Shown here piece after piece: positions 1-64,000 of a DNA stretch of 64,000 nucleotides (the first letter of the stretch is position 1; every line of letters starts with the position of its first letter). The position numbers were made by a program, and so were the translations under genes. The stretch is taken from the NCBI GenBank assembly GCA_000002435.2, contig CM018791.1; one strand, given 5' to 3'. The DNA comes from Giardia intestinalis. Its lineage: Eukaryota. A model generated the notes under the pieces. It searched no databases. It had not been told where the DNA came from and saw nothing but the letters and a program-made list of their open reading frames with translations.

Positions 1-1358
1 GTAGCTTTTGGCAAAACGACAGTTCGATAAAGGAGTAGGGGCTTATATAACTCATCTTTAACACTCACTGTTACGTCCACTGCGTGCTCTAAGATGCTCT
101 GGATCAGCTGCTCTGCGGAAGACCTGCTTATGGTGGAATTCTTGGTACCAGCGGTGAATGGATTGAAAAGAACCTCCAGCAGAAGCATAGCCGCCTGATC
201 ATCTTCCAAGAGTAAGGAGAATATTGACGTGGCATCCGTGCACACAATTGAAGGAGTGTTTTTGTTGCCAAGAATATCTAGCAAAAGGTGAAGCTGACGA
301 TTCAGTAAGTCACAGCTGATATCTGCGATGAAGTAACGCTCATATAAAACGTCCAAAGAACGGGTTCCCAGGATTACCTGACAGGCACTGGAATAAAACA
401 TTTGAAGAGACTTAACGGCAATCTCCAATAGGGCTGACTGTTCGTCAGGGGGGCAGACAGCATTCTCAGTGTCACCAAAGATGAGCACAAGGGAATCGGT
501 GTACTGAAGTAGCAGAGACTCGGCCTCCCTTGTCGTAAAGGTTGGTAAGAGTGGCTGATTCGCCGCAGCCTCCTGTTGCCTGAGCTGTACGTATAGCTCC
601 ATAGAAACAGAAAGATGTAAAAGATCTATAGATACAATTTTGGCTTGCAACGATATGTTAAGTCCATCAAACACATCCTTTTCGTCCTGCTGGTGAGGAT
701 CAAGAAGGGGTTTCCACTGTGTTTGTGATAATGTTGAAGGACGATGCTGGACTATCTCTTTCCGCAAAGATATAAGGTCTTGGAAAATCACCGTGAGTTG
801 ACTAGCAATCAAGGTCTGACTCCATTGTGAAGACACGAGCATGTCACGTACAGAGTCGATAGCATCTTCTAAGCGTTGAGCGAGAGCCTTTGGACCGCAG
901 ACCTTATTCTCTTCGGAAGTGAACCTGAAGGTAGGGGTGTCGTATTCTGTCTCGCTAAGGACAGCAATTGATACGTCGGAAGTCTGAAACCAGGCTGGTC
1001 GATAGCTTATATGTAAAGACGAGTCTTGAAGGGATACCTCAACGCGAGGTGGAGGTTGCTGTAACGCTTGAGTGCACGGTTGAAGAATTTGTGCATTCAA
1101 TAGAAGGGTGCTGATGGGATCATTATCTACGTTAGCAGGTGCATGAAGTATATATGGCAGTGTCTGTGCAAATCTTTTCAAGCTTCCAAGGGACTGTGCA
1201 ACTTGCTTGCAGCCAGCCGATACGGCTCCAGTTGGAGAGCGAGCAACGCACTCTGGAATAGGCACACTGCAGAGGGCGGGCAGGCGCAACATAGAGATTC
1301 GAGCAGGAGCCCGCAGAATAGTATCCCTACCATACACTACATTTTTAAGTATTAGCAT
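1..1358 (-). CDS. Hypothetical protein, partial (C-terminus lies beyond the window start)
   Basis: I scanned the minus-strand frame by hand and found no stop codon from position 3 up to the ATG at 1358-1356. The ORF is cut off at the window edge, so it is missing from the supplied ORF track. Translation begins MLILKNVVYGRDTILRAP... with no family I recognise. Confidence 0.5.
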   Translation of the reverse strand, partial: MLILKNVVYGRDTILRAPARISMLRLPALCSVPIPECVARSPTGAVSAGCKQVAQSLGSLKRFAQTLPYILHAPANVDNDPISTLLLNAQILQPCTQALQQPPPRVEVSLQDSSLHISYRPAWFQTSDVSIAVLSETEYDTPTFRFTSEENKVCGPKALAQRLEDAIDSVRDMLVSSQWSQTLIASQLTVIFQDLISLRKEIVQHRPSTLSQTQWKPLLDPHQQDEKDVFDGLNISLQAKIVSIDLLHLSVSMELYVQLRQQEAAANQPLLPTFTTREAESLLLQYTDSLVLIFGDTENAVCPPDEQSALLEIAVKSLQMFYSSACQVILGTRSLDVLYERYFIADISCDLLNRQLHLLLDILGNKNTPSIVCTDATSIFSLLLEDDQAAMLLLEVLFNPFTAGTKNSTISRSSAEQLIQSILEHAVDVTVSVKDELYKPLLLYRTVVLPKA

Positions 1359-1369
1359 TTTCACATTGG

Positions 1370-3058
1370 ATGGTCCTCTGGCTACTCCTCCTCGCGCTTA
1401 CTACATCTGCATACCTCCCCAGCAGGATGCTCGTCCTGTACGACGGCCCGGAGATCGCGTCTAAAGACCTCCAGCTCATCCTGACGGGTGCTCGGATTGC
1501 TTCTCGTTCGATGCGAATGGATGACCCTAAATTTAAACTTCCGAAGCTTGTACTTGATGGAGTCCCCCAGTACTCTCATATAGCCATCATTGGTCGGGGG
1601 AACCATCTGACTGCAGAAAATTATAATGAGCTGCTTAAATATGTGGAGGGAACACTCGATCCATACAGCTCCAAGTTGACGGAGGACGAGAGAATGATTC
1701 TTCCGACGTCTAGCAGCGATAGATGGACCACAGCGATGAAGTATCCTACAGAGTATGTCTATAAAGGCATCTTTGAGCCGCTGCCAGGAGCATCTATTGC
1801 AATATTCACCGACGCACATGCTTGCCAGAGGCTTCTCAACCTACTTAAAAACCTGGGTATGAAGGCCATTAGGAGCACCTCTTCTGAAATGGGGGCCCTC
1901 AAGCTCAGCACGGCTTTGAAGGAGAAGCTGTCTCGTGGGGAACAATCTGGGTGTGACATTATAGGTGACGTCAGCTATAAGCCTCTAAAACAGCCTTTGT
2001 CAGATATACTCTCATTTACCCCCAACTTCCTTTCAGATGTACAGAAGGCACATGAAATATTCACATTTGAGAGCTCCTCCCGTGAGCTGACCGCAGGACT
2101 GGTCTGGCAAGGCCTTGAGAACAATGCCCGGGTGATTGCGATAGGCTTTCTCGGTGCCTTGGCTGACACGACCATGATGATGAGCAATGCTTCTTCAGAG
2201 CAATACTTTAAGGAGTGGAATGCTAAAGAGGGAACAAACCGCAGCATATATGAATACAGCACCCTTCCCGAAGGCTCTATCCAGGCATTCTATCAGCTAA
2301 GTCGCTGGTTTGGGTTTGCAAAGTGCATGTTACGCGTTTCTGTTCTAGATGCGCGGCCAGTTCAAGACCCATCAGGATGTGACAACACTGTTCCGGCTCA
2401 GCACGGGGAAGCTCATGGAAACACAGCTGTGGTTGAAGGAAACCTTGTCCACTACATTGTCAAGATAGAGGAGCTAGTTAATAATACGCTTTGGAGACCT
2501 TATGTCCCCAAAAAGACTGCGGTACGTCTGGACGAACTAGTGACAAACAACGCCCGTCGCCATCCAGAAGACTATGGCCTGTTTCCGTCTGAAACACGGC
2601 AAATCAAAAAGCAAATATCAGCGCTGTCTAGCGGCCTGTATAGCAGGTGTCTTCAATCCGCCCGCAAGGACTTGATCAATCAGACACAGGACATTACCGT
2701 GACGGACGCTCTTTCCTCCATATACACAGACATACAACTGCATGAGTCCATCATGGGTACTTTAATATCTATGAATTTAGCCCTGCTGGACGAGAAGAAA
2801 GGTCTCTTTGATTTGGTGATCGTTCCAGATCTGGTTAGGTCCTACCACATGAGATTAGATTACAATGTTCCTGGATATAATAGAATCAAGCTCATCCACC
2901 ACCTGCACGTGAACATGGACCGCACAGATGCTTTCTATAAACACTATGCCGATTGGCCTCTGTTTGTGGGGCTGGGGTGTGTACTTCTATTGGCCGTGTA
3001 CGCAGGAATACTGCTTCTCACACACAAGGAAACGCGTACGGAAGAAAAGGAAGAGTAA
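1370..3058 (+). CDS. Hypothetical type-I membrane protein (N-terminal signal peptide, C-terminal TM helix)
   Basis: 562-aa ORF with an ATG start. The hydrophobic N-terminus MVLWLLLLALTTSAYL looks like a signal peptide and the C-terminus GLGCVLLLAVYAGILLLTHK like a TM anchor. Its start codon lies 11 bp from the start of the divergent upstream gene. Confidence 0.55.
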   Translation: MVLWLLLLALTTSAYLPSRMLVLYDGPEIASKDLQLILTGARIASRSMRMDDPKFKLPKLVLDGVPQYSHIAIIGRGNHLTAENYNELLKYVEGTLDPYSSKLTEDERMILPTSSSDRWTTAMKYPTEYVYKGIFEPLPGASIAIFTDAHACQRLLNLLKNLGMKAIRSTSSEMGALKLSTALKEKLSRGEQSGCDIIGDVSYKPLKQPLSDILSFTPNFLSDVQKAHEIFTFESSSRELTAGLVWQGLENNARVIAIGFLGALADTTMMMSNASSEQYFKEWNAKEGTNRSIYEYSTLPEGSIQAFYQLSRWFGFAKCMLRVSVLDARPVQDPSGCDNTVPAQHGEAHGNTAVVEGNLVHYIVKIEELVNNTLWRPYVPKKTAVRLDELVTNNARRHPEDYGLFPSETRQIKKQISALSSGLYSRCLQSARKDLINQTQDITVTDALSSIYTDIQLHESIMGTLISMNLALLDEKKGLFDLVIVPDLVRSYHMRLDYNVPGYNRIKLIHHLHVNMDRTDAFYKHYADWPLFVGLGCVLLLAVYAGILLLTHKETRTEEKEE

Positions 3059-3061
3059 AAT

Positions 3062-5440
3062 CTATCGTTTGACATTTCTCCGGAAGCTCAGTTTGGTAGT
3101 CTGCGACTCCGCCTTGGGGATCTCTTTAGAGACCTGGGAGACGACCTCAAGTGGTGTACCAATTGCTAGCCATCTGTTGAGTTTGATCATGCGCTCACTA
3201 ACTTCTGTACAGCAAATGGCAGTGGCTTTGTTGGCTATTATAATGCTGTGGTTGTACACTAAGAAATTACTCGTGGTGCCTGTACATGAGGACTTGCCAG
3301 AAGGATTCACAATAGCTCCAGAGAAGAGTGTGCGAAAGCCGCTGCTGGTACGTTGAGCAACTGTCATGTGACTCGTCAGTGCAAGGCATAGTTTGATAAT
3401 GTCCCCGGTCTCCGCAGCCAGGGACGTGTCGGACATAAGGTCTGGAAGCTGCACGTATGAGCGTAGAAACTCAAATAGGGTATCTTTATGGAGCTTGAGG
3501 ATCTTGTCCAAGACATCCTCCAGTTGACGAGCAACCTGATTAGCCTGGTGGTAGCTCTGGGAAGCCATACCTGTCTTTGGCAGTGGACCCACTAGAGCAT
3601 ATAGGAGAGAAAGGTGATCTGACCCCTGACAAAGAAGTGGCGCGCTGCTGGCACCTAGCAAATCATCCCAGCCAACCTCAAGGCCTGCAGCAATCAGACA
3701 GGCCTCTCTCTGAACACCGTAATAGTATGCAACCATTAAGAAGAGCGCAGTCCTGGGAGAAACAGGTAACAGCGTGGCAGCAAGACCAGCTACCGAAATG
3801 CACAGTGTTGGTTTATGTGTAACTGAAGATGACCTGGCCGTCGTCAAGAGGTAAGTATAGTACAGTATCTGCTTAGTTAATGAGAGCTTAGCAGAGTCTA
3901 CTAGATCAAGTAGATCGGTAGTCTCGAGACAGAATGAAAACGATGGAAAAGACTCCTTGAATCGCTGCGAAAACGACTGCAGCATCAGATATATGTGATC
4001 TATGGGCTCGAACTGGAGCGATGAATGTGGATTGATAAGCATCTCGTTCTCAGCGACATACTTTGGATAGAGGAAGATGCATGTGCCGTGCTGAGTGCGC
4101 CCAACACGCCCTCTCCGCTGCATGTGCGATGACATGGTGATGGGTACAACCACCAATACGCTTGTGCTGTGCTCAGGAAGATACACCATCCGCTTTTGAA
4201 GGCCCGAGTCAATCACATACCTGATTCCAGGGATTGTCACGGAGGTTTCTGCTACATTGGTGGCCAAGATGATCCTTCGCCTGCCAGTAATTGGGCTGAA
4301 AGGATACATAGCTTGCTGAGCAGGGATTTTGGAGTGGAATGGGATGACTACCCATGGCCTCCCACCCTGCTTTCCAGCCCCTAACACTGACAGTCGCTCC
4401 CATAGAAGGGCAAGGCAAACTGCTATGTCATCTGCACCGGAAAGAAACACCAAGATTCCATCATCCAGGGAGGTATTAGTGGTATGCAAGGTGACAATCT
4501 CGTCAACAATCTGCAAAATGTAGTCCTCTCTGCATGGTTGGAAGGATACGTCTGTTGAATACTGTGGATTGTCTAGTGAGATGGATGTAGAGGCAGTGTA
4601 TCGACGAACATATTGCAGCAGCTGGACCTCATCCAAGGTTGCAGACATCAAGATCACATGTACCCTAGGGTTGTACCTGATCACACGAAGCACTATAGCT
4701 AGAAGTAGAATCTGGTTACTGGAGCGCTCGTGGATTTCGTCCAGAATAAGATATGATACGTTTAGCAAACATGGGTCATCCAAGAGGTATTGCAGGGTGA
4801 CACCATCCGTCTGGTAGATCAGCTTGGTCTCAGGCGTAACCGTTGATTGAAATCGGACCGCGTATGCAACAGCCTGACGAAGATTGCCCGGTAAAGCTTG
4901 CTGCTGGTATCCTGCAAGACTGATAGCAGCCACTCTGCGTGGCTCAGAGACGATGATCCTTCCTTGTGGCTCGGTACTAAGCAAGGCAGCTGGAATACAG
5001 GTTGACTTACCAGAGCCAGTCGCCCCCTTAACAAGAACCACTTGGTTGGAAGCCAGCGCTTTTTGCAATGACGCGAAGTAGGTCCAATCCTTACCCAGCT
5101 GTGGGCCGCAGGAAAGACTTTTAACGGCCCGCACAGAGGAGGAGAGCGTACTATTCTTACAAAGGTCTGCCAAGAGTTGCATGTTCTTGCTATAATATCG
5201 CTGTACTTTCTCTCCAAGTGCTGAAGCGTGTTGGTCAACTACGGAGCGCGAGTGTATTGACCTTTTGAGGAGCACTGATCCTGGGTCACGTATCACTTGA
5301 AGGTCGAGGTTGTGCAGTGAAAGAGACGTGTGCTCTTCCTCAAAAAGCTCATGGTCACGAATGAACTGAACGCACGGCCTCATGAGTCTGTTAAATAAAA
5401 CAGGATTTGGTGAGACATGGCTCGTCCACATACCGCTCAT
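3062..5440 (-). CDS. DEAH-box ATP-dependent RNA helicase
   Basis: The helicase motifs are present: I GATGSGKST, Ia SEPRRVAAIS, II DEIHERS (DEAH box), III SAT, V ILATNVAETSVTIPGIRYVIDSG and VI QRRGRVGRTQHG. The true start may be the internal Met at ~5383, which sits in an AT-rich context. Confidence 0.85.
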   Translation of the reverse strand: MSGMWTSHVSPNPVLFNRLMRPCVQFIRDHELFEEEHTSLSLHNLDLQVIRDPGSVLLKRSIHSRSVVDQHASALGEKVQRYYSKNMQLLADLCKNSTLSSSVRAVKSLSCGPQLGKDWTYFASLQKALASNQVVLVKGATGSGKSTCIPAALLSTEPQGRIIVSEPRRVAAISLAGYQQQALPGNLRQAVAYAVRFQSTVTPETKLIYQTDGVTLQYLLDDPCLLNVSYLILDEIHERSSNQILLLAIVLRVIRYNPRVHVILMSATLDEVQLLQYVRRYTASTSISLDNPQYSTDVSFQPCREDYILQIVDEIVTLHTTNTSLDDGILVFLSGADDIAVCLALLWERLSVLGAGKQGGRPWVVIPFHSKIPAQQAMYPFSPITGRRRIILATNVAETSVTIPGIRYVIDSGLQKRMVYLPEHSTSVLVVVPITMSSHMQRRGRVGRTQHGTCIFLYPKYVAENEMLINPHSSLQFEPIDHIYLMLQSFSQRFKESFPSFSFCLETTDLLDLVDSAKLSLTKQILYYTYLLTTARSSSVTHKPTLCISVAGLAATLLPVSPRTALFLMVAYYYGVQREACLIAAGLEVGWDDLLGASSAPLLCQGSDHLSLLYALVGPLPKTGMASQSYHQANQVARQLEDVLDKILKLHKDTLFEFLRSYVQLPDLMSDTSLAAETGDIIKLCLALTSHMTVAQRTSSGFRTLFSGAIVNPSGKSSCTGTTSNFLVYNHSIIIANKATAICCTEVSERMIKLNRWLAIGTPLEVVSQVSKEIPKAESQTTKLSFRRNVKR

Positions 5441-7162
5441 CCATATGTCACAGAGCTGTGCAATGGGTCGTATATGTTGCTAGAGTCGCCCCAGCTCATA
5501 ATAGGTAGAAATAGTGACAAAAGTAAGCCCTGGGAATTGGCCGACAATAGGCTTCTCTTGCCCTACCAGGAGCTGAGCCGGGCACATATCGGATTATCAT
5601 ATGATGGTCACAATCTCGAAATAACCAACCTTGGGCGCAACAGAATTGTCATTTTACTCCAAACTTGCGACAGCAATGGTGGCAACGGTGATAGTGAGGA
5701 AGCATGTCCCAGAAAACAGCTGATAATGGAGCCCAAAAACTCTCTGGAAAGGGTGTGCTCTCCCTGCATTCTTTCTATTCATCCACACTCGTTCAAAGAT
5801 CACTATGGAACATACTATTATGGATGCCCTCTTTTTCCTCCTCTATGCATCGTTCCAATAGGTGGTATGGTCGCTCGTGCATTTCAGATGTTAGAAGAGA
5901 TTGATACTTTGCTGTCCTCTTCGACTTTGCAATCCAATCAATCTACTTATCTAAATATTATTTTCAATCGGTACAGCCACTCAAAGTTGGTGCTAGCGGA
6001 ATTTGTCGATTGCACGAATCCGCAGATTCTTGGGCCGTTGCTGGACGGAGCCAAGAAGTTGGTTGACTTAGAGCCATATTATACTACCCTCATCGATATA
6101 ACTACTTGTCTCCACGAAGCAAGAAGTGTACACGGCCTTGAGCTCCCAATAGACCTAGATATCTATAAGTTCGAGAAGCCACCATGCTTTCCAGAGCACC
6201 AGCATGCATATGAAAAGGTGTGCCCGCAAGAGTGTCACACACCCATAGAGTCTATAGATCATGAGCAGCTCACCGAATTTACAGACTTCTTTTTAACAGA
6301 TGTAACAATTCTTTCCATAAATGCCAATCTGCAAAGTCTATTTGAGACTACCCTACAATACACTACCCTACAAGCTCCCCCCAGTATTGATGTTCTTGAG
6401 TGGGCGATCACTGGCTTGACACCTGTCCTAGAAGATGGCCGGCTTTGCTGTCACCCGGACATAGGTCGGTTAAAGTCCTATTACAGCAGACACAAGTACC
6501 TTCTAATAGTGTACGAAGGAACCGAATCTTCAACTTGGGTAGACGCCATTCTAGAACCTGAAGCAGAAAAGAATGTATTGTTTGCTCTGATAAGGAGCTC
6601 ACTAGGCACGGAAAAGCCGGTCTATATTATGTCTAAGAAGCAGTTCTCTGGGTTTCTCTACTATCAGAATTCTGGGGATATATCATATTTCCCCTTTCCA
6701 CCCTCACGGGCCTACAGATCCTCCTCTAGCACACCTCCCACTTTGGTAGCAGCAGCGACAGAATCTACAACTAAGGCGATTAGCTCCGATGCTGAAGCAA
6801 GTAAGGAGCCGTGTCTCCGGCAATCAACCTCTCCGAGCATTCCACAATGTGCAAAGGAAAATGAAGAAGTAATTGATATTTCTGACAGCGAAAGCTCACA
6901 GCCCAGCTCTGAGGCTAGGGAAGCAACACGTCCATCTGCATCACAACAACCACCCCAGCTTCTGGACTTGCCGAATTTTAGTGAGCGCAGGGTAATAAAG
7001 GTGGATCTCCCCGTAATGAGGATTATCAACGGGTACGGCGTTGTGGATTGCGACGACATTTCGATGTCTGTCTGGCGTGCGCTTGTAGATGCCCTTAATA
7101 GCGACGGTCCAGGACCGTGCCTTGCTCTCCGGTTGCATGAGGATGACGCTGGGCAGGCGTAG
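5417..7162 (+). CDS. FHA-domain-containing protein with an acidic, Ser-rich C-terminus
   Basis: 581-aa ORF. The N-terminal segment IIGRNSD...SRAHIGLSYDGHNLEITNLGRNRIVI matches the FHA-domain consensus (GR...SR.HA...DLGS.NGT.VN). Its 5' end overlaps the 5' end of the divergent helicase ORF. Confidence 0.5.
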   Translation: MARPHTAHPYVTELCNGSYMLLESPQLIIGRNSDKSKPWELADNRLLLPYQELSRAHIGLSYDGHNLEITNLGRNRIVILLQTCDSNGGNGDSEEACPRKQLIMEPKNSLERVCSPCILSIHPHSFKDHYGTYYYGCPLFPPLCIVPIGGMVARAFQMLEEIDTLLSSSTLQSNQSTYLNIIFNRYSHSKLVLAEFVDCTNPQILGPLLDGAKKLVDLEPYYTTLIDITTCLHEARSVHGLELPIDLDIYKFEKPPCFPEHQHAYEKVCPQECHTPIESIDHEQLTEFTDFFLTDVTILSINANLQSLFETTLQYTTLQAPPSIDVLEWAITGLTPVLEDGRLCCHPDIGRLKSYYSRHKYLLIVYEGTESSTWVDAILEPEAEKNVLFALIRSSLGTEKPVYIMSKKQFSGFLYYQNSGDISYFPFPPSRAYRSSSSTPPTLVAAATESTTKAISSDAEASKEPCLRQSTSPSIPQCAKENEEVIDISDSESSQPSSEAREATRPSASQQPPQLLDLPNFSERRVIKVDLPVMRIINGYGVVDCDDISMSVWRALVDALNSDGPGPCLALRLHEDDAGQA

Positions 7163-7205
7163 TAGATCGGATAAACAAAAGTGTATTATTAGTTAGAGAT
7201 GTCCA

Positions 7206-7222
7206 GGAGCGCAGATTTAGGC
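7206..7222 (+). promoter_or_regulatory. Histone promoter motif GGAGCGCAGATTTAGGC upstream of H2A
   Basis: The same GCGCAGATTTRGGC core sits about 40-50 bp upstream of both H4 copies. It resembles a conserved upstream element reported for Giardia core histone genes; this is recalled from the literature, not verified here. Confidence 0.5.
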
Positions 7223-7262
7223 ATAATTTCAGTTTAAATTGTCTGCGCAGATAAAGAAAGCC

Positions 7263-7637
7263 ATGAGCACCAAGCCCGTCAAGGACAACAGCAAGATGAA
7301 GAGCAGGTCCGCGCGCGCGGGGATCTCGTTCCCGATCGGGCGCATCCACCGTCACCTGCGCGAGGGTCGCTACGCAGAGCGCATCTCGTCCGACGCGCCC
7401 GTCTACCTCGCGGCCGTCCTCGAGAACGTCGTCGCAGAGGTCTTCCGGGAGGCGTGCAACCACCGCGACAAGAAGAGCCAGAAGCGCATCGTCCCCAACC
7501 ACATCCTGACTGCCCTCCGCAAGGACAAGGAGCTCGCGACCATCTTCGCCAACGTCACAATCCGCGAGGGAGGCGTCGCCCGCTCCGCGAAGGAGGGAAG
7601 AGAGGGCAAGGGCTCCCATCGGTCGCAGGATCTTTGA
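7263..7637 (+). CDS. H2A: Histone H2A
   Basis: Translation MSTKPVKDNSKMKSRSARAGISFPIGRIHRHLREGRYAERISSDAPVYLAAVLENVVAEV...IVPNHILTALRKDKELATIFANVTIREGG carries the H2A signature. The ORF-track start at 7239 is a TTG codon; the first ATG is at 7263, in the context aaagaaagccATG. The gene is GC-rich. Confidence 0.85.
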   Translation: MSTKPVKDNSKMKSRSARAGISFPIGRIHRHLREGRYAERISSDAPVYLAAVLENVVAEVFREACNHRDKKSQKRIVPNHILTALRKDKELATIFANVTIREGGVARSAKEGREGKGSHRSQDL

Positions 7638-7887
7638 GTGTCTGTCTGTGAGTGTCTGTGAACTTATGATGTCTTTTTGTTGGTTGTGGCGCCGTAAGAG
7701 TGAGTTCTCGTTCTGACTGACTGGTATCTCGCTTGTAACAGCCGGCCCTCGGCTCAGCTCATTCCCCGTTCTATTTCAACACTCTCCATAGCATTTTGGA
7801 TTGTAGCATTTCTAGGACAAAGTTCTAGGATAGCCGACATTCTATGTAAACGCCGACGTTGAGATTACAAGGGAAAGTATAAAGCCC

Positions 7888-7894
7888 ATTTACT
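7888..7894 (-). terminator. Poly(A) signal AGTAAAT (Giardia AGTRAAY type), 7 nt past the eIF5B stop
   Basis: The reverse complement of atttact is AGTAAAT, and it lies immediately downstream of the minus-strand stop codon at 7901-7903. Confidence 0.5.
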
Positions 7895-7900
7895 TTTGCC

Positions 7901-10681
7901 TCATGCGGGGTCAATATTTAGTAGAGTCTTGATTGTTTTTACGCACACCCAATCCTCTTTTGTAAGGTCGTCGCGGTAATACTTCTTTAAGATATCAATA
8001 CTTTTTCTATTCATAGCAGTGTACAGAGTCGGTGTGTCCTCCTTGCTGAATGTCCGCCCATAGGCGGTGGAGGAGTCAGCGGTCTCGATTCTGATGGCAA
8101 CTTCGGTGCCTGCCTTTGCCATAGGATGGCTCTTATTATCTTTCTGAATGCTTTCCACCTTTCCTAGAAGCTTTCCTGTTGGGAAGCAGATTGGCTGCTG
8201 TGGATGAAGAGACCCTTTATCGATTCGCACCCCAATAATGAGAGGATCTTTGTGATGAAAGCAGTCTAGGATGGTCATTATGCATGGAAAGACGGTCTCC
8301 GATTTGAGCGCCTCCCGTCTCTCAAGCTTGTACTGCTTCAAGTGTTCGACAAACATGTCATAGAGATGATAAATGATGTCCGCCCTGAAAATCTTCACCT
8401 TGTTAATCTTTGCATAGTCCTCTGTCGCTTTGTCTACTTCAATATCAAAGGCCAAGATGCAAGCATACTCTGGATTTGTACGCTCAAGCTGGAGGGCCGC
8501 CTCTTGAATAGTGTTCTTGGAGATCGGGCCTATAGCACACCCTGCGAGCGGCACCTTTGTCTTTTCCGAACTTAGGTACGTGATGAGTGCTTCCATAGAC
8601 CCCAAGGATGATGCGTTAAGATAGATGCCCACGTTAGAAAACTTGAATTGCTTTGCCATGTCATGTATATCTGCCATAACGCACTCCTTAAGGTCCTCAA
8701 GGTTATCTCCAGGATCCTCTCGCAGTACAGTGCTCCCAGGAATGGCAGTTTCAAGATCTGTCGCATAAATCTTGAATCCAATCGAAGCGCGCAGCTTATC
8801 ATTACGCTTGTAATTGGCGGTTCCCTTTTCGCGGATCTCACGAGCTTCTTGGGGAGTAAGAAGCTCTCTAATCTTGGTAACAATGGGTCCATTTAGCCCA
8901 GCCAAAACGATCGTGTCGCCTCTGTGCAACTCTCCGTTGACAAGGATGCAATCGATTGTGTACCCAAAGCCATCCTCTTTTCTGAGCTCCAGGACTGTGC
9001 ACTGCATCTTCTCTTCTCCGCTATCACTGTAATGTACAGCAATCTTATCTTCCATTAATAGCTGAGTGAATCCAACAAGGACGGCGAGTAGGTCAGGGAC
9101 CCCTTCCTCGGTGAATGCGCTCGTGGGGACAACGGGTATAACCCTCTTGAGGTCAGCGATATTCCACCAGAGATCCACGTCAAGTTCGAGCTCAGCAAAC
9201 TGGTTTCTAACGTCCAGATACTTCTTTTCAAAGTCGTCCAACGTTGCTTTGTCCTGCTTGCACGGGTTGTCCTTTACCACCCCCGCACTTGTCATCTCAG
9301 GACCACTGCCCATGGTTCCCTCTAGCGCACGCTTGGAAGAGCGTCCCTGGACAGACTTCCAATTGTATAACCTGTCAATCTTGTTCAGCGCAACGATGAA
9401 CGGGCAATTCCGCGCTCTAAGCAGATTAATGCTCTCTATTGTTTGTCGCTCTAGCCCATGCATGAGGTCGACCACGAGGATGGCGATATCTGCAAGGCTG
9501 CTGCCACGGCTCCTCAGATTGGCAAACGACTCGTGCCCAGGCGTGTCGACAATCAAAAGGCCTGGTATTTTGTACTTCACTTTCATGGGGAACTCCTTTG
9601 TCCGCTCACTGAGATACTCGTAAGAGAAGAATGTGCTGCCGATCTGCTGTGTTATACCACCGACTTCTTTTCCTTGTATGTTCGTAGATCTGATTTTATC
9701 GAGCAGAGATGTCTTTCCTGTGTCGACGTGTCCCAGAATCGCGCAGATCGGGCTTCTGAGATTCTCCTGGATCTTATCGGCACGCATCTTAGCATGGTAA
9801 TCTAGCTCCTGCTGCCGGCTAAGCTCCGCCAACTTCTGCGTATGCGTCACTTTGGCCTTTGCTTTTGAAGAAGCTGTATGCTTACTATTGTCTATTTCAA
9901 AACTGGAGTCACTGTCCGCATCATCCTCCCACGAGCGTTTGGCAGCCTTGGAGACTTCCTCTGCAGCCTGCTGCACACTTTCCTGCTCCTTTGCTCTTTG
10001 TTCCGCTCGAATCTGCTCCTGCTTTAACTTCCGCTCCTCTTCTTCCTGGCGAGACTCTGCTATTCGGGCACGCAGCATGTCCATCGCCTCTCTGCGCTCC
10101 TCCTCGCTCATGGAGTTAAAGTCTATTCCCAACAAACCTGGCCCACCGGCGGCAGAGTGCTGGCCTCTATTTTCCCCCCTTCGCTTACCCCTACCAGGGT
10201 CAAGACCTTGTTGCTTCTCTGGCTCCATGCGAGCCCTGGGATGGCCCTCTTTCTGCGTGCCTTCTACTGTTTTTGAAACTTCTGAAGGCTCCTCTAAGAC
10301 CTCTTCTGAAGGCTCTTCGCTATGAGCATCCAAGTCCATGCATGCATCGAAGTCCTCATGGTGTCGCTTCCCCTTGCCTTTGACGGGCTCCTTCTTTTGG
10401 GTATGGCCTGTCTTTGCTTCTGTGGCAGCAGTAGCTGCAGCTGCGGCTGCAGCGGCCTCTGCTTCTGCCTTTTCTCTGGCCTCCTTACGGGCCAGGAGCG
10501 CCTTTTTAGATATTGTAGGCCCCTTTGGAACGACCACTGGGAGTTCCAGAGGACCCGTCTGTCGCTCACGCTGACTAGCCGCCTTACTGGCCTCTTCACG
10601 CTTCTGCTGCTGCTCTTGCTCCTTACGAGTCATCCCGCGCTTCCCTGCGTTTGCATTGAACTGTTGATTTCGTGGAGGCAT
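7901..10681 (-). CDS. EIF5B: Translation initiation factor eIF5B (IF2 homologue) GTPase
   Basis: The GTPase motifs are all present: G1 GHVDTGKTSLLD, G3 DTPGHESF and G4 NKIDR. The protein has the basic/acidic KE-rich N-terminal region and the beta-barrel domains typical of eIF5B. ATG start in an AT-rich context. Confidence 0.9.
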   Translation of the reverse strand: MPPRNQQFNANAGKRGMTRKEQEQQQKREEASKAASQRERQTGPLELPVVVPKGPTISKKALLARKEAREKAEAEAAAAAAAATAATEAKTGHTQKKEPVKGKGKRHHEDFDACMDLDAHSEEPSEEVLEEPSEVSKTVEGTQKEGHPRARMEPEKQQGLDPGRGKRRGENRGQHSAAGGPGLLGIDFNSMSEEERREAMDMLRARIAESRQEEEERKLKQEQIRAEQRAKEQESVQQAAEEVSKAAKRSWEDDADSDSSFEIDNSKHTASSKAKAKVTHTQKLAELSRQQELDYHAKMRADKIQENLRSPICAILGHVDTGKTSLLDKIRSTNIQGKEVGGITQQIGSTFFSYEYLSERTKEFPMKVKYKIPGLLIVDTPGHESFANLRSRGSSLADIAILVVDLMHGLERQTIESINLLRARNCPFIVALNKIDRLYNWKSVQGRSSKRALEGTMGSGPEMTSAGVVKDNPCKQDKATLDDFEKKYLDVRNQFAELELDVDLWWNIADLKRVIPVVPTSAFTEEGVPDLLAVLVGFTQLLMEDKIAVHYSDSGEEKMQCTVLELRKEDGFGYTIDCILVNGELHRGDTIVLAGLNGPIVTKIRELLTPQEAREIREKGTANYKRNDKLRASIGFKIYATDLETAIPGSTVLREDPGDNLEDLKECVMADIHDMAKQFKFSNVGIYLNASSLGSMEALITYLSSEKTKVPLAGCAIGPISKNTIQEAALQLERTNPEYACILAFDIEVDKATEDYAKINKVKIFRADIIYHLYDMFVEHLKQYKLERREALKSETVFPCIMTILDCFHHKDPLIIGVRIDKGSLHPQQPICFPTGKLLGKVESIQKDNKSHPMAKAGTEVAIRIETADSSTAYGRTFSKEDTPTLYTAMNRKSIDILKKYYRDDLTKEDWVCVKTIKTLLNIDPA

Positions 10682-10797
10682 GGTAATTATTTCAAATATG
10701 TTAGAAATTTATCCTTGAAGTTTTCTGTTTTCAGAAGGTTCTGGCATAAGACGAATTTTCACCGATTTACTCCGTTTCACTGGAAAGGGAAATAAAA
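10682..10797. promoter_or_regulatory. AT-rich bidirectional promoter region between the eIF5B and dynein genes
   Basis: 116-bp AT-rich spacer between two divergent ATG codons. The dynein ATG sits in the context gggaaataaaaATG, typical of a Giardia initiator. Confidence 0.4.
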
Positions 10798-13700
10798 ATG
10801 CCTGCCCCCGATCTTCGGGCTCAATGGATCATTGAAGTGGTATCCATGTACCTGCAGTATTCCCAGGTTGATATTGAATGCCTGATAGTCGACGGAGGGC
10901 AGTACTCTCCCCTGCTCCACAGCTTTTTCGATTGTACCTTGAACCATCCTGCACTCTATTTCTATACACATACAGAAACAGGACAGCTCATAATAGCCTC
11001 AGATCCTCCCCAAGCGACAGCAAAGTATCTTCTCTACATGGTTCACAGACCCCTCGGGGATGACCAGGGCTTCTCACCCATTCAAGAGCCCGAGGGGCCC
11101 GATGGGCCATATGCCGACCTTACCGATGAGGTTCGGTGTGAAATATCCCAACGCCTTGATATTTCTTTGATTTCTGGCAATGTCCTGAGCTCTCTTGCAA
11201 CTTCTCTCCAGAATCAGTATTCCCCGCTGGTATCTGCGGGAGACCCCGAAATAATGTTTCAGTCGCGTAAGCTGGCTGTTGCTGCTAGCGCCGCGGATGC
11301 ACAGCTTTGCTCCAAGTATGTTATTGAGGTCCCCAACTTGGACATTAGCGACCCGCGGGTTGCTGCTCAAGACGCAGCGATCGTTTCAACGGTTCAGCGG
11401 CTCTTTGAAGAGTGGGTTCAAGTCCTGCAAGCAGCAATGGAAGAGTATGACCGGCTAAATCCTGCTGGCGACCTTCCGATGGCAGAGTTGGAGAGCTGGC
11501 GGAAAAAGTCGGCTCTTCTCTCTAATCTTTACGAAGACTTGTGCTCACCACAGTTCAAAAAGCTCTTTGCTGTTCTGGAGTATTCGCATGCCACTGTATT
11601 CAGCGGCTTCAGTCTTTTGCGCCAAGATGTTGCACGCGCCTGTCTGGAGGCCAAGGACAATGCCAGATTTCTTAGCACACTAGAGCGTCACTTCAAGATG
11701 ATCAGCAGGTCGCCTCTTCCAGCACTTTCAGAAACTATTACTAGTCTTTACGCAGCCTTGCGCATGGTCTGGACTATATCGCGCTACTATAATACGGAGG
11801 ACAGACTCCTTCCGCTGATGCATCGTATTGCAAAGCACATTACGGCTAGAGTTCGCTCGTCGATCAACATCAAAGAGCTATTCTCCAGTAGCTCTCGGAA
11901 CGCGGCCATACTTAGTGGATTGGCTGGCCAGAATTTCTACGGCCAAGGTGCCATCGAGGCCCTTGCCACCAACGCCAGCGAGGCCCTCGGCAGCAGTACT
12001 TTTATGGATGCTGGGAGACGGTCCTTAACGAAAGTATCTAGCTCCCAGATCATTCCAACAACTTCTACAAGCGATAATTACACTCCCATTGATATACTTC
12101 ATGCAGCTGGGCAGGTTCTTACCAAGTGGAAGGCCCAGTACAATGAAACTAAGCAGAAGATAGAGGAATCAACAACAGACACAAAGCGCTGGGAGCTCGA
12201 CAAGCGCGTCCTCTTCGGGGAGACAGATTTTCATTTGGCCCGCGTGGAGACGCTGATTGGTTGCGTCCAGTCCGTCATGGAATTTTCGCAAATTATCTCC
12301 CCTGACGTGCAGCGCGTCATAGGGGATCAATCTGGATTACGTGAAGTCAGGAAAGCTATTTCCGAGCTTCCGAGTGAGCTTATTGCGTTTGATCAGAAGA
12401 TTTGGTCTCCGTCTCACACTACGGAATTTGAAGCGCTCCTCAGTAACTTTAAAGCAAAAGTATCCCAAACGGAAGTTAAGGCTTTCTCATATATTGACAG
12501 GTCGTTCAAACGCCTGCGTGATGTGTCCAGCGGTCTCGAACTGGTTAGCCGTCTGAGCCTCAAAACTGCTTCCGACACCTCTGAAGCACGGGGGACAGCA
12601 GCTACAACGATATTATCCAACCATATGAGCGGAAAGATCGAGGAGACCCTTCGCCAATATTGCGAGGAGCTCCAGCGATCAATAAAGGAATTTGAGCTCA
12701 AAAAGGATCAGCCACCGATTGGGATAGATCTACCTCCACTTGCCGCTAGCGTGGTCTGGGCCCGATCTCTCTTTGTCGCTGTTAAAGAACCGTATAGAAT
12801 CATGCGTCAATTGGGAGACGACGTGCTAAAGGCTTCTCAGGCTGCCGCTGAAGCTACTGCTCTTTTCAACGAGCTTGCGAGCAACCTCAGGACGTTCGAG
12901 CAGAAGCGTTTTCAAGCATGGCGTGTTGATGCAGATGCCATTATCCTGAAGAGTCTTCGCTCTCCTCTCCTGGGTGAAAAACGAATCTTATCTGTGTCAG
13001 ATCTCAGAAAAGCTAGCCTAGATCCCGATGGAACATTCCTTCCAAAGCTAGTGATACCGAATCTGATGGCAACATGTGCTATGCAAGGGACCGGTCAGCT
13101 GACGACAGCTGTTCCGGCAAACTCTAAAGACAAAGTGCGGCGCTCTACAATTAGACAGAGTATACCAGATAGTCTTCCACAGCACGCAGCATATGCTGAT
13201 ATGACGGGAGCCACGTACCTGAGCCCCACAGTCACCTCATTGATCCTCAAGGAATACGGTCTCGAGATGTGCGTGAATTTTCCACCTGAGCTCAATGCAC
13301 TTATAGACGAGGTATCTGCGCTGGATCGTCTTGGCTTCCGTGTTGGGGAGACCGCACTCAATGTCTGTCTTCAAAAGGCCAAGTACGAGACCCACGCAGA
13401 GGGTCTGAAGATGCTTATTTCTAGTTTAAATAGTGCACTCCAGGACTTCCTTCCGTTGGTTGCGGGTTCCACTCCCGCTATGGTGTCAGATATAAAGCGC
13501 AAAGCCAACTCCATGGAGCTAATAAGAAAGTCAGTATCTAAGGCAGCCGTTGTTATTCGCCCTGGCTTTGGTCCTCTGAACTGGAACTCACTTTCTGTGG
13601 ACGACTACCTAGAGCGGGCGCTCTCTGCCTGCTCTGAACTTTCACAAAGCTGCCAGCAGATTCTTAAGACAATCATGCTAATGGAGCAGTGCATAAAGGG

Positions 13701-16700
13701 TATCACAAATACCCGACTCATCCCAACCCAGGCCGCTCTTCTTCTTGCAGGGGCGTCTACCAATGCTCCCGCCCCAATTACTGAGTCTGGCGCCGGTGGG
13801 GCCTCCACTCAGTTGGTTCCACCCGGATCTAACTCATCTGCCGCCGGCGAGCATAAGCCAACCATTGCGGAGATAATGGCGCGTGCAACACAGCTGAAGA
13901 AGAAGCAGCAATTAGAAGGGAAGCGGCCAGACTCACCAACAACACTCTTCTTGGCCGCCCTAAAATCTTTGGAGGCGCGCGGAAAGATGGGAACTGAAGA
14001 GGAGTACGAGTCTATCCCAACCATGAGCCTCCCTGAGTTTAGCTCTCGTCTCGAAGAGTTTCGTGCCAAATCTCTAATGGGGAGTCTCGAGAAGTATTAT
14101 TCTCTGGGTCCGCTGCTTGTTAAGATTGAAGAATTGTCCTTCGGCACCTCTACAGGAAAGTGTCCTGGGTTGCGCACGTACTATGAGTATTGGACAAATC
14201 GTGTCTATAACGCTCTGGTTGTCATGATAGGAACAGCTCTAAAGGACTTCTCTATCTTGCTTCGTGGGGTTAACACTCAATCTGAGCGTGATTCGGCAAA
14301 AAGAAATAGCAAGTATCTCAGAGATAGATACACACCCCTTTTTCAACTCAATCTCAGTCTCTCGTCGCCAGAGATTATCGTTACACCTTCTCTCTCGTCA
14401 ATTCTCAACACGCTCAATAACCAGGTTGAGCAACTGGTTAAGGTAGCGTGCCCGTTCGTCATCTGGATCCCTGGCAGTATTGCGATGCATGAGCCGGAGC
14501 CGGCGACGTCTGCCACAGGGGCTGAGATATTATCTACTGATGAGAACGCCACATCTATTCGCCGCAACGAGCTCTATGGATTTAAACGGAAGACGACTAA
14601 GCAGGGCGATGGACAGGATGTCGTCGACGCTTCGTCTACAGAGGAGGTTGTCGTGCGCTCCTACAGCCCAAGAGTCTCTCAACACTCAACCATTACAATG
14701 TTGGCCACCCAACTGAAGTCAAAGATCCAGTCTTCCATCCTAGACATTCAGGAGTATATCCGCGCATGGTCCCATTATGAGCAGATTTGGAAATCAAATC
14801 GTCTGCCCATTGTCGGCAGGTTTGCTGCTCTTTCGCCCAATGCCAGCACCTTCGACTATGTGCTGAGCTTCTTCACAGCAACAATGGATGTTTTGAAAGA
14901 TGCTCATAAAGAAAAGATGGCCATATACACCGATATACAGGCAGACACAGTGGAAGCAGAGGCTCTCACTAGCGCCAATGACATGTCCAGGCCTTCACGA
15001 CCATCTACGACAAATCGACCCGGAAGTGCTGCTAGCGCAAGCGGTAAGAGCACTACCAAAGATACAGCGGATGGAGATCCTCACGATAGCGAGTCGCACA
15101 CGTCTATCCTTCCCACAAAGAGGCACATGTACCTTTCGAGCAACTACATTTACACTATGTTTAATTTAACTGCAGCCAACGACAACTTGATTGACGCCAT
15201 ACCGATTAATAACAGCATATCGATCCATCCTCCCATTAAGGTTCTTTTTAACATAGCGGTTTTGCATGCAAACAGCCTTGTCAAGTCTATCATTCACGAG
15301 TGCCAGTTGTGGCGCGAGGCGATATGCAGAGCCATCATTGAAAAGGCCCGCCCAATGCTGCTGGATAGCTACAACGAGATAGATGAGGAGTTCAGAAATT
15401 GCGTGGCACAGGCACGGGACTTAGAGTCCCTCAAGATTGTTCTTTCCACCCTTCGCCGCGTTGCAAACAGGACCATGTCCATGGAGCTAACCTGGCTCGA
15501 GCTAGAGAGTCTCTTTGCCTTGCTTCAGGCGTATAATGCAGAGGTGCGGATCAAGTTCGATAAGTCCCTTCTGTCTGGATCTCCAAATCGCGGCAGTCGT
15601 GTAGGCAGTCCGACGCGTGGCAGCAACACTAGTCCACAGCTAACAGCTGAGCAGCTTGAGCAGCGTAAGCGTGACGCGGCTCTTTACTCTGCCCTTCAAC
15701 CATTTGTTCTGGAGTTTGAGAACGATGATCTGGGACCAATCTTAGACCAAACCGACCTAGGCTGGTCCGGCTCGTCTCTCAGAGAACTTATTAATCTATC
15801 GGATACAGACCCGCGACTATGCAATGCAGAAATAGGGGTTGCTTTGACCTCTGGCGCAGGTGGTGCAGGCACATCCCTCACTTCATCGCTGGAGAATCTG
15901 ACAATATTTACCTCTACAGAAGAGGGTGCAGCCGCCATGGCAACCGCCGCTAAAAGCAAGAAGGCCATGAAGACAACGAATGTTCGCGTCTTTGAGCAGG
16001 AAATTCAGGCTGCATACGCCATTCGCTCGCGCTGGGCGTCTTTGCTTTCCATCGTGAAGGAGGTAGATAGACTTCTAGTTGAGATAAAGCGAAAGCAGGC
16101 AGAGGAAACAACCAAGCTTGCCCGTGTATTTGAGAAGGAAATGCACGCGTTCGTGAAAGAGTTTAACGAAGAGGGGCCGTATCACTATTTGTCTGTTTAC
16201 TTTGAAGAGGTGGCTCAGCTGGAGCAGGAAGGGAAGAAGCACACTAAGACGCTGACGGATATTCTTGAGGACGTGTTCGAGTTGTACAAGGCAAGCAAGG
16301 AGAAGTTTGGCGCTATCGTTGTCAAGAGAGACACTACTATTTTGGCCCAGCGGCTCTTCAACCTAGATCCAATCAACTCTATGAGTCTGACACCTATTGA
16401 AAAGGAGCTCGATGCAGAGGGGGCAATCCTAGCGATCTATGATCAGGTTAGGCAAACTTTCAAAGAGTGGGATCGGCTCTACTTTTCGTCTCTTGATCCC
16501 TCCATGCTCGAGACAGGATGTGATGGGATGCGCACCACGCTACGAAGACTTCCAGCCGAGTACAGGTCCCACACTATGTATGAGACCCTAGATACTATTC
16601 TGCGGAACTACAAAGACTCAATACCGCTATTACAGGACCTCAGGAATGATGCCTTGCGTGCCCGCCACTGGTTGCAGGTCGAACAGCTTACAGGCCAGAC

Positions 16701-19700
16701 GCTCTTTAGTAATGCAGAGCAAGCCCAGAACCTAACCCTCGGACAGCTCACGTCCTTGGATCTTTCGCGGTACACCCAGCAGATTAACGAGATCGTTGTT
16801 GGCGCGCGGAAGGAGCTCTCTATTGAAAAGGGCCTCGCAGACATCGCGGAGGTCTGGACAAAAACCCGAATGCCTGTCAAACGCTATGAGAATGCAAAGG
16901 GCCAAGACAGAGGCTTTATCCTCAAAGCGCTCGATGACATCTTACTTATAATAGAAGATAACTCCCTCAACCTCCAGTCCATGTCTGCATCGAAATATGT
17001 AGCACACTTCTCCAACGACGTACGCCTCTGGGAGAAGCGCCTCTCCATCATCTCGGATGTTCTTGAGGCATGGATAATATGCCAGCGACAGTGGCTTTAT
17101 CTTGAAGGGATTTTCAGTGGATCTGAGGACCTGAAGGTGCAGCTCCCAGAAGAAGCCAATCGGTTTGAGCGAATAGATAACTCATACCTTAAGCTCATGT
17201 CTGAAATAGGCAAAACCAATACCTCGGTTCTTGACGCTGCGCAGGCCAATGGACGATTGGCCCTTCTCAAGTCTCTCATAGCACAGATGGAGACGTGCCA
17301 GAAGGCTCTGACAGATTATCTGAACTCAAAGCGCTCTCTCTTCACTCGGTTCTACTTTATTTCAGACGACGAGCTCCTCTTCCTACTCGGCAACAGCTCC
17401 GACCCGGCGCAGGTGCAGACGCATCTACGGAAGATGTTCGAGGGCGTCCAGACCTTCCAATTCCAGCGCGGAGGCACCAACACAGTCATTGCGGTGAACT
17501 CTCCAGAGGGTGAGTATCTGCCACTCAATCAAGCTGTTAGAATAGATTCGGCGACCATGCCTATTGAGACCTGGATGACGGCCATCGACAACGAGATCAA
17601 GAACAGCATGAAACTGCACATCAAGACGGGGATCTTTGACTTTGGAAATAATTACAATTGCCAGACCCGAGTAGAGTGGGTCAAAAAGCACTATGGTCAG
17701 GTATCTCTTGTAGCCAGCATGATCTGGTGGGTGTTTGATGCTGAGTCTGCCTTCAAGGATTTGGAGGCGGGTGAAAACATGGGTGCAATGAAGGCCACCG
17801 CGTCCAGGTATTCCCAACAGATAGAGAATCTTGTTCTAGAGATACGCAAAAACCTCTCTAAGCACGACAGACTTAAGATCAACACGCTGATCATCGAAGA
17901 TATGCACAATCGGGACCTCCTTGATAGATTTGTCAGAGATAGCATAATAAGCGCAAGCAGCTTTGACTGGGAAAGCCAGCTACGCTTCTACTGGGACAGA
18001 ATCCAGGACACTATTCTTGTGAAGCAGAGTTCAAATAGCCCGATCATCTACTCGTACGAATATCTCGGGTTGACCACTCGCCTTGTTTTGACGCCGCTCA
18101 CCGACCGATGCATCATCACCATAAACACGGCGCTCTCAAACTTCCTTGGCGGGGCGCCCGCTGGCCCGGCCGGCACAGGAAAGACGGAGTCGGTCAAGGA
18201 CTTAGCCAAGCAACTAGGAATATTCTGTCTGATTTTGAATTGCTCGGAAGGCATGGACTATAAGTCATTTGGTAGCATACTCTCTGGTATCTCTGAGTCG
18301 GGGGTGTGGCTTTGCTGCGATGAATTCAATCGCATTGATGCCCCGGTCCTCTCGGTTATCAGTGGACAGATTAAGATCATCCAGGTCGGGCTGATGGCCA
18401 TGGCAAAGGCGATGAATAGCGGAGAAACCAGTGGTCCAAACGTCGGCAGAATCCATCTAGAAGGGCGAGAGATCGACCTGAAGCCTACATCGTCCATATT
18501 CATCACCATGAACCCAGGGTATGCAGGCCGTACAGAGCTGCCGGATAACCTAAAGGCACTCTTCAGGCCGATCATCATGACAAAGCCAGACAATGCTATT
18601 ATCGCAGAAGTTATGTTTCTTGCTGAAGGCTTTCTCCAGAGTCGTGTTTTGAGCAAAAAGATGACTGTGCTATATCAGCTTGCCAGTGAGCAATTATCGA
18701 AGCAATACCACTATGATTTTGGCCTGCGTGCGCTGAAGTCTGTTCTGGTGAATGCAGGAAAACTAAAGCGGTCTGACCCTGATGCTAATGAAGAGCTTCT
18801 GCTAATGAGAGCTCTGCGTGATATGAATCTACCGAAGTTCGTCTTCGAAGACGTTCCTCTTTTCATGGGTCTTATTAACGATCTCTGCCCAAACATCAAG
18901 CTCGAGGCAGGAGAGACGTCTGGCTCAGAGAGTGGTAAGAGCTCTCTCACCCAGATTTACACCCCTGAGCAAGAGCAAGCGCTTCTTGAGCGAGGACCTG
19001 CGACAATACGAGAGGCTGCCTACTTGAGCCTCAAAGAAAGTGGCTACGAGCTTCTTCCCAACCAGCTCTTAAAGGTTGAGCAGACATATGAAACAATGCA
19101 GGCTCGGCACTCGGTGATGATTGTAGGTCCCTCACAAGGTGGTAAGTCGGTTATTTTGAATACCTTTGCAGCTGCAAATACAAAGCTCGGATGCAAGACA
19201 GTCTTCACCACGATCAATCCTAAGGCAATTCCCGTTTCTGAGGTCTATGGTGTCCTCAATCCAGACACCAGAGAGTGGATTGACGGTTTACTAAGCAAGA
19301 TTTTCCGGAATATCAACGATCCTAGTTTCTACCTCACAAATCCCATGATTGCAAACGCTGTAGCCACAAATCCTAGTTCTATCCTCGTGCCAATTCTCTT
19401 CGATGGTGATGTTGACGCTATATGGATAGAGTCGATGAACTCCGTCATGGACGACTCCAAGCTCTTGACACTGCCCAACTCTGAACGTATAAGGCTCCAG
19501 GACTGGTGTAAGCTCCTTTTCGAGGTCTCCGATCTCCAGTATGCCTCGCCAGCCACTGTGTCTCGGTGCGGAATGGTGTGGGTCGATACAAAGAATCTAG
19601 GCTACGAGCCGCGCTTTAAACGCTGGATTCGTGAACGCTTTGATAACTCATTGAGTCGCCGAAGCCTTGACGACACAGGCTCTCAACCTAACAGGGCAAA

Positions 19701-22700
19701 AGATTCTGTGCCAGATGTCGATACAAGCTCTCAGGAGGAGGCCAAGCAGCTTATAATGAGCTTGTATGAGAAGTATATTCCTCCACTTATTGACTACGTC
19801 CTCAACGGCGTGAAGCTGAACTCGAGCACTGGACAGATAGAGGTGGTCTCCCCATTGCGCCTTATTTATGCCACATCTGATATTAGCATGGTATCGCAAT
19901 TTTGCAACATCTTCGATGACATAGTCAAGAAGGCTGAGCAATGCAAGCACGACGAAATTCTTTACTCAAAGTCAGCAGCAGAGGAGGAAGACCCGTTGGT
20001 CAACAAGCCTGGTGATAAAGGCGATTCTTCTCAGCCTTTCCGCTTTGCAGATCTTAATGATCCAATGACTCTTGAGGCTCTGTTCATCTTTACCCTTGTT
20101 TGGTCTATTGGTGGCCTTATACATGACCAGGACCGGACAAATTTCGACCTGTACCTCCGCGAGCTCTCTGGGCTACCGCTTAAGTCTGGAATCAGCGTTG
20201 CAGAGACCGTCTCATCATCCCACCTCCCGGGCGGAATGATAACAGCGAGTGGTGGGTCTACCCTCGGGGCACAACAGACGTCAACCCTTTATGATTTCTA
20301 CTTTGACTTGAAACGCAACTACTGGTGTCCGTGGAGCCAGTTTGTTAAGCCTTACACCCCGCCGAGCGACGGGAGGTTCAGTTCTATCATTGTCGCCACG
20401 CTTGACACCGTTAGAAATTCATGGCTTCTCGACACCATGATGAGAAATGATCGCAACGTGCTTTTCATTGGTGAGTCAGGTAACGCTAAGACGACGATTG
20501 CGAAATCCTTCCTCAACTCTCTTTCTCCCGATCACTACATCACCCTAGGACTCAACTTTAGCTCCCGGACGATGTCTATCGACATTCAGGTCGCCCTTGA
20601 GGACAACCTTGACAGGCGGTCGAAAGACACGCTAGGCCCACCCGGAGGCCGCAAAATGATTCTCTTCACAGATGAGCTGTCTATGCCCGTGGTGGATACC
20701 TATGGGACTATGCAGTCTATCGCTGCCCTGAAGCTGCTTGTAGAGAAGAAGGGTCTTTTTGACAGAAATCCCAAGTCTCTGATGTGGAGGAAGATCTTGG
20801 ATGTCTATATTCTTGGCTGCCTGAAGCCAGTGGGTGGATCGAGCAATAAGCTTGACCCGCGCTTTGTGTCCAACTTCTCGGTCCTCAACATATCTACACC
20901 TATTGAAGACAGTCTGAATCATATATATAATTCTATTCTCGTTACCCACATGAAGGATTGCAATTACCAATTCGATAGCTCAGGAGACCCAGAGAACAAT
21001 CTCAGGCACATAACCACCATCTCAAAGAAAATCACAGCGGCAACTCTCAGTGTATACAACACAATTCTTCATACTCTGAGTCCAACGCCCTCGCGCTTTC
21101 ACTACTTATTTAACCTGCGCGATCTGAGCAGGGTTTACGAAGGCCTCTGTATGGCTCTCCCGGAAAAGTTTCCTACCTTTGCATCCCTGGTCAAGCTGTG
21201 GAAGAATGAGTTCATGCGTGTATTTGCCGATCGACTGATCTGTCCAGAGGACCATGCTGTGGTGTCTCAGCAACTTACAACGAAGATAGCCGAGTTCTTT
21301 GGAGATGTAGAGGGCATTGAAAGCGTTGCAAAGGAGCCCTTAATTTACGGCGACTTCCGCGAGTTGCCTCTGCTGCTAGACAACTACGAGGCAGTCAAGA
21401 TGGGCGTTGACCCGGAGAACAAATGCTTCAGGATGTATGAAGAGCTGATTGAAGGAAATCCGATTCAGCGTGATGCAGACCCTGCTGTACCAGATGAGGC
21501 AGACCAGGGTGCTACTGTGGTGGATAATATAGAGGAACGAGAAGAAGGGGACGGCGAGGAAGACCTCAATGAGGATGGCACGGTCAATTTGAATAGCATG
21601 GCCACTTCAGTCGTCGATACAGCTCCCAAAAAGGAGGCTAGTGCAGAGGATGACCCATACCGCCTTGTGCGTCAGCTCGGCCAAATGGGTTTAGAAGCAT
21701 ACAATCGTTTTATGCGGCCTCCCCTTGTGGGCATCGTGCTCTTTGACGACGCCCTCTCTCACTTGGTTAAGCTACACCGCATGCTGCGTACTCCTCGGGG
21801 CTCAATGCTTCTTGTTGGTTATGGAGGATCTGGAAGACGCTCCCTCACTAAGCTTGCTGCGTTCATGTGTGGCTACGGGATATTTGAGATTACACTAAGC
21901 CGCTCCTATGGTGAAAATGAATTTAAAGAGGATCTCAAAGAGATATATCGTCGCTTAGCGCCTCCGAAGAATAAGGACCAACAGATTGTCTTCTTGTTCA
22001 CCGATCAGCATGTTGCAGAGGAGAGCTTTTTAGAGTACATCAACTCAATTCTAACGACAGGCTCAGTTCCAGCGTTGTTCTCGGATGATGAGCGCGATGC
22101 ATTCATAAACCAAGTGCGGGCAGACGCCCTAAGCAACGGGTGCCCCGACACGCGTGACTCGTTATGGTCATATTTCGTCAACTCTTGCCGTGACCGTCTC
22201 CACGTCGTTCTTTCCATGAACCCTGTTGGAAACACGCTACGTGTGCGCTGTAGGAACTTCCCTGGCCTCGTGAGTTCCTGCGTCATAGACTGGTTCAGCG
22301 CGTGGAACGACGATGCGCTCCGATCGGTTGCTCGCTATGCTCTTGAACTGTCAGATCATCAGAAGCTGGAAATAGTAGAGAACAGCGTCTTTGTGTCTGG
22401 GAACGATCCTCAAGGAGAGGACATTCTAAACAACAAGGAGAGACTCGCTGACCTGAAAAAGAAACTGCTGAATAACATAATAGAAACATGCATCATGTTC
22501 CACAACCACACAGTCAACCTTTCAGAGACCTATTGGGCCCGTATACGTCGCCGTAATTTCGTAACACCTCGGAACTTTGTTGACTTTCTTACGAGTTATT
22601 TGTCGCTGCTACAAAAGCTGCGACAGGACTGTGATGGTGACATCAATCGGTTTTCACAGGGTCTGCAGAAACTATCCCAGGCTGAGTCTGAGGTTACTGA

Positions 22701-25700
22701 ACTCCAGACAACGTTAAACGAACAGTCTGTTATTCTGGAAGAGAAGACAAAGGCGTGCAATGAAATGGTCGCTGCTATTGAGAAGCAGTCTGTGGAGACA
22801 GCTAAGCTCCAGAAGGAAGCGGCTGAGACAGAAAAGGAACTGAAGATTCAAGAGCAGGAAATCACTGTCGAGAAGGGAGAGGCAGAGGAGCAGCTGGCAG
22901 CCGCAATACCTGCACTAGAGGCTGCTGAGGAAGCACTCAATAACTTGGATCCGTTAGCAATTGCAGAAATCAGGGCTTTCACCAACCCACCCAACGCAGT
23001 CCGTCAGATCTCGGAGTGTGTTGTTGTTTTCATGAAGCAGGACACAGACCCCAACTGGCAGAAAGCCAAGAGCCTTATGAGCGGTAATTTTATCTCTGAC
23101 CTCAAAACCTTCGACAAATCTCTTTTGCGTGACAAGACAGTGAAGTATGTAGAGACCAAGTACCTCAGCAAGAAGGACTTTGGGCGCGAGGTTATCGAAA
23201 AGGTGTCAAAGGCAGGCCTCTGCCTCTATGACTGGGTTACAGCCATGGTCAAGTACTACGCTGTAGCGAAAGATGTGGAACCTAAGAAGAAGCGGGTTGC
23301 TAAGCTTGAGGAGCAACTTGAACAGAGCTCCAAGGACCTAGCCCAGCTTCAAAGCAAGATCTTATCATTAGAGGAAGACTCCAAACGCCTACGCGATCAG
23401 TTGCAGGCTGCACAAAATGAGCAACAGGAGTTGGCAGATAGCGCTGCCCTTATGGCCAAGCGACTCGATGCTGCTAAGCGGCTCATTGCTGGGCTGGGCA
23501 CTGAGAAGGTACGATGGGGCCAAGCTGCAGACAAACTCCGGGAAAACCGGAGAAAACTCGTGGGCGACTGCCTTGTTGCAGCAGCCAATTTGTCCTACTC
23601 TGGTAGCTTCACCTACGAATATCGATTGAAACTTGTCTATGAACACTGGTGTTTAGAAGTTGTTGATAAGCACATTCCATCGTCCATCGAAGTAACAGAG
23701 ACATATGAGATCGATCAGGAGACTCAGCAGCAGACTAAGAAACGTTTGGTCAACCGGTCCTACAAGCCAGAGCTCTTACTGACTACAGATGTGGAGATCC
23801 TGAAGTGGAATAGTGACGGTCTTCCAAGCGATGACCTATCTGTACAAAATGGTGTGCTAATAACGCGAACACCAAAGTGGCCGTACGTTGTCGACCCACA
23901 GCTTCAGGTTAACAGGTGGATAAAGGAAAAGGAGAAGGGGTCGAAGCTCATTGTTCGGTCTGTTAATGACGACGACGTTGTAAAGCAACTGGAGCTAGCA
24001 ATTACCTATGGGTCTCCTTTCCTTCTGGAGAACTGTGCAGAGCAGCTGGATCCGATTCTAACCCCAATTCTTGAGAAGGACATACGCGACTCTTCTGGTC
24101 GGAAGTACATCATTCTGGGCGACAAGGAGGTTGACTATGACATGAACTTCAGGCTATTCATGACGACAAAGCTTCCCAACCCGTCTCTCTCTCCCGACAT
24201 GTTCGGTCTAGTCACGGTGGTGAATCACCTTGTCACCGAGTCCGGTCTCGAGAGTCAGCTTCTGAACGCAGTTGTTCGCCGAGAGAGGCCAGACCTGGAA
24301 TCAAAGCGAATGAACCTTGTTAAGAACATGTCACAGGCCAACTCCTTGCTGAAGTCTCTTGAGGAAACGCTTCTCAGAGAGCTTTCTTCGGCAACAGGCG
24401 TTATAGTTGACAACACAAGCCTCATCCAAACCTTGGAGGAGACAAAGAGCAAAGCAACAGAGCTTCAGGCTAACTTGGAGGTTATGACTGTCACTGCAGA
24501 GGAGATCAACGTAGCACGCAACCAGTACTCTGCGGCTGCCTTGCGCGGAACATGCTGCTTCTTCGTTATGTATGGTTTGGGTACGATCAGCGCCATGTAC
24601 CAGTACTCTCTTCAGGCATTCAACGATATTTTCTCAAAATCCTTGGCAGAAGCCCAGACAGACCCGGTAGTGGAGGTGCGGTTAAACTACATTATTGACA
24701 AGCTCACTGAAAATGTCTATTCCTATGTCACTACCTCTCTTTTTGAACGGCACAAGCTCATGTTCAGCTTCCAATTGTGTACGAGCATCATTACCACTGA
24801 GTATCCTCCAGATACTATTCCAAGTGCGGAGCTCTCGTTCTTCATTAAGGGGGACATAAGTTTGGATCAGTGTACCGTTGTGTGCAATCACCAATGGATA
24901 AGTGCAAGTGGCTGGAAAGACCTGGTGAAGCTTCAGAGTATCTTCAGCTCCCTGCAGATCGACCAAAGCCGTGAGGAGACATTCATAGGAACAGTGAAGG
25001 CAAGGAGAAACGACATCTTAGATAATGAACTAAGCAAGAAGTACCCTACCAAGACCTGTGATATCTTCAAGGATCTGCTAGAGAACATCAACAAAACCAA
25101 TGCGAATGAGTGGAAGGCATACTGGGAGGACGACAGACCGGAGCTTCTGCCGCTCCCAGGAGTTTATAGTGACAACCCTTTCATAACAGATCTGCAGAAG
25201 CTATGTATTCTTCGCTGCCTGAGACCAGATCGTGTGTATATTGCGGTGCAGCTCTTTGTTGCCAGCGTCCTCGGTGAGAAGTTCGTGAGCCCACCAATCA
25301 CTATCTATGAGAACATCTATGCACAATCCAGTAGGTCAACACCCATGTTATTTATCTTGTCGCCTGGATCAGATCCCATCATCGAGATAACTAAGCTGGC
25401 ACAAAAGCAAGACTTTTACGGATCCCGCTTTAAGTTTGTGGCGCTCGGACAGGGCCAGAGCCCTGTGGCAGAGGCATATCTTAAGCAAGCCATCTCCCGG
25501 GGCCACTGGGTACTTTTGATGAATTGTCACCTGCTTCCCAAATGGCTCAAAACCCTTGAGAAGATTCTGGAAGGACCCATGAATGCAGAGCAGGTCATTC
25601 AGATGCAGAATCAGATATTTGAGGCAGCGAAGCTGGAGTCCGAGAACACTGGACAACCGATTCCTCAGGAGCTAATAGACAATCAAGTTGTCAATCAAAT

Positions 25701-27450
25701 TAACAAGCAGGTTAACCCCGATTTTCGCATCTTCCTCACCACGGAGCCTACAACCGACTTTCCTCTGTCGATTGTGAGCAACAGCATCAAGGTGACAACG
25801 GAGCCTCCGTCGTCTCTCAAACTAAATATGGTCCAAACGTTTTCCAAGATAACAGATGACCAGATAATGGAGTGCCCGTCGCCGTACTTTAAGCCTCTGG
25901 TGTACACCCTTGCTTTCTTCCACGCAACCATCCAGGAACGACAGAAGTTTGGAAAGTTGGGATGGAATGTCAATTATGATTTCAACGCCAGCGACTTCAC
26001 CATATCGTTTGAGATTCTTAAGACGTTTCTAACAAAGACATACCTTGCCGGCAAGGACATCCCGTGGGGAAGCCTTAAGTATTTAATCGGGCTCTGCATG
26101 TACGGTGGGCGTGTTTCAGACAACTATGATAGGAGGGTTCTGTCTGTATACATGGACGAGTATCTAGGAGACTTCCTATTTGATACCCACAATCCCTTTA
26201 GCTTCTACTACAAAAAGGCAGTTGCGCAGGGTGACACGGACTTTGATTACGCGCCTCCCCCAATAGTATTGATTGAAAACAGTGGTAACCAGGTAGTCGT
26301 CCTTACGGAAATGATAACTAAGCTGGTCAAGTACAGCATCCGCAAATATGGTGCCGCTGGCCTTCCAGGGTGGACCCCGCAGATGTCTGCTACTAACGAA
26401 GTACACGTCACAGAATACATAAATAATGTTCTCAAGGAAACGACATCTCTTAAGGACTGCTACGAGACGTTCTATATTAATCGCATCCCGCTTTTAACGT
26501 CACCACAGGTTTTCGGACTACACAGCAACGCAGAAATCTCGTATCTAGAGACATCTGCACGAGAGATGTGCGTCTGCCTGGCTGAGCTGCAACCACGGAG
26601 CGCCTCGGGAGAGTCTGGCTCCAGAGAAGACTATTTAAAGAGCCTTTGCGAGTCCCTCGAAAACCGCATCCCTGGTCCATTTGATATGAGCCAAGCACGA
26701 AAGAAGTTCAAGGTCCTCACGCCCACGGACATCGTACTCCTCCAGGAGATGGAGCGCTTCAATATGCTTGTTGTGACCATTGCTAACAGCATCAGCGAAC
26801 TTCTAAAAGCGTTGGCAGGTGAAATAGGTATGAGTGAGCAGCTGGATAACATAGCGAACTCATTCTTTATCGGTCAGATACCTCAAGGATGGTTAAGGTT
26901 TGCACCCCAAACGCTAAAGATGCTTAGCAACTGGATCCAGCATCTGATGCGACGCGCAGACCAGTACAAGCTGTGGTACACCCAAGGAGAACCTGCAGTC
27001 ATGTGGTTGAGTGGTCTGCACATTCCCGAGTCATATTTAACTGCACTGGTGCAGATCACAAGTCGTATCAAGAAATGGCCTCTTGATAAAAGCTCGCTCT
27101 TCACCACTGTAACTAAGCTTACTAGTCTGGATGAGCCTCCGGAGAAGCTGGAGTTTGGGTGCTATGTTAGTGGATTGTTCTTGGAGGGCGCCACATGGGA
27201 TACAGCGAGAGATTGTCTAGCGTTCAGCAACAAAAAGGAGCTGATAACTCAGCTTCCGTTTGTGCAAATAGTTCCAGCTGAGGCCTCGCGGATCAAACTG
27301 CGTGGTCAGTTTAAGGCCCCTGTTTATGTCACCACTGCCAGAACGAATGCAGCAGGCAAAGGCCTTGTGTTCAGTGCCGATCTTTCATCAACCGAGCACG
27401 AGTCTCTCTGGGTTCTTCAAGGAACAGCTGTTATATTGAACGATAATTAG
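10798..27450 (+). CDS. Dynein heavy chain, 5550 aa; subtype not assigned
   Basis: AAA1 P-loop GPAGTGKTESVKDLAKQLG followed by CCDEFNRI. AAA2 has GPSQGGKS, AAA3 GESGNAKTT and AAA4 GYGGSGRRSL. A coiled-coil stalk and the C-terminal domain follow. One uninterrupted 16.6-kb ORF. Confidence 0.92.
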   Translation: MPAPDLRAQWIIEVVSMYLQYSQVDIECLIVDGGQYSPLLHSFFDCTLNHPALYFYTHTETGQLIIASDPPQATAKYLLYMVHRPLGDDQGFSPIQEPEGPDGPYADLTDEVRCEISQRLDISLISGNVLSSLATSLQNQYSPLVSAGDPEIMFQSRKLAVAASAADAQLCSKYVIEVPNLDISDPRVAAQDAAIVSTVQRLFEEWVQVLQAAMEEYDRLNPAGDLPMAELESWRKKSALLSNLYEDLCSPQFKKLFAVLEYSHATVFSGFSLLRQDVARACLEAKDNARFLSTLERHFKMISRSPLPALSETITSLYAALRMVWTISRYYNTEDRLLPLMHRIAKHITARVRSSINIKELFSSSSRNAAILSGLAGQNFYGQGAIEALATNASEALGSSTFMDAGRRSLTKVSSSQIIPTTSTSDNYTPIDILHAAGQVLTKWKAQYNETKQKIEESTTDTKRWELDKRVLFGETDFHLARVETLIGCVQSVMEFSQIISPDVQRVIGDQSGLREVRKAISELPSELIAFDQKIWSPSHTTEFEALLSNFKAKVSQTEVKAFSYIDRSFKRLRDVSSGLELVSRLSLKTASDTSEARGTAATTILSNHMSGKIEETLRQYCEELQRSIKEFELKKDQPPIGIDLPPLAASVVWARSLFVAVKEPYRIMRQLGDDVLKASQAAAEATALFNELASNLRTFEQKRFQAWRVDADAIILKSLRSPLLGEKRILSVSDLRKASLDPDGTFLPKLVIPNLMATCAMQGTGQLTTAVPANSKDKVRRSTIRQSIPDSLPQHAAYADMTGATYLSPTVTSLILKEYGLEMCVNFPPELNALIDEVSALDRLGFRVGETALNVCLQKAKYETHAEGLKMLISSLNSALQDFLPLVAGSTPAMVSDIKRKANSMELIRKSVSKAAVVIRPGFGPLNWNSLSVDDYLERALSACSELSQSCQQILKTIMLMEQCIKGITNTRLIPTQAALLLAGASTNAPAPITESGAGGASTQLVPPGSNSSAAGEHKPTIAEIMARATQLKKKQQLEGKRPDSPTTLFLAALKSLEARGKMGTEEEYESIPTMSLPEFSSRLEEFRAKSLMGSLEKYYSLGPLLVKIEELSFGTSTGKCPGLRTYYEYWTNRVYNALVVMIGTALKDFSILLRGVNTQSERDSAKRNSKYLRDRYTPLFQLNLSLSSPEIIVTPSLSSILNTLNNQVEQLVKVACPFVIWIPGSIAMHEPEPATSATGAEILSTDENATSIRRNELYGFKRKTTKQGDGQDVVDASSTEEVVVRSYSPRVSQHSTITMLATQLKSKIQSSILDIQEYIRAWSHYEQIWKSNRLPIVGRFAALSPNASTFDYVLSFFTATMDVLKDAHKEKMAIYTDIQADTVEAEALTSANDMSRPSRPSTTNRPGSAASASGKSTTKDTADGDPHDSESHTSILPTKRHMYLSSNYIYTMFNLTAANDNLIDAIPINNSISIHPPIKVLFNIAVLHANSLVKSIIHECQLWREAICRAIIEKARPMLLDSYNEIDEEFRNCVAQARDLESLKIVLSTLRRVANRTMSMELTWLELESLFALLQAYNAEVRIKFDKSLLSGSPNRGSRVGSPTRGSNTSPQLTAEQLEQRKRDAALYSALQPFVLEFENDDLGPILDQTDLGWSGSSLRELINLSDTDPRLCNAEIGVALTSGAGGAGTSLTSSLENLTIFTSTEEGAAAMATAAKSKKAMKTTNVRVFEQEIQAAYAIRSRWASLLSIVKEVDRLLVEIKRKQAEETTKLARVFEKEMHAFVKEFNEEGPYHYLSVYFEEVAQLEQEGKKHTKTLTDILEDVFELYKASKEKFGAIVVKRDTTILAQRLFNLDPINSMSLTPIEKELDAEGAILAIYDQVRQTFKEWDRLYFSSLDPSMLETGCDGMRTTLRRLPAEYRSHTMYETLDTILRNYKDSIPLLQDLRNDALRARHWLQVEQLTGQTLFSNAEQAQNLTLGQLTSLDLSRYTQQINEIVVGARKELSIEKGLADIAEVWTKTRMPVKRYENAKGQDRGFILKALDDILLIIEDNSLNLQSMSASKYVAHFSNDVRLWEKRLSIISDVLEAWIICQRQWLYLEGIFSGSEDLKVQLPEEANRFERIDNSYLKLMSEIGKTNTSVLDAAQANGRLALLKSLIAQMETCQKALTDYLNSKRSLFTRFYFISDDELLFLLGNSSDPAQVQTHLRKMFEGVQTFQFQRGGTNTVIAVNSPEGEYLPLNQAVRIDSATMPIETWMTAIDNEIKNSMKLHIKTGIFDFGNNYNCQTRVEWVKKHYGQVSLVASMIWWVFDAESAFKDLEAGENMGAMKATASRYSQQIENLVLEIRKNLSKHDRLKINTLIIEDMHNRDLLDRFVRDSIISASSFDWESQLRFYWDRIQDTILVKQSSNSPIIYSYEYLGLTTRLVLTPLTDRCIITINTALSNFLGGAPAGPAGTGKTESVKDLAKQLGIFCLILNCSEGMDYKSFGSILSGISESGVWLCCDEFNRIDAPVLSVISGQIKIIQVGLMAMAKAMNSGETSGPNVGRIHLEGREIDLKPTSSIFITMNPGYAGRTELPDNLKALFRPIIMTKPDNAIIAEVMFLAEGFLQSRVLSKKMTVLYQLASEQLSKQYHYDFGLRALKSVLVNAGKLKRSDPDANEELLLMRALRDMNLPKFVFEDVPLFMGLINDLCPNIKLEAGETSGSESGKSSLTQIYTPEQEQALLERGPATIREAAYLSLKESGYELLPNQLLKVEQTYETMQARHSVMIVGPSQGGKSVILNTFAAANTKLGCKTVFTTINPKAIPVSEVYGVLNPDTREWIDGLLSKIFRNINDPSFYLTNPMIANAVATNPSSILVPILFDGDVDAIWIESMNSVMDDSKLLTLPNSERIRLQDWCKLLFEVSDLQYASPATVSRCGMVWVDTKNLGYEPRFKRWIRERFDNSLSRRSLDDTGSQPNRAKDSVPDVDTSSQEEAKQLIMSLYEKYIPPLIDYVLNGVKLNSSTGQIEVVSPLRLIYATSDISMVSQFCNIFDDIVKKAEQCKHDEILYSKSAAEEEDPLVNKPGDKGDSSQPFRFADLNDPMTLEALFIFTLVWSIGGLIHDQDRTNFDLYLRELSGLPLKSGISVAETVSSSHLPGGMITASGGSTLGAQQTSTLYDFYFDLKRNYWCPWSQFVKPYTPPSDGRFSSIIVATLDTVRNSWLLDTMMRNDRNVLFIGESGNAKTTIAKSFLNSLSPDHYITLGLNFSSRTMSIDIQVALEDNLDRRSKDTLGPPGGRKMILFTDELSMPVVDTYGTMQSIAALKLLVEKKGLFDRNPKSLMWRKILDVYILGCLKPVGGSSNKLDPRFVSNFSVLNISTPIEDSLNHIYNSILVTHMKDCNYQFDSSGDPENNLRHITTISKKITAATLSVYNTILHTLSPTPSRFHYLFNLRDLSRVYEGLCMALPEKFPTFASLVKLWKNEFMRVFADRLICPEDHAVVSQQLTTKIAEFFGDVEGIESVAKEPLIYGDFRELPLLLDNYEAVKMGVDPENKCFRMYEELIEGNPIQRDADPAVPDEADQGATVVDNIEEREEGDGEEDLNEDGTVNLNSMATSVVDTAPKKEASAEDDPYRLVRQLGQMGLEAYNRFMRPPLVGIVLFDDALSHLVKLHRMLRTPRGSMLLVGYGGSGRRSLTKLAAFMCGYGIFEITLSRSYGENEFKEDLKEIYRRLAPPKNKDQQIVFLFTDQHVAEESFLEYINSILTTGSVPALFSDDERDAFINQVRADALSNGCPDTRDSLWSYFVNSCRDRLHVVLSMNPVGNTLRVRCRNFPGLVSSCVIDWFSAWNDDALRSVARYALELSDHQKLEIVENSVFVSGNDPQGEDILNNKERLADLKKKLLNNIIETCIMFHNHTVNLSETYWARIRRRNFVTPRNFVDFLTSYLSLLQKLRQDCDGDINRFSQGLQKLSQAESEVTELQTTLNEQSVILEEKTKACNEMVAAIEKQSVETAKLQKEAAETEKELKIQEQEITVEKGEAEEQLAAAIPALEAAEEALNNLDPLAIAEIRAFTNPPNAVRQISECVVVFMKQDTDPNWQKAKSLMSGNFISDLKTFDKSLLRDKTVKYVETKYLSKKDFGREVIEKVSKAGLCLYDWVTAMVKYYAVAKDVEPKKKRVAKLEEQLEQSSKDLAQLQSKILSLEEDSKRLRDQLQAAQNEQQELADSAALMAKRLDAAKRLIAGLGTEKVRWGQAADKLRENRRKLVGDCLVAAANLSYSGSFTYEYRLKLVYEHWCLEVVDKHIPSSIEVTETYEIDQETQQQTKKRLVNRSYKPELLLTTDVEILKWNSDGLPSDDLSVQNGVLITRTPKWPYVVDPQLQVNRWIKEKEKGSKLIVRSVNDDDVVKQLELAITYGSPFLLENCAEQLDPILTPILEKDIRDSSGRKYIILGDKEVDYDMNFRLFMTTKLPNPSLSPDMFGLVTVVNHLVTESGLESQLLNAVVRRERPDLESKRMNLVKNMSQANSLLKSLEETLLRELSSATGVIVDNTSLIQTLEETKSKATELQANLEVMTVTAEEINVARNQYSAAALRGTCCFFVMYGLGTISAMYQYSLQAFNDIFSKSLAEAQTDPVVEVRLNYIIDKLTENVYSYVTTSLFERHKLMFSFQLCTSIITTEYPPDTIPSAELSFFIKGDISLDQCTVVCNHQWISASGWKDLVKLQSIFSSLQIDQSREETFIGTVKARRNDILDNELSKKYPTKTCDIFKDLLENINKTNANEWKAYWEDDRPELLPLPGVYSDNPFITDLQKLCILRCLRPDRVYIAVQLFVASVLGEKFVSPPITIYENIYAQSSRSTPMLFILSPGSDPIIEITKLAQKQDFYGSRFKFVALGQGQSPVAEAYLKQAISRGHWVLLMNCHLLPKWLKTLEKILEGPMNAEQVIQMQNQIFEAAKLESENTGQPIPQELIDNQVVNQINKQVNPDFRIFLTTEPTTDFPLSIVSNSIKVTTEPPSSLKLNMVQTFSKITDDQIMECPSPYFKPLVYTLAFFHATIQERQKFGKLGWNVNYDFNASDFTISFEILKTFLTKTYLAGKDIPWGSLKYLIGLCMYGGRVSDNYDRRVLSVYMDEYLGDFLFDTHNPFSFYYKKAVAQGDTDFDYAPPPIVLIENSGNQVVVLTEMITKLVKYSIRKYGAAGLPGWTPQMSATNEVHVTEYINNVLKETTSLKDCYETFYINRIPLLTSPQVFGLHSNAEISYLETSAREMCVCLAELQPRSASGESGSREDYLKSLCESLENRIPGPFDMSQARKKFKVLTPTDIVLLQEMERFNMLVVTIANSISELLKALAGEIGMSEQLDNIANSFFIGQIPQGWLRFAPQTLKMLSNWIQHLMRRADQYKLWYTQGEPAVMWLSGLHIPESYLTALVQITSRIKKWPLDKSSLFTTVTKLTSLDEPPEKLEFGCYVSGLFLEGATWDTARDCLAFSNKKELITQLPFVQIVPAEASRIKLRGQFKAPVYVTTARTNAAGKGLVFSADLSSTEHESLWVLQGTAVILNDN

Positions 27451-29438
27451 TTTATCAACCATCCGTTCGACTCTAAAGTAAATGCTTTATCTACACTTAA
27501 AAGAACATCGTTACGCAGCATTGAGAGGGCATCTTCTGCAGTGCGCGACTCGCTGAGTAGTTTTTTCAGAGTTGTCTGCTGGGTAGATGATGTGTGCAAT
27601 CCTAGAGACTGCACCAAAGTCTCTATAGGCTCAAGAGATGCACTGTTGAGGGCAAGGATAACTAGGCACAAAGTAGCATATCCATCGCGAATGATCGCCT
27701 GCCTTCCCATGTGCGTGTCGGTGTACGTGGCTGCAATCTGCTGAAAGACATTTCGAAGATTGTCAAGGCTAATATACGTTGCTGTCGAAGTCAGAAAGAT
27801 GTCAATGGAAGAATAAAGCATCTCGCTTACAGTTAGTAAGACGATTAGCAAGACATTATAGCTGTGATATTGGTGTAGCGCTCGACCAAACAAGGTGAGG
27901 ATGCCGGGGGCCTTTGCTGGATCACAGCCGTATTCTCTATAACAGAAACCTGCTGTCTCTCTCATCCAACTGAGGGACAAGAAACCCATCTTATTGATTA
28001 CAAAGAATATCATCATTGTAGTTGTCTCTGGGTTAGAGGTCAGCCGTGTTCGCAGAAGGTCTACAGCCTCCATCAGAAACTTTGTCTTTGTCTCATAGTC
28101 GAATGAAAATCTATCTATGCACTGAGTTACCGCTAGAACCACTACCTGAGGATTTAACATGTTAGTCTCCATCAATGCCAGCGCCAGACGGCAGCCTGCA
28201 TGTGCAACTGTGTTATCGCTGCCGTTTGCAAGGTTGGAAATAATGGGCGTGATAGTAGGTCTCAACTTAGGAAGATAAACAGAGAGGTCTGGAGAACTTT
28301 GCAGGACGTCGGCTAGCCTGTTAAAGCCTATCATGAGAGAACGCTTCCCTCCTGGCGATGCAACGAGATGAAAAATCCTTGGGAAGACATCCTCCAGGAG
28401 CTCAGGCGTGTGAAGACATCTGTTAAGAATGACCGTCATGCTGCATTCTATTAGCATACCTGCCCGGATATTGCTGTAATGCTCATCCGGCGAGTTATCA
28501 GGCCCCTCTGTAACTTGCATTCTGGGAGCACGCAGGTATCTCCAGATTACCTTCTGAAAAGTGGCAATTGCCTCGGATGGGAGACGAGAAATCTGGGAGC
28601 CTAGAAGCTTTATCACTGCAAGCTGAAGGAATGGATTAAGCACTCCATGATAGAAATCGAACGACCGTGGCCAGGAACCTTCTGTAATGTTGTCCCATAC
28701 ATTTAGAAGCTTCATCAGGTATGTGTCAGTAACAAGCTGGGAGTAGTAATCAGTGGACAATAAGCGTGTTGCGAAGAAAACGGAGCCCTGTATAAGTTTC
28801 CATGAAAGACTCCCGGACTCAATAAGATCCATATCGTCCTCAATAGCGTGTATGGCCTTAGCAAACGAGACCCTCAAAAATTGACTTTTGTAGTCAGTGA
28901 GGGATCCTAAGAATACATAGCAGGGGACAATTGTCTGAGGGCCGCCTTTTCTAAGTAAAGACAGTGCTTCGGGAACAACAGCTTCAATCAAGGATTCTGT
29001 TCGTGGCATACTCCTAGCGAGATATCCGAGCATTATTCGTGCTCCGTCACTAGAGCCAGACGTGCTCAGTTCCCTGCAGACTGAGTTAAGGAGAAAGTGT
29101 TCCCATATAACTAGCGGCGGGTCTGCATACTCGAGTGCTAAAATCCCCACCACCTTGTCCTGGATGGCGGGCCGTGCTAACAGTGAAGCAGCCATGGGTA
29201 TAACTTCCTGAATACGCGAGGGGTTATTTATCAAACCCCCGTCGATATTGTCTGAAATCGTGTCTGCCAAGATAAGTTTGAGCAAAGCAGCACGCATTCT
29301 ACGGCAAGCCTTCTCACTTGCTAGGTATCCAGCGCGCACAATGCGCATTGATGGTGCAACCTCTCTTTCCACAGCCAGGCATCGGTCATCCTTTGACTCT
29401 AGATTTCGCACCTGCGAGGTAAAGCGTTCATATAACAT
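27447..29438 (-). CDS. Hypothetical protein, possibly built from ARM/HEAT-like helical repeats
   Basis: The ORF-track start at 29543 is GTG. The first in-frame ATG is at 29438, in the context cagaaaataaaATG. No diagnostic motifs. Its stop codon overlaps the dynein stop codon (ttag). Confidence 0.45.
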   Translation of the reverse strand: MLYERFTSQVRNLESKDDRCLAVEREVAPSMRIVRAGYLASEKACRRMRAALLKLILADTISDNIDGGLINNPSRIQEVIPMAASLLARPAIQDKVVGILALEYADPPLVIWEHFLLNSVCRELSTSGSSDGARIMLGYLARSMPRTESLIEAVVPEALSLLRKGGPQTIVPCYVFLGSLTDYKSQFLRVSFAKAIHAIEDDMDLIESGSLSWKLIQGSVFFATRLLSTDYYSQLVTDTYLMKLLNVWDNITEGSWPRSFDFYHGVLNPFLQLAVIKLLGSQISRLPSEAIATFQKVIWRYLRAPRMQVTEGPDNSPDEHYSNIRAGMLIECSMTVILNRCLHTPELLEDVFPRIFHLVASPGGKRSLMIGFNRLADVLQSSPDLSVYLPKLRPTITPIISNLANGSDNTVAHAGCRLALALMETNMLNPQVVVLAVTQCIDRFSFDYETKTKFLMEAVDLLRTRLTSNPETTTMMIFFVINKMGFLSLSWMRETAGFCYREYGCDPAKAPGILTLFGRALHQYHSYNVLLIVLLTVSEMLYSSIDIFLTSTATYISLDNLRNVFQQIAATYTDTHMGRQAIIRDGYATLCLVILALNSASLEPIETLVQSLGLHTSSTQQTTLKKLLSESRTAEDALSMLRNDVLLSVDKAFTLESNGWLIN
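27477..27483 (+). terminator. Poly(A) signal AGTAAAT about 27 nt past the dynein stop
   Basis: Matches AGTRAAY. It lies inside the 3' coding region of the convergent minus-strand gene. Confidence 0.4.
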
Positions 29439-29521
29439 TTTATTTTCTGATAGACCATTCCCTGCAGGGACGGCGGTCCGTAAGGAGGCAGGGAAAGTTT
29501 TAGACTTCCTAAAAAACAAAA

Positions 29522-31480
29522 ATGCAATTTGCTGCCTTGCCACGTCGCTACAAATATGAGACTATCTTGGGTGATGTGAAGGCATCCAGGACCAGCAAAT
29601 GCAGCGATACGTCTAGTAGCAGAGTGGTGGCAGTCAGATTTGTTCAGGAAGAATTTTACATTTCGGAGGATTCGAAGGCAAAAACGTCAGCTGACTACCC
29701 GGAAGGTGACCGAGTGAAGATTGATCGGAGCAAAGGCGTGTATATAGAGCAGATCTCTTTTCTCCTTGGGCTTAAGAACCAGTATTTGCTTTCATACGAC
29801 AAGCTGACTTCCGGGATTGCAACGGGGCGTTTTTATCTCCCCATGACATTTGTTCGCGGAGGATCCCTTAGAGATTGGATGGTCGAGCGTAAAGAATCCA
29901 AAACCCCTCTGACCCCGGTAGAGCTGTGGAGACTACTGTCTCCGGTAATTTCTGCTCTTGCCTACCTTCACGGTAGTTACAAAACAGAGAAGTATACCAC
30001 TGCTGCTGGCACCCAAAAACCAATCCGCCAACTTTATCACGGCGGCGTACACCCTGGAAACATTTTGCTTACGGAAGGAGGCTCTACGCTTCTTACTGAT
30101 CCATGCATCTGCCGCACGGCAACCATGAGCACTTTTATTCTGGATTTGGAAAATGCTCAGAAGCAACGGGACAAGTTCAAGTCCATTCAAGGGTACCTGT
30201 CATACCTCGCTCCAGAGGTGTTGCAGACCTACAAGCATCTTCCTGCCTCCGATATATGGTCTCTGGGCATTATCGCCCTAGAGATGTTCTCATCTAGAAA
30301 GCCTAAAGTACCCCCATATGGGCCAGATGCAGTAGACTACTTTTCCACTTGGACCCCGCCGGATACCTCGTCTTTTCCCAGTGAGGTAGCGTATTTTTTA
30401 GAATCTACTTTGGCTATTAGACCGGAAGACAGGATTACAGCCGGAGATTTACTTCAACTGCCGTTTATTCAAAGGATAATGCAAGAGAAGATAGCCGGAC
30501 GAAGTGTAACTGTAACCATAGCAGCCTGTGGCGATGGTGTCAATGGAGGCCTGTCTGGTGAGCAAAAGCAGCCAGTGACTACTTCACTTCCGGCATTGAC
30601 TGCAGAAGACTTCAAAAGAATGTTTCCAGGGGAAAAGGTGCCCAGCTGCATCCTTAAAAGGGAAAGAGATCTACAAGCTCAAATACAGAATGGTGACAGT
30701 AATCTTCTCGATTCAACTACGTCCGGAGCTAAGAAAAAATCTAGTTCCAAAGCACGTGGATTGAAAATCCCGGGAAATTATAAAGATACACATGACGGCC
30801 TTATCAATGCAATAAAGGACAACAATCTGAATGCCGTCAAAGCTCTTGTAAGGCACGCTAAGAGCTATGATAAAAATGGACTAACTGCAATGGCCCATGC
30901 TGCCATCCTAGGTCGCTCAGAAGTTGTCGAACTTCTTCTTCCCCATGAGGGAGGAATGCGGCTGAAGTGTGACAGAGATGTGGCAAACCTTCTCTATTCA
31001 TCGCCGACATCAATGATGCTTGCCGCATCCGAAGGCAATGACGCAGTGATTAGGGTGCTACAAGACTGCGAGGCTCGTGCATCAACTGCGAATCATTGTA
31101 GAACAGCCCTTATGGCTGCTGCTGCGTGCGGTTATCCGTCGATTGTCTCCCTGTTGGTCAAGGACGAGGCACGGATGACGACAGATAATGGTACAACTGC
31201 TCTGATGCTTAGTGCAAGGGGAGGGCGGCTAGAATGTGTGAGTATTTTGGTACAACAGGAGCACGGATTGGTTGACAGGTGGGGCAACTCCGCTCTAGTT
31301 TTAGCCGCAGTTAATGGTCATATGTCTTGTGTAGATGTCTTGGCTGAATACGAAGGTGAAGAATATGCGCGGCGTGCCATAAGTCTTGCCCCAGAAGCTA
31401 ACAGGGAGGAGCTCACTGCTAAGCTTCTAACGTACATTAGTGCACCTCCTCCCGCAAAGAACTCTCTAGTTATAGTTTAG
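29522..31480 (+). CDS. NEK-like protein kinase homologue with C-terminal ankyrin repeats; predicted pseudokinase
   Basis: Kinase fold with HGGVHPGNILL in place of HRDLKPxNIL and no DFG motif, but the substrate-binding stretch YLAPEV and DIWSLGII are retained. At least 5 ankyrin repeats follow (GLTAMAHAAILGRSEVVELLL, TALMAAAACGYPSIVSLLV...). ATG in the context aaaaaacaaaaATG. Confidence 0.7.
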   Translation: MQFAALPRRYKYETILGDVKASRTSKCSDTSSSRVVAVRFVQEEFYISEDSKAKTSADYPEGDRVKIDRSKGVYIEQISFLLGLKNQYLLSYDKLTSGIATGRFYLPMTFVRGGSLRDWMVERKESKTPLTPVELWRLLSPVISALAYLHGSYKTEKYTTAAGTQKPIRQLYHGGVHPGNILLTEGGSTLLTDPCICRTATMSTFILDLENAQKQRDKFKSIQGYLSYLAPEVLQTYKHLPASDIWSLGIIALEMFSSRKPKVPPYGPDAVDYFSTWTPPDTSSFPSEVAYFLESTLAIRPEDRITAGDLLQLPFIQRIMQEKIAGRSVTVTIAACGDGVNGGLSGEQKQPVTTSLPALTAEDFKRMFPGEKVPSCILKRERDLQAQIQNGDSNLLDSTTSGAKKKSSSKARGLKIPGNYKDTHDGLINAIKDNNLNAVKALVRHAKSYDKNGLTAMAHAAILGRSEVVELLLPHEGGMRLKCDRDVANLLYSSPTSMMLAASEGNDAVIRVLQDCEARASTANHCRTALMAAAACGYPSIVSLLVKDEARMTTDNGTTALMLSARGGRLECVSILVQQEHGLVDRWGNSALVLAAVNGHMSCVDVLAEYEGEEYARRAISLAPEANREELTAKLLTYISAPPPAKNSLVIV

Positions 31481-31503
31481 CTGTAGATTATCTACTGAAT
31501 TGT

Positions 31504-32649
31504 ATGTCAGCTAAAGAATTTATGATTACATGGTCTATAGACTCTATCTATGTGGTGCTACTCCTAAGAACACTGATACCGTATACATGTTTGTTTCTGA
31601 GTAGCCTAATCCCCCCGCACATACCAGTCTACGATAAGCGGATGGGTGTTATTCGCGTCTTTCTATCGTGGGATGTCGAATGGTTTCTAAGGATAGCGGG
31701 CGGCGGCTATAGCACGGAAGCTCGTCTTGCATTCTTCCCTGCCTTGCCCTTCTTGCTTCGTGAGATTGGCATCAAGGGTGTCCTCGCATTGAACGGAGTG
31801 CTACGGATCATAAATGCAGTACTCCAGATTAAGTTATGCTGGCACCTGAATCGATTGGCTGGAGAAGCTTTCACACCGCAAACTATAAGGAAGCTCCACT
31901 TCCTCCTCATTTTTTCACCAATAGCTGTGTTTGAAACAGTTCCATACACAGAAACCCTGTTTGGATGTCTGAGCGTAATGTTTCTTTTAGTGTACAGCTC
32001 CATGACTCTTTACAATAAAAAGGTACAGGTACTTGGTTATGTTGCGCTTGTACTGATAGGCATGCTGATGGGACTGGTTAGAAATACAGCCGTATTTCAT
32101 GCAGGATACTTTATGTTTGGTGTAATTTTCTTGTCCAGGCCCATAGGAGAGCTTATCCTTAGTGGGTATTATTTTCTATCCGTTCTTCTTCCGCTGAAAA
32201 GAAGATTGGAGCAGTATTATGAAATGTGTATACCCTTGAAGAATGTCTCTAAAATCTACTCGAATATTCAGAATAAGTACTGGGGTGTTGGTCTCTTTAA
32301 CTACTGGAAAATCACAAATCTTCCACGGTTTTTGCTTGTCCTTCCATCAACATTTCTGTGTCTGAGTTATATGTTTACAGAAAGCAAGAAATGGATACAT
32401 AGCGTCTGCCGAGAACGCAATGTATTCCCGAGGCTTACATCCTTTAAGTTTGCGGTTGCTACTCATGCTTTCGTATTGACAAGTATAGTAGTTTTTTTGG
32501 CCAATGTGGAAATCCTACCGCGAATTCTGCTTTCTTCGTGCCCTAGCATCCTAGCTCATGTTCCCTTTAACCGTAGCACTATCTATATGGTTGTTCTCGT
32601 TTCCACGCTCGGGGCGGGGCTCTTCGGGGCGTTCCTTCCCTGGACGTAG
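31504..32649 (+). CDS. GPI mannosyltransferase 2 (PIG-V/Gpi18 family)-like multi-pass membrane protein
   Basis: The motif WDVEWFLRIAGGGYSTEARLAFFPALP matches the PIG-V signature (W.DGEHFLHIAEHGY..E...AFFPGFP). The protein has many TM helices. Its last ~17 codons lie inside the inverted-repeat left arm. Confidence 0.55.
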   Translation: MSAKEFMITWSIDSIYVVLLLRTLIPYTCLFLSSLIPPHIPVYDKRMGVIRVFLSWDVEWFLRIAGGGYSTEARLAFFPALPFLLREIGIKGVLALNGVLRIINAVLQIKLCWHLNRLAGEAFTPQTIRKLHFLLIFSPIAVFETVPYTETLFGCLSVMFLLVYSSMTLYNKKVQVLGYVALVLIGMLMGLVRNTAVFHAGYFMFGVIFLSRPIGELILSGYYFLSVLLPLKRRLEQYYEMCIPLKNVSKIYSNIQNKYWGVGLFNYWKITNLPRFLLVLPSTFLCLSYMFTESKKWIHSVCRERNVFPRLTSFKFAVATHAFVLTSIVVFLANVEILPRILLSSCPSILAHVPFNRSTIYMVVLVSTLGAGLFGAFLPWT

Positions 32650-32664
32650 GGCGCAGATTTGGGC
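32648..32664 (+). promoter_or_regulatory. Histone promoter motif GGGCGCAGATTTGGGC upstream of H4 copy 1
   Basis: Shares the GCGCAGATTT core with the motif upstream of H2A. Lies about 35-50 bp upstream of the ATG. Confidence 0.5.
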
Positions 32665-32697
32665 TAAAAAAGAAGACGCGGGAAGGGGCAAATAAAA

Positions 32698-32997
32698 ATG
32701 TCTGGCAAGGGTAAGGGTAAGGGCTACGGCAAGTCGAAGCGCCACTCGAAGGAGAAGGACACGCTCGGGGGCATCACGAAGCCCGCCATCCGCCGTCTGG
32801 CGCGCCGTGGAGGTGTGAAGCGCATCTCCTCGACGATCTACCAGCAGACCCGCGAGGTCCTCAAGGCGTTCCTCGAGGTCGTTCTCCGCGACTCCCTCAC
32901 ATACACAGAACACGGCCAGCGCAAGACGGTCACGTCCCAGGACGTCGTCTACGCTCTCAAGCGCCAGGGCCGCACACTCTATGGATTCGGGATCTAA
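32698..32997 (+). CDS. H4: Histone H4 (copy 1)
   Basis: Translation ...[85 protein letters not shown] is a canonical H4 core. ATG in the context caaataaaaATG. Confidence 0.9.
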
Positions 32998-35640
32998 TTA
33001 TAGTAAACAGTCTGTCTCCCCGTAGCTTCTGTAGTCGCACCCGCTGGGGTCAAGGACGTCTCCTTCGAGTGGGCAGAGGATCCTGATGGCGGGTGTGTGT
33101 CCCCGGCTCGCCGCATACATCAAAGCGCAGCGCCCTGCTGCATCAATTGCTCCGTGCTCCAGAGGGGCAAGCACATGCACAGATGCCATCTGGCCACAGA
33201 GGACGGCCTCGATCAGCGCTGTCCGGCCACGGTTGTTCCGGAGCCCTGCTTCAACGGTGACGAGCTGGCAGACCGCAGCCGTGGCGCCCACGACCGCGGC
33301 GCACATGAGGGCTGTCCACCCCTCTACCGTTTGAGCGCGGGCCTCGTAAAGAAGGAGCGCCTCAACACCCTCCACGTAGTTTGAGGCGGCGGCCACCATC
33401 AGGGCCGTCTCGCCGCGCTTGTTCTGCAGCCGCGCTTCAGTCCTGAGAAGACTGAGAGCATCTGTAGCCCAGAACCGCGCCGCATAGATCAGGGCAGTGT
33501 CTCCATCGAAGTCCTGCCTGCCGTGCTGGAAGGGGAGAAGCCTATCGATGCAGCCAACGCGGTTGTTTGCCGCCGCAGCCATTAGAGCAGTGCGCCCCCG
33601 ACTGTCTGCGATGTCCGCCTCTGCCCCCACGAGGAGGTTGAGGAGCTGATGCATACCGCGTTGCGCCGCCAGGAAAAGAGCTGTGCAGCCTTGGGCGTCG
33701 CGGCCTCCGGCGTCTGTTCGCATCCGCTGGAGAACCATGGCCTCGTCGCACGAGAAGATTGCGTGCTGTAGAGGGCTGCGGCGGAGAGTGTTGTGGACCA
33801 GCTCAGACCGCAGCTTCTGACGGATACACGGATGTGTCGCAAGCATCGATAGAGCGGTGCGCGCCACAGGGTCCGGCTGGAGCATGCCAGCCAAGACTCC
33901 GTGCAGCTCGTCCGAGTACGACAGACCAAGAAAGTGGCCTCGGAGATGTGCCTGGGCGTCATCCAGTGTCGAGCAAGCAATGATATCTCCGCGGCAGAGG
34001 TGGCAAATTGTTTGTGCCAGCTCCCAAAGGTCTGCCCGGGAGCCTCCAACCCATGACTGGGCGCTGCCAGGACGAAGTTCAGGTGCAGTGAAGGGATCCA
34101 GACCCTTGTCCAAAGCCAAGTGTCCGCAGCGAGATGGCTGCGTAAGCTTCTTGGCGAAGCGCAGAGCAGACCCTGTGTCAAGAAGGCGCAGATCCCCTTC
34201 CTGGGTCAAATAAAGCGCCCACGGGCGGATAGCATGGTGACAGAGGGGGCCGTCAGAGCGCGTCTGGAGCATGCAGAGCACATCGACAACGGCAATAAGT
34301 AGGCTCCAGACCTTCTGCTCACAGAGACCTCCCCTGTCCAGAGTTCCTACGACGTCGCTGAGACGGTGAAGGGAAGCGGCCTCCACGGCCTCATAGGCGT
34401 AGGTGTTTAAGGAGCTGATCTTTCCAAAGGACAAGGGCACAATATATGGATGCGATATTGAAGCTAATTCTGCAAAATATTCAGTTATAGCATTCTGCAA
34501 CACAGAGTCATCTCCGATACGATATACTTTGCAGAAAACACGGATACCTGTGCTACGATTTTTGAGAACAAAACCTTCACACATTCCGTTGAATCCACAG
34601 TGCGCTATGGGTAGGTAGTCTGGGAGATCCAAGAGTATGCTTTCTAGAGAGTTTTCAATTAGAGAAGATAATCCATCAGAACGGCCTGTCAGAGGCTTCT
34701 GCAACCAGGAAGGTAAAACAAGAGGCTGCGGTACATCGAGAGGAGGCTCTAAAAGAGATCCAATGGGTATAGAACGAAGAAGGGTGCGACTAGCAAAGGG
34801 AACTTTGGATAGAAGGTCACAAACTTTGGGATGCAAGAGAAGTTTGGTAGGAGTTGGCCTATCGGAGGGTCTGTATGCTAGGAGCTGTGCCACTAACGGC
34901 CGCAAAGTTAGGGGAACCTTCTCCACCAAAGTCGATGCACGCTTTGGTAAGGCGCTAGGACCAAGAGTTGAAAGAATGGCCGGAAGCACCTGTGATCTAT
35001 CGTCTCCAAATGGATAGCTGCCATTACAGATTCTGTATAACAGACATCCGAGAGACCACATAACCGACTGTGTACTTCCTGGCCCCCCATGAAGAACTTC
35101 AGGACTTGAGCAGGGCCCGACAACAAGCGAGGATACACAGATGTTATCCCTAGGAGGTTCCAGGGCTACTCGAGGGTGTAAGAGAACCCGAAAAAGGTCA
35201 ATCTCTTTATCGTATGAAAAATGCGCAGGGTCCAGCTCCTCGACCGGCAGGGTGTCGAAGAGAGCTGCAGGACAGAGAAACTCCTTATCAAGCTCACTAT
35301 AGAGAGCAGCAACAGAAGCTATAAGTCTCCAACAAAGCCTCACACGCATGGAAATGGACTGGTCTTTGGTGTCAGCAATTGGAGAATAGGGGAGTAGAAG
35401 CCGAAGCTGTATGACCTCTGGAACAGACTCTTCATTAATTGCATAATTCATTACAAGCGGATGGATGGGCTTAGAGATGTATAATGTGAGCCGCTGTCTC
35501 CATGCGTCAATAGATCCTTGTGGTAAGCTCTGGAAGTGAATATTATGGATATCTTGCCCACAGAGGTCTGTATTCTTGCTAACAGTAAAGGTGACGCGCT
35601 GCATAGTATAAAGGTTGGGACAGTGAGAGTCTTCTGGCAT
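32998..35640 (-). CDS. NEK-like kinase homologue with C-terminal ankyrin repeats (Protein 21.1-like); predicted pseudokinase
   Basis: The ORF-track start at 35712 is TTG; the first in-frame ATG is at 35640. The kinase-like domain carries CHHAIRPWALYL and LDTGS in place of HRD and DFG. The C-terminal ~300 aa are ankyrin repeats, encoded inside the left repeat arm. Confidence 0.7.
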   Translation of the reverse strand: MPEDSHCPNLYTMQRVTFTVSKNTDLCGQDIHNIHFQSLPQGSIDAWRQRLTLYISKPIHPLVMNYAINEESVPEVIQLRLLLPYSPIADTKDQSISMRVRLCWRLIASVAALYSELDKEFLCPAALFDTLPVEELDPAHFSYDKEIDLFRVLLHPRVALEPPRDNICVSSLVVGPCSSPEVLHGGPGSTQSVMWSLGCLLYRICNGSYPFGDDRSQVLPAILSTLGPSALPKRASTLVEKVPLTLRPLVAQLLAYRPSDRPTPTKLLLHPKVCDLLSKVPFASRTLLRSIPIGSLLEPPLDVPQPLVLPSWLQKPLTGRSDGLSSLIENSLESILLDLPDYLPIAHCGFNGMCEGFVLKNRSTGIRVFCKVYRIGDDSVLQNAITEYFAELASISHPYIVPLSFGKISSLNTYAYEAVEAASLHRLSDVVGTLDRGGLCEQKVWSLLIAVVDVLCMLQTRSDGPLCHHAIRPWALYLTQEGDLRLLDTGSALRFAKKLTQPSRCGHLALDKGLDPFTAPELRPGSAQSWVGGSRADLWELAQTICHLCRGDIIACSTLDDAQAHLRGHFLGLSYSDELHGVLAGMLQPDPVARTALSMLATHPCIRQKLRSELVHNTLRRSPLQHAIFSCDEAMVLQRMRTDAGGRDAQGCTALFLAAQRGMHQLLNLLVGAEADIADSRGRTALMAAAANNRVGCIDRLLPFQHGRQDFDGDTALIYAARFWATDALSLLRTEARLQNKRGETALMVAAASNYVEGVEALLLYEARAQTVEGWTALMCAAVVGATAAVCQLVTVEAGLRNNRGRTALIEAVLCGQMASVHVLAPLEHGAIDAAGRCALMYAASRGHTPAIRILCPLEGDVLDPSGCDYRSYGETDCLL
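33002..33008 (+). terminator. Poly(A) signal AGTAAAC, 5 nt past the H4 stop
   Basis: The sequence runs atc TAA tta t AGTAAAC. The signal lies inside the last codons of the convergent NEK-like gene, whose stop codon directly abuts the H4 stop. Confidence 0.5.
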
Positions 35641-35866
35641 AAGGGGATTTTTGGCTCTTTCTACGCCATATGAGCATAATGTGTCCCTCACCAAGACACT
35701 AGTTAATTGCAACCGAGAGTCACCTTGTAAGATTCAGCAGCCCCTGGGGCAGTCAGGCTTTTCAAGAAAACGTTCCCTTGGGCTTTGATGGACCATGGCT
35801 AAGTCAGAGCAAAAGCGTAAGATAATAGCGTGTTTATCTCTCCAGCGGAAAGACGCGTTGCACCAT

Positions 35867-36830
35867 TGACGCCCAGGCACATCTCCGAGGCCACTTTCTT
35901 GGTCTGTCGTACTCGGACGAGCTGCACGGAGTCTTGGCTGGCATGCTCCAGCCGGACCCTGTGGCGCGCACCGCTCTATCGATGCTTGCGACACATCCGT
36001 GTATCCGTCAGAAGCTGCGGTCTGAGCTGGTCCACAACACTCTCCGCCGCAGCCCTCTACAGCACGCAATCTTCTCGTGCGACGAGGCCATGGTTCTCCA
36101 GCGGATGCGAACAGACGCCGGAGGCCGCGACGCCCAAGGCTGCACAGCTCTTTTCCTGGCGGCGCAACGCGGTATGCATCAGCTCCTCAACCTCCTCGTG
36201 GGGGCAGAGGCGGACATCGCAGACAGTCGGGGGCGCACTGCTCTAATGGCTGCGGCGGCAAACAACCGCGTTGGCTGCATCGATAGGCTTCTCCCCTTCC
36301 AGCACGGCAGGCAGGACTTCGATGGAGACACTGCCCTGATCTATGCGGCGCGGTTCTGGGCTACAGATGCTCTCAGTCTTCTCAGGACTGAAGCGCGGCT
36401 GCAGAACAAGCGCGGCGAGACGGCCCTGATGGTGGCCGCCGCCTCAAACTACGTGGAGGGTGTTGAGGCGCTCCTTCTTTACGAGGCCCGCGCTCAAACG
36501 GTAGAGGGGTGGACAGCCCTCATGTGCGCCGCGGTCGTGGGCGCCACGGCTGCGGTCTGCCAGCTCGTCACCGTTGAAGCAGGGCTCCGGAACAACCGTG
36601 GCCGGACAGCGCTGATCGAGGCCGTCCTCTGTGGCCAGATGGCATCTGTGCATGTGCTTGCCCCTCTGGAGCACGGAGCAATTGATGCAGCAGGGCGCTG
36701 CGCTTTGATGTATGCGGCGAGCCGGGGACACACACCCGCCATCAGGATCCTCTGCCCACTCGAAGGAGACGTCCTTGACCCCAGCGGGTGCGACTACAGA
36801 AGCTACGGGGAGACAGACTGTTTACTATAA
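35867..36830 (+). pseudogene. Truncated copy of the ankyrin-repeat 3' end of the NEK-like gene (gene fragment without promoter or kinase domain)
   Basis: Encodes a stretch identical to the C-terminal ~300 aa of the 32998-35640 protein. The reading frame opens at the repeat boundary with no ATG in a good context; a TTG lies at 35934 and an ATG at 35943. Confidence 0.65.
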
Positions 36831-37130
36831 TTAGATCCCGAATCCATAGAGTGTGCGGCCCTGGCGCTTGAGAGCGTAGACGACGTCCTGGGACGTGACC
36901 GTCTTGCGCTGGCCGTGTTCTGTGTATGTGAGGGAGTCGCGGAGAACGACCTCGAGGAACGCCTTGAGGACCTCGCGGGTCTGCTGGTAGATCGTCGAGG
37001 AGATGCGCTTCACACCTCCACGGCGCGCCAGACGGCGGATGGCGGGCTTCGTGATGCCCCCGAGCGTGTCCTTCTCCTTCGAGTGGCGCTTCGACTTGCC
37101 GTAGCCCTTACCCTTACCCTTGCCAGACAT
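36831..37130 (-). CDS. H4: Histone H4 (copy 2, identical to copy 1)
   Basis: The protein is 100% identical to the 32698-32997 product. Promoter motif and the AGTAAAC poly(A) signal are mirrored as well. Confidence 0.9.
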
Positions 37131-37163
37131 TTTTATTTGCCCCTTCCCGCGTCTTCTTTTTTA

Positions 37164-37180
37164 GCCCAAATCTGCGCCCT
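37164..37180 (-). promoter_or_regulatory. Histone promoter motif (mirror copy) upstream of H4 copy 2
   Basis: The plus-strand sequence gcccaaatctgcgccc is the reverse complement of GGGCGCAGATTTGGGC. Confidence 0.5.
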
Positions 37181-37303
37181 ACGTCCAGGGAAGGAACGCC
37201 CCGAAGAGCCCCGCCCCGAGCGTGGAAACAAAGACACCACTGAGTAAAACCTTGCTTTGTCAGTTTTGACTCTCAATAGCAAGAATTTGCAGGCTAAAAT
37301 TAA

Positions 37304-37576
37304 ATGACCATAACGGCTCCGATTCAGCTTCTTTTTGAGGCAATTGATATGTGTGTGTCCGTAGAAACCAGGACAGGTAGCATATATGAAGGAAAGCTTG
37401 TGTCTGTAGAACCAACGCTTTCGGTTACTATTTCGAACTGCACAATAACACACCCTACGGGTCAAAAGGAAACAGCACAAACGGTTATGCTGAGAGGATC
37501 TGAAGTTCGGTTTGTGTCTGTTCCTAATGCCCTCGTAGACTCTCCGGTATTGAAGCAGGGAAATCGCAAAATTTAA
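37304..37576 (+). CDS. Small nuclear ribonucleoprotein Sm D3-like (Sm fold, no RG tail)
   Basis: The N-terminal motif APIQLLFEAIDMCVSVETRTGSIYEGKL...ISNCTIT aligns with SmD3 [29 protein letters not shown]...MSNITVT, and VMLRGSEVRFVSVPNALVDSPVLK aligns with [24 protein letters not shown]. Confidence 0.75.
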   Translation: MTITAPIQLLFEAIDMCVSVETRTGSIYEGKLVSVEPTLSVTISNCTITHPTGQKETAQTVMLRGSEVRFVSVPNALVDSPVLKQGNRKI

Positions 37577-37590
37577 AAAACGCTTCAGGT

Positions 37591-38811
37591 ATGAACAAGC
37601 TGATTGCCGTCGAGGCATGTCGGTGCTTGGCGGTAATACAGGACACTATAGACGTGCTTGAGCGGGTAATGTGTGTCAATCCAACTCTCTTTACTTTAGG
37701 CTTAGACTTTGATGGTTTGCTGGGCAAGGAGTTGTCGACTGCTATGCGGAAATATCAACAAACTCGCACTACACTGGAATCATTGCGCACAGAGTTGGCT
37801 TCTGTGAAGGCAGCAGGCTTCAAAGCACGACTTAAGTCTATTCAGCGGAAGATAGAAGGCGCCACGGATATGTTTCAGAAGGCTGTGAAGCAGCTAATAG
37901 TTTTGTTAGCGGGTGAGCTGGATTTCATTCCCAAGTTGGAGCAGGCGGGGGTTCAGCCTGTGTTGCTGCAGCCTCAGGCGGCTGTGCTTGGAGGAGCTGC
38001 AGGACGCTCCACTGCTACTGCCTCTGTAGCAGGGGACCACGCTCAAGTCCTCTCTCAGAGTCAAACGGGCACACTTGTCCCCAATCAAGCAGCCCAAAAC
38101 TATGCCAGTATCAATGATCTAATTGCTATTCTCAAGTCCCTGCATCACGTTGTCTCCATTGACATGATGACGAGTGCTGACCAAGAGAAGCAGAAGAAGA
38201 CCATGCTTGCGGCTTTGGCGGCCTCTGAGCGCACAAATTTGGCACATCTTCAATCTCTCCGCCGGGAGCTGGATATCACGATGGGGCAATGTCAGTCGGC
38301 TGAAGAGAGGGTTGCTCTGCACTTGGCTACCATAAACGAGTTACTAACTACTAACGCTGTCAATGCAGACAACGAAACAACCAGGTTGATAGAGGAGTCT
38401 TCGGGATTGGAGACACAGAGCCAGGAGTCGTACTCAAAACGAATTGGTGATATAATGCCAAAGATACTTGAGCTCCAGCGGAAAGTTGCAGACTTATGTA
38501 AGAAGCATAGAGATAATGTAGTAGACATTCAGCGAAACAAGCGCCGCTCTGAGTTTCAGATTCGCAACTGGTTAAAGAACTATGATGAACGGTGTATCGA
38601 CTGTGACAACCTCATCTATAAACTCCGGTACGAGATCAACATAAGCGAAGATCGAATTGGAGTCCTCCAGGGTGTCATCAATGCATACAACGCATACCTA
38701 ACTAAGCGCACAAGCCAGTACGAAGAGAAGGAGGAGGTACTACGGCAGTTCATGCTCAGCTGGGAACTTCCTCCAGTTGTCTACGAAACACAACATAAGG
38801 AATTCGGATAG
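37591..38811 (+). CDS. Hypothetical coiled-coil protein
   Basis: 406-aa ORF whose ATG lies 14 bp after the SmD3 stop. Heptad-rich, Q/E/K/L-rich sequence with no catalytic motifs. Confidence 0.5.
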   Translation: MNKLIAVEACRCLAVIQDTIDVLERVMCVNPTLFTLGLDFDGLLGKELSTAMRKYQQTRTTLESLRTELASVKAAGFKARLKSIQRKIEGATDMFQKAVKQLIVLLAGELDFIPKLEQAGVQPVLLQPQAAVLGGAAGRSTATASVAGDHAQVLSQSQTGTLVPNQAAQNYASINDLIAILKSLHHVVSIDMMTSADQEKQKKTMLAALAASERTNLAHLQSLRRELDITMGQCQSAEERVALHLATINELLTTNAVNADNETTRLIEESSGLETQSQESYSKRIGDIMPKILELQRKVADLCKKHRDNVVDIQRNKRRSEFQIRNWLKNYDERCIDCDNLIYKLRYEINISEDRIGVLQGVINAYNAYLTKRTSQYEEKEEVLRQFMLSWELPPVVYETQHKEFG

Positions 38812-38846
38812 ATAGATTGCTTTATTTTATTTACTTTAAAGGAGTC

Positions 38847-40472
38847 TCAGAGGGAGGCGTGTGCGGGAGTAAATACGCGGTACTCTCGGATGAGCTCTAG
38901 GCTTGTGCTTGGGCCTATTAAGTCGCGTATGTTAGAAATCTCATGAACGATCATGGTTGGCCTCTCTAGGCTAAGGCCCCAAGCCAGGACTTGCACATCT
39001 TCGGGGAGGCCAAGGGGCAGGAGCACTTCCGGCCGGAAGAGTCCAGAGTTACCCACCTCTACCCAGCGTTTTAGCTGGGGGTGAAATGCAAAAATTTCCA
39101 TGGACGGTGCCGTGTAGGGGTTGTAGGTTGCCTTAAACTTGAGCTGAGTCATCCCAAGGCGAGCAAAGAAGGCACGGAGAGTCGCGATAAGGTTTCCAAG
39201 GGTCAGATTCCGGTCAATAACCATTCCTTCCACCTGGTTAAACTCACAAAGGTGGGTGGCATCAAGTGTCTCGTTGCGATAAACCCTGTCAATAGAGAAG
39301 AAGCGGCGTGGTCTAAACTCGCCCGTTTTCTGATAATGCTGACCTATTTCATAAAGCACACGGGCTGAGACGGCAGTAGTGTGCGTGCGGAGAACGTTCC
39401 TAAGAGCCTCTGATACCTTCCAGACATATCTGTATCCCTTGGAGCGCATAGCCTCTCCTCCGCTTTCGTGTGCCGTCCTGATCCGCTCTACAAGCTCAGC
39501 ATCGAGAGAGTCTCTCCTGGTTTGAGAGTACTGTCCGCCTACAAAGAACGTGTCTTGTGAGTCTCTAGCAGGGTGGCTTTGTGGCTGAAAGAGAGCGTCA
39601 AAGTTCCAGAAGCTAGATTCAACCAGCTTTGGTGTCTTCATCTGCTCAAAACCCATTCCAACAAACGCCTCGACGAATAGTCTTCGCATTTCCATCAGCG
39701 GGTGGAAGGCACCTGCATGAGGCACCGAGCCAAGAGACTCGAAATTCAGGGGCTTAATACTAAAGCCAAATGACGGTGTTCCCGCTTTGGCTGCAGCTTC
39801 GGTCGAAGGATTGTTTAAAAAGTGCTGCCTTACCATTTCAATGGTCAAGTCCGGGCTAAGCTTCTTCATACCCGCTTCGTATTTCTCTCCTTTTGAGATG
39901 ACAAAGTGCTTGAGCTCTGCAGTGGTGACGAGCTTCCGTTGCTTCAGTTGCTTGAAGAGGTCATCGTCAATCTTCTCTTGAACGAGGTCAGTTGTCCCAG
40001 GGATGACAAGACCATATAGCAGGGCCTGCGTGTCATCAGAGATGTCTGCCAAAGGAAGACATAGTTCGTAGCCGGGATCGGGGTCCTTCTTACCACTGCT
40101 AATTATCCGTATCCATTTAGCACGCATGCAGCCAGCCACTCCGACCATAAAGTCTCCCTCACTGAAGTATTTAGAGAGCTCACTTTTCTTGACAAGGCCT
40201 CCTTGACCTTGCGGGTGAGAAGTGGCAAGATCATTCAGCTTTGACGCAAGACGATACTCGTAAGATCCTCCTTGGAGAGTGGCCACTCCGTCTTTGGTCA
40301 AGACGATACAGGTCGTCTTTATGAGCTCCGTCTTCAGCACCTCATTAGCCTCCAGTGACTTCATCCAGGAGATCAGCTCTCCGTGCGGCACACTAAGAGC
40401 CTCTGCGGCAGCCTTACACGTTATGCTTTTCCGGTCTCGAAGAAGCTCATAGAGCGAGCAGGCAGTGGCCAT
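38847..40472 (-). CDS. FARSA: Phenylalanine--tRNA ligase alpha subunit (cytoplasmic PheRS alpha)
   Basis: Class II aaRS core with the PheRS-alpha-specific stretch GNSGLFRPEVLLPLGLPEDVQVLAWGLSLERPTMI, plus FFSIDRVYRNE (motif 2 region). Confidence 0.9.
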   Translation of the reverse strand: MATACSLYELLRDRKSITCKAAAEALSVPHGELISWMKSLEANEVLKTELIKTTCIVLTKDGVATLQGGSYEYRLASKLNDLATSHPQGQGGLVKKSELSKYFSEGDFMVGVAGCMRAKWIRIISSGKKDPDPGYELCLPLADISDDTQALLYGLVIPGTTDLVQEKIDDDLFKQLKQRKLVTTAELKHFVISKGEKYEAGMKKLSPDLTIEMVRQHFLNNPSTEAAAKAGTPSFGFSIKPLNFESLGSVPHAGAFHPLMEMRRLFVEAFVGMGFEQMKTPKLVESSFWNFDALFQPQSHPARDSQDTFFVGGQYSQTRRDSLDAELVERIRTAHESGGEAMRSKGYRYVWKVSEALRNVLRTHTTAVSARVLYEIGQHYQKTGEFRPRRFFSIDRVYRNETLDATHLCEFNQVEGMVIDRNLTLGNLIATLRAFFARLGMTQLKFKATYNPYTAPSMEIFAFHPQLKRWVEVGNSGLFRPEVLLPLGLPEDVQVLAWGLSLERPTMIVHEISNIRDLIGPSTSLELIREYRVFTPAHASL

Positions 40473-40474
40473 TT

Positions 40475-41143
40475 TTATTTGATTTTCGAGACCCTAGATC
40501 CATGAGAGCTTGAGGCCTTAAAGTGCACCCTCAGGGACACAACACCTTCTGGCGAAGAAGTACCAAGCTGGTTCTTGCTAACATAATGCCTTTGCTCTAT
40601 GTACCCCGAAGGGCTTCTTGCCCGAGAGCCAGTTCGGAAACCGAGAGCTGACTTACTCGGTTGTGGAGAGTTTACCTGTAGAGGAATAATGGTACGCTGG
40701 GGATCGCGAAGGGCCTTGCCACTCGTTGGGCGCAACTGAGGATTGTTGTAGTTACTTCTACCCACTTTAGGCGTACTTCCAGAGTACATGCTAGGTAGGC
40801 GAGAGACAGAGTCGGCCGCAAGACTGTATATTCTGCTATCGTCGACAGACAGGTTGAACTGCGAAGCAAGCCTTATTAGGAACCGTTCATATTCCGCCGG
40901 GTTTTCGCGTACCCACGTCTCTAGCCTATGGCAGTAGGAGTCCGTAATGCGGTGGAAGGAGTCAAGACATGAAAGGATCTCTTGTTGTTGCAGAGACGCC
41001 AGTTCGTGCATCTGCGCCCTATCTGCGGGACCAAGAAACCGAGAAGAATAGCGAACGGGCCCGTCTGAATATTGACCATTTACGTACGTTAAGGAGTAAG
41101 AATCTGATGGAGACTGGACATACTTTGGAATCGTTAAGGGCAT
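40475..41143 (-). CDS. Hypothetical protein
   Basis: 222-aa ORF with ATG in the context tctaaaaagtaaagcATG. Its stop lies 3 bp from the PheRS start. No recognised domains. Confidence 0.45.
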   Translation of the reverse strand: MPLTIPKYVQSPSDSYSLTYVNGQYSDGPVRYSSRFLGPADRAQMHELASLQQQEILSCLDSFHRITDSYCHRLETWVRENPAEYERFLIRLASQFNLSVDDSRIYSLAADSVSRLPSMYSGSTPKVGRSNYNNPQLRPTSGKALRDPQRTIIPLQVNSPQPSKSALGFRTGSRARSPSGYIEQRHYVSKNQLGTSSPEGVVSLRVHFKASSSHGSRVSKIK

Positions 41144-41201
41144 GCTTTACTTTTTAGATCCAACCAGACGTTATGTGGTAGACCGCTTGTACAAAGAAGT
41201 T

Positions 41202-41687
41202 CTATTGCTTAGATGACTTGGTAGGTGCAAACTCTGGATGGGGCGGCTTCCAAATCTTGACCCAGAGTTCCTTAAATTTGTCACGCCAAATCCCTGCGAG
41301 ACTATCGAACGTGGGCAGCTGGATAGCATTTCTGTTCTTTGTTATTAACCGATATATCTGAGTAGATCCATTACCCAGTGCAATCCAGAGCAGAGCTGCC
41401 AGCTTTAGGATCTCATATAAAGGCAGCCATTGGAGCAGAGGATCAACTAGATATTCTAGAATACTAAATATAGATAAAATAACCCAATAGGAAAGGTTCC
41501 CTGCGAGAGTGCGAACCATGGAGTCAGGGAGAACAACCTGGTCCAGATAAAAATCGGTGCAGACGATGGTACGGACGGGTGGCACGGTGTTCTGGAGCAC
41601 AGTGTGTAAACGGTATGCTGGGAAAAGATAGCAGCAGATTACTCTTACTAGGCTGCAGAGAGGGGCCCGTACATTGCCAACGTACAT
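41202..41687 (-). CDS. TB2/DP1/HVA22 (REEP/Yop1) family membrane protein
   Basis: The stretch WLPLYEILKLAALLWIALGNGSTQIYRLI matches the family signature (P.YY..K..FL.WL.LP...GA..LY). Hydrophobic hairpin segments are present. Confidence 0.7.
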   Translation of the reverse strand: MYVGNVRAPLCSLVRVICCYLFPAYRLHTVLQNTVPPVRTIVCTDFYLDQVVLPDSMVRTLAGNLSYWVILSIFSILEYLVDPLLQWLPLYEILKLAALLWIALGNGSTQIYRLITKNRNAIQLPTFDSLAGIWRDKFKELWVKIWKPPHPEFAPTKSSKQ

Positions 41688-41705
41688 GCAGTTTTTTTAC
41701 CAAAG

Positions 41706-42038
41706 ATGACAGACCAAATTCTTGCTGCAACCGTCATTCAGGCAGCTTTTCGGGGACATCGCTGCCGAAATGACATCATGGGTCTTTGGAATGATTGGTT
41801 GGATCAGGTGCGGGCCATCGAAAAGGACGCTGCTCTTTGTTTTGGACATCACCTGCCTTTGCTTGCTAACCGTCAGCCAGACCAGTCTAGATCGGGATCC
41901 CTAGAATTTGCCTCAAACAGCTGCAAGATTTACTCATATGGAGAGTCCCCCTATGCTTGTTCTGTGCATAGGCCCGACAAAATCCCTCCTAACTCTATCA
42001 TTGGCCCTTCGCTTTCTTTACCAGCTACGCAGAAGTAG
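41706..42038 (+). CDS. Possible small IQ-motif protein
   Basis: 110-aa ORF with ATG in the context tttttaccaaagATG. The N-terminal IQAAFRGHRCR fits the IQxxxRGxxxR calmodulin-binding motif. Its start is only 18 bp from the divergent REEP-like start. Short, so coding status is uncertain. Confidence 0.35.
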   Translation: MTDQILAATVIQAAFRGHRCRNDIMGLWNDWLDQVRAIEKDAALCFGHHLPLLANRQPDQSRSGSLEFASNSCKIYSYGESPYACSVHRPDKIPPNSIIGPSLSLPATQK

Positions 42039-42268
42039 GAGACATTAGCTAATCCATTAGAATGGAGCTCTAGTGAGACCCTTGAAAACTTGAGTCCGAA
42101 GATTTTGAATTTGGAATCAAGAGTTAAGAGTTTGCCTTCTGCCGAGTGCTTATCATCAGTAGAGGGTTAGTGATGACCGAGCATAAAAGTCCTTTTATCC
42201 GCTAGTCCTTTCCTTGATGATTTTTGGTTTTTCATGTTCTTTTCTAAAATTCTGCTAGTGGCTCCTCT

Positions 42269-42826
42269 ATGCCTCCGCCGCCGATCAGTAACAAGCCTCT
42301 GGTCGTTCGGCTCAAGGTTACCACTGCTGGTATGTCACAAGTGGGAAAGTCCTGCCTTATTAAATACTATTGCGAGGGGCGCTTTGTCAAGAAGTACCTC
42401 CCCACGATAGGAGTTGATTACGGGGTGCGGGCGCTTGATCTCGAAGGATGTACAGTGCGGATTAACTTCTTCGATCTGTCTGGGCTTGATGAGTATCAGG
42501 ACATTCGGAAGGAGTTCTACTCTGACACTCAGGGGTTGCTTCTTATTTTTGATATGTCCAATCGGGATTCGTTCACTGCCCTAGAAAAGTACTACGGCGA
42601 ATTCATCAAATCGTCAACGGGAGCTGGAGCAGGAGCAGGGAGTGTTTCTATTTACGTGATTGGCACTAAAGCTGATCTGCCAGCAGCCGTCTCTGTCGAC
42701 GAGGCAACAACGTATGCCTCCCGACTGAAGGGGGTCTTCTTTAAGGTTAGCAGTTGTACCGGTGATGGAGTAGCGCCTGCATTAAACACAATCTTCAAGC
42801 AACTCTTTTCGAAGGCAAAGGCGTAA
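42269..42826 (+). CDS. Atypical Rab-like small GTPase
   Basis: P-loop GMSQVGKS. The switch region has a Rab-like TIGVDYGV. G3 is the non-canonical FFDLSGLDEY instead of WDTAGQE. G4-like IGTKADL. 185 aa. IFT27/RabL-type relatives carry similarly altered G3 motifs. Confidence 0.7.
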   Translation: MPPPPISNKPLVVRLKVTTAGMSQVGKSCLIKYYCEGRFVKKYLPTIGVDYGVRALDLEGCTVRINFFDLSGLDEYQDIRKEFYSDTQGLLLIFDMSNRDSFTALEKYYGEFIKSSTGAGAGAGSVSIYVIGTKADLPAAVSVDEATTYASRLKGVFFKVSSCTGDGVAPALNTIFKQLFSKAKA

Positions 42827-42875
42827 TCAATCATGACAAGAAAGATCAAAACTATGCGAAACGGCATCATCAAAT

Positions 42876-45800
42876 TTACAAGTATGTGAAAGCAGCATCG
42901 TCCTCAATGCCCAGTCTCTTCTTATAACTAGTTATCTCCGCATCCTTCGCACTAAGTATCTCGTAAAGGCTCTTTATCTGTTCATTAAGATCTTTGTGCG
43001 TATAGTCATCCATCATCCGGCTGGCTCTGCGACTATGATCTTCCGACGCCTGATCGTTGCGCTGCTGCATCTGTTCTATCTCCCTCTTGGCGTCCGTAAG
43101 TTGAGTTTCGAGATCAACTATCTTGGCACGCAGCTCAGTGGCTTCATTTTGAAGCCTCCTCAGATCTCCTCTGAGTGTGTCTATCTCTTGAGACTTGCTG
43201 TCGATGACGTAGTTTTTGCCGGCTAGTTCTTCCTCAAGCTTCTGAATCCGCTCTTCAAAGCGAGCACGCTCCTCCTCACCCGCCTGTCCATCTGCTGCGC
43301 TGGTATCATTATAGTTGGTGAGAATCAGGGCATTGTTTCCATCGGCAGAGTCGCTTGTCTTCATTTTATTAGTCATCGGGTTGGACAGAAGCGTTCTGAC
43401 AATGTCTTCTTGCCGTTCAAGAGCCTCCTTGAGCTTCAGGACCTCTGCCTGCTTCTCCTTCAGAAGTGTGCGGATATGAGTGAAGCTGGCTTCTTGCGTC
43501 TTGATGCTGTTCACCAGGTTCTTGATGATTTCGTTGTTAGTTGCCGATGGTGGTATTTCGATAATTGTTGACAGCTGTGGGACTTCGTTTCCTGCATTGT
43601 CAACGATTTGTTTGTTAAGGCGCTCAATGGTATGCGTCAATCTAACAATCTCGTGATCCCTCTCGCTAAGCTCGAGTTTGAGATTATTGATCTCTGTTGC
43701 AAGCGTGGAAGATGCAACCGAGGTAGTCATGACGCTCTGAACTGTTGCAGACTTGACGAGGTTCTCTTCTGTCAGCTGGATGACGAGGTTTTGAAGCTTC
43801 TGCTTGTCTTGTGTAAGCTCTTCTATCTGGTTATTTTGATTGTCGATTGCAGTGTTTGCTGCAATGTTCTTTGTTTTCAGCGCTTCAAGAGACTCCGTCA
43901 GCTCCTGGACCTTTGAGTTAGAGCTATTTAATTCTGTGTTCAAACGTTGGATTTCCTCCAAGTCTGCAGAGGACCGCGCGTACACAGACTCTGTGGCGTT
44001 CTCATAAACAAAGGCATTGCTACCACATGTATTGGCTAAGTTATTAGAACTAACCGCTGAGGCTGACACATGGACGGCAGCTCCCTCGCAAAGCACCTGT
44101 AGGCGTTTTATCTCTGCGTTCTTTGCAATCAGCAGTTGCTCATAATCAATACCAGGGGTACATTGGACACCGTAGACCGGCTGCTCTGCAATCCCCGACT
44201 CTACAACACAAGTCATGTGTTCAGCTTCCGACATCCCTTGAGGATCTGGTATCTTGTGAATCTCCTGGTCTTCCTCTGACTTTAGTGTAGATATATGCTC
44301 CACTACTGTTGGCTCTATAGCGACATGGCCTGGAGCCGTCTGGGTTTCTCGGTGAGACGATTCTGGTCTTTCTTCTGTAACAGTCTCCCTGGAGTTGCCA
44401 GAATTCAACAACGAAACTATGTCACTAAGCTCCTTTATCTGTCTGTCCCGATCAGCAAGCAAGTTATAGAAGTAGTCATCATCTGCAGACGCGGGCTGTA
44501 GTTGCCCATCCGCGAACGCCTTGTATTCTGCAAACTGTTTCTCGAGAGACTCGTATTTATCTTGAACAAGACGCATATCATGGGAGATATCTGAAACTCG
44601 TTGCTCACCATGGTCGCGAGCCGTCTTAAGCGCCTCCTGAAGCCCTGCTATCTGTTCGTCTTTCTCGAGGAGAACAGTGGATATCTCTACCCCGTTAATC
44701 TTTCCGGTGCAGCCTTGCGCGTCCACGTTCTGCTTAATAGCTGCTATGCTAAGCTGGTAAGCCTGCACAAGAAGGTCCATATAGCGCACCAAGAAAACCA
44801 GTTCTGCGTTCTTCCGTTGAGCGACAAGCTGCAGCTCATAAAGGCGTTTCTGATCAGTGACTGAAAAGCGATCATAGAGCTCCATGACCTTATCTGTCTT
44901 TCGCATGCACAGACGAAGATCGGCTATGTTTATGTGCGCCATCTCTATGTCCTTGTAACAGTCATCCATGCTGTTCATGTTTGTTTCATGCTGCTCGGCA
45001 ACCAGCTCAATAATACGCTCTGAAAGCATATTGTATGCTTCGTCCTCACCATACCCAGATATGACAACTGTAGGAAGACCTTGCAGACCCTCCCCAAGCA
45101 GCTTCAGCTTCTTAGCCACCGTGACAAGGGTCAGAGGCTCAGAAGCATCTTCTTGAAGCATCTTCTCGAGTAGATCAACGTTATCCGACGAAGTTCCTAT
45201 GGAGAAGAGCCTAGAGTGGAGAGTGCTCTGATACTCTGCATCGGGGTTGTCACTGGGCTCAAAACTATCTCCCCCGTCACTATGTGAATACTCATTCACG
45301 ATGCTGGAGCCATCCCTTTGGGAATCTGCGTGCTGTGCGTATTCAGTTGTTACTATCGTGATCTGCTCCAGCGCACGATTTATGATGCTCTGTAAATGGG
45401 TTGTGAGCGCGGGGAGACGCGTCCACGCAGACTGTATAGCAATCTCCGTCCCAATCGACTGCAACAGGCTTGCACTGAGACCAGGCTCTACATCGCCGCC
45501 ATCTGGTCCAGGTTCTGCCTCAAGAGAGATGATTGCAGGCGGAGAGATCTCATACTCCAGGCACTTTTTCTTAAGCTTCTCGTTTTCTACTTCCAACGCT
45601 ATTATCAGTTCAACCATATCGTCGTACACCTTCGCTTGTGAAACGCCCGCCTTGAGCCCACCGATATCAATAGCAGCATTAGCAAAGCCCATGACGAGAT
45701 CGTCAGTGAGCGGAACTGTCGTTGAGGAGAGCTGCGTATTCTGTTCCGGCCCTTGACCAGCACACTTGACGGCGTCGACGTTCAAAAGCGAATCGCGCAA

Positions 45801-47663
45801 TCTCTCTGTCTCGGCCTCGGCCTCTATGATCTCCTGGTGATAGACCGCAACTGTCTCGTTGGCATCTGACAGTGTTTTTTGAGCAGTCAAAAGCTGGCTC
45901 TCCAATGACACAATCCGATCTTGGAGATGCTGGATCATTCGTTCAGTGTCATTGATAACGTGGATATCGGTTAGCACTGCTGTTCCATGGCCTTGTGGAG
46001 CGACTTCCTTAACCATGGCCTGATCCTTAATGGCACGGACCTGACTTGTCAGGCTGGCGTTCGCAATCTTTAACTCATACATGTCTGAAACCTCATCCTG
46101 TAAGACGGCGAGAGTTTGGTATGCATATTCGGTCGCCAATCTCTCCTCCCAAAGCTGCTTGGAAGCACCATCAAAAGCTACGTACATATCGTCAAGCTCA
46201 CAGCGTAACTCGGCAACGGTCTTGTGAAGTTGCTCGTCAACGGAGACCGTCGGCACAAGAAGATCTTGGGGAAATGGAAAAGATGAGGGCGCGGATACAG
46301 TAGAACATTCTAACACAAGACTTTGAAGCCGGTGAATCTCAGCATCTTTTGCAAGCAGGAGACTTGTGAAATCTAAAGCAGAGACGGACGATGTCTCTCG
46401 AAGAGAGCCTCTAAGTTCTTCAACTTGTACATTCAAGCTATCAATGAGCCTCTGCTTCTCAGCTAGCTCACTGTCCTTCTGGCTAATTATATTGTTAAGG
46501 AGGAGGATCTCTGCTGAGTTGTCAGCTTTATCAGCCAAGAACTCGCTGGCGGGCTCCTGAATTGGCGCTAGGTCAATAATAAGGGGCTCGTGGGGTCCCA
46601 GATTTGCAGTATGGATATCAGCTGTCACTTGAGCATCGTCTAGATGCACAGTACCTGCCGGTTCAAGACCGGTCAAAGAGTCAGAAGCATCAATACTGGA
46701 CTCGGCTGCAGCCATCAGCTCTAACAACTGCTCCATGAGGCTATCTTTGCATTCTATGCAAAGAGAAATACTAACAAAACCTTTCTCTTCAGGGACACAG
46801 GTGGCTATAATGCTGGAAATCTCGCGACATTCCTCTATGCACTTTGAATACTTACGTTCAGCAAAAAGACACTTAGCAGCAGCCATGCGGCCGGCGACAG
46901 TTAGGATGTGAGGCTTAAGAGCAGCAAGCTCTGCAAGCTCTGTGAAGCAGTCCATCCCCGATGCTACAAAGATGGGTGCAGCATCGCCATAGTGCTTGGA
47001 GGCGTTGAGCAGCATGCGAAGATTGTCCTGTAAGGAAGAGTCCGAAAGAAGCCATGTTGTGTTGTGTGAAATGAAATTTGTGGAGGAGAGCTCCATCATC
47101 TGAGCACTAATAAATGAGATGAATGCACCAAGTAGTTCGGACGTCATACAGATGGTCGCTGCGTCGTCTGCAGTCCCAGTTGGGAGAGGAGAGCCCAAAG
47201 AAGCAAGCATGTCAGAGTACTGTATAGCTTCCTGAAGGCAGGCCTGAGCCTTTGCAAATAACTGCGGAGCAAACGTATAATCCTGGCAAGCCACCGCACT
47301 AGCTAAGGCGGCCGATGCATAGAGAGATAGGATAAGCTCAGCAGGCACAGACGAGGCTGTAAATAGGATCGACCCACTTGGCGCGCTGATAAGCCAACTA
47401 GAGAGCTCATCTCCCTCCGCTGCAGAAACGCCGGAGCCTAGAAGCGGGCGGAGCTGTTCCGAATATGCACAGCAAAAGTCAAGGGATTCAGAGGGGCAAA
47501 TGTTTTCTTGCTGCTTGATGATGCCCCGAGACGCCGCAAGGGATCCGAGCAGGTCCTCATCGAACTGAAGAGCCTCAGCAGCCCGTTGCAACCACGGGGG
47601 AAGAGACGGCCTATCCGATACCGTCGCTGCGGGGAGGGGTATTGGGGTTACCACGTAGCGCAT
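42876..47663 (-). CDS. Large coiled-coil protein, hypothetical
   Basis: The ORF stays open up to the ATG at 47933 (1685 aa). The internal ATG at 47663, in the context caaaaaaATG, avoids overlap with the plus-strand ORF and gives 1595 aa. Long heptad-repeat regions throughout. Confidence 0.6.
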   Translation of the reverse strand: MRYVVTPIPLPAATVSDRPSLPPWLQRAAEALQFDEDLLGSLAASRGIIKQQENICPSESLDFCCAYSEQLRPLLGSGVSAAEGDELSSWLISAPSGSILFTASSVPAELILSLYASAALASAVACQDYTFAPQLFAKAQACLQEAIQYSDMLASLGSPLPTGTADDAATICMTSELLGAFISFISAQMMELSSTNFISHNTTWLLSDSSLQDNLRMLLNASKHYGDAAPIFVASGMDCFTELAELAALKPHILTVAGRMAAAKCLFAERKYSKCIEECREISSIIATCVPEEKGFVSISLCIECKDSLMEQLLELMAAAESSIDASDSLTGLEPAGTVHLDDAQVTADIHTANLGPHEPLIIDLAPIQEPASEFLADKADNSAEILLLNNIISQKDSELAEKQRLIDSLNVQVEELRGSLRETSSVSALDFTSLLLAKDAEIHRLQSLVLECSTVSAPSSFPFPQDLLVPTVSVDEQLHKTVAELRCELDDMYVAFDGASKQLWEERLATEYAYQTLAVLQDEVSDMYELKIANASLTSQVRAIKDQAMVKEVAPQGHGTAVLTDIHVINDTERMIQHLQDRIVSLESQLLTAQKTLSDANETVAVYHQEIIEAEAETERLRDSLLNVDAVKCAGQGPEQNTQLSSTTVPLTDDLVMGFANAAIDIGGLKAGVSQAKVYDDMVELIIALEVENEKLKKKCLEYEISPPAIISLEAEPGPDGGDVEPGLSASLLQSIGTEIAIQSAWTRLPALTTHLQSIINRALEQITIVTTEYAQHADSQRDGSSIVNEYSHSDGGDSFEPSDNPDAEYQSTLHSRLFSIGTSSDNVDLLEKMLQEDASEPLTLVTVAKKLKLLGEGLQGLPTVVISGYGEDEAYNMLSERIIELVAEQHETNMNSMDDCYKDIEMAHINIADLRLCMRKTDKVMELYDRFSVTDQKRLYELQLVAQRKNAELVFLVRYMDLLVQAYQLSIAAIKQNVDAQGCTGKINGVEISTVLLEKDEQIAGLQEALKTARDHGEQRVSDISHDMRLVQDKYESLEKQFAEYKAFADGQLQPASADDDYFYNLLADRDRQIKELSDIVSLLNSGNSRETVTEERPESSHRETQTAPGHVAIEPTVVEHISTLKSEEDQEIHKIPDPQGMSEAEHMTCVVESGIAEQPVYGVQCTPGIDYEQLLIAKNAEIKRLQVLCEGAAVHVSASAVSSNNLANTCGSNAFVYENATESVYARSSADLEEIQRLNTELNSSNSKVQELTESLEALKTKNIAANTAIDNQNNQIEELTQDKQKLQNLVIQLTEENLVKSATVQSVMTTSVASSTLATEINNLKLELSERDHEIVRLTHTIERLNKQIVDNAGNEVPQLSTIIEIPPSATNNEIIKNLVNSIKTQEASFTHIRTLLKEKQAEVLKLKEALERQEDIVRTLLSNPMTNKMKTSDSADGNNALILTNYNDTSAADGQAGEEERARFEERIQKLEEELAGKNYVIDSKSQEIDTLRGDLRRLQNEATELRAKIVDLETQLTDAKREIEQMQQRNDQASEDHSRRASRMMDDYTHKDLNEQIKSLYEILSAKDAEITSYKKRLGIEDDAAFTYL

Positions 47664-47731
47664 TTTTTTGAGTGGTTTTATTTTTTGAGGCTGCCACAGG
47701 TTTTTTGAGATACGATTTGGGTGCGAATGCC

Positions 47732-48664
47732 ATGAGTCATCGCACGGAAGCCTATGGTCGCACACACTTAGCAGACTCGTCACCTTCTTTATCCCGTGTT
47801 CTCTTTGTTCATACTGGGGCCCGCTCTGCTCGTCCAGATAACCAGGGGATTCTGTTCGACCTCCTCGGGGATCTTTCCACTCGGTTTCACAGACGCAGAA
47901 CAGGGTCTCAATCAGATCTAGTGCAGGATACATGCGAACTTGCAGCCACTCTGGAAGAGTCCGGTCTCGTTGGTGCGGGACAAGGGGATGAAAATCATGT
48001 ATGCCTCGGCCTATGTGATATTCATGCTGGCACCACGCAGTATGCAGCTCTGCTGGTCACTTCTGTTCGTGCCCCGTCTAGAGCCATTCCTCTTCTGATG
48101 AAGGATCAAGATGTCTCTCCCGTGTTAGTTGGGTTGGAGGCCGACAAGTATTGTCAAGCATTGGGATTCACTGCTGAGCACGTTCCAACAACCGATCTCG
48201 CTAGGACAGTTTCAAGCAGTTTAACGGATACTATTGGTCTAATTGCATTTGATCCGGCAGCTGGACTGCTTCTTGGATTAACCTCATCGGCTAGGCCAGG
48301 TACTGCTAACAGAGGACGGGTACCCCCCAGCTGCCTTCCCTGTGTGGGCCTGAAGATCCAATCAGACAGCTGCCACTTGTGCGGCCTCTGTACGGGCTTT
48401 ACAGATAGTTTGCTTCTGGGCTATGCCTCAGTTGAGGACATGCTACGCCGAATCCCTTTCTCTAGCGGTCTTCAAAGTAACATTCCGCCGAGTCCTTTGC
48501 CAGCCATTAATCCGCATGTTGATTTCTTTGGCTTAGCTGTTGGACCCTTATCTGGGACACGCTTTTCGTCACAACTTTTTACCTCATGTGCACTTGGAGG
48601 TGAAGCATTCATTTACTCGTGGGGCTCTGCTGCTGATGCGACAATACTATCTATGGTGCCATAG
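47732..48664 (+). CDS. Hypothetical protein (first ATG of the 330-aa ORF)
   Basis: The ORF-track start at 47672 is GTG; the first ATG is at 47732. The ORF exactly fills the gap between the two flanking minus-strand genes. Cys/Gly/Leu-rich, no known domain. Confidence 0.35.
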   Translation: MSHRTEAYGRTHLADSSPSLSRVLFVHTGARSARPDNQGILFDLLGDLSTRFHRRRTGSQSDLVQDTCELAATLEESGLVGAGQGDENHVCLGLCDIHAGTTQYAALLVTSVRAPSRAIPLLMKDQDVSPVLVGLEADKYCQALGFTAEHVPTTDLARTVSSSLTDTIGLIAFDPAAGLLLGLTSSARPGTANRGRVPPSCLPCVGLKIQSDSCHLCGLCTGFTDSLLLGYASVEDMLRRIPFSSGLQSNIPPSPLPAINPHVDFFGLAVGPLSGTRFSSQLFTSCALGGEAFIYSWGSAADATILSMVP

Positions 48665-48676
48665 CATTGATATGCA

Positions 48677-51600
48677 TTAGTCGAAAAGATCGTGCTCAAT
48701 GTCCGAAAGAATACTCTTCAGACCATCATCCATGCAATCGTATCCAGCTTCACTCGCCCTGGTCAGCCGGTCATCGATATTGTTGCGTTTGGCACCCTGC
48801 TCCTCTTCTTCTGCATCAAACCTATTTTTGGATCGTGCTCTGGTGGTCTGATCCAAACTACCGGATTGTCCGGAAGTAGCCCCAGTGGATCTCTTGTCCA
48901 AAAGCTTTTTGAAGGTCTTCTCCTGGAAATTGCCGCCTTCCATTCTCTTTACAAAATCTCGTATTCTCTGATCCCTTTGTTTGAGAAGCTCCTCCTTCAC
49001 TGTCGTCTCCCCTGCGCGTCGCTCCTTTTCCTTCCGCTCATACTCCTTCCGTCTCCTTATCGCCTTCTTACGTTCTATTTCAAATTGAGTCTCAGATAGA
49101 ATTTTTGATCTTAGCGGGGAAAGGATTGGTCCAATCACTGGATGAATGACAGAGCTATGCGGTAGTGTCCTCTCTCTTCTAAGAGGCATATAGGAGCCGC
49201 TGTGCTCGAAGTTATACGTTGCGCTGAGCGGCATGGTAGATGGTGGAGTGGTAGATCTCGTTTGGTGCCTACTGTGAGTGCGCGTTGATGCGCTGTGCTT
49301 ACTTCCTGGGAGATCAACTGTGGGTGGGGACTCTAGATACGACGGCAAAGGAGGTCTGGGATTGTGTGCTGCTAAAGAAAGGTCATCAGTTAATATAGGC
49401 CGGGGCAGCCTGGATTTTCCGCCAGAGTCTGGTCTTGAGCGTGCTGGTCTTGTCATGCTCTGGCTATCGACATCTAACTCGTCAGTTTCTTCAAGATAGA
49501 TGCTGGACGGGTAGGCTCCCACGGATATTCCACTTGGTTTAGAAGTGGATTCCCGAGCTTCAGTGTGGGAATTGCTGTTAAAAGACACGTGCTGCTTATC
49601 GCGTTTTGGGGTTTCTCGTGTACAGCTACGCGCAGATGTTGTCCTCTTCTGAGGCGTTCTAGTGCTTTGGGCAATAGTGGTGCTGGATTGGGAGCTTTGC
49701 TCGTCATTCTTTTCATCTCTTTTTGGGGTGTCGAAGCGCCTCCGAGGGGTCGCAAGCTTATCTATCCTCTCTTGGGAGGCCTTGCGTTTTGCTTCAGTTG
49801 CAGTTATATCTGGCGTAAGTTTTCGCTCACTCCGATAATCTATCTTCTTTGTCTCTTTCTGTTGGGTCTTCTGCTTTTTCTGTTGTAGAATAAGCTCCCG
49901 TTGCCTATATAAGGCCTCGAGCTGTTTGCGCATTTCTTCCCGGCGTAGAATAGTCTCTTCCTTTTCCGCAATAATAGATTTCTGTGAAGAGTCTTCTCCA
50001 CGCAGGAATTGTGGCAGTGAATCTTGATCGTAGGCTGTGTCGAACGTGAGTGTAGGGTAGCTCTTACTGTTGTTGCTGGTCTCCTCGTCATTGTTATCGT
50101 TATCATTATCATTTGCTTGTAATTGACTAAAGGTGTAATCTTCAGTAACATTTTCTAGCTCCGAAGTATCTCTAAGTGGTGTATCAGCTTGCAGTTGCTC
50201 TGGGCTGACGTGGCTTGTGCTGCTCACACGCCTATCAATGCTTATTTTATCCAGCTGAGGTCTGCTAAATAATACTTCAATTTCGGGACTCTGGACTGCG
50301 GGAACGGCGCTGAATGTGTTGCTACTAGTTAAGGACTCAAGCCTTTGCATATGCTTATTTACCGTGCTAATCAGTTCATCAACGCTATCATGGCGTGGAG
50401 GATGCGATACTTTGGTTGTGTTTTTGACATCTTCGAGCTGAGTGCCTGGTGTAGATGGGGCGGATGCACGGTTTCTTATCGCTGATAGAACACTTGGGCC
50501 CTCAATAGGGCTTGCATCAGGTGGCGTAGTCTGTCGGACACCCTTTTCAATTCGTTGCGTGATTGTTTCACGTAGTTTTGTATAGATAGTGACGCGTTCA
50601 CGTTCGGCCCGCTCAATTTGGAGTCGCGGAGAGTCAGTTGGTTTGAGGACGGATATGTTTGAAACCTCTGGGACATGGGACCCTGATTCCAGAGTAGAGC
50701 ATGCTTTTGCTTCCGAGTGATCGCTTTTCTTTGAGCCAGGACCTTGCTTACGTAGATTTTGCTCATCGACGCATATAGAAAGCACACTATCTGTCTCACC
50801 CACATCTCCACTAGGAATAGGGAGTCGGGGGTACCGAACTTTACAAGTTTCTGGCACATATGGCTTGGCAACCACTTCGTCGGCGGCCACTGTCCGTGAC
50901 ATGTTGGGGGCCTTAAGGTCTGAAGTTGTAAGTGAGCCAAGGTCTTGAGGGATATCGTACGACTCAAATGCATTTGCCGTGTTTGTCTCACGCTTAGCAT
51001 GTGATCGAGGCCATGTTTCCATTACGGCTTCCAGAACGTTATCGACTGAATCAGCAATGGCATCGATGACTCTCTCTCTTTGTATAGCTAAGAGGTCTGT
51101 AAATCCTTGGTCAACAACGTCCTCTCCAAATAGCTTTATCAGTCCCGTTCTCACCAACTCTACTTTAGACGCCAACGCCCTTCCGTCTGGTACATGATCT
51201 GACACGGCACTCATTTCAGCGCCAAGAACGGCTCTGCGCGCCTCACTGTCACATGTGCTTGCTAATTTGATGTACTCCGTCTTCGTTTCTGATGACAAGG
51301 AAGTGAATTCTATGAGTGCATGTGCATAGGCAAGAGAAACCATGACTTGCTGAAGTGCCGACTCAGAGTTTCGTGTTATGGCGGCAAGTGCTTCCTCAAC
51401 CTGTAATAACTCTTGTTCCTCATAGTCGTCTCGCTCCTGCCGGACAACGTTGAGGGACGCATACTCTGCTTGCAAACGTAAAAGCTCCTGCTCTGACTCT
51501 GAAATTGTTACATGGAGCGTTTGGGCCTTCTGTTTTGCTGACCTGCTCCTCCTATCATCGTCTGAGTCGCAGCTATATCTCTTTGTGTCTATTTCTGGTG

Positions 51601-51964
51601 GAGATAGCCTTCCAAGCCCTTCGAGATCACTTTCAGCGCGATCGAAAGAGCCGTTCTTCACCGCTTGTTGGACCTCAGCCGCGTTTAAAATTGCGGCCCG
51701 TAATCGAGTAATGAATGCTATGTTGGCTTGAAAGCGACCAGAATCCCCGCAAATGGTCGAGCCGTTGTAGTGCTGCTTAACAGACTGATACGGAAACAAT
51801 CGATGTAGGAGCTGTGCGGCGTCGAACCGGATGCCATCCTCAATGGAGGTAATTTCTTCCTGCGTAAACGAGGATCCTAGAGACTGTACTTGGAGGTCAA
51901 CCACGCGCTTCCGCAGTGCAGTTACCTCATCCATGAGCGAGGCAGAAGCCCGGGGATTGTCCAT
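48677..51964 (-). CDS. Hypothetical protein with coiled-coil and low-complexity (Ser/Thr/Arg-rich and ND-repeat) regions
   Basis: 1095-aa ORF with an ATG start. Contains the dipeptide-repeat stretch NDNDNDNNDEETSNN. No catalytic motifs. Confidence 0.55.
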   Translation of the reverse strand: MDNPRASASLMDEVTALRKRVVDLQVQSLGSSFTQEEITSIEDGIRFDAAQLLHRLFPYQSVKQHYNGSTICGDSGRFQANIAFITRLRAAILNAAEVQQAVKNGSFDRAESDLEGLGRLSPPEIDTKRYSCDSDDDRRSRSAKQKAQTLHVTISESEQELLRLQAEYASLNVVRQERDDYEEQELLQVEEALAAITRNSESALQQVMVSLAYAHALIEFTSLSSETKTEYIKLASTCDSEARRAVLGAEMSAVSDHVPDGRALASKVELVRTGLIKLFGEDVVDQGFTDLLAIQRERVIDAIADSVDNVLEAVMETWPRSHAKRETNTANAFESYDIPQDLGSLTTSDLKAPNMSRTVAADEVVAKPYVPETCKVRYPRLPIPSGDVGETDSVLSICVDEQNLRKQGPGSKKSDHSEAKACSTLESGSHVPEVSNISVLKPTDSPRLQIERAERERVTIYTKLRETITQRIEKGVRQTTPPDASPIEGPSVLSAIRNRASAPSTPGTQLEDVKNTTKVSHPPRHDSVDELISTVNKHMQRLESLTSSNTFSAVPAVQSPEIEVLFSRPQLDKISIDRRVSSTSHVSPEQLQADTPLRDTSELENVTEDYTFSQLQANDNDNDNNDEETSNNSKSYPTLTFDTAYDQDSLPQFLRGEDSSQKSIIAEKEETILRREEMRKQLEALYRQRELILQQKKQKTQQKETKKIDYRSERKLTPDITATEAKRKASQERIDKLATPRRRFDTPKRDEKNDEQSSQSSTTIAQSTRTPQKRTTSARSCTRETPKRDKQHVSFNSNSHTEARESTSKPSGISVGAYPSSIYLEETDELDVDSQSMTRPARSRPDSGGKSRLPRPILTDDLSLAAHNPRPPLPSYLESPPTVDLPGSKHSASTRTHSRHQTRSTTPPSTMPLSATYNFEHSGSYMPLRRERTLPHSSVIHPVIGPILSPLRSKILSETQFEIERKKAIRRRKEYERKEKERRAGETTVKEELLKQRDQRIRDFVKRMEGGNFQEKTFKKLLDKRSTGATSGQSGSLDQTTRARSKNRFDAEEEEQGAKRNNIDDRLTRASEAGYDCMDDGLKSILSDIEHDLFD

Positions 51965-52667
51965 GCTGCCACACGAGTTCTCCTTTTTCTGGAATTTACC
52001 AAATTTTACTCGGTGTCAGTGACGCATCTGAGCCAGCTAGCAAGGATTTATGATGCTCAAGTGCCACTCGACTTTAGTAGAAGGGGAAAACACGGTGAAG
52101 CCTCGAAGACAATGAAGCACACGTTATTAAGTGCGAGACTCAGTGAACCATAAGTAATGACCCTGCAATAAGTATCTTATATTATCACAAACATAGTTAC
52201 TAATGCATGTCTATATGAGGATAGATTGGGACCTCTGTCTGCGCTGGGTAGCTTATATGCCCCTGGACTTGGCAGTAGTGATTATGGGCAGCCCTCTGTA
52301 TACAGTATTGCACAATCCCTGCTTTGTTCGCGCCCTTCACCCGCAGCGCTTGGCGGTACAACAGGACTCCAGCCAGGCATGGGATGCTTGTCCCACTCCG
52401 AGAGAGCACCAGGATGAACTAGGCCACCCGTGATCAGCGCGACGTTTACTCCACCAACGTCTTACAGGCCGCTGCTTGCTGACCGTGATGTAAGTGCAAT
52501 CAGGCAAGCACGCGTCTGAGTTAGAGCGCCGGTGGAGCAGAGGGGAAGGACCGTGTGACTCGAGATTCACCGCAGATGAACAGCAACCCGCAAGGGACAT
52601 TGCACCCTCGGACTAGCCTGTGAGTAACTGCTTAACGCTCGAATCAACCCGGAGGACCCCCTGCTGT

Positions 52668-53918
52668 CTACATCTTCAGCTTTCTGCGCGGCGCTGACCT
52701 GCTCCGAGCGCCGCCGCTCTTGAGGATGTCCTCCGCCTGGTCGATCACCCCTGCAAGCGCTTTATTGGACACGGAGATGAGCGTGGTGTTGAGCTCCTTG
52801 AGCATCTGGAGGTACCGCTTGTAGCCGGGCGAGTCGTTTGGCTTCAGGAGCCGTGTGAGCGACCAGGGCCCGCCGTCAGAGTCGCGCTCGTTCCAGTCGC
52901 GGAGAACCGCCACCAGGTGGTCCAGGACGTCCCGCGGAAGGCCCTTGTACCCGCGGGCGACGATGTACTTCTCCTCGTTCACGATCCGCGACCTTCCCGG
53001 CTTCACTGTGTGGAGGTCCTGGAAGCAGACAAGTAGGAGGTAGAGGAGGTGGGACGTGAGGACCGTGCAGGAGCCGAACATCTTGACCACCATATTTCCC
53101 GAGTGCTTAAGCAGCCGCAGCCCGGCCACGACCTCGCTGTAGAGGAGCTTCGCCACGATTGACTCCTGAAGGTGCTCGACGTGTCTCCTGCCGCCGGGCC
53201 CTTCGATGAGGAAGCCGCCGTCGGCCAGAAACAAGGCGTACGGCCCGTGGAGCTCCCTGACGGCGGCGTGCAGCTGTGTCAACAGAGTGACGTTGTCTGG
53301 GTTGTAGACAGACCCCGTTCCATCGACCCCCAGCGTGGTCTTCAGCCTCCTGCTGCTGATGAAGGGCTCGAGCCTGGGGTCCCACGTCAGCCCGACCTTC
53401 CCCCCATCGGCAGAGAGGCTCATGGCTACCCCGCGGGCCCTCGGAAAGCGCTCCAGGATGGTGTACGACCAGCCGCCGGGGGCCGAGCAGAGGTCTGCGA
53501 AGAGGAGATCCGGGCCCTCGGGCTGCGTCCCGGTGGAGATGCTCGGGCTGCTGCCGACGAAGGGGACGGCGTCGTCCAGCTGGATCAGCTTGTCGCTCGC
53601 CCTGTTGAGCTGGTTCTTCCGGGATCCGCCGTCGCACTCGGGGTAGAGGCTGTTGCGGGCCCTGACGTACGCCCACCCGCTCCCCTCGTCGTAGATCCTG
53701 TCCAGACGGTGCTGCGTCTCGAAGTATGCCTGAAGGAGGCCAGCCGGCACCAGGTCCTGGTTGTCGTAGAGGCCGTCGTCGAAGACGCTTTTAAAGCGTA
53801 AATCTTCAAGGGAGACGAAGTCCTCCACCGCGAGTGCAGAGTCTGGCCTTTCGTGGGCAGGGATCCAGTCTGCCAGATTGTACACAACGGCCGACCCGGA
53901 GGCAGTCGAGGACGGCAT
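52668..53918 (-). CDS. Cap-specific mRNA (nucleoside-2'-O-)-methyltransferase (CMTR1/FtsJ-like)
   Basis: SAM-binding motif LLFADLCSAPGGWSYTILE aligns with YFADVCAGPGGFSEYVLW. LADGGFLIEGPGGRRHVEHLQE aligns with MADGGFSVEGQENLQE. VVKMFGSCTVLTSHLLYLLLVCFQDLHTVKPGRSRIVNEEKYIVARGYK aligns with [49 protein letters not shown]. GC-rich gene. Confidence 0.65.
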   Translation of the reverse strand: MPSSTASGSAVVYNLADWIPAHERPDSALAVEDFVSLEDLRFKSVFDDGLYDNQDLVPAGLLQAYFETQHRLDRIYDEGSGWAYVRARNSLYPECDGGSRKNQLNRASDKLIQLDDAVPFVGSSPSISTGTQPEGPDLLFADLCSAPGGWSYTILERFPRARGVAMSLSADGGKVGLTWDPRLEPFISSRRLKTTLGVDGTGSVYNPDNVTLLTQLHAAVRELHGPYALFLADGGFLIEGPGGRRHVEHLQESIVAKLLYSEVVAGLRLLKHSGNMVVKMFGSCTVLTSHLLYLLLVCFQDLHTVKPGRSRIVNEEKYIVARGYKGLPRDVLDHLVAVLRDWNERDSDGGPWSLTRLLKPNDSPGYKRYLQMLKELNTTLISVSNKALAGVIDQAEDILKSGGARSRSAPRRKLKM

Positions 53919-54887
53919 GGCCTCGGGGGGTCTTCGGTTTCTTTTTATTGCAGTCCGTGGGGGTCACGGATACGAGCCCGTTCGGGGCAGCCTTCAATCG
54001 CGACCCGTGTCTAACGGCTGGTCCACCCAAGCCAACACAGGCGCCCTTCTCGCATCATGATCGGCGGGGCAGCCGTACCAGCGGACCCCGTTACAGAGGA
54101 CGTCCCTAACAGCGTTCTCGCCGGAGTGCCACCCAAGCGTGCCCACACAGTCGCCGATAGGTTGCGGATGCGATGCTTCTTTGTCCTTCCCCTGCTGTGC
54201 GACGAGAGTATGGCTCCATCCGCCATGCGAAGCTGTCATGTTGGATGGCAAGCGCTGAACCAGGCAGCCAGAGGATGGTCTGTGACTCTGCTGGGTCAGC
54301 CTGTGCCTGTTCTGGAGCATATGACGCAAGCGGTGGCGCCTATAATCGTTTTCTGTTCAAATGAGAAGCAGGCCCTCTTCGATGGAGTCAAGTCCCCATT
54401 ATATGTGCTCATGCGACCCTTCAAGGTAGCAGCCTGCGAGTGCATGGTGTTTGGGTGTGCTTGCCTTGTTATCAATATCAGCAGCTGTATAGGCAGCCCT
54501 TGTCAGTGTCCCTCTTTTCTTCGCCAGTCAATGCACCGATCCTTGCGGAGACGCATGAATGCCTCTCTGCAATGCAGGTCTGTAAGTGCTGCAAGGTCTG
54601 CAAGAACAGGGCTCCTGCTTGATCATAGATTGCCAGACCGGCCCGTCCTGCAGCTGCAGAGGGGCCGCATTCAATGCATGGGATCTGCGGTCTGGTCTCT
54701 AGGTACCTGTACAGCACTGTTGGTCACTTGTGAAGCTATGGACAGGGCGTGCTACTGGATAAACTGAGCATCCATCCACACGCCTGATGCTTAGCGCACC
54801 GGCTGAAACCCTTCTGTCCGTGCTAGCAGGAACAGACACCGAGCAGACCCATCGATGACGGTTTACTACCTAAGTACACAGTTAAAC

Positions 54888-56072
54888 CTACGCCTTCCCG
54901 CGGCAGAGGAACCACCAGCAAAGGAAGCCTACGAGGCCCCCCACAACAACGATGACAGCCACAGCGATGCCTGCAATGGCCCCCGTGCTGAGGCCGCTCT
55001 TGTTGACGCTTCCACCAGTGCCTACTTCTGATTCTAAACATATGACTGAGCTGCCAGATGATGACACACATTGCTTGCATCCAGAGATCTTCTCTGAGCA
55101 CTTCTTGCACGGGCCATCAGTGGTATCGTCACCGTTTTCCTTGTAATACCCAGTGGCACAGGTCTTACACTTATCAGCCGCACCTGCAGTCGAGCACGTA
55201 GCACAAGTAGGATGACATTCTGCACAGTTGCCATCAGTTGCTGCTAAGCCATTGGCACATGCCTGACACTTACCATTGCCTCCCTGTGCACTACTACACA
55301 CTTGCTTGCCAGGCTGTCTATCTGTTTGATAGCAACCGCCGTCCTTGAGGAAGTAGTTATCTTCACATTGAGTGCACACCCCATTACCCATTTTAGTACA
55401 GAAAGTTGCTCGTGAACTGGCCGCACAGTCGCCGTTCAAGGGGGCCTGAGTGGAGGTCTTGCACTTTGAGCAGTATGCAGTTCCTCCTATTTGGGCCCCG
55501 CATGTCTCACAGCCAGTGCCATCTGCAGACACCTTGCACGCATCCCCGCAGGTGCCTCCGTTATTAGGATTGCTGTCATCTGTATATGTCAGTTTCTTGC
55601 CAGCAGGACAGGAACTACACTGATTGTTGGCCGGCCCAACGCACTCAGCGCACTCAGGGTTGCATGCCTTACACTTCTTGTCAGTATCTCCGTAGTATCC
55701 GCTGATGGTCGTGCAGTCAGGTACGCATTGGTTTGTAGGGGTGAGGTAGTTGCCGTCATTACATTCAGTGCAGATTTCACTGTCTGTTTTGGGGTTGTCA
55801 CAGGTCTTACAGTTGGGAGTATTGCACGGCGCTTCTGGGTCCTTGGTGCACTGCTTCGTGTCAGTGTTGATGGTGTAGCCCGGACGGCACGTCTTGCACT
55901 GCTGGGCGTTGCCCTCCACGCAGGTCTCACAGCCCTCGACGTTGCACGGCGCTTCTGGGTCCTTGGTGCACTGCTTCGTGTCAGTGTTGAGGGTGTAGCC
56001 CGGGAAGCATGTGTCCTTCCCGCTGTCCTTTGCCAGCACGGTTGCACAAACTAGGAGAAATCCTACCAACAT
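54888..56072 (-). CDS. Variant-specific surface protein (VSP)
   Basis: Many CXXC motifs, a C-terminal TM helix and the invariant tail ...FLCWWFLCRGKA. The ORF-track start at 56405 is GTG. The signal-peptide Met (MLVGFLLVCATVLA) is the ATG at 56072. Confidence 0.85.
   Translation of the reverse strand: MLVGFLLVCATVLAKDSGKDTCFPGYTLNTDTKQCTKDPEAPCNVEGCETCVEGNAQQCKTCRPGYTINTDTKQCTKDPEAPCNTPNCKTCDNPKTDSEICTECNDGNYLTPTNQCVPDCTTISGYYGDTDKKCKACNPECAECVGPANNQCSSCPAGKKLTYTDDSNPNNGGTCGDACKVSADGTGCETCGAQIGGTAYCSKCKTSTQAPLNGDCAASSRATFCTKMGNGVCTQCEDNYFLKDGGCYQTDRQPGKQVCSSAQGGNGKCQACANGLAATDGNCAECHPTCATCSTAGAADKCKTCATGYYKENGDDTTDGPCKKCSEKISGCKQCVSSSGSSVICLESEVGTGGSVNKSGLSTGAIAGIAVAVIVVVGGLVGFLCWWFLCRGKA
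55801..56040. repeat. Two tandem ~120-bp repeat units inside the VSP coding region
   Basis: The unit caggtctYacag...ttgcacggcgcttctgggtccttggtgcactgcttcgtgtcagtgttgaKggtgtagcccgg occurs twice. It encodes the repeated GYT(L/I)NTDTKQCTKDPEAPCN segment. Confidence 0.6.
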
Positions 56073-56867
56073 TAGCCGGAGTTCGTGTGCTACTGCTTTT
56101 TCATCAGGCTGATGTGTTGCCGCGAGCAGTGAGAGGCAACCGCTCTTGCTCTCTTGATCAGTTGGACTGGAGGAGGACGAGATAGGAGCACACCCATCGG
56201 AGGCTAGTTGATAGTGCAGTTCCCCTTGACTTCGATAGGAACAGGACCAGTGAGGGCCAGACTCAGATCGCACCTCTCTTGTGGAATGATTGTTCGGGGT
56301 GCACTCCTGTACATTGCTGTGGAGTATTCGTCGGCTTCCTCTGCAGGAGTAAGGTGTCTCGGTAGTAAACGTACCGAAGAGTCCTGCCCGTGACTTTCTG
56401 GGCACCGATTGCGAGGGAGCCCCCGGTGTGCGATGGGCTCTAAAAATGCAGTGAGCACAGGCGATCCTTTAGGGCATGCAGCCTCAGAAGAGAGCACCAA
56501 TGTGGCCAGCGCTGGAGGGGCACTAGACCCTGCATGGCCCGCGTGGATGAATGGCGGAGGAGGAGCAGAGAACGCGGGCGAGTGCTGCTAGATGGCCTGT
56601 GCACATGTGGAATAGCCATGACTGCACAGTCGAGGGAGCTGGCGCAGAGTACTAGTAATGCGTGATGGTCACGAGTGGCCAGGACAGACAGGGTGCCATG
56701 ACATGCAAGGGCGCTCCACAGTGTACGGGACGACGTGTCTGCTGTCATGAACACAGATTCGAGAAGCGAGGCTGGCAGGGGCCTGCGCTCTCTTGTAGCC
56801 TCTGAGGGTGCGGCCCAATCACTCGTTCAATCTAATTGCCCGATCTTATTTTTGAGAATAAACTGTC

Positions 56868-59205
56868 ATGGCCGACGGCGATGATTACACAGCCAGCCCC
56901 CCTGCAGCAGCCCCCGTCATCCCACAATTCGTCGTTGAGGAGCTCCACAAGTTGCTGGATGGCGTGCTGGGCAGAGGGGTTACAGGCGTAGTCTACGCCC
57001 TCAGGGGCTATCCGAGTCTCGCCGTGAAGGAGATTCTCCTCGACGGCCTGGGTAAGGGCAACGTGGATGCCATCAGGCTTGAGCTGGCCACCCTCCCCGA
57101 CCTCTCCCACCCGGGGATCCTCAAGTATCATCAAGTGGTTGAGGACGAGGGCTTCATTTACATCGTCATGAATCGCCACGACAAGACACTCGAGCAAGTG
57201 TTTATCGACTGCAAGCGGAGGAAGACCCCCGTCTCTCCCGAGCTGGTCCTCTCCGTTCTGAGGCAGCTCGCCGCCGCCCTCGCCTACCTCCACGGCGTCA
57301 GCGGAGTGGGTGCCGACGGTCGCCCCTACCAGGGCCTCGTCCACCGCGACCTCAGGCCTGCAAGCATTCTCGTCAGCGCAGATGATGAACACTTCATCAT
57401 CGCCGACTTCGGCCTCTGCAAGGACGCCCTGAGATGCGGGAGCACCATTGCAGGCACGGCAGTATACATGGCCCCTGAGATGCTCCTCCACAACGAGGCC
57501 AGCCCCGCCTCCGATGTGTGGAGCCTCGGGGTCATCATTTATGAACTAGTAACTCTGAAGAGGCCGGACTTCTTGGGGGCAAGGAGCCGGCAGAGGTCTT
57601 CGTCGACGGGTGGAGGCCGGACCTGAGCGGTGTCACTGATGGCTTCATAAAGAGTGTTCTGGAGAGGATCTTCGTGCTGGATCCAGTGAAGAGGCCGACG
57701 GCCAGGGAGCTGCACAAGACGTTCGCTACATTCGACATCCCAGTTGGTGAGCTGGGGGCTCAATACGCGGTGCTGAAGTACGAATGCAGCTCCTTGAAGA
57801 CTGCCCTGAATAATGCTAATGCTAGGATTGCTATTCGCGAGGCAGCCCTCGAGAACAGGCCAAGCAAGACCAGCTCCCTAGGACAGGAGCCCCGACTTAA
57901 GACCCCTGGGATTGACGCTCTTGAAGGCCGGACAAAAAATACTTATCCACAATGCAAGCACGAGAAGGTCAGGTTATGCAACTCAGTGGTGCAGTAGCTA
58001 CGATTACCCTTCAACCTGAGGCTCACCTGCTACCCAGACTGATCCGTGCTGCGCACACGAATGACACAGAGACTGTCCGGGTGCTACTTGAAGAGGGAGT
58101 CCGCACCGGCCAGCGTGACAAGCAGAAGATGACGGCCCTCATGCACGCGGCCCAGCAGGGGCACGGTGGGCCTGTTGAGCTGCTTGTTAAGAAGGAAAAG
58201 GGCCTCAGGGACAAAACCGGCTGGACCGCTCTGATGATCGCCGCGGAGAAGGGGAGCCTTGAAGTGGTAAAGCTCCTCCTTGAGCACGAGAAGGGGATGA
58301 AGGACAAGGACGGTAACACGGCCTTCGTGCACGCCCTCAGGAACAAGCACACAGACATAGCTCTGCTCCTTCAGGGATACGAGACGCATTCATGGACCCC
58401 ACTCATGCGCGCGGCTCTCACTGGGGATACTAAGACCGTGAGGAAGCACTTTCTTGATAAGGACACGAGGAACGATAACGGAGACACGGCGCTGATCATA
58501 GCTGCAAGGGCAGGGCACAGGAACATAGTAGAGCTCCTCGACCCCACAAATGAGAATGGCGTCACTGCCCTCATGCGAGCTGTTGACAGAAATGATGTAG
58601 ATACTGTGAAGGCCCTCCTTCCCCTCCAGGGGGGACAGAAAGCGACGGGGAATGTCGAGATAGGCCGCTGGTTCATCTGTAAGGGAACAGCACTGATGAG
58701 GGCAGCAGCACACGGCCACACAAGGATAGTGGAGCTGCTCGTGGAGAAGGAAGGCGGGATGCAAAATAGCAACGGCCGGACAGCTCTCATGACAGCAGCA
58801 GGGAAAGGCCACACAAAGATAGTGGAAATACTCCTGGAGAAGGAGGCGGGCATGAAGGATAGTGACGGATGGACAGCCCTCAGGTGTGCAGCACAAAATG
58901 GCAAGCAAGACTGTGTTAAGCTACTCCTAGAGAAAGAAGGGGGCATGAGAGATAGGAATGGTAAGACGGCCCTTATGATAGCAGCAGAGAAGGGTCACCC
59001 AGAGTGCATTAAGCTTCTGCTGGAGAAGGAGGGTGGGATGCAAACTAGTGGTGGCGAAACCGCCCTCATGTTTGCAGTGTACAACAATCAGATAGAATGC
59101 ATGCAATTCCTCGCAGAGAAGGAGAAGAACATAAACAGGAATCAGCTCTTGGGCATAGCCAAACAAAGAGGCAGTAACGAGATGATGGCCCTTCTCTTAG
59201 AGTAG
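56868..59205 (+). pseudogene. NEK-type protein kinase with C-terminal ankyrin repeats, interrupted by two 1-nt frameshifts (either a pseudogene or homopolymer sequencing errors)
   Basis: The kinase domain (HRDLRPASIL, DFG, APE) is in frame 0 up to the G5 run at ~57575-57579. The kinase C-lobe ...DPVKRPTARELHKTF and a coiled coil continue in a second frame up to the A6 run at ~57934-57939. At least 10 ankyrin repeats follow in a third frame through the stop at 59205. Adding one G and one A restores a single ORF of about 780 aa. Confidence 0.7.
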
Positions 59206-59209
59206 CCAG

Positions 59210-59216
59210 AGTAAAC
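59210..59216 (+). terminator. Poly(A) signal AGTAAAC, 5 nt past the ankyrin-gene stop
   Basis: The sequence is TAG ccag AGTAAAC. rDNA homology begins within about 20 nt downstream. Confidence 0.5.
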
Positions 59217-59224
59217 AGCGATCG

Positions 59225-59511
59225 CCTCTACATCAGACCTTACACATCACAGCCCCGCCACGCAGCAGGACTCCGGGGTCAGCAGCCTCTAGCGCGGGAG
59301 CGAACGCGGCTCAGGGAAGTCGGCAAGCCGGCTCCGTAACCTCGGGAAAAGGAGTGGCTCTGACGGCGCGCCGGGTCAGAACTGGAACGGACGCGGGGAT
59401 CCCGACTGTTTACTAGAAACACAGCGTCGCGAGGGCCGCACCCGGCGCTGGCGCGACGTGATTTCTGCCCAGTGCCACGACCGTCACCGTGAAGCGATCC
59501 GCCGAAGCCCT

Positions 59512-59563
<52 letters not shown>

Positions 59564-64000: not shown

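Follow-up and report, generated by a model that had tools for sequence, protein, structure and literature searches.

Comparison of the histone H4 locus across Giardia lineages indicates that the two identical H4 genes in a 64,000-nucleotide stretch of Giardia intestinalis DNA (hereafter the window; contig CM018791.1 of assembly GCA_000002435.2) very probably represent an old inverted duplication whose arms have been repeatedly homogenized by gene conversion. Giardia is a tetraploid, binucleate protist. The identical tail-to-tail H4 pair itself was already published in 2007 from the same locus and organism group as the window (Yee 2007, PMC1872034; WB ORFs 135001-135003), and the authors proposed either a recent duplication or gene conversion. 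Our reading would settle this question, open since 2007, in favor of an old inverted duplication subject to gene conversion and against a recent duplication. That study described three H4 copies within 8 kb with 124 bp of shared 3′ sequence, whereas the window holds two copies whose shared downstream sequence extends over 964 bp and reaches into a NEK-like gene. The third copy, located at a contig end, was doubted by the authors themselves and may reflect contig-end redundancy in the old WB assembly. The cross-assemblage evidence that decides for conversion is presented here and was absent from the earlier work.

The structure is 4.6 kb in total and is the only inverted pair that a repeat search found in the 64-kb window. 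By both hand alignment and BLAST, positions 32599-33961 and 35867-37229 are 100% reverse-complement identical over 1363 nt, a perfect match that cannot have originated by chance, and 1905 nt (33962-35866) lie between them. The repeat search gave the pair as 32592-33961 / 35867-37236; the 7 extra outer bases of that call contain 3 mismatches, and there is no degraded edge past these 7 nt. The edges of the arms are abrupt: identity starts 99 bp before the H4 ORF and ends 964 bp after it. Each arm contains the 3′-terminal 51 bp of a PIG-V-type gene, an H4 gene with its 99 bp of preceding sequence and the 3′-terminal 964 bp of the NEK-like ankyrin gene. The features are as follows:

31504-32649, plus strand: PIG-V-type mannosyltransferase gene (Pfam PF04188), whose final 51 nt, stop codon included, extend into the left arm (32599-32649)
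32599-33961: left arm, 1363 bp, GC 0.63, with 100% reverse-complement identity to the right arm
32599-32697, plus strand: H4 upstream sequence of the left arm, 99 bp, with the histone motif at 32651-32664
32698-32997, plus strand: histone H4, PIG-V-side copy, an ORF of 99 aa with Pfam histone-fold matches
32998-35640, minus strand: NEK-like pseudokinase/ankyrin gene, 880 aa from the first ATG, with Pfam Pkinase and Ank matches and its last 964 nt in the left arm
33962-35866: unique spacer, 1905 bp, made up of the 5′ portion of the NEK-like gene (1679 nt, kinase-like) and the 226 bp upstream of it
35867-37229: right arm, 1363 bp, mirror of the left arm
35867-36830, plus strand: second copy of the NEK-like 3′ end (964 nt), with ankyrin repeats only and without the kinase domain (ORF 35934-36830)
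36831-37130, minus strand: histone H4, LSM-side copy, an ORF of 99 aa
37131-37229, minus strand: mirror copy of the H4 upstream sequence in the right arm, with the motif at 37164-37177
37179-37229, minus strand: duplicate of the 3′ end of the PIG-V-type gene (51 nt), forming the outer end of the right arm
37304-37576, plus strand: LSM/Sm-D3-like gene (Pfam LSM; source name “Small nuclear ribonucleoprotein Sm D3, putative”), in the right unique flank

The sequence-only reading of this DNA had taken the arms to be reverse-complement identical over 1363 bp, which the arm alignment bears out with 0 mismatches, and it had every detail of the anatomy right: the arms and spacer, the H4 gene with its 99-bp promoter region, the NEK-like 3′ end and the combination of one intact NEK-like gene with one fragment. 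Inspection of the sequence revealed no microhomology at the inner junctions, and an Rfam scan gave no match inside the repeat, its sole match being a truncated LSU rRNA near the telomere. A palindrome with a 1.9-kb spacer is unlikely to fold back. The right arm lies some 25 kb from a (TAGGG)n array that starts at 62227, and the window ends with this telomere array followed by a noisy reverse complement of the same array.

The two H4 ORFs lie tail to tail, 3833 bp apart, and the right copy has the LSM/Sm-D3-like gene as its divergent neighbor. The GCGCAGATTTGGGC motif upstream of the left copy (32651-32664) is mirrored upstream of the right one (37164-37177). Identity of the H4 coding sequences and of 99 bp upstream was likewise reported by Yee 2007 (PMC1872034), together with a minimal promoter of 50 bp and a 15-bp him motif essential for its function. 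The H4 and NEK-like genes meet stop codon to stop codon, and the poly(A) signal of H4 falls within NEK-coding sequence; hence, part of the NEK-like gene is necessarily copied along with H4. The proposal that the duplicated unit drags neighboring 3′ ends along therefore stands insofar as some NEK sequence must be copied, but not as to the extent seen in the window, since the P15 arms share only about 40-45 nt of it.

The NEK-like gene has orthologs in P15 (annotated as “Protein 21.1”; 81% identity) and in assemblage B (69% identity, 880 aa, with the same start). The Logan assemblies call its product as 868 aa from the second ATG, and an exact look-up of the 880-aa product gave no match in that collection, which has the 868-aa product. 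The DH assembly calls the right-arm NEK-like fragment as a 298-aa gene; this calls for a warning to annotators, as the ankyrin “gene” in the second arm is probably a by-product of the repeat.

A perfect inverted repeat raises the question of artefact, which the sequence-only reading had also entertained: the H4/NEK 3′ segment could have been placed twice, or a fold-back chimeric long read assembled. Either event would likewise give perfect arm identity, and the telomere array joined to its own noisy reverse complement at the window end hints at fold-back reads in this assembly. However, a false duplication would leave junctions missing from independent data, and all four junctions were recovered from independent read sets and assemblies. 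The outer-left junction is present in a Logan contig (L019) and in contigs from about 17 runs, the outer-right junction in two contigs (L008 and L020), the arm-to-kinase junction in four (L001-L004) and the arm-to-upstream junction in L001 and L003 (by 24-25 nt) as well as in the DH contig (L014). Thus, independent short-read assemblies with 100% identity to the window show both the PIG-V and the LSM flank joined to an arm. The contig entering from the left flank (L019) ends exactly at 33961, with none of the left-flank contigs from the approximately 17 runs extending beyond that point; those entering from the right flank (L008, L020) end exactly at 35867; and LSM-side contigs from six lineages start about k-1 nt inside the outer edge. 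Because the flank contigs stop exactly at the inner arm ends, two different continuations must exist there. Moreover, a single independently assembled DH contig (AHGT01000031.1, L014) holds both arms and the spacer, and the tail-to-tail layout had been obtained from a Sanger assembly backed by flanking PCR (Yee 2007, PMC1872034). An artefact is accordingly rejected as extremely improbable.

The sequence-only reading had proposed looking for the same arrangement in other isolates and assemblages. The same two H4 positions, one on the PIG-V side and one on the LSM side, were found in A1 (the assemblage-A genome of the window), A2 (isolate DH; L014), E (P15; L022, L021) and B (L016, L018). The outer edges across these four agree within about 15 nt; the PIG-V tail is found on the LSM side in all of them and partially in two further lineages, whose contigs also break at the LSM-side repeat edge. 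Both inner junctions are identical to the base in A1 and A2. On these comparisons, the inverted duplication of H4 is evidently old, predating the split of assemblages A, B and E. In G. muris, the position of H4 relative to the LSM, DRC10-like and PheRS genes, with a single H4 per block, matches that of the LSM-side copy, such that synteny places the ancestral H4 at the right-hand position. The PIG-V tail within the right arm, in turn, suggests copying from left to right.

The zero divergence between the arms and the sharpness of the junctions would also fit a very recent duplication in the lineage of this isolate, one that has yet to accumulate mutations and calls for no gene conversion; a very recent duplication was among the options named by the sequence-only reading. 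This is scarcely credible and is rejected, since A2, E and B have the same H4 positions, the same outer edge and the same PIG-V tail, and two more lineages have the LSM-side edge. It is further contradicted by the 13 substitutions between the window and DH, which are found in both arms of each genome, and by the approximately 16% divergence of the window arms from those of assemblage B.

The length of the arms, as opposed to their outer edges, appears to differ by lineage, with assemblage E at about 0.45 kb, A at 1.36 kb and B possibly at 4 kb or more. In P15, the region upstream of the NEK-like gene is homologous to the window up to exactly 35866. The P15 sequence that follows the LSM-side H4 was considered as a diverged NEK copy and rejected, as it displays only generic ankyrin similarity (35-39%); it is closer to another ankyrin gene, at 58.7 kb in the window. 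In assemblage B, the PIG-V-side contig (L016) and the LSM-side contig (L018) share an identical stretch from 9917 to 13953, two Logan contigs terminate at 13673, and no second arm lies within 10 kb on L016; this structure possibly reflects arms of at least 3.7 kb, or else an ambiguity of orientation. The NEK ortholog of another lineage (L031) is too diverged in its C-terminal half for the arm edge to be placed. Arm length might thus shift over time, through movement of the boundaries or through deletions.

An apparently lineage-dependent inner edge (about 45 nt beyond H4 for P15, as compared with 964 nt for A and possibly at least 3.7 kb for B), along with the unrelated ankyrin gene beside the LSM-side H4 of P15, could alternatively be taken as a sign that H4 was duplicated independently at one site in each assemblage, for instance at a hotspot. 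Such recurrence is very unlikely: all lineages have essentially one and the same outer edge, 40-50-nt PIG-V tail included, and A1 and A2 share their inner junctions to the base as well as having all 13 differences in both arms, so that conversion would still be required.

Evidence for homogenization of a single old duplication comes from comparing the arms within and between lineages. Over 418 shared columns, the left and right arms show 0 differences within each of A1, A2, E and B, as against 13-20 differing sites between lineages; DH, P15 and GS are short-read or 454 assemblies in which collapse of the repeat to a consensus could partly explain the arm identity, and the zeros for lineages other than that of the window might hence be slightly optimistic. 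The argument for the window's own genome is independent of this caveat. Complete arms compared between the window and DH show 13 substitutions, every one of which is common to both arms in each genome (13/13), and half of the 12 arm changes that could be polarized fall on the lineage of the window. The window/DH divergence of the arms (0.95%) comes close to the 1.15% of the spacer and the 1.13-1.57% of the flanks; without conversion, roughly 13 differences would be expected between the arms of the window, where 0 are observed. The window arms are about 83.5% identical to those of assemblage B. The locus therefore displays inverted copies on one molecule, orthologous junctions and paralogs that are closer to each other than to their orthologs, which together define an inverted duplicate under concerted evolution. 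Thus, of the possibilities raised by the sequence-only reading, it is ongoing gene conversion that gains support, from the 0 within-lineage against 13-20 between-lineage differences and from the 13 of 13 shared substitutions.

Purifying selection alone might be invoked to preserve the identity of the copies, given that the H4 protein is identical in every Giardia assemblage sampled and in G. muris. The chance of this is practically negligible, as the identity extends to synonymous sites and across all 99 bp upstream, of which about 50 bp are needed for promoter activity (PMC1872034), and also covers a functionless PIG-V tail and a 964-nt gene fragment. Moreover, this sequence is free to change from one lineage to another and does so at the rate of the flanks.

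The history that best fits the old duplication with homogenized arms would begin with an inverted duplication of the H4 transcription unit before the divergence of assemblages A, B and E, leaving one copy downstream of the PIG-V gene and the other divergent from the LSM/Sm-D3 gene. Conversion would proceed by homologous recombination repair with the other arm as template; new substitutions would be either erased or copied to both arms, and the two arms of any one genome would therefore stay identical even as the lineages grew apart. The homogenized tract of assemblage A would encompass the 99 bp upstream of H4, H4 itself and 964 bp downstream, the last being the ankyrin-coding end of the NEK-like gene because H4 and this gene converge without an intergenic gap. 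The promoterless-looking gene fragment in the second arm would be a by-product, and the outcome would be two identical and identically promoted H4 genes.

A crossover between the arms, as distinct from conversion, could invert the 1.9-kb spacer. Because the arms are identical, either orientation of the spacer yields one intact NEK-like gene and one fragment, and an inversion would be silent, since either arm completes the gene. On the DH contig (L014), a single contig of the 454 era, the spacer is inverted relative to the window, and, for assemblage B, the contigs of GS (L018) and GS_B (L016) attach the kinase half to opposite flanks. The opposite orientation in DH reflects either a repeat-mediated inversion or an arbitrary choice of the assembler, as the orientation is beyond the reach of reads shorter than 1.4 kb. 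The description of the left arm as part of the intact gene and the right arm as a fragment is hence correct for the window but not as a fixed property of the locus, given that the DH assembly joins the kinase half to the other arm; annotators should likewise note that the H4 copy adjoining the intact NEK-like gene may vary with the assembly. Xu 2020 (PMC7000408), Klotz 2023, the Be-2 paper and Pollo 2020 make no mention of the H4 locus, and hence of any inversion or structural variant there; the supplements of Pollo 2020 likewise contain no entry for the H4 genes.

The H4 locus offers a worked example, with age and flanks known, of the “identical inverted pair”, an architecture encountered time and again across Giardia genomes, notably among the vsp genes, and one that repeatedly breaks or mis-orients assemblies. 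Adam 2010 (PMC2996952) described 14 identical inverted vsp pairs, head-to-head or tail-to-tail, with 2.2-3.8 kb (2190-3847 bp) between the ORFs and flank identity that is lost abruptly 139-729 bp from the coding region, and regarded them as probably recent duplications. Like these pairs (PMC2996952, PMC7000408), the H4 ORFs are identical, lie tail to tail 3833 bp apart and have abrupt flank edges; and just as the vsp repeats broke early assemblies at contig ends, the H4 repeat does so in short-read contigs. However, the H4 edges (99 bp upstream and 964 bp downstream) fall outside the published 139-729 bp range on both sides, and the gene is a core histone and not a vsp, such that the class is matched by structure rather than by gene family. 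The H4 pair also differs in being, on our reading, old and homogenized, unlike the vsp pairs as judged in 2010. It is possible, albeit doubtful, that the H4 repeat is a live recombination module in which the spacer flips within and between isolates, as the comparisons of the window with DH and of GS with GS_B suggest, and the arms expand and contract between assemblages, with the same process maintaining all the “identical inverted pairs” of Giardia. If so, the vsp pairs would be old and conversion-maintained rather than recent duplications, which bears on the evolution of the vsp repertoire.

Beyond Giardia, the inverted repeat of plastid genomes undergoes copy correction, exists as flip-flop isomers and shifts its boundaries, and the palindromes of the human Y chromosome experience arm-to-arm gene conversion in large inverted repeats. 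The H4 locus resembles these systems in having arms that are identical within a genome and diverge between lineages, boundaries that appear to move and a unique spacer that may invert, but it is far smaller (1.4-kb arms and a 1.9-kb spacer) and is situated on a nuclear chromosome. The H4 pair opens neither a new mechanism nor a long-standing question.

The arms are GC-rich (0.63, against 0.47-0.50 in the spacer and flanks), and GC-biased gene conversion was considered as the source of this composition. It is unsupported, with 11 of the 12 polarized recent arm substitutions running from GC to AT. The GC3 of the NEK-like gene steps at about codon 400, and the arm edge lies about 160 codons further on, at codon 560; a similar step is seen in assemblage B, and the gene is GC-rich throughout in E.

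The window is the end of a Giardia intestinalis assemblage-A chromosome, since it carries a 1.6-kb (TAGGG)n array (62227-63856) and a truncated LSU rRNA, and since many contigs from read sets of Giardia match it at 100% identity. A repeat search of the whole window recovered a sole long inverted repeat (32592-33961 against 35867-37236). Sequence reading and BLAST delimited within it a perfect stretch of 1363 bp (32599-33961 against 35867-37229) with 0 mismatches, bounded by 3 mismatches among the 7 bases just outside the arms and enclosing a spacer of 1905 bp. These are exactly the arms and the identity given by a previous sequence-only reading, whose description of the inverted repeat, a real feature, is correct. 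The locus comprises (ORF list and Pfam):

29522-31480, plus strand, NEK/ankyrin gene
31504-32649, plus strand, PIG-V mannosyltransferase gene
32698-32997, plus strand, histone H4
32998-35640, minus strand, NEK-like pseudokinase/ankyrin gene of 880 aa
35867-36830, plus strand, ankyrin-only fragment
36831-37130, minus strand, histone H4
37304-37576, plus strand, LSM/Sm-D3 gene
right of the LSM/Sm-D3 gene, a DRC10-like gene and a PheRS subunit

Each arm contains the last 51 nt of the PIG-V gene with its stop codon, a complete H4 gene, whose 99-bp upstream region overlaps this PIG-V tail, and the last 964 nt of the NEK-like gene; the H4 unit and NEK-like 3′ end proposed for each arm are thus present in both. 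The stop codons of H4 (32995-32997) and the NEK-like gene (32998-33000) touch with no gap, and the H4 poly(A) signal AGTAAAC (33003-33009; taken from Yee et al. 2007, PMC1872034) falls within the NEK-like coding sequence. Therefore, copying a functional H4 unit necessarily includes some NEK sequence. The earlier suggestion that the duplicated unit drags the neighboring 3′ end along holds to this extent, but in isolate P15 (assemblage E) only about 40–45 nt are shared. The NEK-like gene also displays a sharp GC3 step (0.25-0.53 in codons 1-400 vs. 0.57-0.75 in codons 401-880), with the arm edge ~160 codons further downstream; its assemblage B orthologue has a similar step, and the P15 orthologue is GC-rich throughout.

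An assembly artefact, which the sequence-only reading had allowed for, is ruled out by several lines of evidence. Every junction is backed by independent short-read assemblies 100% identical to the window. One contig (L019) runs from the left flank into the arm and ends exactly at 33961, two (L008 and L020) enter the arm from the right flank and end exactly at 35867, and none of the left-flank contigs from ~17 more runs goes beyond 33961. Right-flank contigs of lineages A1 and A2 begin 29-30 nt inside the outer edge, and that of a k=141 assembly begins 140 nt inside it. We infer that a greedy de Bruijn assembler, on meeting the boundaries of a two-copy inverted repeat, produces such stops. Four contigs (L001-L004) span the arm-to-kinase junction, two of them extending 24-25 nt over the other inner junction. 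Both arms and the spacer are also found in a single contig of isolate DH (A2; AHGT01000031.1, hereafter L014), and tail-to-tail H4 copies were reported from a Sanger assembly in a region backed by flanking PCR (Yee et al. 2007, PMC1872034).

The repeat is also not a very recent duplication, as had been entertained, for the same two H4 positions recur in other lineages: both in DH, on the PIG-V side (L022) and LSM side (L021) in P15, and on the PIG-V side (L016, L013) and LSM side (L018) in assemblage B. The outer identity edges agree to within about 15 nt across lineages, and the LSM-side copy bears the PIG-V tail in every one (A1, A2, E and B). LSM-side contigs of two more lineages (L024-L027 and L028-L030), possibly the dog assemblages C and D, begin just inside the outer edge, with the histone motif and the PIG-V tail. 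Independent recurrent duplication is unlikely because the outer edge is common and the A1/A2 junctions are base-identical.

The left and right copies show 0 differences over 418 common columns in each of A1, A2, E and B, a within-lineage identity that in DH, P15 and GS (assemblage B) is possibly inflated by repeat collapse in older assemblies, without affecting the case for the window's own genome; between lineages, 13-20 of the same columns differ. The window and DH are separated by 13 substitutions along the whole arm (1363 bp); each is a transition and occurs in both arms of each genome. When E and B served as outgroups, twelve could be polarized, 6 falling on the window lineage and 6 on that of DH. 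Divergence between the window and DH is of comparable size throughout, at 0.95% in the arm, 1.15% in the spacer and 1.13-1.57% in the flanks, and the window arms are 83.5% identical to those of B. Without homogenization, ~13 differences would be expected between the window arms since the A1/A2 split and >200 since the split from B; none is observed. Judging from these comparisons, the arms are under concerted evolution, probably through gene conversion between them, the standard mechanism, as the sequence-only reading had offered as an option. Selection alone cannot account for identity at synonymous, non-coding and functionless fragment sites. GC-biased conversion was excluded as the cause of the GC-rich arms. 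The sole difference between the DH arms is a 17-nt tandem duplication (GCCGCGCTTGTTCTGCA) in one of them (L014 ~13700; window-equivalent 33411), which frameshifts the NEK-like gene (776 + 133 aa as called). This is either a genuine variant of one arm, as yet unconverted, or a 454 assembly error.

The spacer is inverted in the DH contig relative to the window, the inner flanks being swapped base for base:

L014 1-11264, window 22698-33961, direct
L014 13170-20300, window 35867-42985, direct
L014 9903-14549, window 37228-32599, reverse

Hence, the assignment of the intact gene to the left arm and the fragment to the right is true of the window, but the DH contig has the opposite orientation. Because the arms are identical, either orientation leaves one NEK-like gene intact and one fragment, and such an inversion would be phenotypically silent. 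The DH orientation may be a real repeat-mediated inversion, or it may be an arbitrary assembler choice without reads spanning 1.4 kb.

The position of the inner edge seems to vary between lineages. In A it lies 964 nt past H4. In the P15 LSM-side copy the shared sequence ends ~40–45 nt past the H4 stop, giving way to an unrelated ankyrin gene, and the P15 contigs break at this point. The B contigs of the two sides (PIG-V and LSM) match perfectly over at least 4.0 kb, a stretch that takes in the entire NEK gene plus its upstream region; this reflects either longer arms or orientation ambiguity in one assembly. The arms may have grown through repair synthesis that overran the edge, a route suggested for plastid repeats, or may have been shortened by deletions in an originally longer duplication. 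P15 homology upstream of the NEK gene ends exactly at window position 35866, at the inner border of the right arm; this position thus marks a rearrangement breakpoint peculiar to the A arrangement. The region upstream of the NEK-like gene, entirely different from one assemblage to the next, is a rearrangement hotspot between them: A has the second H4 arm 226 bp away, B (L016, L013, 13000-20300) has VSP genes plus a further kinase, and in P15 (L005 1-8300) 2.4 kb without called genes precede a flavohaemoprotein-like gene. Evidence on the direction of the original copying points both ways: the PIG-V tail in the right arm favors derivation of the right copy from the left, whereas in G. muris H4 adjoins the DRC10-like and PheRS genes, i.e., the right-hand position. 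G. muris, whose H4 protein is identical to the window's, has one H4 on each of two chromosomes (L015, CM016925.1; L017, CM016926.1; H4 at 10001-10300) within a duplicated block (ankyrin ORF, PheRS, DRC10-like, H4, adaptin and dynein heavy chain), and its H4 neighbors mix genes from both sides of the G. intestinalis repeat.

The repeat is explained by a well-known process and has largely been reported before. The H4 copies were known to be identical in coding sequence and in 99 bp upstream with the essential him motif, and recent duplication or gene conversion was proposed; that study counted three copies within 8 kb, the third at a contig end and regarded by its authors as unsure (Yee et al. 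2007, PMC1872034), whereas the window has two. With 3833 bp between its ORFs, the H4 pair shares the architecture of the 14 identical inverted vsp pairs, which are 2.2-3.8 kb apart with flank identity lost abruptly, identical genes occurring only as inverted pairs (Adam et al. 2010, PMC2996952); the long-read WB genome has 19 such VSP pairs (Xu et al. 2020, PMC7000408). Our analysis adds the full arm extent, the cross-assemblage evidence for an old, homogenized pair, the apparent arm-length variation between lineages and the orientation conflict between assemblies.

At the chromosome end, the (TAGGG)n array is followed by ~25 nt of unrelated linker and a noisy C-rich CCTA-type tract (63883-64000), the telomere repeat on the opposite strand; 62227-64000 looks like a fold-back/missed-adapter long-read artefact or a real head-to-head telomere junction. 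The truncated LSU rRNA (59297-60348; Rfam model positions 1891-3399), ~1.9 kb from the array, fits the subtelomeric rDNA remnants known at Giardia chromosome ends (PMC7000408). Near the subtelomere there are also a 93-bp tandem repeat of 1.8 copies in an ankyrin-coding region (58714-58882) and a direct repeat of 71 nt, its copies 93% identical and separated by 120 bp (55822-56012).

Follow-up and report, generated by a model that had tools for sequence, protein, structure and literature searches.

A Known Nek Kinase-Ankyrin Gene Pair at a Chromosome End of Giardia WB: A Genuine Frame Break at an A Run and a Probable Undercall at a G Run

The window, by which we mean the whole stretch of 64,000 nucleotides of Giardia intestinalis DNA analysed here, includes a kinase-ankyrin locus that opens with an ATG at 56868, closes with a stop codon at 59203-59205 and is distributed over three frames of the plus strand (Table 1). 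Frame 0 (MADGDD...RPDFLG) specifies the kinase from the N-lobe through the HRD, DFG and APE motifs, after which the reading goes out of frame and meets a stop at 57624-57626. Frame 2 (GKEPAEVFVDGW...IDALEGRTKNTYPQCKHEKVRLCNSVVQ, then a stop at 57995-57997) contains what remains of the C-lobe together with a segment that resembles a coiled coil (GKEPAEVFVDGWRPDL ... IDALEGRTK), and frame 1 continues from KKYLSTMQAREGQ... into ankyrin repeats up to position 59205. The two frame switches coincide with a run of five Gs (G5; 57575-57579) and a run of six As (A6; 57934-57939), respectively.

Table 1. Features at the kinase-ankyrin locus and along the adjoining chromosome end (window coordinates).
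Feature	Position	Strand	Identification or remark
VSP gene ("VSP with INR", CRP136/VSP136 family)	54888..56072	-	394 aa, exact match to KAE8303364.1 / XP_001703984.1
Nek-GL4 kinase gene GL50803_111938 (gPK2), 376 aa in the Sanger assembly	56868..57997	+	XP_001703982.1
Kinase pieces caused by G5	56868..57626 (frame 0), 57580..57997 (frame 2)	+	translation
G5 run, first frame break	57575..57579	+	earlier sequences need G6
A6 run plus T (A_AAA_AAT, kinase frame), 1-nt break versus fused paralogs	57934..57940	+	12 nt upstream of the ankyrin ATG
Ankyrin ORF (Protein 21.1 / gANK), 417 aa	57952..59205	+	exact match to XP_001703980.1; Pfam Ank 1e-108
3' LSU rRNA fragment (truncated rDNA unit)	59297..60348	+	Rfam RF02543, 810.7 bits, model 1891-3399 of 3401
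GC-rich rDNA spacer, reaches the telomere junction	60349..62227	+	read from sequence
Telomere repeats (TAGGG)n	62228..63857	+	283 of 315 parsed units are TAGGG
Noisy fold-back, contig end	63858..64000		possible SMRTbell-adapter remnant, then degraded reverse-complement telomere repeats

Searched with the full-length paralogs P0004 and P0009 (tblastn), the locus returns the three frames in order, at 56868-57584, 57569-57958 and 57934-59202. When both breaks are repaired, the resulting sequence of 779 amino acids is colinear with seven full-length Giardia Nek paralogs and aligns without gaps at both junctions. A Pfam Pkinase match (6.4e-36) covers residues 33-283 of the repaired protein and spans the G-run junction, and the ankyrin part matches Ank_2 (1.1e-108). 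Across the 779 codons there are no stops and no extra indels, i.e., no other signs of decay. A preliminary description of this DNA had proposed a Nek kinase, a coiled coil and ankyrins spread over three frames and joined at G5 and A6, and the translation, the tblastn matches and the paralog alignment bear this out. At least 10 ankyrin repeats had been predicted; we counted 11 of the TALM type plus an N-terminal cap (11-12 repeats). The kinase had also been called catalytically intact-looking, which stands in part: K54 (AVKE), D161 (HRD) and D180 (DFG), the counterparts of the catalytic K72, D166 and D184, and the APE motif are all present in the repaired kinase, but the catalytic loop reads HRDLRPAS, in which R and S occupy the positions of the canonical Lys and Asn of HRDLKPxN. 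The assignment to Nek-GL4 is given by the Pfam Pkinase match and by row GK100 (Nek-GL4) of the Manning supplementary table. The TALM-type ankyrin repeats are not part of the kinase polypeptide; they are encoded by a separate ORF in another frame, in the Sanger and the long-read assemblies alike.

Exact-sequence look-up identified the 376-aa kinase as XP_001703982.1 from the 2007 Sanger-based WB annotation. This protein corresponds to frame 0 of the window up to DFLG, followed by one additional G and then by frame 2 (GKEPAEVF...) up to IDALEGRTKNTYPQCKHEKVRLCNSVVQ (...NSVVQ) and the stop. Manning et al. 2011 (PMC3218828) enter GL50803_111938 in their supplementary kinome table as GK100, a Nek-GL4 kinase that they class as "Active (K,D,D present)". 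They further note that it had been cloned as gPK2, that its expression had been demonstrated on a Northern blot and that its sequence agrees fully with GiardiaDB 2.3. The 417-aa ankyrin ORF, which shares 46 nt with the kinase ORF in a different frame, is identical to XP_001703980.1 ("Protein 21.1") from the 2007 annotation. The window also reproduces exactly XP_001703981.1 and XP_001703983.1, which the old annotation has as small antisense ORFs. All 10 window ORFs tested in this way are identical to WB C6 proteins (KAE83033xx / GL50803 identifiers), and the genes of the window have the same order as the consecutive old accessions XP_001703980 to XP_001703987, so that we are dealing with the same locus rather than with a paralogue. 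Neither the kinase gene nor the ankyrin gene carries a KAE accession of the new annotation. Among some 15 billion sequences, there was no exact match to the 252-aa product that results from G5, nor to the repaired 779-aa product. From the exact protein matches and the PacBio-like artefacts, we infer that the window derives from the PacBio assembly AACB03.

The surroundings place this pair in a setting described by Upcroft and colleagues (summarised in PMC10999387) as the telomere gene unit, which consists of VSP, gPK and gANK genes followed by rDNA and the telomere. The first member of the unit at this chromosome end is a VSP gene on the minus strand, the product of which ends in a CRGKA tail and clusters at 90% with AAB06228.1 ("cysteine-rich protein") and VSP136-3; the kinase and ankyrin genes follow on the plus strand, with the LSU fragment and the (TAGGG)n tract on their 3' side. 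The LSU fragment was the sole Rfam hit in positions 50000-64000, and no SSU rRNA match occurred before the telomere. Within the telomere tract, 32 of the 315 units (~10%) are off-length, mostly in the G run (11 TAGG, 6 TAGGGG and 7 TAGGGGG). The last 143 nt of the contig read as TAGG(G) repeats in reverse complement. Aligned with an approximate SMRTbell adapter sequence, this tail scored 29, against a mean of 22.6 (sd 2.7) and a maximum of 33 for shuffled sequences; this is a suggestive hint, and nothing firmer, of an unsplit fold-back read with an adapter remnant. Both the kinase/ankyrin pair and the subtelomeric unit to which it belongs, at one end of a Giardia WB chromosome, are thus already known.

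At the A run, the Sanger-derived kinase reads AAA AAT and ends at the same TAG as in the window, and the Sanger-derived Protein 21.1 starts from the same ATG in the other frame, with the 46-nt overlap reproduced. A6 does not present itself as a homopolymer miscall, the Sanger-derived ORFs having the identical configuration; the older assembly has A6 too, and because two sequencing technologies agree, the break is real. On the sequences compared, it is a genuine break that has been annotated as the boundary between two genes since 2007, and the kinase and ankyrin genes were described as the separate genes gPK and gANK already in the 1990s (PMC10999387). The idea of a recently decayed subtelomeric gene, put forward in the preliminary description, therefore gives way to that of a known gene pair. 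P0004 reads straight on at the A-run position (IDALEDQCKEYSAMIKALE...) and the other full-length paralogs are colinear too, so that A6 constitutes a genuine frame change of 1 nt relative to the ancestral fused gene. The ancestor would have been a single gene for a Nek-GL4 kinase with a coiled coil and ankyrins, which the loss of 1 nt at the A run (now A6) would have split into two ORFs. One of these specifies the 376-aa kinase (GL50803_111938 / gPK2) that terminates at 57995-57997, and the other, the overlapping 417-aa ankyrin protein (Protein 21.1 / gANK) that starts at 57952.

The G run tells a different story. XP_001703982.1 reads DFLGGKEP, which requires TTG GGG GGC AAG, i.e., six Gs (G6). 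The same DFLGGKEP is found in AAB51602.1 (P0253), from an independent clone of the 1990s from another laboratory, a weak witness because frame errors occur in the clone itself beyond this point. The run length in the window conflicts with both, and all aligned paralogs stay in frame at the G run. Frame disruption is thus confirmed by independent data at A6 and contradicted at G5, and the kinase half is reported to be transcribed. The long-read WB assembly is known to have suffered from PacBio homopolymer errors that truncated full-length genes; indels were fixed only where at least 10 Illumina reads with at least 50% support were available (85 indels in 38 genes), and the chromosome ends were possibly sequenced at lower coverage (Xu et al. 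2020, PMC7000408). The WB kinome table contains the GKEPAEVFVDGWRPDL peptide, which lies at the G run, 18 times, so that short reads from this position would be ambiguous and hard to place. Mis-sized units in the telomere tract (~10%) and the fold-back at the end of the contig, together with the absence of any exact match to the 252-aa product, likewise cast doubt on G5. Judging from these comparisons, we consider it highly probable that G5 is an artefact and that the true run is G6; we infer that the discrepancy is an assembly error and not a new mutation. The long-read assembly would have undercalled G6 in a chromosome end of low coverage with many paralogs, in which the correction by short reads did not succeed, and the kinase gene model would have dropped out of the new annotation through G5. 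It does appear to be lost from there. A 2025 kinome re-annotation counts 31 deprecated kinases, and GL50803_111938 is likely one of them, because neither gene of the pair has a KAE accession.

Short-read collections contributed little at this position. Exact look-ups of the 252-, 107- and 417-aa ORFs, the 394-aa VSP, the 376-aa kinase and P0004 in a contig index were all negative. Logan contigs (<2 kb) were found solely for the neighbouring methyltransferase gene and stop short of the Nek gene. A homology search with the last 193 aa of the kinase, unique out-of-frame tail included, returned no short-read fragments of the gene, and scans of JGI metagenomes, either with the protein or with a DNA pattern tolerant of both G5 and G6, found nothing.

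How far the rest of the window can be trusted was gauged against the earlier WB protein sequences. Apart from the G5 run, 16 ORFs totalling 40.2 kb match these exactly. The 40,216 nt of ORF sequence contain 85 homopolymer runs of at least 5, of which 84 are concordant, the lone discrepancy being G5. No other homology-supported split genes were seen in the window, in line with the earlier claim that no other gene there resembles this one, as far as the 16 exact ORFs extend. The preliminary description had expected the miscall reading to calibrate the indel error of the assembly: locally, about one homopolymer in 85 is discrepant, or one in ~40 kb of coding DNA, and that one lies in the repeated chromosome end; sequence quality is much worse within the telomere tract itself.

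The preliminary description had offered two all-or-nothing alternatives, a decayed gene or a set of miscalls. Both kinds of explanation do apply at this locus, each to a different site: A6 agrees with the Sanger-derived proteins and G5 disagrees with them, so that the dichotomy of both real or both artefact fails. That the two breaks are long-read miscalls in what is truly one intact 779-aa Nek kinase-ankyrin gene would suit the location of each break on a homopolymer and the end-to-end alignment of the repaired protein with full-length paralogs, but it is effectively refuted by the Sanger-based assembly, in which the A6 configuration is the same and both ORF products are exact; the absence of the repaired 779-aa protein among some 15 billion sequences and the separate kinase and ankyrin genes obtained by cloning in the 1990s (PMC10999387) speak against it as well, and we give it next to no credence. 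The opposite proposal, that both frameshifts are real and that one G of G6 was lost in the WB C6 line behind the long-read assembly, or from a single allele or copy, making the kinase a true pseudogene, deserves more weight. Nek-GL4 genes turn over quickly (29 pseudogenes in WB), and the Sanger-era paralogue P0313 (XP_001708881.1) has a frameshift ~10 codons downstream of the site equivalent to G5. G5 outlasted the genome-wide Illumina correction of the assembly's authors, which could mean that reads support it, and the assembly is otherwise accurate in the window. Against this stand the two independent Sanger-derived sequences that carry G6 and the lack of any further decay in 779 codons. A new indel would, moreover, have had to spread to every copy in a tetraploid cell with two nuclei during a few years of culture, which should be much rarer a priori than a residual PacBio homopolymer error in a repeated, low-coverage chromosome end. 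Taken together, we deem two real frameshifts improbable. Laboratory lines of WB C6 may differ from one another. Selection on a gene that has already lost its ankyrins may be relaxed, and pseudogenes are common among Nek-GL4 genes.

A further proposal accepts the break at A6 and holds that it is functional, either because the A/T-rich tract created by the A run allows separate expression of the ankyrin ORF, amounting to the birth of a Protein 21.1 gene from a Nek gene, or because -1 slippage remakes the fusion. The ankyrin ORF, which begins with MQAREGQVMQLSGAVATITLQPEAHLLPR (MQAREGQ...), is open for 417 codons with its TALM repeats intact. The 30 nt before its ATG (TGAAGGCCGGACAAAAAATACTTATCCACA) are 60% A+T and include an 8-nt A/T run, resembling the verified gene starts in the window (mean of 63% A+T upstream; half with a run of at least 8) more than the internal in-frame ATGs (n = 246; mean of 49%; a run of at least 8 in only 2.4%). 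Neks and Protein 21.1 have, moreover, been argued to be one family (Manning et al. 2011, PMC3218828). Independent expression of the ankyrin ORF is plausible on these grounds. The A run also forms a slippery heptamer, A_AAA_AAT (57934-57940), with AAA and AAT as zero-frame codons in the correct register for a -1 shift. This register is an automatic result of the change from A7 to A6, and the A/T run is a by-product of the same change, so that neither counts as independent evidence. No stimulatory structure was found downstream of A6 (MFE z of -0.19 for 100 nt and +0.35 for 55 nt), and the frame may be open simply because the split is recent or because the gene has undergone conversion with other chromosome ends. 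On balance, a functional split is possible but rather doubtful.

Giardia ribosomes perform -1 frameshifting on Giardiavirus RNA. At the kinase-ankyrin locus, a trans-frame product would have the junction peptide ...GRTKNYLSTMQAR. That a small fraction of the ribosomes, or RNA polymerase, might slip at the A run and remake a fusion of ~779 aa beside the 376-aa kinase seems very unlikely to us, and the preliminary description was reasonable in thinking so of programmed frameshifting, given an in-register heptamer that has no structure downstream. If it did take place, slippage at A6 would give Giardia its first cellular case of -1 recoding. The interpretation that we favour, with good if incomplete confidence and from sequence comparison, remains that of the known telomere-unit pair with a genuine split at A6 and, most likely, an undercalled G6 at G5.

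Biologically, the locus is ordinary and already known; it is useful as a curation flag. A potentially active, reportedly expressed Nek of the GL4 subfamily has seemingly gone from the current WB annotation through one probable error in a G run. Frame breaks in subtelomeric multigene families need paralog-aware validation with reads before they enter pseudogene counts. The split at the A run, for its part, exemplifies how an ankyrin-only "Protein 21.1" ORF may arise from a Nek gene, a relationship that had been proposed earlier.

The arrangement in the window includes each of the five elements of the telomere gene unit, in the order that has been published. The two differ at the junction: the review of the unit describes a truncated 18S gene at the telomere junction (PMC10999387), whereas here the telomere joins the rDNA spacer past a truncated LSU and a truncated 18S was not detected. 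With the annotated pair GL50803_111938 and XP_001703980.1, the window shares the locus, the neighbours and an identical ankyrin ORF; all 376 residues of XP_001703982.1 are identical once one G is restored, and G5 in place of G6 cuts the kinase to 252 aa. The G run resembles the PacBio frameshifts of Xu et al. 2020 (PMC7000408) in being a 1-nt undercall that truncates a formerly full-length gene; their 85 indels were corrected with Illumina reads, whereas G5, in a repeated subtelomeric region, would appear to have escaped.

The full-length Nek-GL4 paralogs P0004 (a WB Nek of 985 aa) and P0009 (861 aa) have the kinase, the coiled-coil linker and the TALM ankyrins colinear across both junctions. 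Identity of the repaired protein with P0004 and P0009 is 70% and 65%, respectively, in the MAFFT alignment, and 61% and 55% in local BLASTP alignments, and the kinase N-lobe segment is 77% identical to P0004 by tblastn. Both paralogs are single ORFs, whereas the WB telomere copy has the frame break at the A run, a shorter coiled coil (two gaps, of 14 and 21 residues) and fewer ankyrin repeats. The gPK1 clone of the 1990s (P0068) was considered as a second case of such a split. Its tail lies in yet another frame, and its WB orthologue GL50803_113094 has 20 ankyrin repeats in the same row of the Manning table (PMC3218828); the clone more likely contains old sequencing errors and was left out as evidence. 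Among the hits of our kinase homology search were many WB Nek models that are truncated, including P0313 with its visible frameshift, and the window kinase belongs to the GL4 subfamily, for which Manning et al. 2011 (PMC3218828) list 29 pseudogenes in WB. It differs from these in having been scored by the same authors not as a pseudogene but as an active kinase with expression shown by Northern.

Close paralogues of the methyltransferase, VSP and Nek genes in the 52668-59205 section of the window occur elsewhere in the WB assembly. A contig of 1,539,535 bp carries the methyltransferase KAE8301906.1 together with the full-length, 985-aa Nek paralogue P0004, and a contig of 1,485,438 bp carries the 1937-aa VSP KAE8301901.1. 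The presence of these paralogues on other WB contigs suggests that the three genes are duplicated subtelomeric genes, and that the other Nek copy is still fused.

The N-terminal extension of P0068, the gPK1 clone from the 1990s, is the translated upstream region of the kinase gene (tblastn match from 56622): sequence conservation with the gPK1 locus extends into the 5′ flank of the kinase gene, so the VSP–kinase spacer belongs to the repeated unit. The features of this chromosome end are collected in the table.

Features of the chromosome end, in window coordinates
Feature	Position	Strand	Remark
ATG ORF	54057-54767	+	236 aa; between methyltransferase and VSP
VSP	54888-56072	-	394 aa
Kinase gene 5′ flank	56622-56867		
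Truncated rDNA and spacer	59206-62227		adjoins ankyrin gene
Telomere tract	62228-63857		TAGGG: 283 of 315 parsed units
Terminal fold-back-like segment	63858-64000		~30 nt adapter-like, then degraded reverse-complement telomere repeats (CTACC...)

The VSP is of the same length as VSP136-3. Its cluster mates measure 645 aa (with at least four copies of a ~74-aa tandem repeat) and 1937 aa, and they reveal wide variation in repeat number within this CRP136 family. For the 236-aa ORF, no exact counterpart was found in the protein collection, in which the neighbouring genes have theirs; it may be spurious or unannotated.

The Sanger-era annotation contains many Nek-GL4 models that are fragments with the kinase alone (P0313, P0291-P0293 and P0297, all WB paralogues outside the window). 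P0313 ends in ...VFVTGGGRT, the out-of-frame tail also reached by the 252-aa product read through the five-G run (57575-57579) of the window's kinase gene, but it gets there by a different indel, some 10 codons downstream.

Most of the 32 telomere units other than TAGGG differ in the length of the G run (TAGG, TAGGGG, TAGGGGG and a single run of 13 G); the variants reflect either an unpolished long-read consensus or true repeat heterogeneity. The first ~30 nt of the terminal segment, at the contig end, weakly resemble a SMRTbell hairpin adapter, and the segment looks like an unsplit fold-back read remaining in the assembly.

The rDNA starts at LSU model position 1891, ~92 nt past the ankyrin stop codon, and continues into a spacer of ~1.9 kb that leads to the telomere junction; between 59206 and 62227, no SSU rRNA is detectable ahead of the telomere. 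With its truncated LSU and spacer, this junction differs from the Giardia telomere junctions of this kind described in a review, which carry a truncated 18S (PMC10999387).
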